Shown piece after piece: positions 1 through 64,000 of a stretch of 64,000 nucleotides of DNA. Origin of the DNA: Trichoplax sp. H2. Taxonomy: Eukaryota. The translations under genes were made by a program, and so were the position numbers. The first letter of the stretch is position 1. The number at the start of each line of letters is the position of its first letter. The notes under the pieces are model-generated. The model searched no databases, was not told the origin of the DNA, and worked only from the letters and a program-made list of their open reading frames with translations. Location of the stretch: assembly GCA_003344405.1 (NCBI GenBank), contig NOWV01000152.1:1-64000 (forward strand), given 5' to 3'.

Positions 1-429
1 CTTGTAAAATAATGAAGAAGAAAAGATGGCGACATGATGATTTGGCAGGGTAAAACTTAAAGACACTATCACTTTGTAGGTATTTTGTATAGTAAAATAA
101 TACTAATTACATACTAAAAACTACAAAGGACTCTACTTTTAGTCCTTTTACTACAGGATGTTAATAAAATGTTGTCAAATTATGCAAAGTAAACTTGCAA
201 ATGAGTGTTCAATCATAATATTACTACTCAGCAATGGTTAATATAATTTTAATCTGTCCAGTAGCATTATTCTTCACATTAGGATATGTAGAGCAGATAT
301 TATAATTGCCGAATTACTAATGTAGTGCCCGGCTATTACCGGGATATATATAATGTCGAATGGTAATACTAACTATTAATTATTAACAAATGGGTACTTT
401 ATCAAATGCCCCACCCACCCGTACAATTA

Positions 430-520
430 ACAGTACTGTACTGTAGTAAAAGTACTGTACAGTATTGCAGTACTGTACTGTACAGTACTGTACTGTACAG
501 CATACAGTACAGTACACGGA
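430..520. repeat. CAGTA/TACTG-rich island
   Basis: Dense pentamer repeats in both orientations. Confidence 0.85.
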
Positions 521-600
521 TACACGGTAAAAAGTTACTGAACCTCTGACAGGTCTATCAAATGGTAACACTATCTGTTAAATGAGCACATTATCGTAAA

Positions 601-632
601 CCGTCAGCAAAGCGACGGGAGTTTGCACTAGT
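601..632 (+). mobile_element. Helitron-like 3' terminus (GC-rich hairpin followed by CTAG|T)
   Basis: ccgtc-a-gc-aaa-gc-gacgg hairpin at 601-618, then a 9-nt spacer, CTAG at 628-631 and T. Confidence 0.5.
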
Positions 633-2258
633 ATTGATTGAAAGCTAAGTTTTATAACACTATCCACTTTTGCGACGTCTAAATTTGGTGATTTAATATC
701 AAAAGAGGGAGATTTATAATTATCGTCAATGACGACTTTGTGACTACCTAATAAATTAAATTAAGTATTCAACTGAAGTAATATTTTTGTTTCAGTATAG
801 AAAGTAGTGGCTTTAAATTTTAAGATTCTTAAATGAATGCTATATGTGTTGATTCTGTCAATTGTTCCTTTATGACATTCGACAGCAAGATTCCGGCATT
901 AGTATTATACAATTTAAAACTTCAAAGTTTTAATCCTCCAGTTTTATGACTTTGAGAATTACGGAAATTAACTTGATTGCGCAATTAGATCAATTCAATT
1001 AAACCAAAGACGTAGTAATAAGAATAGCCGTTATAGAATTAGTCTTGATACACGGCACATTGGTAATCTCTGTAGCATTTGAAATAAGGAAATAGCAAGT
1101 AGAAGATTTCGTATTGACTCGGTTAATGAATACCATCAATGGCTTTATGAAATTGGTGAATAGGCATGATTTAATGATAGTCAAGTATGTATAGTTTTAA
1201 TCATTTTATTTATCGGAAGTTAGGTTGAGAGTTTCCAATTATTTTTATAGGGTACCTAAAACAATTTATAGTTGGTCTATTAGGTAAAAAAGGGGGTAAA
1301 TATTATCTATCTTGATAGAAAATTATCTAGATATAATAAATAGGACTAGGCGAATACCTTTCGAGCTCTTTTTGCCGGCAAGTTTATCCAATATTTAAGA
1401 GAGAAGTTGACAGTGCTAGAAGCTTCTTCGGCCATGTTCTGATGTGTTTGTATTTAAATGCAACATTACAATTCAATCATAGAATTTTGAATTACCTTTA
1501 CCTAGTAATTGGTACTATCCCTGATATTGCCGGAAAATAAAATTGAATAAGTCTATAATTAAAAAATCGGCGTCAAATACTTTATAATTCCTTCTTTTAC
1601 TATTTTTCGCGATCCTCAACATTATTTCACAGAAATATAAGCTTATTAGAGATGAGCATTAATTATCTTCATTTACTTGAAATTTTTCTGTCAATGAATA
1701 TCTATGTTTGTTGATTAGTTCTTTACTATATTTAGTAAATGATTTTGATATCCGATTGGTCTTATAATTATTTATTTTTATTGTCATTAACAATCAGTGA
1801 CATAAAATTTCTTGGCAAACGCTACAGTAAACAATAAACATCATTATTAAAGTTGTGGCATATCGTTTAGTGCGGTGTTTATCGTTTATTGCTGGCTACA
1901 TCTATCTTGCTAATTGATTATATTAGAAGAGTATATTAATGATTTACGATAGAAATAAGGTAAGATGATAGATTGGGGCATTAATCATATACGAAATGGA
2001 ATAGGCATCAACAAAATTATGTTAACATGATTTGTTGCAGTAGGCATTAACTTGTATGTTTGTCTTCCAACCCATTTCTTTGAATCATGATTGATTTTTT
2101 TATTATTTTACCATTAACTTCGAAAAATATATAGAGCCTAAATTTAATTGTTAAATGCAATTAAAGAAAACAAAAACGTAATAATAGGAGAGAGAACACA
2201 CACGAACAAGAAAAAGAAATCTAAAACGTACTCGCAACCAAGAGAAAGCAATTTTGCA

Positions 2259-5200
2259 ATGCAAGCCGAAAATCGTTGTGATCGTCAAGAAAGAGCCGTT
2301 GGTGCTTCTCCTAGCAAATATGCCGAATTTTTTAGTGTTAGTCCTGGAGAGAGTGATAGTGATAATATCAATTACATTCCAACTACTCTTGGCAAAAATC
2401 GATGCTGGTTAAGAGATGATCCTGGTCACGACAGTAGCCGACGAATACAAATGTTTAAAATATGTATATTGATTTTGATACCATGTATTGGCCTTGCTGT
2501 TAGCACGATTATTACCTTACTTGCCGATGCCACTGAATATAGAAAGACTACCGAACTGAGTAATGAAATTATTGCTAGTATCAAATTAGGAAATTTAATT
2601 CACTACTTACAGATCGAACGTGGACAGACAGTACTTCTAGTTAGCTCAAAGTATGATAAAATAGTGTTTGTCAATGTCGTTAAACGCCGATTAGAAACGA
2701 ACAACGCCATCAAAGAGGTCGATCCATGGCCGATAAATGACTCGACATCTAGCTATTTATCCAATAGTACTAGTTTACGTAATTATTTAGATGCTCATCG
2801 TGATTCAGTTGTTGATATGGCAAACACAACCATTGATAGTGAACTAAAATTTTATTCTGATGTCAACAGAGAAATTTTAAATTGGATATCTAGGCGATTA
2901 CGCAATGCAAGGACAGAAATTTTATGGAATAATTTAGTCTCGTATCAGTTGTTTTTAAGCGGTAAAGAAGAAACTGGGATTGAACGCGCTCTTGGCGGTG
3001 TCTATTTTTCACAATCACAACTAAGTCATTTACAAATTCTCCATTATTATTCTAGATTACAGCGTGGACAAATGAGTATTAACTCTTCACGTCAATATTC
3101 AACTTATCTCGATAATCTCTATAAGGTCTACGTATTAAATGCTAGTGTATATGATCAATTGCAAATGCTACGCAAAGATATTATTGCTAATACATATCAT
3201 CAGCCATCAGTTACATATGCCTCTTACTGGTTTGAAAATATTACAATGTATATTGACCAACTCAAAACAATTCAAGATCTAACTGCATATTACATTCAAG
3301 CTGCATCGATAAGAATTGGCAATGCTGCTTACGTTAATTTTGTCATGTCTCTAATATTGTTGATTGTGGTTGCGATTGTATGCCCGCTTTTAATTTATTT
3401 TATATCAAAATTATTAAATCATATACAGTCATACGCCATTAATTTGGCTGATAAAACGCGCAAACTTGAACGAGAAAGACGAAAAACTGATAATTTACTA
3501 TGTGAAATGTTACCAAGATCAGTTGCTGATCAATTAAAACGTGGTAACCACGTTATTGCAGAATCTTACGATAATGTTACACTCTACTTTAGTGATATAG
3601 TTGGCTTTACTAATATTTGCCATCATAGTACTGCTCTCGAGGTAGTCAATATGCTTAATTATATTTACATCAATTTTGATAGTCAAATTGAAAAATACAA
3701 TGTCTATAAAGTGGAAACTATTGGCGATGCTTATATGGTTGTATCAGGAGTACCCAGTCGCTTGTCAGGGAATCGACATGCTGCGGAGATTGCCAACATG
3801 GCTATCGATCTTTTAGATGTAATGAAAGACTTAAGAGCGCCACATAAACCCGAAATCAAGATACAGTTACGCTCTGGGATTCATTCTGGTACAGTAATTA
3901 ATTTTATCATCCTTGTAAAGTAACCTATTGAATAGTATATTTAATTAAAAATATTTCAGTATTACCTAAATTGACTTATTGTTATGCTATATTAAATTTT
4001 GATTAGATTAAATCAACTGTCGTATTCAGTTTTGACATCATTTTCTAGTTGCGTAGTGTAGGTCAAGGGTCAAAAGCACATTAATTATTTGTAGTATATT
4101 CTTTTATAAGTCTAATTATTTAATCTGATGACATTTTTTCCAAATTTTGACATTATTCTACTAGTGGTATCAGGTTATAAGAAAATATAACATTAATTGT
4201 ATGAAATTTTTATTATTTCGGAAAAGTTTCCTGTTTATAGTTAGGGATTCAATAGATACAATAACTGTTTATATTTAGTCAGGGAGCAATTCGATTAATG
4301 TAGTTATTATGAAATGGAATCGACGAATGATATTTTTAAATTGACATGATTGAATTTCTGTTGTCCGAATTACGCAGTGGCTGATCGATATTCTGGGAAT
4401 TGATGGTAAATAGGGAAATCTTTATTCTTAACTGGTATTGCTTTTTGATATGATATAACAGAACAGATTTGATGTCATAGGAATATTCAAGTCATAGAAT
4501 ATTTAGCATGGTCTACTAGTAGATGAACGGAGCTAAGCCTACGCTGATACCGCCTTCCTTCTTTAATTTCTTCCTCATCTCAGGAGACATTTACTGACAT
4601 TCCCTTATTTTACCCTTCGTAGTATCATAGGAATCATTTCAAGAAAGTTATAACTTTTTAATAAATATCCTTATTTACATCAATCAAATTTCAACTTTGA
4701 ATTCTTACTATCGTTGAGTTTAGACGTCTTAATATCATAAATGTGATATTTTTCACTTTACCTGTTTATAATTATTTTATTAACAATTGAGAGAATATAA
4801 CAAGCTTTGTTTTAAACTCACTACATATAAAAACAGTTTAAAGGTATGTAGCGCTAAAGTGACTGATCAAACTTTTACTAAAAATTTTTAATCAATTCCC
4901 CATTTAGGAAAGTAGATTTGAACCTTTTATAGATTGTATATTAATTGGTAATATAGAATTAGTTTTACGGTAAGAATATCATCGTTGGTTGTGATTATGT
5001 TTAAATATTAAAAGAATAAGCAGATGTCTATGTAAAGGTGGAAAAGTCTTGATCATTATAGATCTGATATGAATGTTCGATTCTTATTATATGGGAGAGA
5101 TTTGTTATAAGTGTGTTTACTACAATGCCTGATTTAGGAATAAGGTACTCCAGTTATTAGCTAGACTATAGATGATAACAGAGTTTCTAACACCGAATGA

Positions 5201-6890
5201 GATCTAATTTAATTTAGCTTACTCATAACTTACACTGTGAACTGCAGATATAATAATAGGATAAGAAAGTGAGTAAAGTAATAAGACGCAATGTGATAGC
5301 AGATACATAATATGTATAATGTTTCTGTGACTTAAAACAAAATTATTACATGCTTTATTATTTACGATCACCTTTTTGATAACAGTCTAGAGATTAAATA
5401 TCCTAAATGGTCATATTTTATTTGGTATAATTTGCCCTATTGATTTATTATTAGACTGAATTTTGTAATCTTAGAATACACTAAGAAGGTGTTTTTAAAA
5501 TATTAGATTAAGACATTTCCAAAATATTATTCGGTATTCACATCATATTTGTAAGTAACTACTGTCTATATTAGTTTATTGATAATCATTCGTAATATTG
5601 TATCTATTTCTTATTGATCTTAATGATCTATAGTATATTTTATATAATGTATTTTATCACAGGTAAAAATATATTGCAGTATGCATGCTTGTAACTCAGC
5701 TGAAATAATTAGATAGATTATAAAGATATATTAAAAAGTTGTCTACAGGATAAAAAGCTGACTTGTACCGCTTAGAGTAGTACAGAAACTATTATTAGAA
5801 GAGTAATTCTACTTAATTTCAAATCATAATACTGATTTTCTGCATCAAAGAGGGAAAAGATTACCTATTTTATATTATCTCATATTGTCACAACCTAGGT
5901 TGAGAGAGTGCTATATGAGATTACTTATCTTTATCGTCGCATTTCAAGCTAGAATAGGCTTGGGCTATGTAATTTTCTATTTAGTATGCTGCTAGGAATG
6001 TAGTAGCATTATTACTATATAAGTATATAAATAGTATGCACAGTTTCGGTATGTGCCCTTCGTACATGTATTTAATTCTTCATATACTTTGCTGACTGTA
6101 ACGACAGGCAATCATACGTGTACTTTTGATAGTATTGTTACTATCGCCTAAGTAATATATTTGATACTTAAATTATCATGTCTAATAAAAATACATACTG
6201 TAAATAATGTAATCAGCGCTGCTGTCAATTACACAATCAGATTGTTAGCTTATTTTATATCAAAAATTGCATTAAAAGTATTCAGCTACCTAAATCTATT
6301 TTTTTAAAATGTACTTTTAAATAGGTTCTGTAGCAGCTGGTGTAGTTGGTAGGAAAATGCCACGCTATTGCTTATTCGGAGATGCAGTCAATGTTGCTTC
6401 TCGTATGGAATCATTAGGAGATGGTATAGTTACTACATATCGAAATTTTAACAAAGAAAAATTGTGGTTATTTACTTAGACTAAGATATTGTTATCAAAT
6501 TCATTGTTTAGCTTCCAAAATTCACTGTAGTGAGAGCACGTATAACATCTTATCTAATCATGGCATTTATGATTTCCAACCGAGAGGAGAAATGAACGTA
6601 AAGGTTAGCGATCATAGATGTTACTTATTATAGGCGCCAATAGGTCAGATTAAGATCAGTAGATTTACTTAATTGGATGATTTTAAATTGCATAAACGTA
6701 AGATAGATTGTTTTACTCAGAAGAAGGGCTTGCTTTATACAATTGTAAATACTGCTGCTTGAGAACCATTGTTTATATTCTATTCCGTTAATGACATAAA
6801 TATTTCTCTACGTTATTATAGGGCCTAGGGGTCATGAGAACGTTTTGGCTTATTGGAAAAATAATTACTTTTAATACTGTGATAAGTTGA
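2259..6890 (+). CDS. NIT-domain transmembrane guanylate cyclase (TM-NIT-TM-coiled coil-class III cyclase). Exons ~2259-3888, 6325-6423, 6512-6603, 6822-6890.
   Basis: NIT-like motifs [21 protein letters not shown] and [12 protein letters not shown] lie between two hydrophobic segments. Cyclase motifs [23 protein letters not shown] and GIHSG are followed by in-frame GT-AG exons encoding [39 protein letters not shown] and MRTFWL. The E and C residues indicate GTP specificity. Confidence 0.9.
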
Positions 6891-9030
6891 AATGCTGATA
6901 GATATAAAAGTTTCCCTAGTAGAAAGAGTTGAAAATTTTTCACTTCGTGATTCAAATTCTGTGGGGTGCGATGTGTAGGCCAAACTATAATTAAAGAAGT
7001 AAGCGAAGCTATGCAGTGATCTATAATATTTATTACTCAGATAATGAGATAATTACAGATGATAATTATCGTGTCTTAAAACATTTCGAACATCTTATAT
7101 TGAATATTTAAACAATTTAGACTCTACGGCTTTCATAATCATTTATACCACAAGTTAGTATCGTAACTTTAAATTTTGACACTGACTGAAATAATAACGC
7201 ACTGCATGTGTTTTCAAATCTTTATTAACCCAAAATTTTCAGTTCTGATGGGATAATTTACAATATTAATAATAAGACAAAGGCTTTCTGATAGTTTAAT
7301 CTACTGTAACTCGAAATTTACATTTAAGAAAGTACTACGAAGGATTGATGAGTCAGACATAGGTAGATTTGTCTCTCTAATTCAGAGCTAATATTATACT
7401 ACATATTCTGCTATAAGTTGAATATGTATACTTAAATTTCAAGGGTCATATTTATCCTATGTATATCTTGCTGAAATTAAAATTTGGATTATGATTGTTT
7501 AAAGATAAGGCTTTTGCGACTATCAACGTTCCCGATGTTATAAATAATATCGATTATGTATTATTGCAATTGTGTTAATTATAGGTTACTTTTGAATATG
7601 TTGCCAATCTATGATATCAGCTATTAAGTAAAAGGATAAGTGCAACAATAAAATTTAAAAATTTCATGTTATCGATCAATATGCGATCTTTTATGAATAT
7701 TTATCTTCCTAATTTCACCACTATTACTATTTAGGACCATAGTTAAATTGTAAATCTGGCGTAACTGTAGTTAGTTATGCCTACTTTCAGCATTTATGAA
7801 CGAGCTTGTAAGTTGATAGTTGCAACAACATGGAATTTTAAGATGAAAATATTGAGGTAATTTGTTAAATTAGATAACGTCTATGGTGATGCTGAAATGA
7901 ATCAAAAAAGTAATGCTGTAATGATTAGTTATTATAGTGTACATCATGAAAATACAGAAATAACTATTAGTATACATTTTCACTGCGAAGTACTTGCTAT
8001 CGCACGCAATGAAATAGTAAATACATATGTTCGGTTTATTAGCTTATCAGACCATAGTCTTCTAAATCATCAAAAGATTGATATATGAAGAACAAGAGTT
8101 CTATTATAATTAAAAAAGCATAATGTGCCATGGTCAATATCGCACCTTGCAATTGAAGAAATTATACAGTATGTATGCACTACGGATCAAAATAGAAGAT
8201 AATAAAGTTATCAGTGGCTCTCAGGTTACGTTCATATGTAGCGCAGGTTCCACATATTTAGGATCAGTTTACAAAATTCGAAATGAAAAAGATTCATGTC
8301 GCTAAAACTATTATTTATATAGAATCTAATGATATTTTAAGTACTATAGTTCAGCAGAATAAACACTAGATTCTCCTCGTAAATGAATTTAGATAGTCAG
8401 CTTTTAATAATGTAGATTACTGTAAGTAATTAAATTTGCACATGTCATCCACTATCCTGTTGTATATAATGCATATGAAGTTAAATTATCGCTAGCGCTA
8501 GTTGGATTTGGCCAATGTCTATTACCAAACGCATTATAACAGTATTACATGGAAGCGCAGATAGAAGAAGTAGCTGCAATTTTTATTTGGTTTTCAAATG
8601 GGAATTCTGTTAAATAAAATTTAAACACCGCACTACGGCATCTTTTGAAAGATAACGTCACTGTGTCACAAAGTGTTATATTTACAGTTTCGATTTCAAA
8701 TACTTTTTTACCTTTCCATTGCTATCGCCCAAAATGACGCATTAGCGCAAAGGCGCTTAAATGTAATTTTTCGACAAATAACATGTTCACGAAAACTTGT
8801 ATGGGAAACGGAAGGATTAAATTATAAGATACAGAAGTGAATTGTATAACCTCACACGGTATTATCTTTCTTATACCGTATCCATTCATTACAGTATGGA
8901 GGTCTACATTGATATTATTAGTAGCTAATGATATTTAAATTTTTCTTTTTCATTAACCTTACAATATTTTTTGCAATGAACGTTATCTTTAGGATAATGC
9001 AAATTATTGCTTTATCTAGCTATATGTAGA

Positions 9031-12000
9031 CTATTCGTCCGAGCTAGAGCTTGAAGTTGCAAGATCGCTTAGCAAGCTAGCTCCAGCTTCTGCTTTCTCA
9101 TCAGTTTCTGATTCTTCATCTGATTCTTCATCAACTACAACATTCTCCAATTGCGACAATTTTACTTGCTATATAAAATAGCAAATGCGATAGTTAATTT
9201 AATGTCACAACCAACATATAACACTTACACACCAATTTTTACCGACCTGGTTCGCCAATTCTTCCTCGTTAAAATCACGATATTCAACAGTAAGCCGGTT
9301 ATTCACATTATCACCTTTAACATTTGCTCTCTGTTTGCTCAATTTTACCCTTTCAAATAATTTATTAAAATGACAGACTTAATCCCTAGAGAGTATTACA
9401 TCAATTACATACATGTGTTAATTGTATTACCTCCAATCTACTTCGTTATAAAATACCTTCCCATCTCTTTTTTCGAAAATATAAGTGTCCTACACATGAA
9501 AACGCATCAACGGTTGACTTTATGAGGGGCAAATATTTTTGGGTAATAATACATCTGTTGTTAATAGTGTACAAGAATGTTCAAACATTATTACATTACT
9601 TACATCGCGGCCGCTATCGCGCGATTTTACCACCCAGTTATACTCTCTCGCAAGATTGTAGTCCCTACAGTTTCTACGGACACAATACGATTTATTTTAG
9701 TGTCGAAAAATATAATAAGACGATATAATGACTCTTACTAAATTACCTAGATGTCTCACTATCTTGGTTTTCAGATACTTTCCTTTTTTTTGCATCAGTG
9801 GCTATGGGTGTATAATATCCTACAAATTGATTACCAGTATCTACTTGCATACCTCTGAGTTATATCAGTTGAAAAGTAAAAATTTAGAAATATCTACGGT
9901 ATTTATACTACAGTATAATTGCTTTTACGAAATAGCCAAAGGTTATCGTAATATATCGTACTTAATGACAGAATTAGACATTTGCTGTTCAGTTAATTTT
10001 GATCCATCAGTTAATTTAGAGGGGTCAGAATCAAAGGTGACAAGCGCAAGCGAGTACTTCCACATCTATTCAATTTTAAAAACGGACAATAAATTAATCA
10101 CGTATCAGAATCATTTATAAGAAGTGTATATTTAGCATAAGTTGAGTGGACATCATAGGAATTGAAGCACTGCATAAAATTCCGTTTGGCTATTGCAAGG
10201 AAATATTACCTCGAAGTCGGGAAATAGAGGGTAGGATCGCTTCGCAGTAACGCCAGGTTTAGTAGGATGATCTATAATCTGCGTTAAATATAAAATTTAA
10301 TCACTCGGTGGTATGCACAACGAAAGCTAAGAAATAGAGAGCTGACGGTCTCAGATATCTTACAGGCTTTTTGGTGGCTTCAAAAGTTTTCTCAATAGCT
10401 TTGATTTGACTTTCTTTATCCTGTATCAAAGCCATCAATATTTCATTACGTGACGGCAGACAGTAAAACAGAATTTTGGGGATCGCTGTAACTTTTACAG
10501 AAACATTGAACACAATCTACGCTATTCTGTTTGTTATACAAATCTGCATAAATAGATCTTTTGTAAGAGTTGCAAAAAAAATCCATATAGTCACATTGTA
10601 CTATTCTTTGACCGTAACGACTAGTGTATTAGGGTCTATGCCACATGCATTCTTTTTTGTTTTAATATTTAATTATGTTTGCTATGTAGTTTCTAATCTT
10701 ATAAAGTAATCCATGCTACCTTATACTTTTCCAAATTCTTAGCATATTTTCTGACGCTATAACCGACTCTGTTAAAGAAGTATACATTTTATAACAGCAA
10801 TCAGTAATTATAATAATAAAATTAATATGGTTGAAAATATTTATTACTTTGTTTCTGGTTTATCGGGATTCTGTGCCATTCGTACTCCTTCGTTGGATAA
10901 GTACTCATTTCGACGCATCCACGATACTGTCCTCGAATGCCTAGTCCTGGTGCGATTATAACAATATAAGTAATAAAAGTCAAATTCTCCACATAATAAA
11001 AAAAACTCAGCGCTACTGATCGTTAAAGTGCGATTACCACTTTGGTATACATCGCCAAGTAAACTAAAGTAAACAAATAGTAAATCGAAAGTTAAAATCT
11101 AATAAATCGTACCCCTTGCGATCCATGGAAGCTGATCCTTCTATCCCTAACAAGGCTTTGTCGGCATCGTCTAACTCCGCTATTATTGGCCCAAAGAAAG
11201 TAAATTGGGCACATTAACAACAGTTTACCGCGGAGGTTTTACACTTCATTAATGGGATTATGGTTATAAATTTATCCGTGTTACAGTTATCCAAACGAAC
11301 CGTCTTCATCGATTATGTAAGCGTCAGGATCAATTAAACCATTCTTAACGCCGGCATCTGTGTCAGTCAACAACTCATGCTTGTGTTCTCTTTCAAGTGA
11401 GGTAGTATTATAATCTGTAAAGCTATGAAATGTAGAATATTCTGGTTAAGTAATTTCTATCAATAGCATAAGGTATAGTTTATTGATGTCACAACGACAG
11501 GGATGAATGGTAGTACTGTAAATTGGGTATGTTATCGCTAGGATAATAAGCAAGATGTTATTAACTTTTCATAGTGTAGGATTACTTTTAACCAATCTAT
11601 TCAACATTTATGACATACAATTATTATAATTGTCGTCGTATAACAGTATTGCCTTTTCTTTTACAGCAAATCAGTGATTTACGTTAAGATAATTTTATTA
11701 CATACATATGATGCATAAAAGAATGTACTATACATACGTAGACGGTCCATCAGCAGAGAGATTTTAAATAGAACTTACCGATTATTTTCAAACGGATAGC
11801 GTAGAAATTTGGGATCAAATGGAATATCAGGGAGTGTATTTCGGTATTTGATACGGCAGAGAAGGTCAGATCTATAGGAGATTGGAAGTTACATTATTAA
11901 AATTTATAGATATTATCAAATAATTTTCAACTAGAGAACCGTATTCTAGACGCTGTAATCGAACTTAAATTTGCTTAGTGTAGAATTATTCATAACTGAT

Positions 12001-12625
12001 TTTGATAATCATGATACGTGCTGACATTTGTCTACTGTCATTAGGATTAGAAAGATAAAGAAAATATATGTCGCAGAGATATTACAGCTAAGATGAATAT
12101 ATCAAATTGATTTACTCGTATCGCGTTTATTACAGTACAAGCAGTTGCTTTAGTGCAATGAGATATACAGTATAATGTGCCTGCACAGTAGATTACCGAT
12201 ACAGAATATTGCCATTGCCAAGTAAAGCAATGAATCTAGGTTAGCTGTCACAATTATGATGATATTTTCAAGATAAGCATTACTGCTATAGAAGCTCGAG
12301 CAAAATACAGTCATTTTGCTGGTGTGTTAGCCGAGGACTTACTTCGATTGCCGTGATGAAGACCTGTCAATACAAATTAATAATAAATGAAAAGGACATT
12401 TCGTTAAAGTAAGTACACGAAGCAATTATTCACTTTTTATTAAGATTATTCAATATCGGAATAATTGTAAAATAAATTGAGAATATTGGATATTCGATTA
12501 CGGTACAAAACAACGTTGCCATGTTTTTACATCGACTAAAGTGAGATCCAGCAAGTTTAAAACAAGATTTATTAAGACGCTATTTACCTTACAGAATGAG
12601 AGCTGTCTCGATTTCCTGTTGGCAT
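9031..12625 (-). CDS. PAF1: RNA polymerase II-associated factor 1 (multi-exon)
   Basis: Spliced peptides [70 protein letters not shown] and REYNW, plus an acidic C-terminal tail. Junction phases are consistent. Confidence 0.93.
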
Positions 12626-12678
12626 TTTCTAGTTTATTAAAATGGATGGTTAATATAATCACTTTAAGTATTGAGATG

Positions 12679-12702
12679 TCATCATCATCATCATCATCAT
12701 CA
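12679..12702. repeat. (TCA)8 microsatellite just upstream of the PAF1 start
   Basis: tcatcatca... read directly from the sequence. Confidence 0.9.
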
Positions 12703-12949
12703 ACAAGTTTGGTTTAGATCAATGACGAAAATGAAACGGACTCTTTGTCCAATACTTGAATTTAGTATTGGTTATGCATCGATCTTACAGCAGAATTGCA
12801 CTGGTGCAGTGGTCCTACCTGTTCCTGATTGATTGATGTTGTATTCAGTGATGCTGGTAGTAAGAAATTGAAGCACTAGATCGATTGCACAATGCGTTTT
12901 AGGAAAGCATTTAATGGCGGAGCTCCTTTGCCGAGTGTAGCAGAACAGT

Positions 12950-14090
12950 GCTCTGCCAAGAGGACTGGTCCAGTACGGTACTGGACTGTCTTGGCTCGAG
13001 CTGTATCGTACTGATTGCATCTCCGTCTTTACCCTACCGTACTGTACACTGTACAGTACAGTACAGTGCGCTTTCTCGTCCGCTTTTTACTGTACTGTAC
13101 TGTACACTGTACGTACACTACTGTACCATATACAGTACTGTAGCCAATCGCCGAAAATCAATAGGTCTGTATCGTATCTTCTAGGTCTGTATGCGTATCA
13201 GTATAGTATCTTCTAGGCGTTCAGTGAATACTGTGTACACTGTACTGTACAGTACGAAAATGGAAAAGTCCATTACAATACAGTACTGTTGAGAATTTTT
13301 ACAGATTTTACTTAAAAATTAGAACAAATCTATAGAAATGAAAGCCAGATTGACATTCCCGAGTTATTGGGCTACATCAATATATAAGATGTAGCCTACT
13401 TTGGGCTTGCTTTAGTCTACACGGCTTATTTTCCAGTCCCATGTTAACCCCGCTGTGTACAGTGTACAGTACAATAGTGTACTGTACTTCAGACAGATGG
13501 ACTATTGGTACTCAATGAGGCTGTCAAGCGAAAAATGACTACTGTACTGTACTTAGTATGGATCTTCCATGTCTATTTTCGAAATCACCAGCATTCATTT
13601 CGATCGCGTCTACGATCTTATATTACTTTTTTCAAGTAGAAATTTTGAATAGATAATAAGATTCAATGTAATATTACTTCATTTAGAAAACATGAGTCCA
13701 TTTAAAATCGACTATCTGCATACTAAAGTACTGCCTTTTGGACGAGATGAGGCCGAAAATATCTGTCCGTCCAATGATCTTTTTCTTCTAGTAGTCCATC
13801 AGTCAGTCCATGATACACCGAGTAAAACAGATTCATGTGGTACTGTACAGTACTGTACTGTACTGTACAGGTTACACAACAATCTCTACAGTACTTTATT
13901 GTTATACTGTACTGTACACTGTACAGGCTCTATAAATGCTCTGTAAAATGGAAAGACTTACAGTACCGTACAGTACCGCACGGTACTGTGGTTAGAGGAC
14001 TTGCACGGAGACAACGCCATTGGACTCTACTGTATGGGCAGTTGTTGAGTAGTTCTTGTCAGTATACGATAGGACGGATGGACGGATAGT
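12950..14090. repeat. CAGTA/TACTG-rich island containing a dispersed-repeat core
   Basis: Many tactgtacagta palindromes. The core at 13555-13810 resembles 46428-46697. Confidence 0.8.
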
Positions 14091-14773
14091 TTCAACAGCG
14101 TCAATAATATTGCATTGATTATTGCTTCTCCGAGCCAATATTGTGTTACTAGTAGCCATATTGCAGACCGTTGTTAGGGAACGAAGTCATTGCCGCTAAC
14201 TCACTGTAAAATACAATCTACGGTGTACAGATTTTCATAACAATCTGTGGTTTAGCCACAATTATTTCTTCCATTAATTACATTATAATAGTTAGTTATG
14301 ATTCATACTTGTACAGTAGGTAGCCATACTTGCAATGTCGATACTGCACTCTCGTATGCATACAATTCTCTGTCATGCCATACCCTTACTTAACCATAAC
14401 GAATCATGCTGTGCAGGATGGATACTGTCCATAGAATCCAATGGCGTTGTCCCGATGACGTATTATCTGTTATCTCTAAGGACGTCATACCACGTGACCC
14501 GTTGTCATTGCTACGGATTTGATTGCACTAAGAATGCAATCCAAACTAAAATGTTATGACTATGTATTGGTAGTATTGGAAAAAGCAACAATCCATCGTC
14601 TATCGACATAAATACCTATACAATGAATATCTGATCAAGGCATATATCTATTACACTATAGCAGTAAGCTGTCAACAAGCAAGCGTCTAACTTACGTGCC
14701 TTTGATGTTGTTGCTTTAGCATGCAACTTGCAATCAAGTTGCAAGCGCTTTAAAAGATTGAATTAGCATAGCT

Positions 14774-17700
14774 ATGGCAACTAAATTATATGATCATGGC
14801 TTAAATTTAGACATGACTTCAGATATTGCAAGTAATACGCTACATGGATTGGGAGAGGTAGGAAATCACTGCATAAGAATACGTACACTCTTGTTGGTGT
14901 AGCACTTCACCTAGACGTCGATGCAATTGCCGTGATTCAATCGCTACTCTTATATCTGTATATCTTGCTATTTTATAATTTGCATAACATCTCAATCTGA
15001 TATTATACAGGATACAATTGATTTTAAACCACTTCCTAAGACCAGTATACTCAAGAAATCAATTTTGAAGGTAAGCTGATAAGGATAGAAACTGCAGATC
15101 GTCGATCGTAACTTTAATTAACTACTACTTACCAACAAGTCAAGGCAAGTTCTTCATAGAGGAAGCGATTGAATCACAATTTATTCTCAGCAAAACCATA
15201 AATTAACACTAATTTTGCCTACCTATAAATGACTAAGATAATTCACTTCATACTATGTCCGTTTATACGACAGATTCTACATCATATTTATTACCATTAT
15301 AAATAAGCGTAAACAATGTCTAAACTTGATTGTTGTCCGATACAAGAAGACCGTTGTACAGACATGATTTGCAATGTAATTTTTATACAACTCTCTTGCT
15401 TTCTATTTCTTTTAAATATAATTATGACATTATAACAATAAATCGTCGTAATAATGACGAACCTCGACTGCAGTATTACGTATAATATATAATCTAAAAT
15501 AGGCAAATAAAACTTATTGATGACACCATGACGTCCAGCAACGCCGAACCTTCGATAAGAAGTGGACGAATAGCAACATTTAAATACATTGCTTGCTTGG
15601 AATAAAGCCGTTACTAAACATATCGAGTTGAAGCTAAAATATCCCGATAATTATTAACGTTAAAAAAATCACCAGAAAAACATGGAAACGGTTAATCGCA
15701 ACAATGTTATTACTATTTCCTTGCATAAGTGATAGATTTGAAATCAAGCTATTTGTCCTAATGCTATACGTTACAGAATTTCTGAATATTCAGTGGCCTA
15801 CAGTTAAATTAGTTAATATCCAAATCATCTCATAATACCATAACGTTTAGGAATTTACAAATCTTGCTCATAGGAATTCGTTATTATCAGTTATTATTCT
15901 GCAGCGTATTTGTCTTAAATTTTCTAGTGTTGATCTTGAGTTGCAACATTACTTATTGATATCAAATATGACCTACATAACCTATTTGGCATATAACACA
16001 GTGAACTTGCAATCTCTATATCGTAGGCAATAAAAATTTTTTGATTTATTTGGTTAACTTTTTCAACTTAACTCATCTACTTTGTTAATATATTCAAATG
16101 ACCAAATTTTAAACGAGACAGTATTTATCAGTTAGTTTACATTGGCCTCTAATCCGCTACTCGGTAATGAATAGTCAACTTTTAAGAAAGATATGTTATT
16201 AGTAATTTCCTTAATAATTTTAAATGAAATTGATTGTAGTGCTTCTCCTTTATAAAAATGTCAATTAATAACTTGGCTATATTGAATTATAAAACCCCAC
16301 GCTAGTTGAAATAATAGATTACAATGTCGTCGAACTCGCAGATTTTATCAAGGCCTTATTGTTTTTGTATCACACAATAGTTACATTTATAAAGCATACA
16401 TATAGTAGAAATCCAAAGGATTGATTTCCTTGAATACTAAAAGGTTATATATAGATTTTATATCGTTATATTACTCTGCTCTGCATAGCTGTATGGTATA
16501 GAAGAATTATAAGCTTTTTTTTAACTGTCACATAATATTTAGAATATCAGTCATAGAGATTAGTAATGCATTAGTGCTACTTACAGTGAAAGCATTTGTA
16601 CCCGTTTATACATAAATATTCGATCTTGGAAGTGTGCGAGAAGTCTACTATTATTTTAGGTTATATTTAAGTTATGAAGCTAACTTAAACGCAGCATAAT
16701 TGAAAAGACAAACGCTGTTAAGCAATTTTACTTTTTATGTTTGCTAATGGAAATTCCTGTTTGCTTGTAATAGAAATTTGGAAACGATACTGATGTTTCT
16801 AGCACCAATTTAAATATGAAATCGAAGAAACGTGTCTACTTTGATGTCACACATATTGAAGAACATGAAATCCACAATGAAGATTATATATATGAAGAGA
16901 ATGGAGATATAACTAACGAGGAAAACAGTTTCAATCAAGATGGCATTCAACAGGAGGAGTATGATGATGCCTTTCAACAGAACGGTGATATTGGAGATGT
17001 TCAGACATTAGAAATAGAAGAAGATAAATTCAATGAGGTAGATAAACATCTATATAAATCATCAATCATATAAGCAATCGAAGTCGTGATATTCACATAC
17101 AGTAATCTACAGTACATAAACTTCTATAATTTTAGCTGTAACATGTAAACTATGTGTTTATATCCTAATTATTAGGCTATCAAAGATAGGAATACACCAC
17201 TTTCTACTTTTAAAGCTATGATAGCAGAAGAAAAGGAAAAGCTTAAAAAACAATTAGAGATATTTCAAGAAAAGTGCCAAAGAGAGGTGAGTTTTCTTAA
17301 CATGCTCAATAAACTCTACCTTTTCTTTCTACAAAATTTTCTTGATAAAAAGTTTATATAAGATTAATATTTATAATGTAAATAGCTTAGAGCAATGAAA
17401 CAAGAATTAGATGATAGAAGAGAACTATTTTTACTGGAATCTGAAGAACTTGACGCTTTAGCTTATGAACAAAGGTAAATCATTATAGGCTGTATAGGGT
17501 TATTATGGAGTAATTTTTGCGCAGCTGTCGTAACATGGATTCCATAAGACAATTTATCTAGAAACGTATTTACATACCGTTATCTATGACGGTTTACATA
17601 TTATAATAGATAAATATATATTTTATAGTATTATCTATAAAGTGATAAAGTGATAATTAATGTTTATATCGATGCACTATAAATTGACTGACTTTTCAAT

Positions 17701-19299
17701 AAAGTTTGGGTTCAGTTATGTTTAAGAGAGACTAGCGTTGTGTTACTGTTCCTCCTGACCATAGGAAATCGTCAGTATTTAGAGTCTTAGTGTAGGTTAA
17801 AGTTAAGGAAGACAAACCTGACAGTAGACTCATAGTGTGTAATTTCTGCAATAGTTTAACTCTTTCCTCATTACAAATTTCGATTTATGAAAAGGGTATA
17901 TAAAATGTTTTACTGACTTTATTGCATTTTATTTAGGCAACAAATAGAGTCTGAACTTGCTGAGCTACAAGCTGAATTGAATTTAAATAAAAAACGTCAA
18001 AGTTACCAAGCAAAGGAAGATAGATTAAAATTGCTAGAGGGTGATTTGGAACGACGAGCCCAGAATTCAAAAGACTATGAACAAGAGGTAATTTAATATG
18101 TTATCGGCCCTTCACAGTAAATTTCAGTATTGATTCGTAGCAAATTATATAGGATTACATTATTAGTTTCTAATTATTGCACTTTAATAACTTATTCAAA
18201 CTTAAAATTGATATAATCTGACTCTATTATATCGACAATTAATATATCATGTCATGTTATCATCATAGTATAACTTCAATCTAAGCTTAAGGAAGACTAA
18301 TTTAGTCTGTTTACATTCGCAATTTTTAAAGATTATTGAGATGGAAGAATATCTTAACAGGCGGCATCAAATGTGGCATGATAAAACTATAGAGTTAAAA
18401 GAAAGAGACAAGGTTTATTTATTGTGTAAATTTAATGTATATCTATCGCAACATTGTTGAAGAGAGAGTAATTTAGTTTTTATATCAAATTAAACAGATT
18501 TATGACTCATATATTATGCATAGGAATTAAGTGAATACGAAAGGGAAATTTCTTCTAGAAAGGAAAAGTTAAAAGAATCTGGTATTGATCTCGATAAAAA
18601 CGAGTAAGTTATGCTAATATTCTGAATTTTTATGTGATTATAATCAATCCAAATTACAAAAGATCAGTTCGACTAAATTTACTACGATTGCTTTTCAATA
18701 ATATTTTATCATATCATAGTTGCCAGGATATAACATTTGAAATTTCCATTATATAGGATATATCGATCCTAAGATCATTCATTTTCTTCCTTAATAATAA
18801 TATCACTCTTTTAGGCGATCGGACGATAATGAATTACAGAAGAAAATTCATGAACTGACAAATTCTCTTCAAAACTCCAAGCAAAATCTATATAAGATTG
18901 AATCTGAATCAAAGGAGAAAGATCTAATGATATCATCGATGAAATCTAAGGTTTTTTTTTGCCATCAAGATTAACCTACAATTATTAGAAACAGAGTGTA
19001 TTTAAAATTTTTGACAAGCATTATAAAGATTCTTACTTATTATAATATTAATGTTTTTTTGATAGTTGGATGGATTTACAAATGAAAATCGCGGCCTTCA
19101 GCAGAAAATGAGACATTTAGAATCACAGTTATCTATTACAATGGAAGAAGTTAAACAAATGAAAAAAAAACCTGATAATCGAACTAATAATGTGGCAGCA
19201 AGGCATGGTAAAATATTTAGAAGATCAAAATCTTTAGACAATGAAACACTAAGAGGTAGACGGAAAAGTACCATAAGTGTTGCTTGTACAGTAATGTAA
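14774..19299 (+). CDS. Uncharacterised coiled-coil protein with N-terminal SILK and RVxF motifs and a C-terminal polybasic stretch plus CaaX (CTVM). About 10 exons: 14774-14857, 15011-15070, 16774-17037, 17176-17286, then further exons to 19066-19299.
   Basis: All GT-AG junctions splice in frame. The protein has an acidic N-region, E/K/Q/L-rich heptad-like exons and ends RGRRKSTISVACTVM*. Confidence 0.8.
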
Positions 19300-21433
19300 T
19301 AGACATAGGCTGTTAAACTAATGTATGATGTACATATAAAGATGAAATAATTATTTCTATGCACCTACAATTCTAATATTCAGCGATACGGGTATAAAAT
19401 TTTATCCCATTTGAAGCAATTATTTTTTGTACAGCATCTATTTATTAATTTTATGCAATGCTAATATGAAAATACTATGCTAAGCTTATTTATATATTAG
19501 GTCTATCAATGTATCTTAATCGGTATTCCTAAATTATTCGTTTCTTAAGTCGTTTTCGTTCTTTGTAACGATTCAGATATGATATCTATTCTTTCGATAA
19601 AATAATATTATTTTCCTACCATTCGATCATCTAAGTAAATGCCATTTTCATGTCTCCGTAAATTATTTTATAGTAGTTAAAATGGCCTACATGCGAAACA
19701 GATATAAAGTCATACTTCTCGTCACATTTCTGAAATTTTAAAACTATCCGTTTTATAACAGCTAGAAATGGGGATGATTTATATATCATTTCTATATGCT
19801 TATTTAACTCCCATTCTTTTAAAGCCGTATTTGACAATCTGGATCAATGATGTAGCATAATCTTTATTCTGTATCATAACCAAAGCCAATATGAATTTCT
19901 ATTTTGATGGCTGTTCTAATCGGAAAAAGCAGTATAATTTTAACATTTACAGTATTTTAATAAATTGAATTGTTATCTGCTTTATGGTTAAATGAAAACA
20001 TGTCAAAATGTAATATAAATTGCTAAATTATGATTTGTTGTCAGTACCCGTAGTAACTTTGTTAAAATGCTACATGTACTGAAAGATTTGTATTTGTTGA
20101 TAATTTTGTAAATTTTTTTACTTCTAACTTTAATATTATAGCTGCAAAGTACGCTTTTCATCTCGTATTATGTTGATAGGCAGGTTGATCAAGGCGATAA
20201 TAATACTATTTAGTCTTCCATTTATATTTTTATATTACTAAAATGGATAAAAACGCTAATTTTTATATCTTGGGTAACTTTTTTATAATGGTAGCGCAAC
20301 GTAATGTAGCCAATTAATTGTTGTAAAGGAAATATGATTTGTTAGGCTTGCAAGTTATATTTCAAGCTAATTTCGAAGATAACTTGAATCGATTCAAAAT
20401 CTCTAGATTTTACTACAAATACGGCGACAGTAATACGTATATATATATTCTCGTATATCAATAAATTAAAAGTCAACTATTCCTCATTATAAGAATGAAA
20501 ACTTTGAGCCAATTTTTGGTAGCATTATGCTGTATTTATCATTACTTTATCAAACTTATTTCCTTATTAGCATGAAGTGCATTAAGAACTATTCGCAGCA
20601 TAGTAAGACTTTTGAAGTATGATCTATTCAGGTGGTTATTACGCAATAGGCGTAAAGCGTGAACCAAACTGAACGTTTATTAATCCTACAAAATAATTAG
20701 CGGTTATATATATTTTAATTTGGTATTCAGTAGAATCATAAAATTTAAAAATAAAAACCATAATGTTTGGCCAATATTCATATATTACTTTTCAAGTACT
20801 ATAGTTCAAGTCGAATAATTAAATTTAAATTAGAAAAAAATATAACCGATAACAATTTCGGTAAACACTTATTACAATAAAAGACTATAATTAATACTAG
20901 TAGCTGATTGAGTTTAAAGATGTAACTTTGTAAATTTTGACCAAAGATTTACCTATTACTTTCTAAGTATTACTGTATGAGGAAATTATTAAAATCTATG
21001 CTAAGCCAGTCAAATATTGCTAATTCATATCATATTATATAGTTGACATAGTTTTGATTACAAATAGAGCTGATCTTTTCCGTAGTAGCATGTCAAAAGC
21101 TAATATTTAATTATTTCCCTATCTATGTACGTTTAATTAAAATGCTTGATAGTAGCAGGAAAATATCAAAAATCTGTAATGCCACTGTGCTACAAAGTGT
21201 AAACTAAGTACGTTAAATGACTACCGATTGATTATGTAATATAATAACTCGTTTGACATTTATTAGCATACCGTAGTATAATAGCCGTAATATGTATACT
21301 CGTATACGACAGTGTACAGATCCAGACAGGATGTAAATGAAAACCTGTAGCGTTTGATTTAGCAGAAAAAATTATTTTTATTATTATCAAGTTAAGTTAT
21401 AGGTTTTTAGCTGTTATGGCCATGAATATTACG

Positions 21434-22252
21434 CTATATTTCATCAGCGTTACTATTTATACAGTAGCTTAGCAGTTTTTCTAATGCTGCTGGTCCATAA
21501 CTAGCTGCATCGGCTTGAACATCGTCTTCTTCAAGGTGTTGTCCGTATAAACTATAGCTTGAATGCGGTGAATATACACGCCATTCGTTACCGGAATAAC
21601 GAAATATACTAATATTTAAAAGCAATGCCGCCATTGCTGGTAAATATCGAAGTCTATTATTGCGTATGTCCAGTTCTTGAAGAGCAGTTAGTAAGCCAAT
21701 TTGGGATGGTAATCGAGAGATTAAATTATTAGCAAGCTTAAGGACTATCAGCGAATTTTTCCAAGCTTGGCAAATAGCGTCAGTAGATATAGAATCAATT
21801 AAATTGGAAGACATATCCAGATGCTGTAAATGCTTTAGATATCCTAATTCTGCTGGCATTTCTAAAAATTTATTAAAGCTTAAATTCAATTTTTTCAACT
21901 TTTGCAAATATTTCAGACTTTTAGGAAATGCCACAAAATCATTGCGGCTAAGGTCGACCGTTCTTAATTGGCGTAGATTTTCAAATATAGGCGATGGAAC
22001 AACATTTAATTTATTATCGGATAGATCAAGAGTTTGCAAATTGGACATATTAACTAACTGGTGTGGAACACTACCAGTTAATGAGCACCCAACGATATAT
22101 AGATGTCTTAAATTGGTCAATTTTTCGAGAATTCCTGGCGATATTTTCATTAATATTACTTGTGAAAGCAATAATTGACGAGTCACACGTGCTTCTCTTG
22201 CTTTGCTATTTAGAATGGCTTTAAGTTTAGGATTGGCGTCCATATCCATCAT
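21434..22252 (-). CDS. Intronless leucine-rich repeat protein (272 aa)
   Basis: Repeated LxxLxLxxN motifs (LQTLDLSDN, LRTVDLSRN, LKKLNLSFN, LQHLDMSSN, LIVLKLANN, LQELDIRNN). Confidence 0.9.
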   Translation of the reverse strand: MMDMDANPKLKAILNSKAREARVTRQLLLSQVILMKISPGILEKLTNLRHLYIVGCSLTGSVPHQLVNMSNLQTLDLSDNKLNVVPSPIFENLRQLRTVDLSRNDFVAFPKSLKYLQKLKKLNLSFNKFLEMPAELGYLKHLQHLDMSSNLIDSISTDAICQAWKNSLIVLKLANNLISRLPSQIGLLTALQELDIRNNRLRYLPAMAALLLNISIFRYSGNEWRVYSPHSSYSLYGQHLEEDDVQADAASYGPAALEKLLSYCINSNADEI

Positions 22253-22603
22253 GAGTAGTAGAGTCGTTCTATATCATCATACACAATCCAATATTTGCCA
22301 TTAAGGCTATTTTGACTTCAATAAGAAGTAGAATTTCACATGACATGTCAAATATAACATTGATGAAGGCCTTGACTTTTACCCTATAACGGAATCGTTT
22401 GACAATTGACAGTTAATAATATTGACTAATATCGTGCGAAATCGGCTTGAACTAGTTTGTAAATAAGCATTCTGTACGATTATTTCACGAAGAATGTTGA
22501 ATTTGCGCCATTGGATGACGAATGGTCTAATTATTATTTAATAATTACTATATAATTGTTATAACCATTATTAAGTACAGATTTGATTAAACCCTTGCTC
22601 TAT

Positions 22604-22617
22604 GTTACTATGGAAAC
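22604..22617. promoter_or_regulatory. X-box (RFX site) GTTACTATGGAAAC in the divergent LRR / FKBP-like promoter region
   Basis: Exact match to the GTHNYY-AT-RRNAAC consensus, about 350 bp upstream of the LRR gene ATG. Confidence 0.55.
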
Positions 22618-23464
22618 GGAACGCCCAGGATCAACCATGTACTAGTGCAGTATTAGAAAACAGCAGCGCAAAGCGCTTCGAATAACGTAATCAATATTGG
22701 TACGCATTCAGTAGTGCTAATTTTTTTATTTACTATGGAATGATATTAAAATCTTTAAAAGTGGACAAACTGTAAACCTGAATTTGCTATTAATAATTTT
22801 GGCTTTGAATCTGTCTTTTTCGTTTGTTTCTAAACGTATTAGCAATAATTATGAAGTTCAAGTATACATTAGTATAGGATTATTGCTTTAGTTTCTGTCG
22901 AGCCCTCTGATAAATCTTCAAATAAGCAAGAAAACGATCGACCATGAAGGAAGCACACAGACGCAAGGATGAACAGACAACGGACTTATTAAGTAAGGGG
23001 TATCATACTGACATATTGACTCATACTGTAGACTGTAAATGACACCGTGAACTAGTCTTCACTAGGGTATAGTAACCCATCATTTAGTTGCTGGGACATA
23101 GTCTGTTCGTTTTTAGCTCAGCTGCAATTTCATAACCTCCATCGTCAGTTGAGAAGAAGAAATTAACACCGAATAACTCATTAAATATTGATAAATATTC
23201 GATTTTGGCGAGGCTTATAGAGAATAACATTATTCAATACTAGCAAGTGTTCATGAATGGGCTCGTATGAGATTTGGCACTGCTGAAATAGCCTTAAAAT
23301 TATAATTTATACCTGTGATTGTTTGCATTCCTGAGAATGTAGAAATATGAGCAAACGTATACCTTGATCTCGTTGTTTTCGATGTCAAAGTAAGATTAAG
23401 ATTAATTAGGCTAAGTTGTTTAGGAATACATGATATACGAACAATAATGCATATGCGATTTTAG

Positions 23465-25173
23465 ATGGGTAATGAAGATTTCTATCAACGCCACATTACG
23501 AGGTTAGGGCAAGACCTAATCACACCTAATGTCGGCTCTTTTTGCACAGGTAATGCCCATTAATCAATAGTACCTTAGTATATCAAGTATCTCGTTGTAT
23601 TTGTTATTTTGTTAATGCTATACCTTGATGATTTTGTATTAGTTATCGTCACGGGGAAGCTCGTATCGAACAATACAATTATCGATTCTCGTTATGATAA
23701 AGAGGTAGAGTGGAAAATTGGTCAAGGTAAATAGGTTATGATATATAAATGATACTTATTATCTTTTTAGGATAGAAGTAATTCTATTACTAAGATAGTT
23801 GATCCTATGCTACCTTAACTTACTTTGCCTGCTTTATTTATATATTATATGCTTTTAATGATGGTACTTGCTCTTACTGCATATGTGACTAATGAGACCG
23901 TAATTTAAATAAAGTTAGTTTAGCTTCTAATAATGTTGTGATAATACTTCTATTTATGAAAAATTTGATAGGCGATACTGAACTATGTGAAGTGATTGAT
24001 GACTGTTTACAATCCATGCACGCCGGCGACATTTGCAATTTTACTCTAAAACCAGATGAAGCCTACTATATTCTCAAAGAAGAGGATATTCATATAGATC
24101 AAGATATCGAAGTTGTATATGAAGTTCAATTGAAGAAATTTATTAAGGTAAACTACGTTCGTCTTGGTTATACGTAGACTCCTCCTATCATCTATTATTA
24201 CTCGCTTACATTATATGGGTCTTTATTTATAATAATAATACAGGCAAAGGAGACTTGGTATTCTACTGTAGAGGAGCTGTTTAATGAAGCAATAAGTAAT
24301 AAAGCAAGGGGTGTAAATCTATACAAGGTCAAACTTTTAGTGATATCAGTACTTATGATACATTGAATGTCTATCACGGCTATATCTAAATACATTTATA
24401 CATACTTTTCATGGATACTTGTTTAATATTATTGAAAAATTTCTATATTAGAGCGGAAAGGTTATTGCTGCAGCTCGCAGATTCAGTATTGCCTTGAAAT
24501 ATTTAATTATTATGGAATCTGATCGCCTAGCAAGCCGAAATGATGAACATTGTATGCAAGATATGCGTATAGTATACTATGTATATAATAGAATACGGTT
24601 ACAATTTGTAGGGCGCAGTATGTTACTTAACTGGAGCTGTTAGCAGTTTACTCCATTTAATCTTAATCAATTAATATCTTCCAGCTAATCTCAGAAAAAA
24701 TTGCTATCTCAATCTTGCTACCTGTCAAGCAAAGCATAACATGCATCGATCAGTAATTGCCAACTGTTCGAAGGTTTTGAAATATTGTAAATATCACCAT
24801 TGGCTTTAAGGTAGCTGTTGTTAATAGTGTTTACATTATACTTACTCCGTAGGTTTTACAGATGGAACCAAATAATCTAAAAGCTCTATTTAAGCGCGGT
24901 GTTGCGTACACCGCTGTCAATGATTTTGATAATGCTAAAGCTGATTTAGAATCGGTTGGTTAAATGTTTACAACAATAATTTCTGTTACACGACAAATTA
25001 CAAACGAACTATATAATTTTAACTAGGATCAATTCTTTTATTAGGCAAAATTACAAGATCCGAGCAATAAGGCTGTCATAATGGCGATACAGAACTTATT
25101 TACAAAAACACTAAAGCAAAATAAATTCTATCAGCAAGCTTTGGCTGGCATGTTTCAGAGTAAAAGCAAGTAA
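23465..25173 (+). CDS. FKBP-like immunophilin: degenerate FKBP domain plus three TPRs (FKBPL-like)
   Basis: Spliced exons give TPNVGSFCT, IDDCLQSMHAGD, VYEVQLKKF, KARGVNLYK, CYLNLATCQAK, NLKALFKRG, DPSNKAV and a terminal LAGMF. The start codon is uncertain. Confidence 0.8.
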
Positions 25174-25515
25174 AGTAGAACTTACTGTACAGTGTTGTTT
25201 ACTTTGGCTACATTACTTTATATGTACTAATTATAAATAATAGACGATACACTTTTTATATTGCCATTGTGAAGATAAATCTTATGGTACATTTAAATTA
25301 TCATGCAAGATGGTGTTAGTCACCATATTATGAATATTATTGTTCCTCATTTTAAATATTCTATATACATGTACGCCAATTTAGACGCTTTATAGATAGA
25401 TAGTAATAAAGGAAGAGTGTAGAAAATTTTGTCTTTGAACTTGAATACGATTACGAAGGATGACTTAGCATCTGGTTAAATATGATCTGTGCTGTGCATA
25501 TATAACGGAGATATC

Positions 25516-28500
25516 TTAGATCCAAGGCTTTGTGATAGCAACGCCACCAATAAGTAATAGTATTAACATCATCATGAAGCCTAAAGCACGGTCACGAGCC
25601 AGTCTATCGAAGTTGGTTAAAGAGAATGGGTATAATATATCGGAACAGCATTTCTTACTTATTTCCCTATCTCGCTCCGCTGACCTAAATTGAAAATTGA
25701 AAAAATTATCATACAGCAATGGCCTAATAACACCTACCTTATATAAAGAATGAAGATGACTTCAGCACTTCTAGTTTATACATACAATATATTAATATTG
25801 ACTTACAGTGGCTCATTGGTTTGCTGGATAGCAGGAACCTCAATAAACGTTGTGAATACTTTAACAATAAAAGGTTTAAAACGTGAACTGAAAGTTAATG
25901 TGGCAGAGGTAGAGTTGGAAGTTGGTGAGGTGGTATCGTTGACTTGTGAAGAACAACCATAAGCTCCACCAGTTCCACAAATAAAATCCCAGTCTTCCAG
26001 ATTATATCTTGAATAAAATATATAGAATAGTCATTAATATTTGCAGTATTTCTAAGCCTGATACAATCATAACTAGAATAACATACAGTACCTTATCTGA
26101 GCACCAACGATTTCCCATTCTAATTTGCCAATGGGCGCTGTTCTGACTTGAGCAGTGAGAAATGTCACATTTAAAGCCGCTGGTATCTCACTACATGAGC
26201 CACTAATGACGCTAGGATTACTTGTGAGGTTGTTGGTATAGACGGGATCTTCCCTAAGATAGGTAATTGAGAACAGATAGTATGCGTACGTTACAATAGT
26301 TAATAAATAAAGCTTCAAAATGATACGCTATCGGAACCCGCAATAAAAACTATCAAAATACGAGTCTAAATTAAGTTCTACATAATACTGAAGATCACAT
26401 GGAAGCCAAGATCTAGGTACAACTTTATTACTCTACGGATATACTTACTTGATAATCGACAGCCAATCATTGTTTAGAGTATCACTGGAATTGCCTCTTT
26501 TGCCTACATAATCAGCCGATATTGACCCATCTAATAATATTTTAACACGATCCCTTAACGCTGCACAATCTTGAAAATCGGCAATTGATAACGACAGGGT
26601 ACATCCACTAATTTCATCATTGCCAAATGTGACATCGACTCTACTGGAGCTATCGCATAAACCATTACTACTAGGTGACCATCGCCGCAAGTAAGCGCCA
26701 GTTGATACAATACTATTGCTAGAACCGCCGCCTATTTGATTTATAGCAAATAGGACGGGGTATTTCTTAAGATAGCCCGGATTACCAGAGTAACTAACCA
26801 TTGGTAAAACGGTGGTATTGTGAATAAATTGTACGCTAAATTGCTGCGTGAGAGTACTTTTCCTTCTACTAGTTGAACTAGAGGTTAAAGGAACTGAGCC
26901 CATAATTACATCCGCGATAATTCTATCAATTTCAGGTCCATTCCAGTAAATTTTATAATCTACCTTGGTAACAACATTATTGCATAGACTAGACGTAGAA
27001 TCGAGAAGTGGTGTGGGAGGTCGTGTTCTACCGTCGTCGAAGTTACACCTTCTTAGATTGGCAGGATTGTTATTTGTAGCTGATTGCCCATTAGTGATAT
27101 ATGGTGATATATCGTTAAGACAATAATAATTTACGGTTGCAGAAGCTACTATTGCACCAGTGAAAAGCTTTTTTACCGCATCAGAGATTGGACATGGAGG
27201 AAAGGATAGCGATCGTGACATTAAGTATTGTACTGCACTCCACGTTGATGTTGGCGTACACAAGGAATTGCTTATCAACTGAGTACAATGTGAATTTGAA
27301 TTTATGAGATATCTAACTAAACCTCTTTTGGTGCAGCCGCCTATGATTTGGCTAGGCAGAGCTAAATATCCAGAAAGACCGCCAGAAATATCTAAGACGA
27401 TAGGAATTCCATATTGATATGACACTGTATTTGTAACTTGACCAGAAAAGGATTGCAATTCTGACTCGCGATAACTGTAAATTGCACGACTAGCGGTAAC
27501 TAAGGTATTAAAACTGGATACGCTAGTAACAGCTGATCGAATAGAATAAAAAAAGCCAAGTAAAGGATTATTATCAACAGCCACGCACATTAGTGCTTCA
27601 TAATCTTGTTTATCTGGCCATATTGCTCGACAATCATGCTCTAATGGTCTAACAACAAACGGCCGTAAGCACGTTGTAAACGTAGCAATATCCGAAGCGG
27701 TACAATCCTAGCACGGCATATCAATAAATGGTTAGATTGATTAATGAAAAGCCTTTTTTAATTCGAAATTTAATTCTGTGTCTATGGGCACAAACTCAGG
27801 TTATACTTACCGAATCACAACAGCAATTAGGATCGCAAAAATTTACTTGTAAATTACAAGGACATGGAGCAATATCTGTAAATGCTGGATTGACGTTAGT
27901 TAGGATGCTTCCTGTATAATAATACGAAAAAATTGCCGTCTTTATTAATGAATTAATATACTATAATTAAATTATAAAAACGTATTTTTATAGTATTACC
28001 TGTTGTGATATTTTCAGGTACTATTGGGCTAAGATCTAAATTGATATAGGCCGTAGCATTTAGTCCTCCATATCTAGGATTAGTAGTGCTACTTCCTGAT
28101 GAACAGGTTATCGAAAACAACTGTTTCCAAGTTTGATCAATTGCTGGCGATGTAATCACATTAAGTGTCTTAAAGTATTCTCCAGACTAAAGTTGTAAAA
28201 AGTAACACAAATGAGCATATCACATTTGTCAATTACCTTATCAAAGATTTTAGTACAGAATGAATCAAATTTCTACCTGAAAGGCAATAGTTGATTGTGA
28301 TAGCGATACGGTTGCCAGTGTTCCGTTTGCTTGTACGATTGAGGAGGCAATTTGATTAGTACAGGTTGCAAGGTCTTGATTTCCTGTTTCACTGTAGTTA
28401 CTAATACAGCATGTAAAAATAGCTGCGAATTCAGCACTTGGGATGGGTATATTGACGGTTAAATATAGTGTAAGGTTACTTCGGTACATGTTATTATACG

Positions 28501-31500
28501 TTGGGATAAGACTTAACGCCGCAAGTTGTATGCGAAAAGTTGCATTTCGACCTATTAAGGCGAACACATCATTTAAATTGTATACAAAATATCGTTGTTT
28601 TCAAAGGGATGAAATTTAAATTTCAGATTATGCTAAACTTACTTGCTGAGGTTGCAGTAAGAAATTGTGTACCGGCGTTCGATGACTGTGCGGTACAGAT
28701 CACATATGCATCTCCTAAGTCTTGACTTGAAACAGTATAGCTTATCTAATGGTAACAATGACAGAGTAATTGAAATAAGTATTATATAAATGGCTTTCAT
28801 TATAAATTGGGGACGAATATTAATTGAAGATAGTTTAACATACGCTAGCTATTCGAATTCCTATAGCAACATTCTGCTGGACAAAGGTAACTTGCGCAGT
28901 ATTACTACTAACAGTGTTGCATGTGATAACGACAGGATTATCAGCCACACTTCCACTGTAATATGAGAAAAATTGAATAATTAGCCTTTCTCTTTCTATC
29001 GGGAGCCGAGATATGTTTATGAGAATTTCAGGATACCTCAAGTCAATCCTTGCAGTGCCAGCTCCAGTTACCGGTACGACCACAACATCTGAGCAAAAAT
29101 CAGCTCTGGCAGCTTTTACCACGCGTATTGATCTGATGTACCGACAAAGTAGAAGAAAATTTAAGAATTGAAGTACTAATTATTCTCAATGCAAGGTTGG
29201 TTTACCCAGTCAATCCCACAGAAGTGTTGCTTAGGAACTGGGTGCCTCCAATCGATTGAGCTGAGCAAGTGATGGTTGCTGCTTGACCAGGCGATGATAT
29301 ACTGTATGGTAAAACAAGATTTGTGATAAAATTAAAATAGGACTTATAGATCACCATCAAAGATTTTAATTTAAATCTCTCATCGATTGCATTTATATTT
29401 ATTGACATATAGTAAGTAACTAAATCAATGAGGTATTACACAAAACTTAATAAATATTATAATTATATACCACATTACATTTATAAAATTATATGATTAC
29501 GTGTTTAATTAATACTTGTCATTCTTGGTATACTTCAGTAGTATAATCGTAATTTCGATTATGTGATAATTCAACATTAATTAAGTATATCACATTACAA
29601 GATTACCATCGTTACACGTTAAACTATACCCAAAATAATCCTTACTGATTATTTGTACGGTAGTAGATGTATTATTTCTACGATACGTGGTTTTATCCAA
29701 AATATGCTAACTTACGTTGTATAAATATGGATCTAACTACACATATTCGTTTATAATATAATTTATAATCATTTTATATCATAATCCGAAATATAGTTAG
29801 TGTCCATTATAATGGTAAACAGCTCATGTACACATAACGAGTCGTTTTTTAATCCATAGAGAAGTAAGAACCGAAGTATTCAATTTCTATATGCAGTAGT
29901 TTTGTATTTTTACATCAACTTTGGCTACGTGTACAATTTTCTGCCTTCAATGCTAGTTAAGAGTAGTGCAAACCTTCAGTGCAGTGCTAGTATTAGCTTA
30001 ACAGTTAAACCTAACAGATATTAAAATGGTAACATTGCAACATTTAAAGTAACATTACCTGTAGGAAAGACTGCCAGAGTTACTACCTGGTGGGATCAGG
30101 ATCGTACCGAATACTAAATTTGTTATATCAGAAGCTGCATTTGAAACTCTACACGTTACGGATACCTACAGTAGATAAAGTTAACCTTAAGTTCTTAATA
30201 GCAGGCATATAAATTAACAGCCACATAATATAAAGCATTTAAATTTCTGCGTTAGACTAGCTGAGAACGATAATACCGGCTAACAGCGTATTTAACCGAA
30301 ATTGAATTGCTGACATAAATTTCGTTGCATCTCACGTTCAGTTGTTTATAATACACTAAAGTCATTACACTTTAAATATGATCTGAAACGATGACTTACA
30401 TTGTTCGCTATCACATTTTCACTTAATTGAACTGCAACGTTACCAGTTCTCTGATTTTCCTGCTGTGTTATAGTGGCTCTGTTAACGATATTCACTACGG
30501 CTTGATCTATTGAGATATATCAATGGATTTCGTGACATATAATAAAATTATTCTTTTCAAGTAGATAATAAAGTTAGAGATGGGTAAAACAAATTATTAA
30601 ACGAAAGAGCCGTAGGGAATACGGAATAGTAAAGTTTTTTGGTCTATAACATAGTGTTTATACATATACGCTCGCATACATATAATAAATTACGACAGCA
30701 AGTAATTTTTGCTTTGTTTGCGGTATATTATTGATTGATAAAGTCAAGTGCATAAGCTATCATAAGTAGATTAAATCTTCTAAGTAAGTATTATAGAATG
30801 AATATAGACCTTTTTATTTTAATACTTACTTTTTTGGCACATATAGCTCGCCAATTGCGTACAACTTTCATCGAACCATGACCATTGAGGGTCGGCAGTA
30901 ACGCAACGTTGATTAGTATTACTTGGCTGTCCGCTGGCCCAATTAGTATAAATAGTTAATGATGCCCCATCAGTCCAGCGATAATCAGCTAAATTATTGG
31001 CACCATTTTGATCACGGAGACCAATCCAAAAACTAGTAGTAATATTGACGAAAGTATCTTGTAATATATTGACAACAGTGCCACTTGTAATAACTATTAG
31101 ATCGCCATTCAATTGTCTGCAACTTGTTCTTGCTGCTTCCCAGCTAAGTTGTTGATCAAAATGACGATAACATTTATTTTCAACATCGGCCCAACCATTG
31201 TTCGTATCGCAGCTATCCACTAGAGATGGTTGGATACAATAATGATAGGATGTAAGGGTATTCATATTTAGGAATATTATCATCAGCATCATGACTTTAT
31301 GGAATAAATAAATTCATTCACATACTTCTAGAAAACAATTTGACTCTTACATGATTGCGTCAATTCTGTTGTTAGTCAATATAAAGTAAACTACTATACC
31401 TTCACGATCAATCTAATGCATTGCAATCATTGCTGGGGTACGTGTAAGAAAATGCTCTACTACTACTATACAGTCCTTAAATCATAAAGCAAAAGCAATC

Positions 31501-32146
31501 AGAAGTAGGTTTTGATGGACTGTGCTCTATGTTTATTTATTTACTTTTTATTGAGATGGCATACGTAAGTAGAAATTGATGTATACGCGTACATCCTATA
31601 CAGTTTTGATAATGCGCTAGGTGGTAGTATTTTAGCGGATCAATTGTCAATAGAACTTAGTATTCCATTTAAAAAAAATCACTTTTCCAACTTTGATTCA
31701 TTATTATGATAACGGTACATATATGTAGTCTTATTGAGTAATATGTAGTTATTTTCGAAATGTATTGCAAATCAACTACAAGCTTGCATCCAGCCAAGGT
31801 AGGATGCAATACGGGCGCAAAAAGGAGTGAAATGATAAAAATTCACATTGCTACTCGTATTTCAGTAAGGCTATACTCGATGATGGTGGACTACTAGCCC
31901 TTGCAATGACTGCTTTAACTCCTTATCTAAGTAAAGTTTACCCTCGATAGTACTATTCCATTGGATGATTATTAACGACTTTAGTACAGAACATGAAAAT
32001 TCCAGATCGATGAAGGACTAATTGTTAAGGTATTCCGCTAGAGTAGAGTATACTGCATTAACAATGCTATCTTTACCTTGATGAATATTAGAAATGAAGA
32101 GTAATACACCAACGAAACTGCATAATAATTTGCTTTTACTGGACAT
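25516..32146 (-). CDS. TCTN2: Tectonic-2-like ciliary transition-zone protein with signal peptide, N-terminal C-type lectin domain, three beta-sandwich repeats, tectonic domain and C-terminal TM
   Basis: Tectonic Cys motif CPCNLQVNFCDPNCCCDSDC, LMCVAVDNNPLLGFFY, CNNVV, SGNPGY and C-terminal CCSDILYPF...TM...KPW. The CTL exon has CY, WEAARTSC, FWIGL and WFDESC. The upstream exon phases join without frameshift. Confidence 0.82.
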
Positions 32147-33197
32147 GACTTGCTAGGCAAACAGTCGTTTGGATTTTTGATTTCTAATAGCGCCACATTG
32201 GCTCCCTGTCAGCTTGAGCGAGTTGATGAATTAATTAATCAATTTTGATGGATTTGGAGCTCTGGGCGTCATGGAGATGAGAGATAATAGCTTCCTCCTC
32301 ATGCTACAGTACATTGTACCGTGGTCATCGAGTACAGTACTGTAGTAACATGGAGTGGTGTCATGGCCGACTAAGATTTGGTAGTCCACTACATACAGTA
32401 ATATTATTCACGGTCAATATGGTTAACAGTATCCCCAAATCATCGACCATAAAACTATGTTACATGAAGTAAATACGAATATGTTGATGTATTTTCTGAT
32501 CAAAACTTTTAAAAACTGTCTACGCAAGAATAGTGAAGGCATACAACAACGCAGATCATACGATTTTTTCCCGGTGTTAGACGACTTAATTGCAACTTCA
32601 CGGACATATTTACTAAAGTTTACCCCAACTGTCTATGCAAGAATAGTGAAGGCATACAACAAGAATTTCTATATACTTGGCCATCTAAAAATCTGAAGAA
32701 TAGTAAACATAGCGTACAACAACAAGTGATACTGTCGGCAAGGATTGACTATAACAGTACTAGTACACTGGTAGAAAAGGCTTTTTGGAAAAATCAATAC
32801 AAGATTTTATACTGAAGCTGCTAATATAATGTTCCAATAGAAAAATTCTCTTGCAAAAAGCTCAACATAAGCCATGAATTATAACTATAATTACAGGTCA
32901 TAACCTAGCCTGAAGGTTTACTGTAAATTACTGTACTGTCTGTATGTCTCTACCAAGGCTCCAAGCCATCATATTGTTGATGGAATGCATGGATTACTAG
33001 AAATTTTTACCCTCAAATTTCTGATCAACTGGGAGAATCCATGGAGATTTTTCTATACTGCATCTGTATGATGAGGCTACAGTATGTATTGTACAGTACT
33101 GTACTGTAGTACTGTAGAGTTTGAACTGTAGCTCTTGTTCTACCGTACTGTACTGGTCTAGGGTGCAAACGGATACGCATGCGTCCTAATTTGAACC

Positions 33198-36100
33198 ATG
33201 GCGACCGGGCAAATTGAAAATATTGAGGTAGCAAGCAGAAGAATAATTAGAAATAATATCGGTTATGTCTTAATATTACATAGATATCATTGCATAACTG
33301 ACGTACAAAGTTGTCTTCGATCGGATCATTGTAATTATATTATAGCTAACATTGTTGAACTATCGAAGAAAATTAGCATTATTGAAGAAGGTTGTAAAGA
33401 AACGTCAGAATTAGATCCACGTTTCTCTTGATCGTTGCATTTTGAGCAGTTGTTATATTGCAGTGGGTTAGCATTCCATTCAACATCGATTTGACTTAGT
33501 AGAAAGTTTTGCATCAATTTAGTGCTGATAGTAAGCTTTCTGAAGGAAGATCGACGCTGTAATCGATCAGTACAGTACAGTAGTTTTATTCTTTCTTTAT
33601 CAATGTTTCTACGCGTATAGTGCAGTTTATAGCGATCTATTTGCAAGTGCTGCAATCATTGATTCAGCTGGAGAACGATATGGTAACGTATCTATCATCT
33701 CTATTTACATATCCACATTAATGGAATGGTAGTTTGAAGAAACATCAAAACATTATATTTTTTCCATCATTTCTGCACATTGTAAAGGATAGGCCACAAA
33801 AATCGAATCACGATATAAGATATACAGTAGTAAGCAGATGATAGTGGTTCTGCTATAAACTTGGACACATATTATAAGCATAATTTACAGTGTAATATTT
33901 TATGTTCTTGTTGTACATGTGCTGTCATAATTATTAGAAAGTTTTGCATCAATTTAGCACTGATAGTAGGCTTTCTGAAGCAAGATTGACGCTGTAATCG
34001 ATCAGTACGGTATAGTAGTTGTATTCGTTCTGTATCAATGTCTCTATGCGTATAGTGCAGTGTATAGCGATCTATTTGCAAGTGCTGCAATCATTGATTC
34101 AGCTGGAGAACGATATGGTAACGTATCTATCATCTCTAGTTACCTGTCGACATTAATGAAATGGTAGTTTGAAGAAACATGAAGCAATATATTTTTTCCA
34201 TCATTTCTGCACATTGTAAAGGATAGGCCCCAAAAATCGAATCACGATATAAGATATTCAGTAGTAAGCAGATGATGGTGGCTCTGCTATAAACTTGGAC
34301 ACATATTATAAGACATAATTTACAGTGTATTATTTATGTTCTTGTTGTGCATGTGCTGTCATAATTTACTGTAAAGTTAAAGCAACTGCATGCCATTATT
34401 CTAATAATAATTTAGACTGTGCTAATTGAGAGACTAAGTTCGGTATTTTACTTCGCCTGTAAACTAAGTAGTCACCCTTCATTACTTTTTCTTCAAATCT
34501 TGAAATGCTCCACGTCTAAAATTATAAACGAAAAAGATTGTATTGAATATATTTAGTATAGTTATGTGATAAGAAATTGTACGTAAGACTGATTCAAAGA
34601 TGTTTTTTTGTAGGTAACATGATCGATGTAAATAGTATGCAACAATTTAACCTCATTCATTGACGAATATTAATATGGCTGTGATTGCGAAGAATAGATG
34701 CAATTATAGAAAATCTTTCATTCTAAATATTCATTCAAGTAGTGCCTTATTTCTATTCATTTTTTGGTAGGTACGCTACAGCTCTATATGTCAGAAACCA
34801 TTACGAGAAAGATGCCAGGAATTGACGACTTTAACAACAGAATATCATATTAGAGTATGTATTCGAGATCATTTCTCACTGTAAATGAGATTATACTTAT
34901 TGGAAGTAGTAAATCCGACGTAAGAAATGACTTTATGGTGGTCATTACCGTAGGCCGATACTGTAGATGCTTATTACAGTCTACACTTGTATAGAAAAAT
35001 TTAACCCCTTTCTACGTTTCGCATGTGCTGCACAGTTAGATACTTTAAGTTGTTAAAAATTATGTAATAACTTTGAGAGAATTCTTTTCGCTGTTTGCAA
35101 GCTACATTGCTTTATTATTTCATTTAGGAATTACAACATATCTTTCCACAATTGGTACGGGATATCTTCGGCTGTGGAAAAAATCATGATTGGGGTATTT
35201 TTTCTTCTCATCGTGTACACGATCGATGGGATACCGATACATTAGAAAACTTTCTGTCCCCTTACGATGGTGGCATTTTTGGTATGATTAACAAATTAGA
35301 AAGAGAAGAAATACGATTTGATTATCCTCTAAAGAACATACCTGTAAGTTATAAAATATCGATAAAGATTTTATTTTGCAATGTTGTATTTATTATACCA
35401 TCATTCACTTATAACACTATACCCAATGAATACATAGATGGTGTCCCGAAATCAGCTACAGCAAGGAATTAAATCAATGTTTTACGCTAAACGAGTCAAG
35501 ATACAAACTTATCATAACAATTGTGAAATGATTATAGGTCTTTCCTTATGTATCCTATTTTTTTGCTATTCGTACAATCTTATAGTAGGTATTCATTTAT
35601 AGTAATAAGCTTGCAACAAATTAGAGTGTCTCTTGTAATGTCTTTAATACCTAAAACCTTGATTTAAAATTAATAATTGAGGAGTCTACAGACTATGTAT
35701 ATTCAAAAGATTTTCCTGCAACATCTTTCTCTGATTCATTCCTTAACGGATCTTATAATTAGCTGCTTTCGACTACTATTTCTTTCATTTTGCATCTTCA
35801 TTGCTAACGGCTCCAGAACTAATGTCAGGGGTAAATTAAACTGTCTTAATATCTTTTCAAGAAATATCTGTTTAATAATCTTGCGGTAACTGAAGTAAAA
35901 CCTTACGTCAAAATGCATTATACTCAATAGATCATCTTAATTTATTTTATATAGCTAGCACTAACTACGAATATGAACGAATCAGACGATTTGTATTGTA
36001 AATTAGTAGAGAAGTATTTAAATTACTTTTTGCCCGCCGATGGATCACCAATTAAGTCGACTGCCTTGGGTATGAACAAGTCTATCGCTACATCTCCAAC

Positions 36101-38837
36101 CAAAATTATCACGAATAGGTATCTACGCTTATTATATTATGAAAGTACTACGAAATACAGTACTCGTAACTCAGTTGTTCTCAGGCGGTGTCAGTAGGAA
36201 GTGCGATTTGAATACTAATTAACTACACTAGGTTTCATGGTAGTCGCTTACTCAAGCCTACTATGACAGTAATGGAAGAATCATTTACCGGCTGTAGCAA
36301 TTCAATGAAAGACGCAGTAGAAAGATCTGATGCCTTAGTTCAGGTATTTTATTGTCTTTGTTTATTAAATATCCTTGCACTGTTGCTACTTTGTTAAGAG
36401 TAATACTTCTGTAGTGATTCTGCTGCATTGTTATGATAATTAATGGTATCTAAAATCTGTTATCCATCACGTAATAGATATTTGCTGAAATTTGGCTAAA
36501 TTGCAATAATGAACAGGAAATTACCCAACAGAATTCTTCTAATATTTCCTCTTCATTTCGAGTAATTTACCTAGAATAAAATATTATATTTTTAATGCTG
36601 TAAATCTAATAGAACTACTTACATCTTCGACGGTGTTCTTTAGTAAGTCACACATCTAATCCAGTCTATAATTAATTATTAAAATAGATGCAGCAAAATG
36701 CCAGCACTGTGCCGTCCTACGATCATGTACGAATTGTTCGGCGCTTTATAAAACATATGCATTACTTTTGCAACTGCAGTAAAGGAAAGGTAGCCAGTGA
36801 TGTCATCAATTATTCTCTTAATAGTACATTTTCTGCTACTGAGAGTTTAAGAAGGTACGTGTACTTTGGCTGGACATTTATAAAATCGTCTACAAATGAA
36901 TCCACATAATTAGGATATACTGCTAAACGAATTACGTTATGTTTTTGTTGACTAGAATTGCAATCCCTGAGTATATAGCGAAGAAGCTGTTTGGATTTCT
37001 TCAGTTTTCATTTGACCACTGGCCAATGGATTCTAGTTTTCGTGTGGTTAGCTTTACGTTCAGATCTTTACTAATCTACGTAAATTGATTGGGCATCGTT
37101 TAAATTTAATTCGACTTATTTTTTAAAAGGTTTTGGAGACATGGTTAAGCTATTTACAGCCATGGAGATATCTTGATATTAATGAAAAGCCACTGCCAAG
37201 TAGTATGAGTGATGCAGCAGATATTAGAAAATGGTATAACAGTTCTGAAATATAGTTATTATACGTCGGATAGTAAACAATGTCCTTAGCTAAAGATTGC
37301 TTTATATTTTAGGAAAGAGTTCGTTTTCAACAACATAGGCGTATATTCCATTTTATTTCATAAATATCTCCTTCGGGCTCTAAGATCTGATTTAACAAGT
37401 ACAAGGGAAGCACATCTGTTGATGAGAGTGTCCAAAGTCATGAACCAACCTGGATTAATGAATATTATCGACGAAGGTTAAACTTTAACATATTTATATT
37501 TCATACATATTGAATTATATTATTAACGGATGAAGCAAAAATAATCTCTGTAGGTGAAGCACTTCTGTTATCTGATAATGGTAGAATGATGGAATCTTAC
37601 ACTAACAATGAACAGCAGGCATTGACAAATATGCAAAAACATCTTGATAGTCTATCTATAATTTACCAGCCGATTTTAGAACCAAATATGAGAGACATGG
37701 TATAGTGCAACGAATATATTGATTTAAAGTACCAATTTTAGTCTACTGCACCATAGCTAGTAGATCACAAGCGGGAAGAAATAGAGAATTCGATTATTGA
37801 TGAATGCCTTCTTTCTATGCTATTAGATCAAAAAGCTGTTAAAGATCATTATTGAAGCGACTCGAAAACTTAAAATGACTTCTGAAAAAGCTCAAAAGGC
37901 TGGTTTTATAAATTCCGTAGTTTCCTATTTTAGCGCAGAATTTGAAACAGAACAGGAGAAAGATGCTACTAAGACCATACAATATCTTGAACAGGCCCGA
38001 TATTGTATTACAGAAATGTATCAAGTGAGTTTATTTTAGATTTTATAGTAGTAATAGTTTGATAATAGCTATATGGCTAAGAGTATTATAATTTTTGTTT
38101 CATATTATTAGATATCCCAATCCGAGGAAAATACAATATTAGCAAATGTTGAGAGCCAAATGCCTGGTAATACTCGTACTAATTTACCTGACCATACTAT
38201 CACCGGGTCTGGACTCACCTTAACACCCTTAGGCAGATATCAAGTACGTCTAATTTCCTTTAAATTGAAAAAGTAACTGTTCTTAATTACGAGCTGGGAT
38301 ATCAAATTTTAGGTTATGAATGGACTTAGAAAGTTTGACCGCTTGCCTGCTCGAGTTAGCCTTGCTAACAGACCTATACGACGTTCCTCTGAAAACGCAT
38401 TCCTAGCCCGCTTTTTTTACAATTTAGCAGTCTACATTAATATCTACGTAAGCTTGTAGGGCTGTAAATATCTCATTTGTCTTACTATGTATTTACTTGA
38501 CTAGTTTATAATATCTAATTTTGATAAAATTATTTACTATCCTAAACCGTAGGTAATGGGCAAAGCTCCTACTGACGATCCTGGCATGATTGCAGTGTTC
38601 TTACGATATTTTGCCTCTTACAGTTTTATCTGCTTGACGTCTTTAATATGCATATTTATGTTTTGTTCATCGATATTTCGTATATCTGTTATAATTGCTG
38701 CGGTCGAAAGTGTAACTAGTAACTTCATAATAATATTTTTTTTGATTCTATCACTATGGACATTTAAAAGTTTAGCTATAGTAGGATATCAACAATTTCA
38801 TGGTAATAACAGAAGGAAAAGAACCAGCGTAAGATAG
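33198..38837 (+). CDS. SMPD4: Sphingomyelin phosphodiesterase 4 (neutral sphingomyelinase 3), multi-exon
   Basis: Peptides [74 protein letters not shown] and LRYFASY, followed by a C-terminal TM. The first exon (33198-33227) is less certain. Confidence 0.9.
33500..34366. repeat. Tandem duplication of ~435 bp (33500-33934 and 33935-34366) within the inferred first SMPD4 intron
   Basis: Both copies start tagaaagttttgcatcaattt and end gctgtcataatt, and are highly similar throughout. Confidence 0.92.
35550..35762 (+). other. U12-type (minor spliceosome) GT-AG intron in SMPD4
   Basis: Donor GTATCCTA, branch site TTCCTTAAC at 35739-35747 about 15 nt before the AG. Removal restores GLSLS-AFDYYFF in frame. 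Confidence 0.85.
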
Positions 38838-39401
38838 CAATATAGTTTTAAACTTAGCAGTGTAATGCTGTATCACATCAGTAATGTAGTATAAATAATC
38901 CCTATACGTAACTTATTGATACCACTAAAATCGATGATGGAATTGTTGCTATTTTATGAAACGTTTTTGTTAAATTCAGTTAACATTAATTATGAACATA
39001 GCCAGGTGATGGAGTTCATGCAAGGCTCAAATTGATAACTACACCAGGCAATATACCATTAAGATCAAGCTGTTACATGATATCTACTGCATGTTAACCA
39101 ATTCATATAGTTCGATTTTACTGGTATATTGCCAAATCAAATATTATAAGTATCAATGGGCTACGCTAAAATGTGATAAAAATGTGCGTATATACTTTAA
39201 ATTTATTGAGATTAAAATACATTTAACAGACTGCGTATAATAAATTGCTTTTGCAAGTTGGACTTCGAGAAAGGGAATTTACGGGTAGAACTAGTCGCAC
39301 GATCTAATCTATGCCTAGATGTTGATAGGACATGCTTCTAACATTCTAAAGCTATTCAATGTCATAGTATACAATGGACTACATAAATTAATTTTACATT
39401 A

Positions 39402-42400
39402 CTATTTCGTTAACATTTTACGAAAGTCATCATTGCTCAGTTTGCTGCTAGAATTATTACTGGATTCAGAAGTAGTACTATCATTCTTTTTTACTGATCT
39501 TGGGACCATAAAAGACAGGCCAGTTCGACCACGTCCACGACTACGTAACAAAACAATTTACATTTATATTATTCTATAGCAAATCATCCAGGATGATGAG
39601 TAATAAAAAGCAACTATGCAATGTAATTATCAGTATATTTACCTAGTAACTGTAGGCACGTCCGAAGTCGATCGATTTTTGCTCTCGTTACGTTCTCTAA
39701 TTTCAGGCTTGCGATTCTTCTCAAATTCTGATGTTTCCTTAGCATCAGGATTTGATATTGCTACCGATATCGTTACACCATCAATTTCAGTGTTATCTAA
39801 CGTCTTGACTGCGTTAGCTGCTGAAGCCTATGCAATATCAATTTGCAGGTATCTATCACTTGCTTATCTAAAATATGTTTAGCTTCGCTGTATGTACCGA
39901 GTATTCAGCCAACTATACAGAATTAAAAATTAACGTCTAGATGTTTTCGCTACCTCATTGGAAAATTCGATATAAGCGAAACCTCTTGACCTTCCCGATT
40001 TTCTAGCAACACATCTAATGTCTCGTAAACCTTCAAACTGGAATATTAAAATTATACAGTTAAATAAATGATTGTGATTAACTTGTTACTGTATCACCTT
40101 TTCAGCGAAGAGTTCGTAAAAACGCCCAATGACTCACCTGATTGAATACCTCTCGAAGTCTATCAGATGAGATATCTTTAGTATTTTTAACAAATAGTGT
40201 ACATCGATCCATTCCAGATCCAAACTGTTAAGGAAGCGTGGTAAGATTGCCGTTAAAAATTCGCAACGTATTCTTGAAAATATATAGATTTAGGCATGTT
40301 GATGTAAAAGAATCCCTGTCGTACCTTAAATTCAGTAGGGTGCTTCGATTTGTCTACATTTTCAGAAACATACACAGGTCGGCCAGCTATAGTATTCCTA
40401 TCAAGTTTCAAAGCTTCTTGTGTCACCAACTGAAGGAAATACATCACACAGAATTAGTTAAATATGAAATCTATTACTGCAATAAGATAACAATCAAGAT
40501 TTAAAAGTGATTAGGATATGATTTCTAAATCGGCTATACCTCATCTTCAAACTCTACGTAACCGTAACCTTTAAATTTTCCGTTAGGTGCTCGTACTAGG
40601 CGAACATCTTTCACGTTGCCACACTACAGATAGTAGATACGAAATTCAGATGTCATAAGTATTTAACTATATAACATTTCGTAACTTTAATACCAAGTAA
40701 GATCTACCGTTGAAAAAAAACTTCTAATGTCGTCTTCCACTGCACTGAAGGGAACATTACTGATAAATACAGAGGTTTTCTCGTTGTACCTATGATAAAA
40801 CAAGTTAGCATTATACTATCACGACTATACGACATATTTTTAAATAATAATATTAAATAACATTGCTCATACTAATTAATAAAATAGTACCTTTCCCTTT
40901 CTCTACTCGGGTTATTTAGACTGCCATCAGCTAGTTCAAAAATAAGATAGTTATACCGTAAGTGATCTAAACTAATGTGTTAAGGGAATTCAATAGAGTT
41001 TACAGCTGTTGCATACTTCTACTTTTTTTCGTAATTCCTGATTCCTTACGACTATCGAAATCAAATTTTCGTTTCTCTCTAGAGGGAGCCTATATAACAT
41101 AAAATTATTATCTATATAGTAACAATACTTTAACGTTGTAGCTACGTGAAGAAAACAAAGACATCCGTAATCACATCTGCATCTATTTGATTTCTTTCTG
41201 CAACCGTCTGAGCCAACTTTCGATTGATTCGATCTTGCATTTTAGACCTTTCTTTTTCTTCCTTTCTTTTCTTCTTTTCTTCTGCCTCCTTTTCGACAGC
41301 CTTTGATTCATTTAATAATTAGTTGGACATGACGATATATAGACCGATTATTATTACCTTAACTATTACCTTAGCTCGCTTTTGAGATATTACTTGAAGT
41401 TGATCTTGGCACTTTGCATTCGCAATGTCCCAATCTGACAATTGTCCTAATATAAAAACGGTTCAGATGATCTATCAATTTAAGAAACAGCGAAGCACAT
41501 TTGCCAAGAAATCATAAACAAATTACCTTCTTCTCTTTCAAAATCAAGCCAAGCTTGGCATATTCCTTCAGGGTCGTCATTAACTGCTCGGATTGCACGG
41601 GAGAATAATTTTTGACAGTTTTGAATATCACCGTATGCCCTATTATATTATATTTACAAGGAAGCTACTATTAGTTAGACGAATAATTTAGCAAAAGTAA
41701 ACCTATAATAACATCAGTTATGCATTTCAACCTTTCGAGTTCAATGTATTCAATCCAGTATGACGCTTGTCTTTTATGACCAATATTTAATAATTCTTCA
41801 CGTAATTGACGACATTTTTCAATATTATTGAAATGTCGAGCCTGTTCAACGAAAAGTTGTACTACTTTTTAAGTTCTTGCGTCAATATAATTACTCGAAG
41901 TGCAAGTTTAGTTTAACAGCAAGCTAACCTCAATTTTAGCCCAATATTTTTGTAAATAATCAATAGACTCTACAGTTTCGTATCTATTATCTGTGTGGGT
42001 TAGACATACGTATGTCGTTAGCTAGTTGCATAAATTCAGTGTAACCGTCAGTGAATAATATGAAAAGGTAACTTACATATATGGTTCAATGCAGCCTGAA
42101 AAGTATCTCTTAAAAGCGTTATTTCCTCACTGTCTTCTAAAATACGTATAATTATTGTAAGATAATGATCAGAGACAAATAAAAATTTTACGTCCTAAAT
42201 AAAACTGAGTATTATTAGTTACCTCCACCAGGTTTGATATTTCTTCGCAAACGATCAATATATATAAGCCATAACGATAAATCATTTTCCATACTACCGA
42301 GATTGCAGTTAAGAGCTGTTGTTACCGTATCTAAATAATTCATATAAGGAAATACCAATGAAAATAAATAGTTAACAAATATTTACTGGAAAGTTACTAT

Positions 42401-45400
42401 TAACGTTAAATATATTAACATGTCTACTAGAATTGTAACCTCGCATTTTTTCGATAGGTCCACCTGCACGCTCCTATAATACGGTGACAATAATAAGAAA
42501 GCAGAAATTGAACAATCTAATCCATAAGATAAGTATATGATAGCAAAAACGATGCAATAACGACATCAATAAGACAATTGTACTGTGATTGTAACAGTAC
42601 TTGTGCTCTCAGGTATCCATGCCATAAAGCTGCTACCCATGGGCAATTTCTGATAGCTCTTTCGTAGACTTGTACCGCAATACTCCACACTTTCAACTTC
42701 GTATCCTACAGTAGAAAAATTGAAAGAAATGAATAGTTTACTAAGAGAACAAATAATGCTTTTAATAACTTCAGCTATGCATAATGTGAATAAATTTTAC
42801 GTTCTTACGAAACTGTTAAATGTCCAGGCATAATTTAATAATATAAATTAGAACATGCAATCATATCAAAGTTGAATAAAATCTACCAAATATTGCGTGT
42901 AGCTCTGCCACAGTTCTGGAGAAAGGCAATGATTTCGTAAGCTTCTTTCGTAGAGACATTGAATTCTAGCAGGCTCGTTGGTTGTTTTTTCAAATTCTAT
43001 GTAATTTTTATATCCCTCTAATGTTGATTCAACCGATAGCTGTAGCATAGAATTATAGTAATGATATTTTTAATAAGAGAAAGTCAGATAAATACACCTG
43101 AAATAATATGAATATAGTTTAAATCTAATTTCTTACCAAAGAATCTTCATATTGCATTCGTTGGTCAAGTTTCTCTACAGCTTGCTCATATAATTGTTTG
43201 GTATATTCATCTATGGAGTCTTTGCCCATCCAACTTTCAAAATCCCGCCAAGTACCCTGCATACCTATTAAATATAATCATTTTATTTTATTCTGTTCTT
43301 ATTACAGTATTAATTATGGACACCAATTTTTTATCTGCAGATGGTATACTTAAGTGTTACCTAATAGAGGAACTGCTAATTGTCTTTTGTACAGGGTAGT
43401 AATCCTATCTTTCTGATCAAGTCTATTAAATAGCAATGAGAAATGTAACGCTTCGAAAGATACAGGAATGTAAGTATGATATATATATATATCATGGTTA
43501 TTATTTCTAAAAAGGTAGTAACATGTCTACTACGATATGCAATGGCCTTTTCAAAATTAATACACATATAAAAATTTCACGTTAATACAATATTCAATTA
43601 CATTTAGAGGGGCAAGTATAACTGTGCTTTAATTCAATACAATACTAGCGTACGATATTAATAAGTTAATCCGTTTACAAATAACGAACATACAATTCTT
43701 TCGCAATAGAGGTCAAGTCATCAGTTTCCTAGCAAATTATTCAACACAAGGTAGTACTTTGATCAAAATGCAGTATCTTAATTAAGAAAGAAGCATAACA
43801 TGCTATCATCAATCGCTGCAGTTCTTACAGTCATCGAATTTAAGATATTAATTTCATATTCTCGGTAATCATCCCAAATATAACAACCCTATGATTAATT
43901 CAGTGAAAAAAATTGGAGTGGCAACGTCATACCAGATTTCTTATCATTTAAAGATTGTCATCTATCATACTATGGGCTTTTATAGAATTTGATCGTGATT
44001 GTACCTTAGTTAAGTGGAGTCCAACGGAAGTAAGAGCTCGTTCATAAATATTTCTGATATCATTATGATTGCCTACTTTTTCCGTTATACAATATGACGC
44101 GTACTTTTGCCACAATCCAACAGCTATAAAATGCAAAAGCAAGAAAGGAGAGTGATTCAATTTTCTTCTTAACTATTCGTATGCATTGATTGATTATGCA
44201 TACCATACGGTGATAGCATAATAGTAAATAATAGAAAAAGCTGGTATTTATTACTATATTACAGAAAAAAGTGACAAAAATTCTTTTGTAAGATACGAAC
44301 AGAGGTAATCAATTATAGATTTGTCAAGTAATTCGACAAGACCGGCTTTTTCTTCTTCTGTTTGCGCGATATTTGCTTCATCGGAGACCCATTGCATCCA
44401 TAAATCTGCAAATATATATTTAAATTATCTAAATTTGTTTTAAACTATTTTCAAGTTATCAATGAATAAGGCAAGAGTGAAATCAATTGTCTGCCTAAAT
44501 AGACATGTGAAGTAAATGATAAAATAGAATTTAAAATTATAAGATTTGAATTTTCAATATGACTACTCAATTTATTCAATATACTGTATAATCAGTAGTT
44601 AGTGAAAAGGGCCACATTTCCACTAGCCAAAAAATCCTATAAGGATAACACCACTGTAGATGTCATGAAGGTATGCAGCATTTCATACTGCAACATTTCT
44701 ACCAATCGAGAACTTGTGCGGTATACGTGTGTAAGTGATGGATGCATATTTGAGTTGCGAATTTGGTTATATCAGTTCTACCACTAAAGATTCCTCTAGT
44801 ATTCATTTTGCATAGGGATAAAATTACGAATTGTACCGTACTGCTAGATCTAATATCTATTCATTCGATCGTAATACTCTATGTACCAAGGAAGCACATT
44901 GTTTATAGATTGGCAAATAGCACTTTCTATATACTGTAACGGTTGCATTTGGCACGAAATGCCCTTCACTGATTATTGTTGATCGTATTACCTTCAGTAA
45001 GTGGAAATAGTTGATTCATTTTCTTGCGGATTGATCGTAATCGTACAAGATCACCTTGCTGTCTTAATAAATTGATGAGTTCAACGTAGGAATCGTAATG
45101 GAATTCATTCTTGTGGAGCTATAGCATGTATAAGAGAAAGAAAATTGAACTGTAGAACAAGGTGAAATTGTTGTTGCTAAGGCTACAACAGCAACGATGA
45201 AATGATCGTCTTTGCCGATATTGGCAGTCTATGCGTAGTATCAACCTAATTCATAACTGCTACTATTGCAATAGTAGCAGTCATCATCTCGATTGCATAC
45301 AAGATGGAATCATTTTTATCGTCTATTGCTATCGACATACATAACTTAGTAAATGATCCACACGTTGAGCTAAAGCTCCTTCTTCTTCATCATCCGTATC

Positions 45401-45499
45401 ACTACTACTACTACCGTAGCTATCGGAGGTATCCTCCTCTTGATCTATGTTGGTATCGTCATCATCGCCATGTTGGACCACTTCGTCATGACTATCCAT
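39402..45499 (-). CDS. SART3: SART3/p110 U4/U6 recycling factor (HAT repeats, two RRMs, LSm-interaction motif)
   Basis: HAT-type peptides (IYERALTSVGLH, CLYERSL, YERAIRNCPW), RRM RNP1 motifs KGYGYVEF and RGFAYIEF, and C-terminal SNDDFRKML. Confidence 0.93.
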
Positions 45500-45809
45500 G
45501 CCTACTTTCTATAGTGTGTAATGATAGTCAAGAGCTACAGCAAGAATAAGTCTCAAAATTGATCTTCAAACAGTCTCCAATTACTACTGTACCAGTAATT
45601 AACTTGTTTAAACTGCGCTGAAATAGAGTTGACAATATTGATGGCGTTCTTCCTTGCAGAATGGGATGCTAGATTGAAGAAGGAAAGTAGTCTAGATCAG
45701 TTGCGCTTGCCAATGCAGCAGTCTTTTACTACTGTAGCTGATACATCCGCTTAACGGCATACTGTAGTCTTGCTCACCGATCAGCTGATGGATTTGTACT
45801 CAAATTATT

Positions 45810-47070
45810 CACCATGACGTACAGTGTACACTACTGTAGTACACAGTGCGCCGTACTGTAAATCTACAGTACAGTGTACTGTAGAGGGTCTCAACAAATC
45901 TACTCAGTCAATGACTATGAAATGAAATCATGGATCCTAGACAGGGATTGATGTGAACTCCATTTTGAATCCTATACTGTATGATTTAGAGGCACGCAAC
46001 AGCGACTTGTGAGACAGAGTCGCTGCTACCAACGTCCACTTTAGTGTTGCAAGCAAGCATGGACTGCCAAAGGCGCATTACGCAACCAACCTGGCAGCGA
46101 ATGAAATAGGATGTGTGCAGAAAGCTCGACCATTTTGAACGCGTATATAAGATGGATAACCCTAGAGGTACAGAACGATCTGGAGGCGAAATGATGCCAC
46201 CCCTCATCTCATAATCCTTCAGGTTGGTATTATGGTGACAAATATTTTGCACCATACTGTCCTAGTGTACTGTATACCAAACAAGATGTTGACGGAAGGA
46301 CGGGACATAAGGATAACATTCCCCATTGACCACAAGAAATAGTGGACTGTCTGGACTGGACACTGTCCTCGGATAGACGGACTTTGTATACCAGTTGTAG
46401 CCGAAAATGTGGAAAAGGAGTAACTCAGTAGAGATCTTCCGTATCTGCTTTCGAAATCAATCGTCTTAATTTAAATAACCTTGATGATCTACAGCTACTG
46501 CTTCCAAGTAGAGCTTAGTAACAGGCAATAGAATACAATGGACAGTAATATTACTTAATTTAGAAAAAATCATTTAGACTGTCTGCGTACTAAAGTAATG
46601 TACAGTACTGTACTGTCATAATGAAGTGTTGGACACCATTTGTTGACCAAAATTGGCCCAATGTCTGTCCGTCCAAAGGAGTGTCCAGTTCAGTCCCAGG
46701 TCTGCAGCTATTTGGCCAGAACGGTTCTGTCAATGACAGCTATGGGTCTTTTAAAACGTAGCCGTAAGCCCGAAAAGGGTAAAACTAACTCAAAAGCCAT
46801 TCAACAATCAACAATAAGATTGGATGGAGCACTGGGTGGACTTGTAGATACCGCGACAAGTCCATCGCCATATATAGTAAATCTATCTCCATTTAGTCCT
46901 CGACTATTATTCTGGGCCATGCCGGTGCGCGCGGTGTACTCGAGTACAGAGTACAGTGTACAGTGTAGGTAGTACAGTGCACAGTACTGTAGCACCACCA
47001 TCACTGAACTGTACACTCTGTAAAACTTCGACGCTAACAAATGGCATAACTCTATCGTACAGTACTATGA
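45810..47070. repeat. CAGTA/TACTG-rich island containing a dispersed-repeat core
   Basis: Pentamer clusters at 45818-45883, 46597-46616 and 46935-47068, and blocks shared with the 13.5 kb island. Confidence 0.78.
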
Positions 47071-47199
47071 GTCTGTATGGCAAGTAACTGGTGATAGAGA
47101 CTCAATAACAGATATAGTCTTCATTATTCAAAGCCATTTCTTGGGTCCAAAAGTGCCCAACCGTTCTGAACCGTAACGGAGGATGAGTCCAATTTGAAG

Positions 47200-47214
47200 G
47201 TTATCCATGGAAAC
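47200..47214. promoter_or_regulatory. X-box-like motif GTTATCCATGGAAAC upstream of the GT31 gene
   Basis: Near-palindromic GTT...ATGGAAAC element. Confidence 0.35.
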
Positions 47215-47992
47215 CCTAGTGTCGACGATGGCTATAATAGTTGCAAATATCATGTCCACGAAAGGCATTGGTTTGGTGTTTTCTTATTAAAGCATCGATC
47301 GATCTGGACGGTAGATCGAGGCCTATATACGCCGCAAAATATCTTGTTGATAACCGTTGTTGCCTTGGTCATTTTGCATTTCCTTCTTTTTATTCGCCAT
47401 TGCACTAGATATACACTCATTACAATACAAAACATTGATTAACACTTTAGGCCATCTTTCATCGTATGAAGAAGGATGATGAACATTCGATATCCCTAAT
47501 CCTGACAATGGGCTATGGCTGGTGGTGTGGTATATCCACGGTTGGCATTGATATGACTTAACTAAGTACTTTATGCCCAATACTTCACTCTATTACATTG
47601 ACTTTACGGCTAGAAATAGCCTACAATTAATTGCTACAGTAATTATAATTGTCATTGGTTTTGGCCAACCTATTTGGTTACGATTGATGTAAGTTCAATA
47701 ATAATTTAACAACATAATTATCGCCATCATTATCCATGGACGGGGGATATTCAATTTGTAAAGATTATCATGAGTCCTCAGTATGGAGTAGCACGATAAA
47801 GGGAGACCCACGTAGACGTATATATGCATTTCTACAAGTAGCCCATGGCAGATACGATTACTGCATTTCAATCCAATACTACTGAATTTTTAGAAATCAA
47901 TTGATTGAAAAATTTGTCTTTTTTGTTCTATCTCTCACTCTTTCTTCATCTTTCTCTCCTGACAGTAACGATCTCATTCAAATTACCAGAGG

Positions 47993-49135
47993 ATGGCTTC
48001 TTTGACAAATTGTAACTGTACTTTGCGCCGAATTGCTTATTTAGTCATTGCCTCACTCATTGTTGGACAAGTTCTAATGATTTATCATGTCATTGTTAAA
48101 AAAGATGCTCATAAGTATAAAGTACACCAAATTAATGTATCATTCCATAAGAATTATTCTTCCGATCAAGATAATGATGAATTTACTGATATAACCAGCA
48201 ATTTCTCCAGTGTTGTCATTGACAAATTAAAATCAGAAGCTACTCTAAATAATGTATCTTTCCTGGCGCCTATGATAGCATCGCCGACGGCATGTGAATC
48301 AATGAATTATCTATTATTAGTTATCAATTCCAAAGTGGAACATGCTGGACGCCGCTTAGCGATACGACAATCGTGGGGAGATGCCAAAAATATTGACCAT
48401 TTCAATGAAAAGGCAAAAACAACCAAAGCTGCTCCACCACTAAAATGGAAATTAATCTTTATCGTTGGTCGTTCCAACACCGCTGATATCAATAAGAAGA
48501 CAGAAGCAGAAGCCAAGCAATATGGTGATTTAATTATTGGAGATTTTACCGATTCAATGAAATCGTTAACTTTGAAAACAGTCATGGCGATGCAATGGGC
48601 TAAACATTTTTGCTCTCCTGCAATTTATTATAAAGGTGACGATGATGTCTTTGTCAATCCTTATTTACTTTATCAGATCGCTGAAGGTTATGTTCGCAAT
48701 AACATTAAGAAAGAATGGATATGCCGTGCTCATATCCATCCTATAAGCCGTAGGCCTGTACGTAATAAAAGGCATCGCTATTACGTACCTTATAGTAAAT
48801 ATCGTCAAAAGTTATTTCCTTATTTTTGCTCTGGTTTTGCCTATGTTATGACGGGTGATGCTTTAAGCAGCATGGTCAGTGTTGTTAAGACGACTCCAAT
48901 CATCGATTCAGTAGACGATGCTTTTGTTGGCATATTAGCTGATAAAGTTAAAATAAAACCAAAGCACGATAAAAGATTTAAAGTATATGATCGCTACGAT
49001 CGTCGCCCCAATAGATTTAATAGGCCTAATGTTGAAATTGAACTAATGCGAAAGACACTCGCTGAGCATGGTATTTACTATCTAAAAATGAAAACCTATA
49101 TGGCCAACACTAACAAGGCTATGCTGGTAAAATGA
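47993..49135 (+). CDS. Beta-1,3-galactosyltransferase / GT31 family type II membrane glycosyltransferase with intronless CDS
   Basis: N-terminal TM and motifs RRLAIRQSW, EAKQYGDLI, LTLKT, KGDDDVFVN (DxD), PYFCSGFAYV and DDAFVG. Confidence 0.92.
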   Translation: MASLTNCNCTLRRIAYLVIASLIVGQVLMIYHVIVKKDAHKYKVHQINVSFHKNYSSDQDNDEFTDITSNFSSVVIDKLKSEATLNNVSFLAPMIASPTACESMNYLLLVINSKVEHAGRRLAIRQSWGDAKNIDHFNEKAKTTKAAPPLKWKLIFIVGRSNTADINKKTEAEAKQYGDLIIGDFTDSMKSLTLKTVMAMQWAKHFCSPAIYYKGDDDVFVNPYLLYQIAEGYVRNNIKKEWICRAHIHPISRRPVRNKRHRYYVPYSKYRQKLFPYFCSGFAYVMTGDALSSMVSVVKTTPIIDSVDDAFVGILADKVKIKPKHDKRFKVYDRYDRRPNRFNRPNVEIELMRKTLAEHGIYYLKMKTYMANTNKAMLVK

Positions 49136-50950
49136 AAGTAACGTCGACTACACAAGTCCCTACCTAAAATGATTTTTTTACACCGTAGCAAGCTCCACAC
49201 AATAATATTGACCAACAACAGCCATGTTCATGTACAAGGTAGTCTTTCTGAACTGATTCTACGCATCGAAGGAATGACCGTATTAATCATGCTCATATCG
49301 AACTCTGAACATTTCACTAGTTAATTACGATTTCATATTGTGATGAAGAATAGGATGGGAAATAACTTAATATTGTTGTTTTATAGCATAATTTATATTT
49401 ATTAGTAAAAAATTTTCATTGCAATATGATTACTTATTGGATTCAAGAATTAATTGAAAGTTGTCAATATTGATAATAACTGTTGCTTGCTCATAATAGC
49501 ACTTTTTGACTTATATATATATATTAAGAAGACAACAGGGGGACATTATATAGATTTCAGTAAAGTCAACTCTCAGTAGCTTATATATTTTTAAAAACTT
49601 TTATTTCCATGATATACTTATTATTCTATTCGTTATAGTATCCTCGTTAAATGATTACTTTATATTTAATCAAGTATAAACGATTGCCTATTATATAATT
49701 ATAATTTATAATAAGTATGGATACATTAATAGTAGCTCCGGCTACAGCATGTATATATAATTTTTCTCTTTGTGATCTAATGTACAGATCAAATAATAAA
49801 AAAACTGCGTTAACTTCTTTTTACAACTTGCTATTATGTAAATTATAGAACATTATTGCCATTGTTATTCCTTGTACCCTTTAAGTACTGTAGGAGAATA
49901 GTGGTCGTAATGCACATCGTAGGTATTTTACCAGGGACTTCTCTCTTAGAAGACCCTGGTATTGCACTAACCTGATAAAATACCAACAGGTAATCGGATT
50001 CTTAAACATCAACATAATTAAATTCTAATTACACTTATAGGCTTATAGCTAGTAAAGTTAGTGAAAACCCTCAATACCAATATCCGTGTCTTAGTTCATC
50101 ACATGCAATAATTTGGCATTGAGTGATAACAATCAACGTAATTAATGTTTCACTGATTTGATAGATTTACTGATGTAATAAGTGGTGAATGATCGATTAG
50201 TTCTCTCATTTATAGTAAATGTCGCTGTATGTCACAAGTTACTGTTGCAGATCCTTCTGCTACTCTACTGCTGTATAAAATATTAAATAATTATCTAGTT
50301 CTTAATCTCGAAATTACCCATCAATTAATTATTATTAATTAATGCTTACAGAATAACACTAAGTTAAATACAATGAATATTTAGAGCTTTAGTTAGACAT
50401 AGAGTCAGGCTGATCAAAAGTTCTTTGAAGCCATCATGGTTGTTAAAGCAAGAATTACATCAGAAAGCATTCAACTATAGTATAAAAATATACTGCATAC
50501 TTAATTGGTGTATTCGGCTAGTTATCAGGGGCAATACTGCAATATGTACAACAAAAGTTTTGATATTACAATGCTTTAGTATGATGATTTCATATAGTAA
50601 TTCATTTAGTTTACTTCATCAACTGGAATACGCGTATTAGCAATTTTAAAAAAATACTATTACCAATTAAAGGCATATCAATGTCGTCATAACAATAGTC
50701 TTTCCTATCATGAAATGAGTAATATTATCTTTTAAAACATTTCTACCAAATGTTGAGCTGTACAAATTTAAATCTATTAGTAGATGTTAGGCACTCGATC
50801 TGTTTATAAATATACAACTTTACCAATTTCATCATATGAGTTAAGTTAAATATTCTTTTTGATGGCACATTACAAAATAGATTTTATCAAAAAACTACTA
50901 ATTACATATATGAACTTTCCTTTATCCGCTAATAATTGCAGTTTTCAGCT

Positions 50951-55874
<4,924 letters not shown>

Positions 55875-55989
55875 TGCCGTTGTACGCTTATTTCTAGAGG
55901 TATCTACCAGTAAATATAAAGCATTAATATACGAGAATATACCATATACAGCATTAAATTACTGTACTGTACTAAACGGTTATGGCACA

Positions 55990-57260
55990 ATCATCTATGA
56001 CGTCGATTTATTCACAGAGTGCAGCTGCTATTAATAAAGGATGATGATACGTGTATACTACAATTCTATACTACTAACAAACCAAGATTTGGTTTTTGGT
56101 ACTCGTACAGTATTTAACCATCATTGCAAACTCATCAATCGTAAATTCGATACTATTCTACTCAACGGTCATGTGCTATTAAGTAACTGCATGATACAGG
56201 TTTATTTACAGAGTGCAACTGCTATTAATAAATGGTGGTACAACGGGCGAGATAGCTTGCATTGATCAAATAGGCAATAGACCACACTTCTATGCTACTA
56301 GTATGCGATAACTTGATTTTGGGTACTTGTACAGTATTTAGCCATCATGACAAACATGAAACTATTTGAGTCAACAGTTATGTGGTTATCATGTATGATA
56401 TCGATATCATTCACTGCATAGCTGCTATTAATTAAAGGTGATGATGTAGGTGGGATGGTTTGCATGGAAATACCCTCACTGGTAAATAGGCGAGACTTCT
56501 ATGCTGCTAACATGCCCAAGATTTCGATTCTTGTTACTTGGAAGTATTAATGCATTATTGCAATCTCGTCACTAGCAACTATGAGACTATTCTACGAAGC
56601 AGTCATGCTACTACCATATATGGCGTTGATTTCATTCACAGAGCGCAGCTACCATTTATAAAAGGTGATGATATGGGTGAGATTGTTTGCATGGAAATAC
56701 CCGAATCAAATAGGCAAGGTATCTTTTCTGTTAACATACTCAAGACTTTATTTGTTGTTACTGTACTTGTATTAAGACATTATTGCAAACTCATCAGTGA
56801 TCAATATGAAATCATCTATGAAACTATTCTACTCAATAATCATGTTGCTAGCACGTATAACGTCCACTCTATCGACAGAGCGTGGCTGATCAAGATGATA
56901 CGTGTATGAGTGAGATAGCTTGCACGGAGATATCCTATCTAGTAGGCAAGGCACATGCTAACAAACCCAAGATTTCGTTTCTTGTTTGTCACTTGTATCG
57001 TATGAAGACATGGTTGCAATCTCATCAGTAGTCCATAGGACGCTATTCTACTCAACGGTGATGTTGCTATCATGTAATATGATGTCGATTTCATTCACAC
57101 AGCCCGGCTACTATTAGTAAAAGGTGATGAGATGGCTTGCATGGAAATACAGCACTGTGTACTGTGCAGTCTTTTAGCCATCATTGCAAACTCATCCGTA
57201 GCAAATACATGAGAAATTGCAATGATGACAGCCAAACAACATGCTGTAATCATGTCGATT
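55990..57260. repeat. Degenerate tandem array, ~6 units of ~200-235 bp
   Basis: Recurring gtcgatttcattcacagagcgcagct...aaaggtgatga...tgcatggaaatacc...ccaagattt...cattgcaaactcatc...tattctactcaacggt with unit starts near 56002, 56199, 56401, 56625, 56862 and 57084. Confidence 0.85.
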
Positions 57261-58114
57261 TACGCATTATTATTATTGCATTATAACTTTGTTTGTGGTA
57301 CTTCTATCGTATTCCTGACCAGCCTAGGATAAGGTCTAGAGGCCATGTAAATCTCCATTTTATGAATAACTACATTATTGTCGTGTTCAATACTAAGGAG
57401 CGATTGGGATTCAAATGCAGCTTAGGAAGCCGACCATTGAAGAGGTACAGGACATTACTGCAGTCCAATCAATGTCAATTTCTATTTGCTAAAAGAACTA
57501 CAACCTTGTCAGGTTCAACAAGAAGCAATTAGAATCCCAATGCAGCTTAGGAAGATCGCCATTCAAGAGGTCCATGCCTGCAATTCAATCCTAGCAAGCT
57601 TACGTGCTTTAGTAGGGAGTCATTTTTCACTACAAGTCAGCCATAGATCAAGTGATGCGCTGCAGTAGGTGAAGCACTAAAACAGTGACAGAAATGATAG
57701 TACATGCCTAGACATGAAACGACGTGACCTTTACCATCACGTACTGGTGTGAGTCGAATCAATGGCGATACGATAGTTGATCACCAAATGGCAAGTATCC
57801 ATTTCGAGCTAAGCTTAGTGTTATATTGGTAGACAGTTTTGTCAAGATGATTACTCTGTTAATGACTTTGTATTATTATTATCAATTAGCGAATTGAGAG
57901 TACCGTTGGATGGCGGAATAGCGAGGATAGTATCTTATTGGATCGCCAAACAAGTTAAAAGCCAAAGAAGTGCTTGACGAAAATAACGACACAGTATTGC
58001 AGTGGGTTGATCCAGGGACCCGTGAGCAAGAGAGAGTGATGCCACTGGCTCTGTTATGACGATGATGTGAAGATGTGACAACCGATGGAACGTCAATCTC
58101 CTTGCGACGATGCA

Positions 58115-58610
58115 GTACAGTATACTGTACAGTACTGTACCCTACAGTTGTACAGTTATACTGTACTGTACTGTACTGTACTGTACTGTACAGTAGTGCA
58201 ATCAAGGACTGGTAGTCTCAATATTGTTAATTCAACAATAAAGTAGGTAATGTACAGTACTGTCCTTAATGTCTGTCCGTACTATACAGTGTACTGTACA
58301 TACACTGGTAGTCTGGTACAATAGTCTCAATATTGTTAAGTCAACAATAATAAAGTAGGTACAGTACTGTACTGTCCAGGATGTCTGTCCGTACTATACA
58401 CTGTACACTGTACAGTAGGCCCAGCCATAATAACCCCGATTACTCAGATACTCAGCGTAAATAGCTTATAGTGTACAGTACAGTGTACAGTACAGTACAG
58501 TAGTGTAATCAAGGTCTGGTAGTCTGGTACAGTACTGTACAATAGTCTCAATATTGTTAAGTCAACAATAATAAAGTAGGTACTGTGCTGTCCGTCATGT
58601 CTGTCTGTCG
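58115..58610. repeat. (TACTG/CAGTA)n island with three copies of a unit containing agtctcaatattgttaa(g/t)tcaacaat...aaagtaggta...atgtctgtc
   Basis: Unit core visible at about 58214, 58323 and 58544, with a pure (tactg)n run at 58159-58190. Confidence 0.88.
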
Positions 58611-59399
58611 ATGGTATTTCAACTATCTGTAGATGCGATCATGTGACTCATGCCGCAGTCCGGTCCGGTTCGGTTCATGCGATGCGAGATGATCATGGTA
58701 CGCGTACTAGAGTTCTTTTTTACTACTATAGTATCAACTGATCAACTCTGCATGTCGGCTAATACCTTCCATACTGTGGACAGTACTAAATAGCTCTTGG
58801 AAAAGAAGTCCACAACCATTTAACCGTTCCTAACTAGGTACCAATTATGGCCTACTGAAAAAGAATCTTTTCAGTAGTCCATGGCAGAGAAATGCAAAGC
58901 ACACTGGCAGAAGCTGTGGAGATTGGACAGCTGCTTGTCGGTGTTGAGGCTAAAATTGTTATTATTATTAACTGTAAATTGCTGTCAATTAACCATAATG
59001 AATTGCAACAGAGAGGTCGACGTCATGTTTATGATAGGGACGGTTGTAAACTTTTTTCCAAGCCTCGTCGTTTACTGTACTGTATAGTGTATAGTTGATC
59101 TGTTTTTTTCTCCTGTTGTAGTGGCGTCGACAGAAAAGAAAAGAGCCTCGGACATACTGGCAGTAACAGTTCGTTTTGCACACTTTTGGTGTAAGAGTGC
59201 AGTAGCATAGAGAGCGATTGGATTAGTAGAATTTAGAATGTACAGTAATAATTATAAATTTCATTGAAATCATTTGTCATGTCGACAGGACCTGGAGGAG
59301 ATGAAGGATGATCGAGGGAAAATAGTATACTGTACTGTACTCTGCAGTCGTAAGTAACAAATTACTGATGCAGTAGCTTAACCATGGCCAACTTGTCCT

Positions 59400-61090
59400 T
59401 TGATATAGAATAATATTGCTCTTGGCAGTAAGGCAATGAGGTCAAGGGGACGACAGCTCATTTTGCGCACTAGATGAGCAATACCAACCGAAAGTTACGG
59501 GCAAAATCAACTGCCAGTACCTCCTTTTCCTTTATCAGTAAGCAACATGATGGACTGGGGACTAGCTGCAACTTTGGTCTTTTCGACTTCAAATTTCGCA
59601 TCGTAAAAATGAGGTCAATATTGGCAATGATTACATCATTGCAAGGCCATAGACTACTTCTCGAATTTCTTCCAGTAGTCCTTTGCAAAGCTAATATGCC
59701 GCACGCGTGCTCCTACTCAAATGCATCACAGGTGTGCAACCTTCTTAAGTAACTAAATAGATCTAAATAAATAGACCAAAATGGATGAAATTTGAACCAA
59801 TCTATAGTAGAGCATAGTGGAGTAAGCGTAAAACACGCTAGACGGACCGATGGAAGAAACTTAACGTTGTATCCGTCCTCAATTATGTAATCAATTATAT
59901 AATGATCTTTCGACCATGATGATGAATTATTAATAATAATATTGGTAGAAATATCAATTAGGATGCAATATGATTATTGGACTCCATGACGCAAACGCGT
60001 ATCACTTCCATATAAGTGATCATTTGTAAATAAAGCACCTGTGCAATCTGTCTACTACAATCAATCATCGTTGTGGATCAGTCGTAAATGCATCTTGAGC
60101 AATACCTATTCTTCCTCGACTATTTTTATCATCAGCATGTTGAAAGTTAATTAATTGACAATAACAACACAATAGTTAGCGTGTAATAAAGGATAATGTA
60201 TAAAAATGCCCAACATCTCCTTGCATTTCACACCAGAAAGATGGGAAAAATTGGGGATACGGCATAACTTTAACGCTGTACTAGTAAACACAAATTAATA
60301 ATATGGAATAGTCGCAGTTGAATCATTTTTAATTCAATTCTCCAGTGACGTCTAGTACAGTAGAGTATTAATAATTTAAAATTGACTATTAGTTGGTCTA
60401 GATAGCCATTTGTGTCACCAAAAGAGACATCAATTCTCTTCCTACTTTTCATTTTTTACTTCCAATTGATAGCTGATATCGATAGCATAACAAGTCGAGA
60501 CTTTACGATAAGATCAGTCGACCACAATACAAAACCCATATCAATGAAGAAGAACGCTTTGTAACTTCTTCCATCTTAATCTGTTGATCCAAATCACACT
60601 TTGAAAAGTTTATCTACCATCATTGCATCCTACCCATCGAGTATAGGACAAGGACAACCAAATGATTTAATGTTTTCCCACTATCGTCACTGCAATTAGA
60701 AAGACGAAGAATATCCTTTATTTATTTCTTGGTGCAAACGAAGAACCGCCATTGCTTTCAATCTATTGGTTCTGTGTCAATAAACCGACAATCAAAAGTT
60801 GCCAACTCTAGCGATGGATGGCTGTAAGTACTTCGCAACTCACCTAGTTTAATACGTAGAAAACTAAAATAGCAGAAACTTGAAGCCGTTAATAAAAGTA
60901 GCATGTTAAGAAGGATATCGTCCAATCTTGATACTGTGCGCGGTAATACAATAATTTGGATAAATAATTCGATAGATTGTTGCACACCAGGAACATTCGA
61001 ACCATAACGATAAAGTTTGATCGTGCTATCCTTCTTGAAGTGGAATCTAGCATAGCAATTTGCAATGATAGATAAATCAATCAAATTGGC
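59400..61090 (-). pseudogene. Decayed NACHT-NTPase (STAND) gene remnant
   Basis: Motif relics appear in the expected order across broken frames: ILDG*D (~60627-60644), DLIVKSR (~60495-60515), KLCRIP (60253-60270), ILALQ/GLL (~59670-59700) and PH.LT/QE (~59415-59440). Many stops and frameshifts are present. Confidence 0.5.
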
Positions 61091-64000
61091 TCATTCGTTA
61101 GAATAAGTTCTACATAAGATACTCATTATCAATTTGCTACTGTTTTTATTATTGAGCGCAATAGCGACTAAAATGACTCAAGTTATTGACTAGACGTCGT
61201 ATTTGAAATAATATTTTTGTTATTTGTTAAACATCCAGTATCAATGACAGAGACAACCAAAGAGTAGCTCTGATCCAATTTACAAATTCAGTTAACTTTG
61301 TCATGAAATTATAAACTATGACTAGGCTAGACAATGATCACCATTATTACCGAAGCATGCCCTACCATAATGTAATTTATAAATCCAATTGACATTTTCC
61401 AAATCATAAACACCCGGATGATTAGTGCAATGATATATCCTTTCGAAAAGATAACATGCAATCATGATTACATCTTTGCTTTACTTTGGCTTATTGTATA
61501 ACTGGAGATGCTGAAACCTACAACTAAGATATAGGGGTTCCAATACCTGTGATATTATATTAATTGATGTGTTTTCCATGTGCAATCTGAATAGGTATTC
61601 ATGAAAATAATTACATTTTCCACTGGCGATGTATCTTTCCTGTATTTTCATAATTACTCTCTCACCCTACAATAACATATCGAATAGAAGATACCGACTA
61701 CACGGACATTTCATGATAGTCATGATCCGTAACATATTATCTCGGAGGACGTAAAATATTACGACCATCCATTGCGATCTTAATAACTTAATTTAGCCTT
61801 ACCACGACTATTATTCCAAAGCTAAATAAAACAATTTGCTAAGAATATTTTTTATTACCGGTACTTTTAATTTTACAAGTCAACATGTCATTTTATGAAT
61901 CATAAACAGCTGCTCATTATACTGTATATGAGATAGTATGTAAGGCAATAATTCTCTTTCTCCTAGGCCACTGCTAAGAGGCAATCGCGAAATTATTAAA
62001 TGGGTTAAAAGCTACTGACAGTGAAGTTGTATCAAATTGATCTTTTTCTTAATTTGAAAATCGGAAATGATATGATTTGTTAATACGATTGTACATTAAA
62101 AAAGTAGCTAGCAAATCTATTCATGTTCCTATTCAAAATCGTGCTATCCACTGGTAAAGATAAAATTGAACTCAATTTATGATCATAAAATGATGACTTT
62201 ATCACTATCACAACATAAAATGTTTAGTTTGATCCTTCTCCAACTAAGCCTATCTCATTGCAAGATATTTCAATTACATTATCTATAAACTATAGCAAGA
62301 TCATCATGGACACAATTCATCTTAGCTTAAAAATTATCACAATACGATTCTCTTTTAGGTTCAAATTGAAAGCAAACATTTAGTCAATAATCCTAATCGA
62401 TTGAAAGTTCAAATGTCGATGACATCCTTATTTTTATTTTATCATGCTAAGGGAACATTAAAACTCTTAATATTTCTTTCAATAATATGACATTGCTATA
62501 TTCATTTTCAATAGTAATGAATTACATGTTCTTAGCTTTGATACGAGATTTGTGTACATACACTATGGATACAACATAAACAATTAGATTTCCTAAAATG
62601 CGATACATAAAATTCTCACTTCTTCTATAGTAGTTTGAATAGAAATAGGGTACAATAAAGAAAAGGAATAAAAAATCTTACCAGCTATCAATGACAGATT
62701 ATATTCACTGATTACGTCCAAACTACGTGTAATTGATGCTATTTTTAAAAATACAAACACAATCACGATCACATCATTGCCATCTCTATTTTATTAATTG
62801 TGCATAGTAAGAATTGAACAACATAATTGATTGCTTGAACTATTTTTAGTTATAAATGTAGAGGTAATTAAATTAAATTATTCATTTTAACATTTGTTCC
62901 ATATGGTGTTATGCCAATTGTTTGTCATACTATTACTAAACATGATTAGTATAGGATATACGCCAGATCTTCTACCTACATGGAAGGTACTAAGGCATCA
63001 TTGCGTGATAGAAGAGAGTTTATGAAACGACTAGTGCCAATAAGATAGACATGTCAATGCTTTCAGATATTCAACGATCTCGTAAATTGCGGTAGATCAT
63101 CATTGTAGGAGATGGTATACTTATCTAAAATAAGGGCTATGTTTAGATGATTTTAAGTTGCATTGAACAGCTATTATTTCAGCCTTTTATTACACCATAC
63201 AAGTTAATGGTTATATATTTACTAGAAGGATCTAATATTTTCTCTTTCATTCCGTAGCATAATCCAGCTGTCGATACGATGAGTGATCAAAATTAAACTA
63301 GATTAAGTTGAAATACATATTCGACTACTCAGATATCAAAAATGACGAATACAGGCTATTTTATAACAAACTAACGTTAATTCAGTGACTATCATTTGAC
63401 TGCCATAAAATACAGATGGTATACGAGCACCAGTAAAAGAAAAATAGTCATTTTAGATATCACATTATGAGTACATATTCACTACGAAAATAGCTCTGTA
63501 TTATATTGTTATTCATCTTCCTTGTTGCCATTTATTTTCATGGCAAATTAAAAATTAGAAAATGGATTATCCGAATATCTTCTTTAGTAATCCTATCGAT
63601 GTTAAAAATTGAGCATAGTGTTTCTCTCACAATGATTGTCTAGCTAACCTAAGCGATAACTGAATTATTATAGTAGTAGAGTTAATAGCAATCAACTTAT
63701 TACGTATATCCGTCCTGTTCCGAATAATCATCATTTCATTATTTACCGGCCCATAGATTTAGCTAAATTAAATAATAATTATAATACGGGCAACTACAGA
63801 ATTGTAGATGTTAAGATTGATGCTAATCTAGCTTACTAGTAAAGTAAACGCTGTTTCAAGTTAGTCTTTAAAGATAATGACATGATATAACCTTCTTCAC
63901 TGCTATTGATAAGTACGCTTTAGTTTCTGATAATTTATAGCTAGCCAATCACAATCTTAGAATCAAGAATGTAGCAACGAATAAATAGCAGTGGAAGCTA

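Follow-up and report, generated by a model that had tools for sequence, protein, structure and literature searches.

A candidate prenylated PP1-targeting subunit of Trichoplax sp. H2 from an unnamed family of invertebrate coiled-coil proteins

Analysis of the window, the whole 64,000-nucleotide stretch of Trichoplax sp. H2 DNA that was studied, revealed a predicted gene of ten exons on the forward strand. All nine introns are of the GT-AG type with compatible phases, and the 1,290 nt of joined exons encode 429 amino acids and a stop codon. The sequence features and coordinates were as the first-pass annotation had described them, and the translation of the ten-exon model (P0001) is identical, letter for letter, to the NCBI hypothetical Trichoplax sp. 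H2 protein TrispH2_008602. Exon 1 (14774..14857; aa 1 to 28) starts with ATG and matches both P0001 and P0002, the older Trichoplax adhaerens model TRIADDRAFT_62315. Exon 2 (15011..15070; aa 29 to 48) carries two SILK motifs (15044 to 15055 and 15059 to 15070). Intron 2 (15071..16773; GTAAGC..ATAG; phase 0) lies between the exon with the SILK motifs and the one with the RVxF. It is the longest intron of the gene (1,703 nt) and holds no more than two in-frame candidate exons, both short and with weak flanks. Exon 3 (16774..17037; aa 49 to 136) encodes the motif KKRVYF (16825 to 16842), a possible lid/ΦΦ[xF] extension (16843 to 16872), and an acidic linker that reaches position 17037. The predicted first long helix (aa 145 to 299) is encoded by exons 4 to 8 (17176-17286, 17386-17474, 17937-18087, 18332-18412, and 18524-18603), with the family core around Y260-L-N-R-R264 (18085 to 18364) spanning the join of exons 6 and 7. 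The second helix begins in exon 9 (18815..18950; aa 307 to 352) and ends in exon 10 (19066..19299), which also encodes a conserved LExQL motif (19105 to 19131), a basic disordered tail with RRKS (19258 to 19269), the terminal S-V-A-C-T-V-M (19276 to 19296; CTVM, aa 426 to 429, at 19285 to 19296), and the stop codon.

The two public models (H2 and T. adhaerens) both contain exons 1 and 2 with identical joins. P0002 is 444 aa long and has aa 1 to 415 in common with the H2 protein, apart from one residue. It splices from a donor at 19256/7 to an acceptor near 19760, by which the CaaX box is removed, and its final coding stretch (19764..19847, forward strand) falls in the H2 model's 3' region. Among 20 listed sequencing runs, 18 contained part of the stretch and 3 were recorded as RNA. 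In six runs of guessed kind, the share of the stretch was 0.25 to 0.28 versus 0.20 to 0.29 expected from exons alone, which is uninformative on the junctions. The neighboring genes suggested no functional cluster.

Sequence comparison indicates that the Trichoplax gene is no orphan and falls within an unnamed protein family of invertebrate animals. A phmmer search gave 10 relatives. Three of them (P0003, P0005, and P0012) were left out of every count, as were the isoforms P0013 to P0017. The seven named, uncharacterized relatives that were counted (E values of 2e-11 to 3e-4), all chosen by similarity to the Trichoplax query, come from a sea anemone, a brachiopod, an amphioxus, two hemichordates, and two echinoderms. 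All eight members have a specific coiled-coil core in common, with invariant columns at R243, E253, E258, Y260, R264, L275, and L282 and also at L370, E371, and L374. Leave-one-out profiles scored each of the eight members at 109 to 262 bits; heptad-preserving shuffles (200 each) reached at most 61 bits, and reversed sequences scored below 0. By these scores the family is real. No counterpart of exons 1 and 2 was seen in the relatives.

Two AlphaFold2 models were generated, one from the single sequence and one from eight rows. Both predict that aa 145 to 386 form long helices (aa 145 to 299 and 309 to 384/386; about 230 helical residues, pLDDT mostly above 90), and confidence is low at aa 1 to 128 and about 387 to 429. 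We infer that the helices pair into a coiled-coil rod. The linker at aa 76 to 136, a feature absent from the first-pass annotation, contains 22 D/E versus 1 K/R.

The SILK motifs occupy aa 40 to 43 and 45 to 48, and KKRVYF occupies aa 66 to 71. These motifs lie inside a predicted disordered N terminus, where pLDDT, used as a proxy for disorder, is below 50 over aa 1 to 128 in both models. KRVYF (aa 67 to 71) matches the loose RVxF consensus [RK]x0-1[VI]{P}[FW] (PMC4794898) and fails the strict one, in which x is taken from CHKNQRST, because of the Tyr at x. Chance was estimated from 200,000 shuffles of the Trichoplax protein. Two SILK motifs within 10 aa occurred in 14 shuffles, a SILK followed by a loose RVxF within 60 aa occurred in 316, and a CaaX end occurred in 41; the loose RVxF by itself occurred in 27% of shuffles. 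With Val at +2, His at +8, and Ile at +10 after the RVxF, the lid/ΦΦ[xF] register is matched loosely.

Conservation of these motifs was uneven. A strict RVxF was found at a similar position in four of the seven relatives when the consensus is taken with a one-residue basic prefix. The chance of a strict-type RVxF was 0.011 to 0.024 per protein, giving about 2e-6 for at least four of seven. The full [KR][KR]-prefixed consensus (PMC4794898) is matched by one of the seven, that of Nematostella. The RVxF motifs of the relatives lie 169 to 220 aa ahead of the core Tyr, compared with 189 aa in Trichoplax, and a single BLASTP alignment spans the Trichoplax and Nematostella RVxF through the coiled coil. 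In Nematostella, Lingula, and Branchiostoma, positions +2, +5, +8, and +10 after the RVxF hold Leu, Asn, Phe/Ile, and Tyr/Phe/Leu, respectively. RVxF was absent from Saccoglossus, Antedon, and Acanthaster under any of three patterns (three of the five ambulacrarian and amphioxus members); the Saccoglossus site opposite the Glandiceps RVxF, aligned by eye, reads IVYY. Conservation of RVxF is thus partial, with a similar position in four relatives, no recognizable motif in the other three, and an atypical Tyr in Trichoplax. SILK was found in none of the seven relatives, and a widened definition gave one GIVK, in Acanthaster. The proposed arrangement of SILK N-terminal to RVxF therefore holds within Trichoplax, where S45 and R68 are 23 aa apart, and not as a family signature.

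The CaaX box was conserved. The tail S-x-x-C-x-[IV]-[MLV] ends six of the seven named relatives, and seven of the eight members, including Trichoplax, carry a CaaX box; it is absent from the Nematostella model. Cys is at −4 from the end in six of seven relatives (binomial 2.7e-11), though the phmmer matches stopped at or before query residue 411. All seven CaaX-bearing members have Ser at −3 and Ala or Thr at −1 from the putative prenyl-acceptor Cys. The polybasic patch did not generalize: the last 25 aa contain 1 to 5 K/R versus 1 to 4 D/E in the relatives and 6 K/R versus 2 D/E in Trichoplax. Six of the eight members have PKA-type RRx[ST] sites in their tails, and in a post hoc test only that of Lingula was individually beyond chance (P of 0.005; others, 0.11 to 0.22). 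These sites give a hint of kinase targets in the tail.

The view that the gene lies outside recognized families was upheld by the searches. Pfam gave no match to P0001 at an E value of ≤0.01. In agreement with the first-pass annotation, there were no ankyrin repeats, with no Pfam match in P0001 at an E value of ≤1 or in the eight members at ≤0.01; the middle was modeled as two long helices. In the PDB, the single sequence of P0001 gave one match (E value of 0.68), and a 25-column profile of the RVxF region retrieved no PP1 regulator and nine chance PsaH matches. In the ESM Atlas, P0001 (0.90, with 139 features shared) and P0004 (0.87) both have their best match in a single arthropod-leaning cluster of 846 aa, which is a lead only. 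No paper naming the Trichoplax identifiers or six identifiers of relatives was found in the literature.

The protein is probably a prenylated, membrane-anchored PP1-targeting subunit that functions in the manner of MYPT3/TIMAP, with a coiled-coil rod replacing the ankyrin repeats. Given the conserved CaaX box and established prenylation rules, Cys426 would be prenylated, and Met at position X favors farnesyl. The lipid, aided in Trichoplax by the basic tail, would keep the C terminus on a membrane or within a carrier that binds prenyl groups. The rod would serve as a spacer, and the invariant core near Y260-R264 and the LExQL motif may bind some partner or substrate. The disordered N terminus would dock the PP1 catalytic subunit via RVxF together with an extension of the lid/ΦΦ[xF] type, as motif conservation suggests. 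In Trichoplax, one of the two tandem SILK motifs, 23 to 28 aa upstream of the RVxF, may add a second PP1 site. The outcome would be local dephosphorylation at the membrane, perhaps switched through the tail kinase sites.

Because three relatives have no recognizable RVxF, PP1 docking is perhaps not the universal core function. The proteins could instead be prenylated coiled-coil tethers or structural scaffolds whose core job is independent of PP1, with docking as an accessory kept or dropped by lineage. The core in 8/8 members and CaaX in 7/8, the absence of RVxF from 3/8, which requires at least two changes on the tree, and the restriction of SILK to Trichoplax are consistent with such a role. 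We nevertheless regard it as rather unlikely. RVxF is similarly placed in placozoan, cnidarian, brachiopod, amphioxus, and hemichordate members, three of them with the known PP1 register, and the losses are confined to ambulacrarians (clade support, 100/99). Retention of the motif at a like position across lineages, with the extension in three, therefore points to long selection. The product that is expressed may also differ from the H2 model, with CaaX spliced away as in TRIADDRAFT_62315 or with a start in intron 2 that uses Met63 and drops both SILK motifs. The P0002 donor (AG|GTAGA at 19256/7) is plausible, intron 2 is long, exons 1 and 2 lack counterparts, and the RVxF has an in-frame Met ahead of it. 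The read-through end, however, fits the family tail (Ser at −3, Cys, aliphatic, Met), whereas the NLDQ end of the spliced form matches no family member, and the joins of exons 1 and 2 agree in both public models, so that this is the least probable of the alternatives.

Long coiled coils with a prenylated C terminus are found in Spindly, CENP-F, lamins, paralemmin, and EHBP1, and the gene could be a diverged orthologue of such a characterized family (Spindly, CENP-F, lamin/intermediate filament, paralemmin, or a vertebrate CCDC protein). As the named relatives reached only E values of 2e-11 to 3e-4, more distant members would escape. Among the matches listed in the word-indexed homologue searches, exon 10 retrieved its own protein, and among the first 8,000 candidates in each case, P0001 retrieved itself and the eight-row profile retrieved two of the eight known members; coiled coils crowded these searches out, so they are uninformative on family range. 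For the Lingula protein, the ESM Atlas listed Spindly at 0.86, but six different named coiled-coil families scored 0.85 to 0.86, and values below 0.9 are leads only. Against an orthologue of this kind, Pfam assigned no specific family to any of the eight members at an E value of ≤0.01 (ATG16 in two; RNase_Y_N, Filament, and ADIP in one each), and the PDB profile search gave eight generic coils at E values of ≥0.011. The hallmark motifs of these families are not conserved either. A lamin or intermediate filament was disfavored, with the coil-2 end pattern in 0/8, the coil-1A start pattern in 1/8, and the weak Filament match (E value of 0.003) in 1/8 and not in P0001. Spindly was likewise disfavored, with the CC1 box in 0/8 and a Spindly-like motif in 1/8; the Spindly Pfam family did not appear in the hmmscan output, and the Pfam copy may predate the Spindly model. 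The amphioxus, hemichordate, and echinoderm members are labeled "uncharacterized" at NCBI. Such an orthologue is improbable.

PP1 specificity comes from targeting subunits, of which the prenylated ones described in the literature consulted are the MYPT3/TIMAP pair with ankyrin repeats. If the PP1-targeting reading is true, RVxF, a coiled-coil rod, and CaaX would form a new architecture that brings PP1 to membranes across six animal phyla or subphyla, in which motif turnover would be visible as a gain of SILK in placozoans and decay of RVxF in ambulacrarians. A more speculative and unlikely extension is that the family predates the split of placozoans, cnidarians, and bilaterians and was possibly lost from vertebrates and common model invertebrates, that it represents a second class of prenylated PP1 holoenzyme that lacks ankyrin repeats, and that the invariant Ser-x-x-Cys tail routes the protein via PDE6δ to a specific membrane, for example that of the cilium or the cortex, with release by tail phosphorylation. 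The PP1-targeting reading itself is cheap to test, as PP1 is strongly conserved and cell lines allow the motifs to be mutated.

The prenylated PP1 subunits PPP1R16A/MYPT3 and PPP1R16B/TIMAP combine a PP1-binding motif near the N terminus with a C-terminal prenylation motif for membrane association (PMC3560227). The Trichoplax sequence resembles them in its predicted N-terminal RVxF and C-terminal CTVM. The PPP1R16 pair carries ankyrin repeats, whereas the middle of the Trichoplax protein consists of two long predicted helices, and no sequence similarity was seen. High-affinity PDE6δ cargo (INPP5E and GRK1) has its affinity determinants at Ser −3 and Ile/Met −1 from the prenyl-Cys (PMC5512577); the family shares Ser −3 (7/7), but the −1 determinant is absent (Ala/Thr). 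In RRP1B (PMC9813921), the lid Leu occupies position +2 after the RVxF, the ΦΦ pair positions +7/+8, and the Phe position +10, a register matched by Nematostella, Lingula, and Branchiostoma and loosely by Trichoplax; RRP1B differs in being nucleolar and in having SILK C-terminal to RVxF. Mouse Rif1 has SILK at 2128 and RVxF at 2150, 22 aa apart (PMC5437018), similar to the spacing in Trichoplax and also in a disordered segment, with only the motif grammar in common. KNL1 and inhibitor-2 are named as SILK and RVxF regulators (PMC9813921/PMC5437018), and compared with such regulators, the Trichoplax protein has a tandem, lineage-specific SILK and ends in a CaaX box.

Analysis of the window, which has the base composition of AT-rich animal DNA (GC 0.28-0.41), gave a predicted gene model at 14774-19299 (+) with 10 exons and nine GT-AG introns, yielding an open frame of 1290 nt (429 aa). 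With exon 10 as the query, one protein among 10 candidates was 'hypothetical protein TrispH2_008602 [Trichoplax sp. H2]' (NCBI), which is identical to the predicted 429-aa protein. The single other member of its 90% cluster is the T. adhaerens model TRIADDRAFT_62315, which is the same over aa 1-415 save His/Tyr319. At the level of predicted gene models, the exon joins and motifs claimed in the first-pass annotation are therefore correct, and the two public models concur on the SILK-to-RVxF join.

The closest recognised upstream gene lies on the opposite strand at 10304-11098, where two stretches match Paf1 weakly. Farther upstream, a long single-frame stretch (2148-3923, +) joins a NIT nitrate/nitrite-sensing domain to HNOBA and guanylyl cyclase domains. 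Downstream are an LRR protein (21434-22273, -), an FKBP-type isomerase (23896-24174, +), a tectonic of the ciliary transition zone family (26445-27707, -) and a C-type lectin (30819-31313, -), with no apparent connection to the 14774-19299 gene. Fragments matching PRP39-type HAT repeats (42869-44172, -), a galactosyltransferase (47969-49135, +), PARG (52879-53097, -) and, weakly, mitochondrial sphingomyelinase (35128-35469, +) were also found. ACAGTAC/GTACTGT heptamers cluster at 4-16 per 500 nt in 1-500, 13000-14000, 33000-33500, 46500-47000 and 58000-59000, which suggests a repeat that is dispersed and in part palindromic; one of these clusters sits about 0.8-1.8 kb upstream of the 14774-19299 gene.

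In the Trichoplax protein, the predicted disordered region (aa 1-128) contains two SILK motifs (aa 40 and 45) and KKRVYF (aa 66-71). An acidic linker (aa 76-136, net charge -21), two long predicted helices (aa 145-299 and 309-386) and a basic tail (aa 385-429, net +10) ending in S-V-A-C-T-V-M complete the protein. Shuffling its sequence 200,000 times produced the double SILK in 14 cases, SILK with a loose RVxF in 316 and a CaaX end in 41. On its own, the loose RVxF appeared in 27% of 2000 shuffles, in agreement with the chance frequency of roughly 25% given in PMC4794898.

A phmmer search against 1.84 billion representatives (E ≤ 0.001) returned 11 proteins including the query. Seven of the 10 others are named references (Nematostella, Lingula, Branchiostoma, Saccoglossus, Glandiceps, Antedon and Acanthaster) and were counted as relatives, with the three unnamed matches excluded; their labels are 'uncharacterized', 'predicted' or coiled-coil names assigned automatically (myosin-11, CCDC18-like, LRR-containing). 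These matches included no protein from vertebrates, flies or worms, at a sensitivity barely reaching the known relatives. Since chance matches occur among coiled coils, homology was put to three tests. With leave-one-out profiles the members reached 109-262 bits and heptad-preserving shuffles no more than 61 (for the query, this test is partly circular), and 10 invariant columns are grouped at R243-L282 and L370-L374. Six of the seven relatives end in S-x-x-C-x-[IV]-[MLV], beyond the similarity-matched stretches (Cys, P about 3e-11). The tree placed the four ambulacrarians together (100/99) and the two hemichordates together (100/100), as orthologues would be expected to group; deeper branches are long and unresolved. 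Together the members form a real, conserved and apparently unnamed animal protein family.

Three RVxF patterns were applied, one of them excluding FIMYDP and another with a single-residue prefix. Of the motifs named in the first-pass annotation, a strict-type RVxF is present in four relatives (RRVHF, KHVQF, KSVQF and KQVRF) and CaaX in six, but SILK in none of the seven. The RVxF lies 169-220 aa before the core Tyr in these four relatives and 189 aa before it (Y260) in Trichoplax, and one 257-column BLASTP match aligns the Trichoplax and Nematostella motifs and extends into the coil. The longest published pattern, with two basic residues in front (PMC4794898), fits Nematostella alone. In three relatives the motif runs on as F-x-L-x-x-N-x-x-[FI]-x-[YFL], in keeping with the register of RRP1B, where Leu688 of the lid stands at +2, ΦΦ at +7/+8 and Phe696 at +10 (PMC9813921). 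Other observations count against PP1 docking. Glandiceps has the RVxF without the lid, and Saccoglossus, Antedon and Acanthaster have no RVxF under the three patterns. In Trichoplax, position x is occupied by Tyr, outside the strict patterns, and the extension reads Val, His and Ile; ΦΦ is known to be degenerate (PMC10731240). The Trichoplax SILK-to-RVxF spacings (23 and 28 aa) are near the 22 aa of mouse Rif1, where SILK loss costs affinity about 20-fold (PMC5437018). It is reasonable to infer that the placozoan SILK compensates for a weaker RVxF.

Met is the last CaaX residue in five of the seven CaaX-bearing members, Leu in one and Val in one; by the established rules, a terminal Met favours farnesylation and a terminal Leu geranylgeranylation. 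Ser at -3 is the invariant tail feature of these members (6/6 relatives; P about 6e-5 at tail composition). The polybasic patch is evident in Trichoplax alone. RRx[ST] sites in six of eight tails hint, weakly and post hoc, at phospho-control. The lone CaaX-less relative, Nematostella model P0006, has a repetitive tail (aa ~510-610), and its 3' end may be mis-modelled.

The most likely explanation, which we consider probable, is a helical rod held by a prenyl anchor, which would present PP1 through the extended RVxF (in Trichoplax through SILK in addition) while the conserved core would bind a partner. Sequence, gene-model agreement, homology and motif conservation are backed by this analysis. 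Disorder and helices are predicted; prenylation, coiled-coil pairing, PP1 binding, membrane site and substrates are what we infer. A tether to which PP1 is accessory is unlikely. SILK and the polybasic patch, two supports of the original proposal, are lineage-specific in the sequences compared; the conserved RVxF extension, the core and S-x-x-CaaX give it better support. A PP1-targeting, membrane-anchored design is credible, and the functional proposal of the first-pass annotation stands as the leading hypothesis.

Two further explanations concern the family and the transcript. It is quite improbable that the protein is an unrecognised orthologue of a known family. The family had not been recognised at first pass, and this was borne out: the Pfam scan gave no specific family, PDB searches nothing beyond generic coils and the ESM Atlas no named cluster at ≥0.9. 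Lamin/IF and Spindly membership each failed on Pfam and on hallmark motifs. The Atlas top rank for both the Trichoplax and Lingula proteins was the same unnamed, arthropod-leaning 846-aa cluster (174 members), which could represent the family in arthropods or simply be a generic coil. In the main texts of mostly non-subscription literature, neither a mention of the Trichoplax identifiers or those of six relatives nor a paper joining RVxF, CAAX, prenylation, plasma membrane and PP1 was found; the genes could be listed in supplementary placozoan or cnidarian expression tables. A main transcript differing from the model is very unlikely. TRIADDRAFT_62315 splices from 19256/7 to about 19760 (region 19256-19847), so that its end lacks the CaaX kept by the H2 model and the family; this splice is probably a gene-prediction error and possibly a genuine non-prenylated isoform.

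Comparison of the prenyl-anchored PP1-targeting rod with known systems revealed partial likenesses. High-affinity binding and ciliary sorting of PDE6δ cargo come from Ser at -3 combined with Ile/Met at -1 (PMC5512577). The link to PDE6δ is half made, because the members match Ser at -3 but carry Ala/Thr at -1. MYPT3/TIMAP carry ankyrin repeats together with motifs for PP1 and for prenylation (PMC3560227). As stated at first pass, the Trichoplax protein has no ankyrin repeats and is therefore not a member of MYPT3/TIMAP, with which it would nevertheless share its mode of working.

Follow-up and report, generated by a model that had tools for sequence, protein, structure and literature searches.

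A gene of 15 exons was identified on the minus strand of the window (the whole 64-kb stretch of DNA analysed here), running from position 32146 down to position 25516. All 14 introns (14/14) follow the GT-AG rule, and the joined coding sequence of 3435 nt forms a 1144-codon frame with its sole stop at the end, so that the phase-compatible joining free of internal stops described in the first-pass annotation was recovered for the entire gene. The features are given in Table 1. The 14 exon translations of at least 20 aa were searched against Pfam at the curated cut-offs, and three gave matches above cut-off, namely those of exons 2, 11 and 12; the other 11 translations had no Pfam match above the curated cut-off. 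The set of exons, phases and domains found together is far beyond chance. A guanylate cyclase with a NIT domain is encoded near the tectonic gene; cyclases of this kind bring placozoans to mind, but the literature lists them for annelids as well, and no conclusion on the source was drawn from it. An Rfam scan of the window returned zero matches.

Table 1. Exons of the tectonic gene and the intron that follows the lectin-domain exon, in order of transcription.
Feature	Positions	Strand	Details
Exon 1: start codon and signal peptide	32077..32146	(-)	70 nt; 23 codons + 1 nt; phase-1 donor GTAAAG
Exon 2: complete long-form C-type lectin-like domain	30830..31219	(-)	390 nt, symmetrical phase 1-1
Intron 2	30507..30829	(-)	323 nt
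Exon 3	30506-30400	(-)	First copy of ~104-aa beta-sandwich repeat module (with exons 4-5)
Exon 4	30165-30059	(-)	Repeat copy 1
Exon 5	29301-29206	(-)	Repeat copy 1; exons 3-5 span 29206..30506
Exon 6	29132-29037	(-)	Repeat copy 2
Exon 7	28955-28844	(-)	Repeat copy 2
Exon 8	28745-28643	(-)	Repeat copy 2; exons 6-8 span 28643..29132
Exon 9	28551-28277	(-)	N-terminal region without Pfam family
Exon 10	28186-28000	(-)	N-terminal region without Pfam family; exons 9-10 span 28000..28551
Exon 11: Cys-rich start of tectonic region (DUF1619_N)	27811..27911	(-)	Pfam PF25752
Exon 12: tectonic domain core	26449..27707	(-)	419 codons; Pfam PF07773
Exon 13	26253-26092	(-)	C-terminal ectodomain / transmembrane part (exons 13-15)
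Exon 14	26007-25807	(-)	C-terminal ectodomain / transmembrane part (exons 13-15)
Exon 15	25684-25516	(-)	Exons 13-15 (25516..26253) end with four-residue tail and stop

The donor of exon 1 is in phase 1, exon 2 is both entered and left in phase 1, and the acceptor of exon 3 is again in phase 1. The acceptor of exon 2 is pyrimidine-rich and ends in CTCTAG, and its donor is GTAAGT. Introns 1 and 2 measure 857 and 323 nt, and most of the others in the gene 73-234 nt, intron 4 being an exception.

The ATG at 32146 is the first in-frame ATG downstream of a stop. The peptide of exon 1 has a positive n-region, a hydrophobic core of 12 residues and a polar c-region, and the exon closes on a near-consensus GTAAAG donor; the predicted signal-peptide exon of the first-pass annotation was in this way found where it had been placed, with the n-h-c layout and the phase-1 donor. 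Signal peptides were called here by a heuristic n-h-c scan and not by a trained predictor. Scanning positions 30507-40000 for phase-1 first exons that resemble signal peptides gave 17 rows with 7 distinct ATGs, and among these ATGs only that of exon 1 had, by the heuristic, a near-consensus donor together with a charged n-region and a hydrophobic core free of interruptions. Intron 2 itself contains 7 ATGs; a phase-1 GT is reached by just two ORFs, which are nested and do not resemble signal peptides. Since intron 2 holds no usable start and exon 1 is the sole convincing candidate in the 9.5 kb upstream, every tectonic transcript must either include exon 2 or splice across it.

The repeat exons reported previously resolved into a module of about 104 aa that is present twice, in exons 3-5 and in exons 6-8; the two copies align with a local score of 93 (z = 9.1 against 300 shuffles). 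Exon 11 is the Cys-rich tectonic exon expected from the first reading of the sequence and matched DUF1619_N (PF25752) above cut-off (E 3.4e-05; 24.7 bits against a cut-off of 22). The cysteines of its motif are nearly invariant (>=90%) in a 60-sequence alignment, where they correspond to C476, C478, C485, C489-491 and C495 of P0001, the long-form tectonic described below. Exon 12 matched TCTN_DUF1619 (PF07773) in two stretches (E 2.4e-18; 67.5 bits), and a search with it gave 402 library proteins at E<=0.001. A hydrophobic stretch of approximately 19 residues, placed four residues before the end of the protein, is predicted to be a single transmembrane segment, and the AlphaFold2 model of P0001 has its equivalent in a helix at residues 1098-1122. 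The features of the tectonic family, which are the Cys-rich DUF1619 motif, the tectonic domain, the signal peptide (heuristic call) and the C-terminal transmembrane helix, were all found in the translation. The PDB sequence search with exon 12 gave no tectonic structure and only chance matches with E above 0.05, and the ESM Atlas returned nothing usable for this exon.

Exon 2, at 31219-30830, encodes the complete C-type lectin-like domain (CTLD) that had been noticed at about the same positions (~30829-31219). It matched Lectin_C (PF00059) over profile positions 2-107 of 107 (E 1.2e-19; 71.5 bits against a cut-off of 22.6). The PDB search with exon 2 gave 116 sequences at E<=1e-5, the best single-domain chains being the MRC2 CTLD (1.8e-12) and CD23 (6.2e-12). 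All six cysteines of the long-form CTLD are intact (model residues 27, 40, 57, 129, 143 and 151), and the WIGL motif is present. The base composition of the exon (GC 0.397, GC3 0.287) and its codon log-odds of 0.42 per codon are within the range of the other exons, exon 12 for comparison having 0.393, 0.286 and 0.37, respectively, and both wrong frames of exon 2 score negative in codon usage. A single-sequence AlphaFold2 model of the domain had a pLDDT of 38 and was discarded, and the ESM Atlas returned only generic Lectin_C clusters.

In canonical C-type lectins the motif EPN or QPD, a following glutamate and the motif WND together hold a calcium ion and the sugar. By alignment this set of residues is incomplete in exon 2: where the fourth CTLD of P0152, a fish mannose-receptor-like protein, has EPN, E and WND, exon 2 has QPS, Q and WFD. 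The replacement of EPN/QPD by QPS was already noted in the first-pass annotation, and the WFD found besides in the place of WND strengthens the doubt it had raised about carbohydrate binding. Since QPS stands in the place of EPN/QPD, Q in that of E and F in that of the N of WND, two to three of the five calcium/sugar residues differ from the canonical ones, and a protein or some unusual ligand is a more likely binding partner of the CTLD than a sugar held in the classical calcium-dependent mode.

The homologue search with the lectin exon recovered only P0152, with which it is about 30% identical. No further lectin exon that could represent a source copy was found in the 64-kb window, nor were there direct repeats flanking exon 2 as a signature of transposon capture, just three short and weak inverted repeats.

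The only named close relative of the gene is P0001 (NCBI 'uncharacterized protein LOC144919484', Branchiostoma floridae x B. belcheri, 1126 aa). Exons 3-15 align with this protein at 30% identity (E 4e-137) over 975 residues and with no rearrangement, residues 170-1143 against residues 51-1125, so that the two are colinear up to the last residues of P0001. The same repeats follow directly on the signal peptide in P0001, which has no lectin domain. Colinearity from residue 51 of P0001 places exon 3 near the mature N-terminus, and a signal-peptide exon is therefore needed upstream. In the alignment with P0001, exons 9-10 correspond to its beta-rich segments three and four, and in the AlphaFold2 model of that protein beta strands are present in the matching region. 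Signal peptide, repeats, DUF1619_N, tectonic domain, transmembrane helix and a very short tail are common to the gene and to the long forms, comprising P0001 and about 25 library proteins of 950-1370 aa.

The N-terminal repeat region was common to 10 stored proteins at E<=1e-3. In nine full-length homologues the repeats start 22-53 residues from the N-terminus, as against 153 residues here, an offset caused by the CTLD. None of the best 150 of the 402 tectonic matches (0/150) contained Lectin_C, and phmmer with the lectin exon gave no match (0/153) to the stored tectonic relatives, in agreement with the earlier statement that other tectonics do not have a lectin domain. No description of a lectin-tectonic architecture was found in the literature searched. 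As 0/150 relatives carry Lectin_C, the architecture is new, yet without comparative support. Homologue searches with exon 12 recovered amphioxus, a sea anemone and one 404-aa fragment. Two closer relatives were fragments of the tectonic core only: P0002 (185 aa, 70% identity) and P0153 (404 aa, 73% identity). In the FastTree phylogeny the gene groups with long proteins of 950-1370 aa (a cluster of 32 rows with support 88, not starred) and is separate from the clusters that contain proteins of 550-720 aa. This position places the gene with the long-form tectonics and does not establish the label Tectonic-2 of the first-pass annotation. Judged by these alignments, the approximately 360 residues of N-terminal repeats are ancestral to the long form and not lineage-specific, and the sole novelty is the 130-residue lectin module. 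Of the added N-terminal arm proposed in the first-pass annotation, the CTLD is accordingly the novel part; the ancestral standing of the repeats had been overlooked.

The organisation of the locus may be explained as follows: Exon 2, lying within what would otherwise be intron 1, looks like a case of exon shuffling, in which a symmetrical phase 1-1 exon would have entered the phase-1 intron that separates the signal-peptide exon from the first repeat exon. From exon 3 onward the backbone is that of an ordinary long-form tectonic, as in amphioxus and other database proteins. We consider it probable, though by no means certain, that the locus is a single gene encoding a 1144-residue type I membrane protein, that the CTLD was acquired by exon shuffling, and that at least one mRNA isoform includes exon 2. 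Such a protein would consist, in order, of the signal peptide, the CTLD, two beta-sandwich modules of about 104 residues, two beta-rich segments, DUF1619_N, the tectonic domain, the transmembrane helix and the four-residue tail. By homology with the studied tectonics it would be located at the ciliary transition zone with the large N-terminal part outside the membrane, and the CTLD would form the membrane-distal tip of a beta-sandwich stalk. The exons, phases and domains of the fusion put forward in the first-pass annotation are thus present; the fused product is read from the splice phases, and skipped or short isoforms are also compatible with the DNA.

In one such arrangement the locus would yield two separate products. 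The mRNA for the tectonic would join exon 1 to exon 3, the lectin exon would occur only in a short mRNA encoding a small secreted lectin (about 158 residues), made either from exons 1 and 2 with intronic polyadenylation or from a single-exon ORF (ATG 31292 to stop 30819), and the fusion would be absent or minor. Skipping of exon 2 (390 nt, phase 1-1) does keep the frame, and every other long tectonic examined passes directly from the signal peptide into the repeats. If the exon 2 donor is read through, the frame closes three codons later at a stop (30821-30819) that is accompanied by ATTAAA at 30823 and, as seen by eye, by an AATAAA overlapping it, but hexamers resembling poly(A) signals are frequent in this AT-rich DNA, which has 12 non-overlapping matches in 7.1 kb. 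The frame of exon 2 remains open for 31 codons on the upstream side of its acceptor, with ATGs (31292) and a short hydrophobic stretch after them, so that an independent lectin ORF of about 158 codons is conceivable. An open frame of this length is, however, expected by chance in about 10% of cases here (estimated from base composition), and the peptide from the upstream ATG has no charged n-region and a hydrophobic run of just eight residues. The domain is, moreover, delimited exactly by a good acceptor and a consensus donor, both in the sole phase compatible with the two neighbours. Nothing would lead an independent gene to retain such boundaries, which speaks against this arrangement, and on balance we regard it as rather unlikely.

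The 0/150 occurrence of the architecture among the best tectonic relatives might also be accounted for by an unexpressed relic, namely a copy of a lectin exon that ended up within intron 1 and is either ignored by the spliceosome or decaying. Introns 1 and 2 are longer than most, as expected around an insertion. Against this, the 130-codon frame is intact with its six cysteines and WIGL core kept, the codon usage is native with a positive score in the correct frame only, and the splice signals of exon 2 equal those of constitutive exons in quality. With no close source copy in the 64-kb window and a best database relative that is only about 30% identical, exon 2 is not a recent copy that has yet to decay, and a relic must be judged very improbable. 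The reading preferred here remains the single gene in which exon 2 is included in at least one mRNA isoform. Whether the fused protein would also be the main product, so that a tectonic with a ligand-binding CTLD head on a beta-sandwich stalk makes the ciliary gate an extracellular receptor or anchor to the glycocalyx, the matrix or a neighbouring surface as well, is a more tentative proposition, which we hold to be conceivable but somewhat short of probable.

Tectonics are ciliopathy genes required for the formation and composition of the cilium. We know of nothing regarding the role of their large extracellular part. Many tectonics in the databases are long forms, with an N-terminal half confidently predicted as a beta-sandwich array, and such arrays are typical of the ectodomains of adhesion proteins and receptors. 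In one lineage a CTLD appears to have been placed at the tip of this array. If the fused protein is indeed the main product, no earlier tectonic would have had a recognisable binding module, and there would be a hint that the ectodomain of all tectonics binds something outside the cell. Expression of the fusion would provide, in one small domain, a testable handle on an extracellular binding role of tectonics; if unexpressed, the locus would still be a clean case of a phase 1-1 domain exon inside a phase-1 intron, the raw material of exon shuffling.

Among the known systems, TCTN1, TCTN2, TCTN3 and the Chlamydomonas TCTN1 are components of the ciliary transition zone, where the family belongs to the MKS module, and have the PF25752 and PF07773 domains in common with this gene. 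Vertebrate tectonics are about 590-700 aa long, and relative to these and the model-organism tectonics the protein encoded here has approximately 520 extra N-terminal residues, made up of the CTLD and the repeats. Its predicted single transmembrane segment is as in the membrane-spanning members of the family described in PMC12723291, a recent paper that gives DUF1619 as the only conserved module of the tectonic family and as still unannotated.

For the lectin exon, the best PDB sequence matches were the CTLDs of the mannose-receptor family (PLA2R, DEC-205/LY75 and MRC2) and CD23, and like these CTLDs exon 2 is of the long form and has the WIGL core and six cysteines. In lacking the full calcium/sugar site, exon 2 resembles the majority of the CTLDs of PLA2R and DEC-205. 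Unlike in the mannose-receptor family, the CTLD encoded by exon 2 is a single domain, only about 30% identical to its best database relative, predicted to be at the tip of an unrelated protein.

The minus strand of 25516-32146 was read by listing its stop-to-stop frames, followed by scripted exon assembly. The resulting gene has 15 exons separated by 14 introns, every one of the GT-AG type. Introns 1, 2 and 4 are longer (857, 323 and 757 nt) than the others, which measure 73-234 nt. The joined coding sequence of 3435 nt specifies 1144 residues and its sole stop is terminal. The first-pass annotation, which read a Tectonic-2 fused to an N-terminal C-type lectin domain, was right to within one base in its coordinates, and the phase-compatible joining without internal stop that it described holds for the whole frame. 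What it had observed was confirmed, while its interpretation was supported in part only: the fusion is a prediction and the label is not established.

Exons of the tectonic gene and neighbouring features of the window
Feature	Position	Strand	Basis
Exon 1	32146-32077	-	scripted gene model
Exon 2 (lectin exon)	31219-30830	-	scripted gene model
Exon 3	30506-30400	-	scripted gene model
Exon 4	30165-30059	-	scripted gene model
Exon 5	29301-29206	-	scripted gene model
Exon 6	29132-29037	-	scripted gene model
Exon 7	28955-28844	-	scripted gene model
Exon 8	28745-28643	-	scripted gene model
Exon 9	28551-28277	-	scripted gene model
Exon 10	28186-28000	-	scripted gene model
Exon 11	27911-27811	-	scripted gene model
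Exon 12	27707-26449	-	scripted gene model
Exon 13	26253-26092	-	scripted gene model
Exon 14	26007-25807	-	scripted gene model
Exon 15	25684-25516	-	scripted gene model
N-terminal repeat region	30506-28000	-	
NIT-guanylate cyclase frame, 591 codons	2148-3923	+	Pfam: NIT, E 3.1e-30; HNOBA segment; cyclase catalytic domain, E 2.6e-34
Leucine-rich-repeat frame, 279 codons	21434-22273	-	Pfam: LRR_8, E 1.7e-25
FKBP-type gene exons	23896-25173	+	Pfam: FKBP_C, E 3.3e-05
435-bp unit x 2.0, 92% identity	33496-34366		
ORFs of the 435-bp repeat	33335-33655; 33872-34090	-	
Galactosyltransferase, single frame, 388 codons	47969-49135	+	Pfam: Galactosyl_T, E 3.2e-38
ACAGTACTGTAC-type simple sequence	430-515; 12772-13946; 57882-58217		

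Several other features were seen in the window. The frame with the nitrate/nitrite sensing (NIT) domain encodes a membrane NIT-guanylate cyclase, a type of enzyme that has been discussed in both placozoans and annelids. The FKBP-type gene converges with the tectonic gene at the latter's 3′ end, about 350 nt separating the coding regions, and frames beyond its FKBP_C exons look TPR-type. The leucine-rich-repeat and galactosyltransferase frames are ordinary neighbours. The 435-bp repeat lies upstream of the tectonic gene, 1.35 kb from the start codon; the repeat's two minus-strand ORFs are similar, and the one scanned matched no Pfam family. Long open frames rich in the pattern S-T-V-Q-Y on several strands were dismissed as spurious, arising from ACAGTACTGTAC-type simple sequence.

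A Pfam scan of the 14 exon translations of sufficient length bore out the domains proposed earlier. Exon 2 codes for a complete Lectin_C domain (E 1.2e-19, covering positions 2-107 of the 107 in the profile), exon 11 for the DUF1619_N motif, which is rich in cysteine (24.7 bits, the cut-off being 22), and exon 12 for TCTN_DUF1619 (E 2.4e-18); the remaining 11 exons had no match above cut-off. The repeat exons were also recovered, a module of some 104 residues being encoded twice, by exons 3-5 and again by exons 6-8 (z = 9.1). The last exon encodes a hydrophobic stretch, about 19 residues long, that is followed by only four more residues.

A search with exon 12 retrieved P0001, a Branchiostoma protein of 1126 residues, to which the spliced model is colinear by blastp (model 170-1143, P0001 51-1125, 30% identity, E 4e-137); this colinearity confirms that exons 3 to 15 belong to a single gene. 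Among 1.84 billion representatives searched exhaustively, 402 proteins matched at E<=0.001; of the best 150, many have lengths of 950-1370 aa. A FastTree tree of 82 core regions, made without the named vertebrate tectonics, paired the window gene with P0153, a 404-aa relative (support 99), in a cluster of 32 rows including 25 long forms (support 88, not starred). Because this cluster is separate from those of the 550-720-aa proteins, the name Tectonic-2 is not established. The backbone is that of an ordinary long-form tectonic.

Exons 3-10 match ten stored proteins at E<=1e-3. The match begins 22-53 residues from the N-terminus in nine full-length homologues, leaving room for a signal peptide only, and 153 residues in for the window protein. 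An AlphaFold2 model of the amphioxus homologue P0001, built on a 60-sequence alignment, had a mean pLDDT of 78; across most of residues 30-320, where consecutive all-beta domains lie, pLDDT exceeded 90. Its Foldseek matches were tandem beta-sandwich arrays (titin Ig tandems, integrin alpha legs, cadherin, NCX1 Calx-beta domains and ciliary central-apparatus proteins), with global TM-scores so low that only a generic "tandem beta-sandwich stalk" is justified. Among 36 proteins scanned, the N-terminal 400-560 residues of long tectonics (the window gene, P0001 and P0003-P0034) matched no Pfam family, and the repeats may represent a domain family not yet described. According to a 2025 paper, DUF1619 is the only conserved module of the tectonic family (PMC12723291).

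The lectin domain was absent from the relatives examined, as the first reading had held for vertebrate TCTN1-3. Among the best 150 of the 402 matches, none of the 36 proteins of at least 750 aa contained Lectin_C. The other 114 were scanned in two batches of 57, and their sole matches were PF07773 (55 members in each batch) and PF25752 (16 in the first and 25 in the second). Searched with phmmer against 154 stored proteins, the lectin exon found only the positive control P0152, a fish mannose-receptor-like protein, and a word-index search among longer proteins likewise retrieved P0152 alone. No description of a tectonic with a C-type lectin domain was found in full-text literature on tectonics, TCTN2 and DUF1619, nor in passages of PMC3495828, PMC12723291 and PMC9695228. 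The window gene, predicted from DNA alone, is the first tectonic in this analysis with a recognisable binding domain, and that domain is what is new in it. C-type lectin-like domains are among the most mobile animal domains. A different combination was seen in P0146 (1020 aa, representative library), in which Pfam placed an arginyl-tRNA synthetase catalytic domain and a DALR domain ahead of the tectonic domain; most likely, two adjacent genes were fused by the gene predictor.

Whether the lectin exon enters the tectonic message was weighed on its boundaries and surroundings. Exon and domain share exactly the same bounds, the acceptor being good and the donor, GTAAGT, of consensus type; both are in phase 1, which is also the phase at the end of exon 1 and the start of exon 3. 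All this counts for fusion. Since exon 3 corresponds to a position close to where the mature homologues begin, a signal-peptide exon must be upstream. Intron 2 offers no alternative, only two nested, non-signal-like ORFs from its seven ATGs reaching a phase-1 GT, and exon 1 is the sole convincing candidate within 9.5 kb, which places the lectin exon within the tectonic transcription unit. Against fusion, the 390-nt exon may be skipped without frame change, read-through of its donor meets a stop after three codons, adjoining ATTAAA/AATAAA, and its frame is open for 31 codons upstream, with ATGs. A small secreted lectin of some 158 residues might therefore be produced from the locus, either in place of the fusion or alongside it, and we regard two such products, tectonic and lectin, as rather unlikely.

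That the exon is an unexpressed relic is more doubtful still and we give it little credence, for it is intact, it equals the other exons in GC, GC3 and codon-usage score, and of its frames the correct one alone scores positive. A fresh insertion was rejected, there being no transposon signature around it, no source copy within the 64-kb window and no close database copy. The exon is resident and intact; these features, too, count for fusion, and we moderately favour that the fused lectin-tectonic protein is made, in at least one isoform.

By homology, the fused protein would be a type I membrane protein of the ciliary transition zone with nearly all its mass outside the membrane, a placement that draws on the family description in PMC12723291. 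The lectin-like domain would be outermost, atop a stalk of beta-sandwich modules. At E<=1e-5 it matched 116 distinct sequences in the PDB, and it has six cysteines, as in the long-form C-type lectin-like domain. The EPN, E and WND positions of C-type lectins serve calcium and sugar binding. Aligned to the fourth such domain of P0152, which has these canonical residues, the window protein has QPS, Q and WFD, so that classical calcium-dependent sugar binding is unlikely; the earlier doubt, raised on QPS, is supported. A protein or atypical ligand seems more likely, as is the case for most such domains of its best PDB matches, those of PLA2R, DEC-205, MRC2 and CD23.
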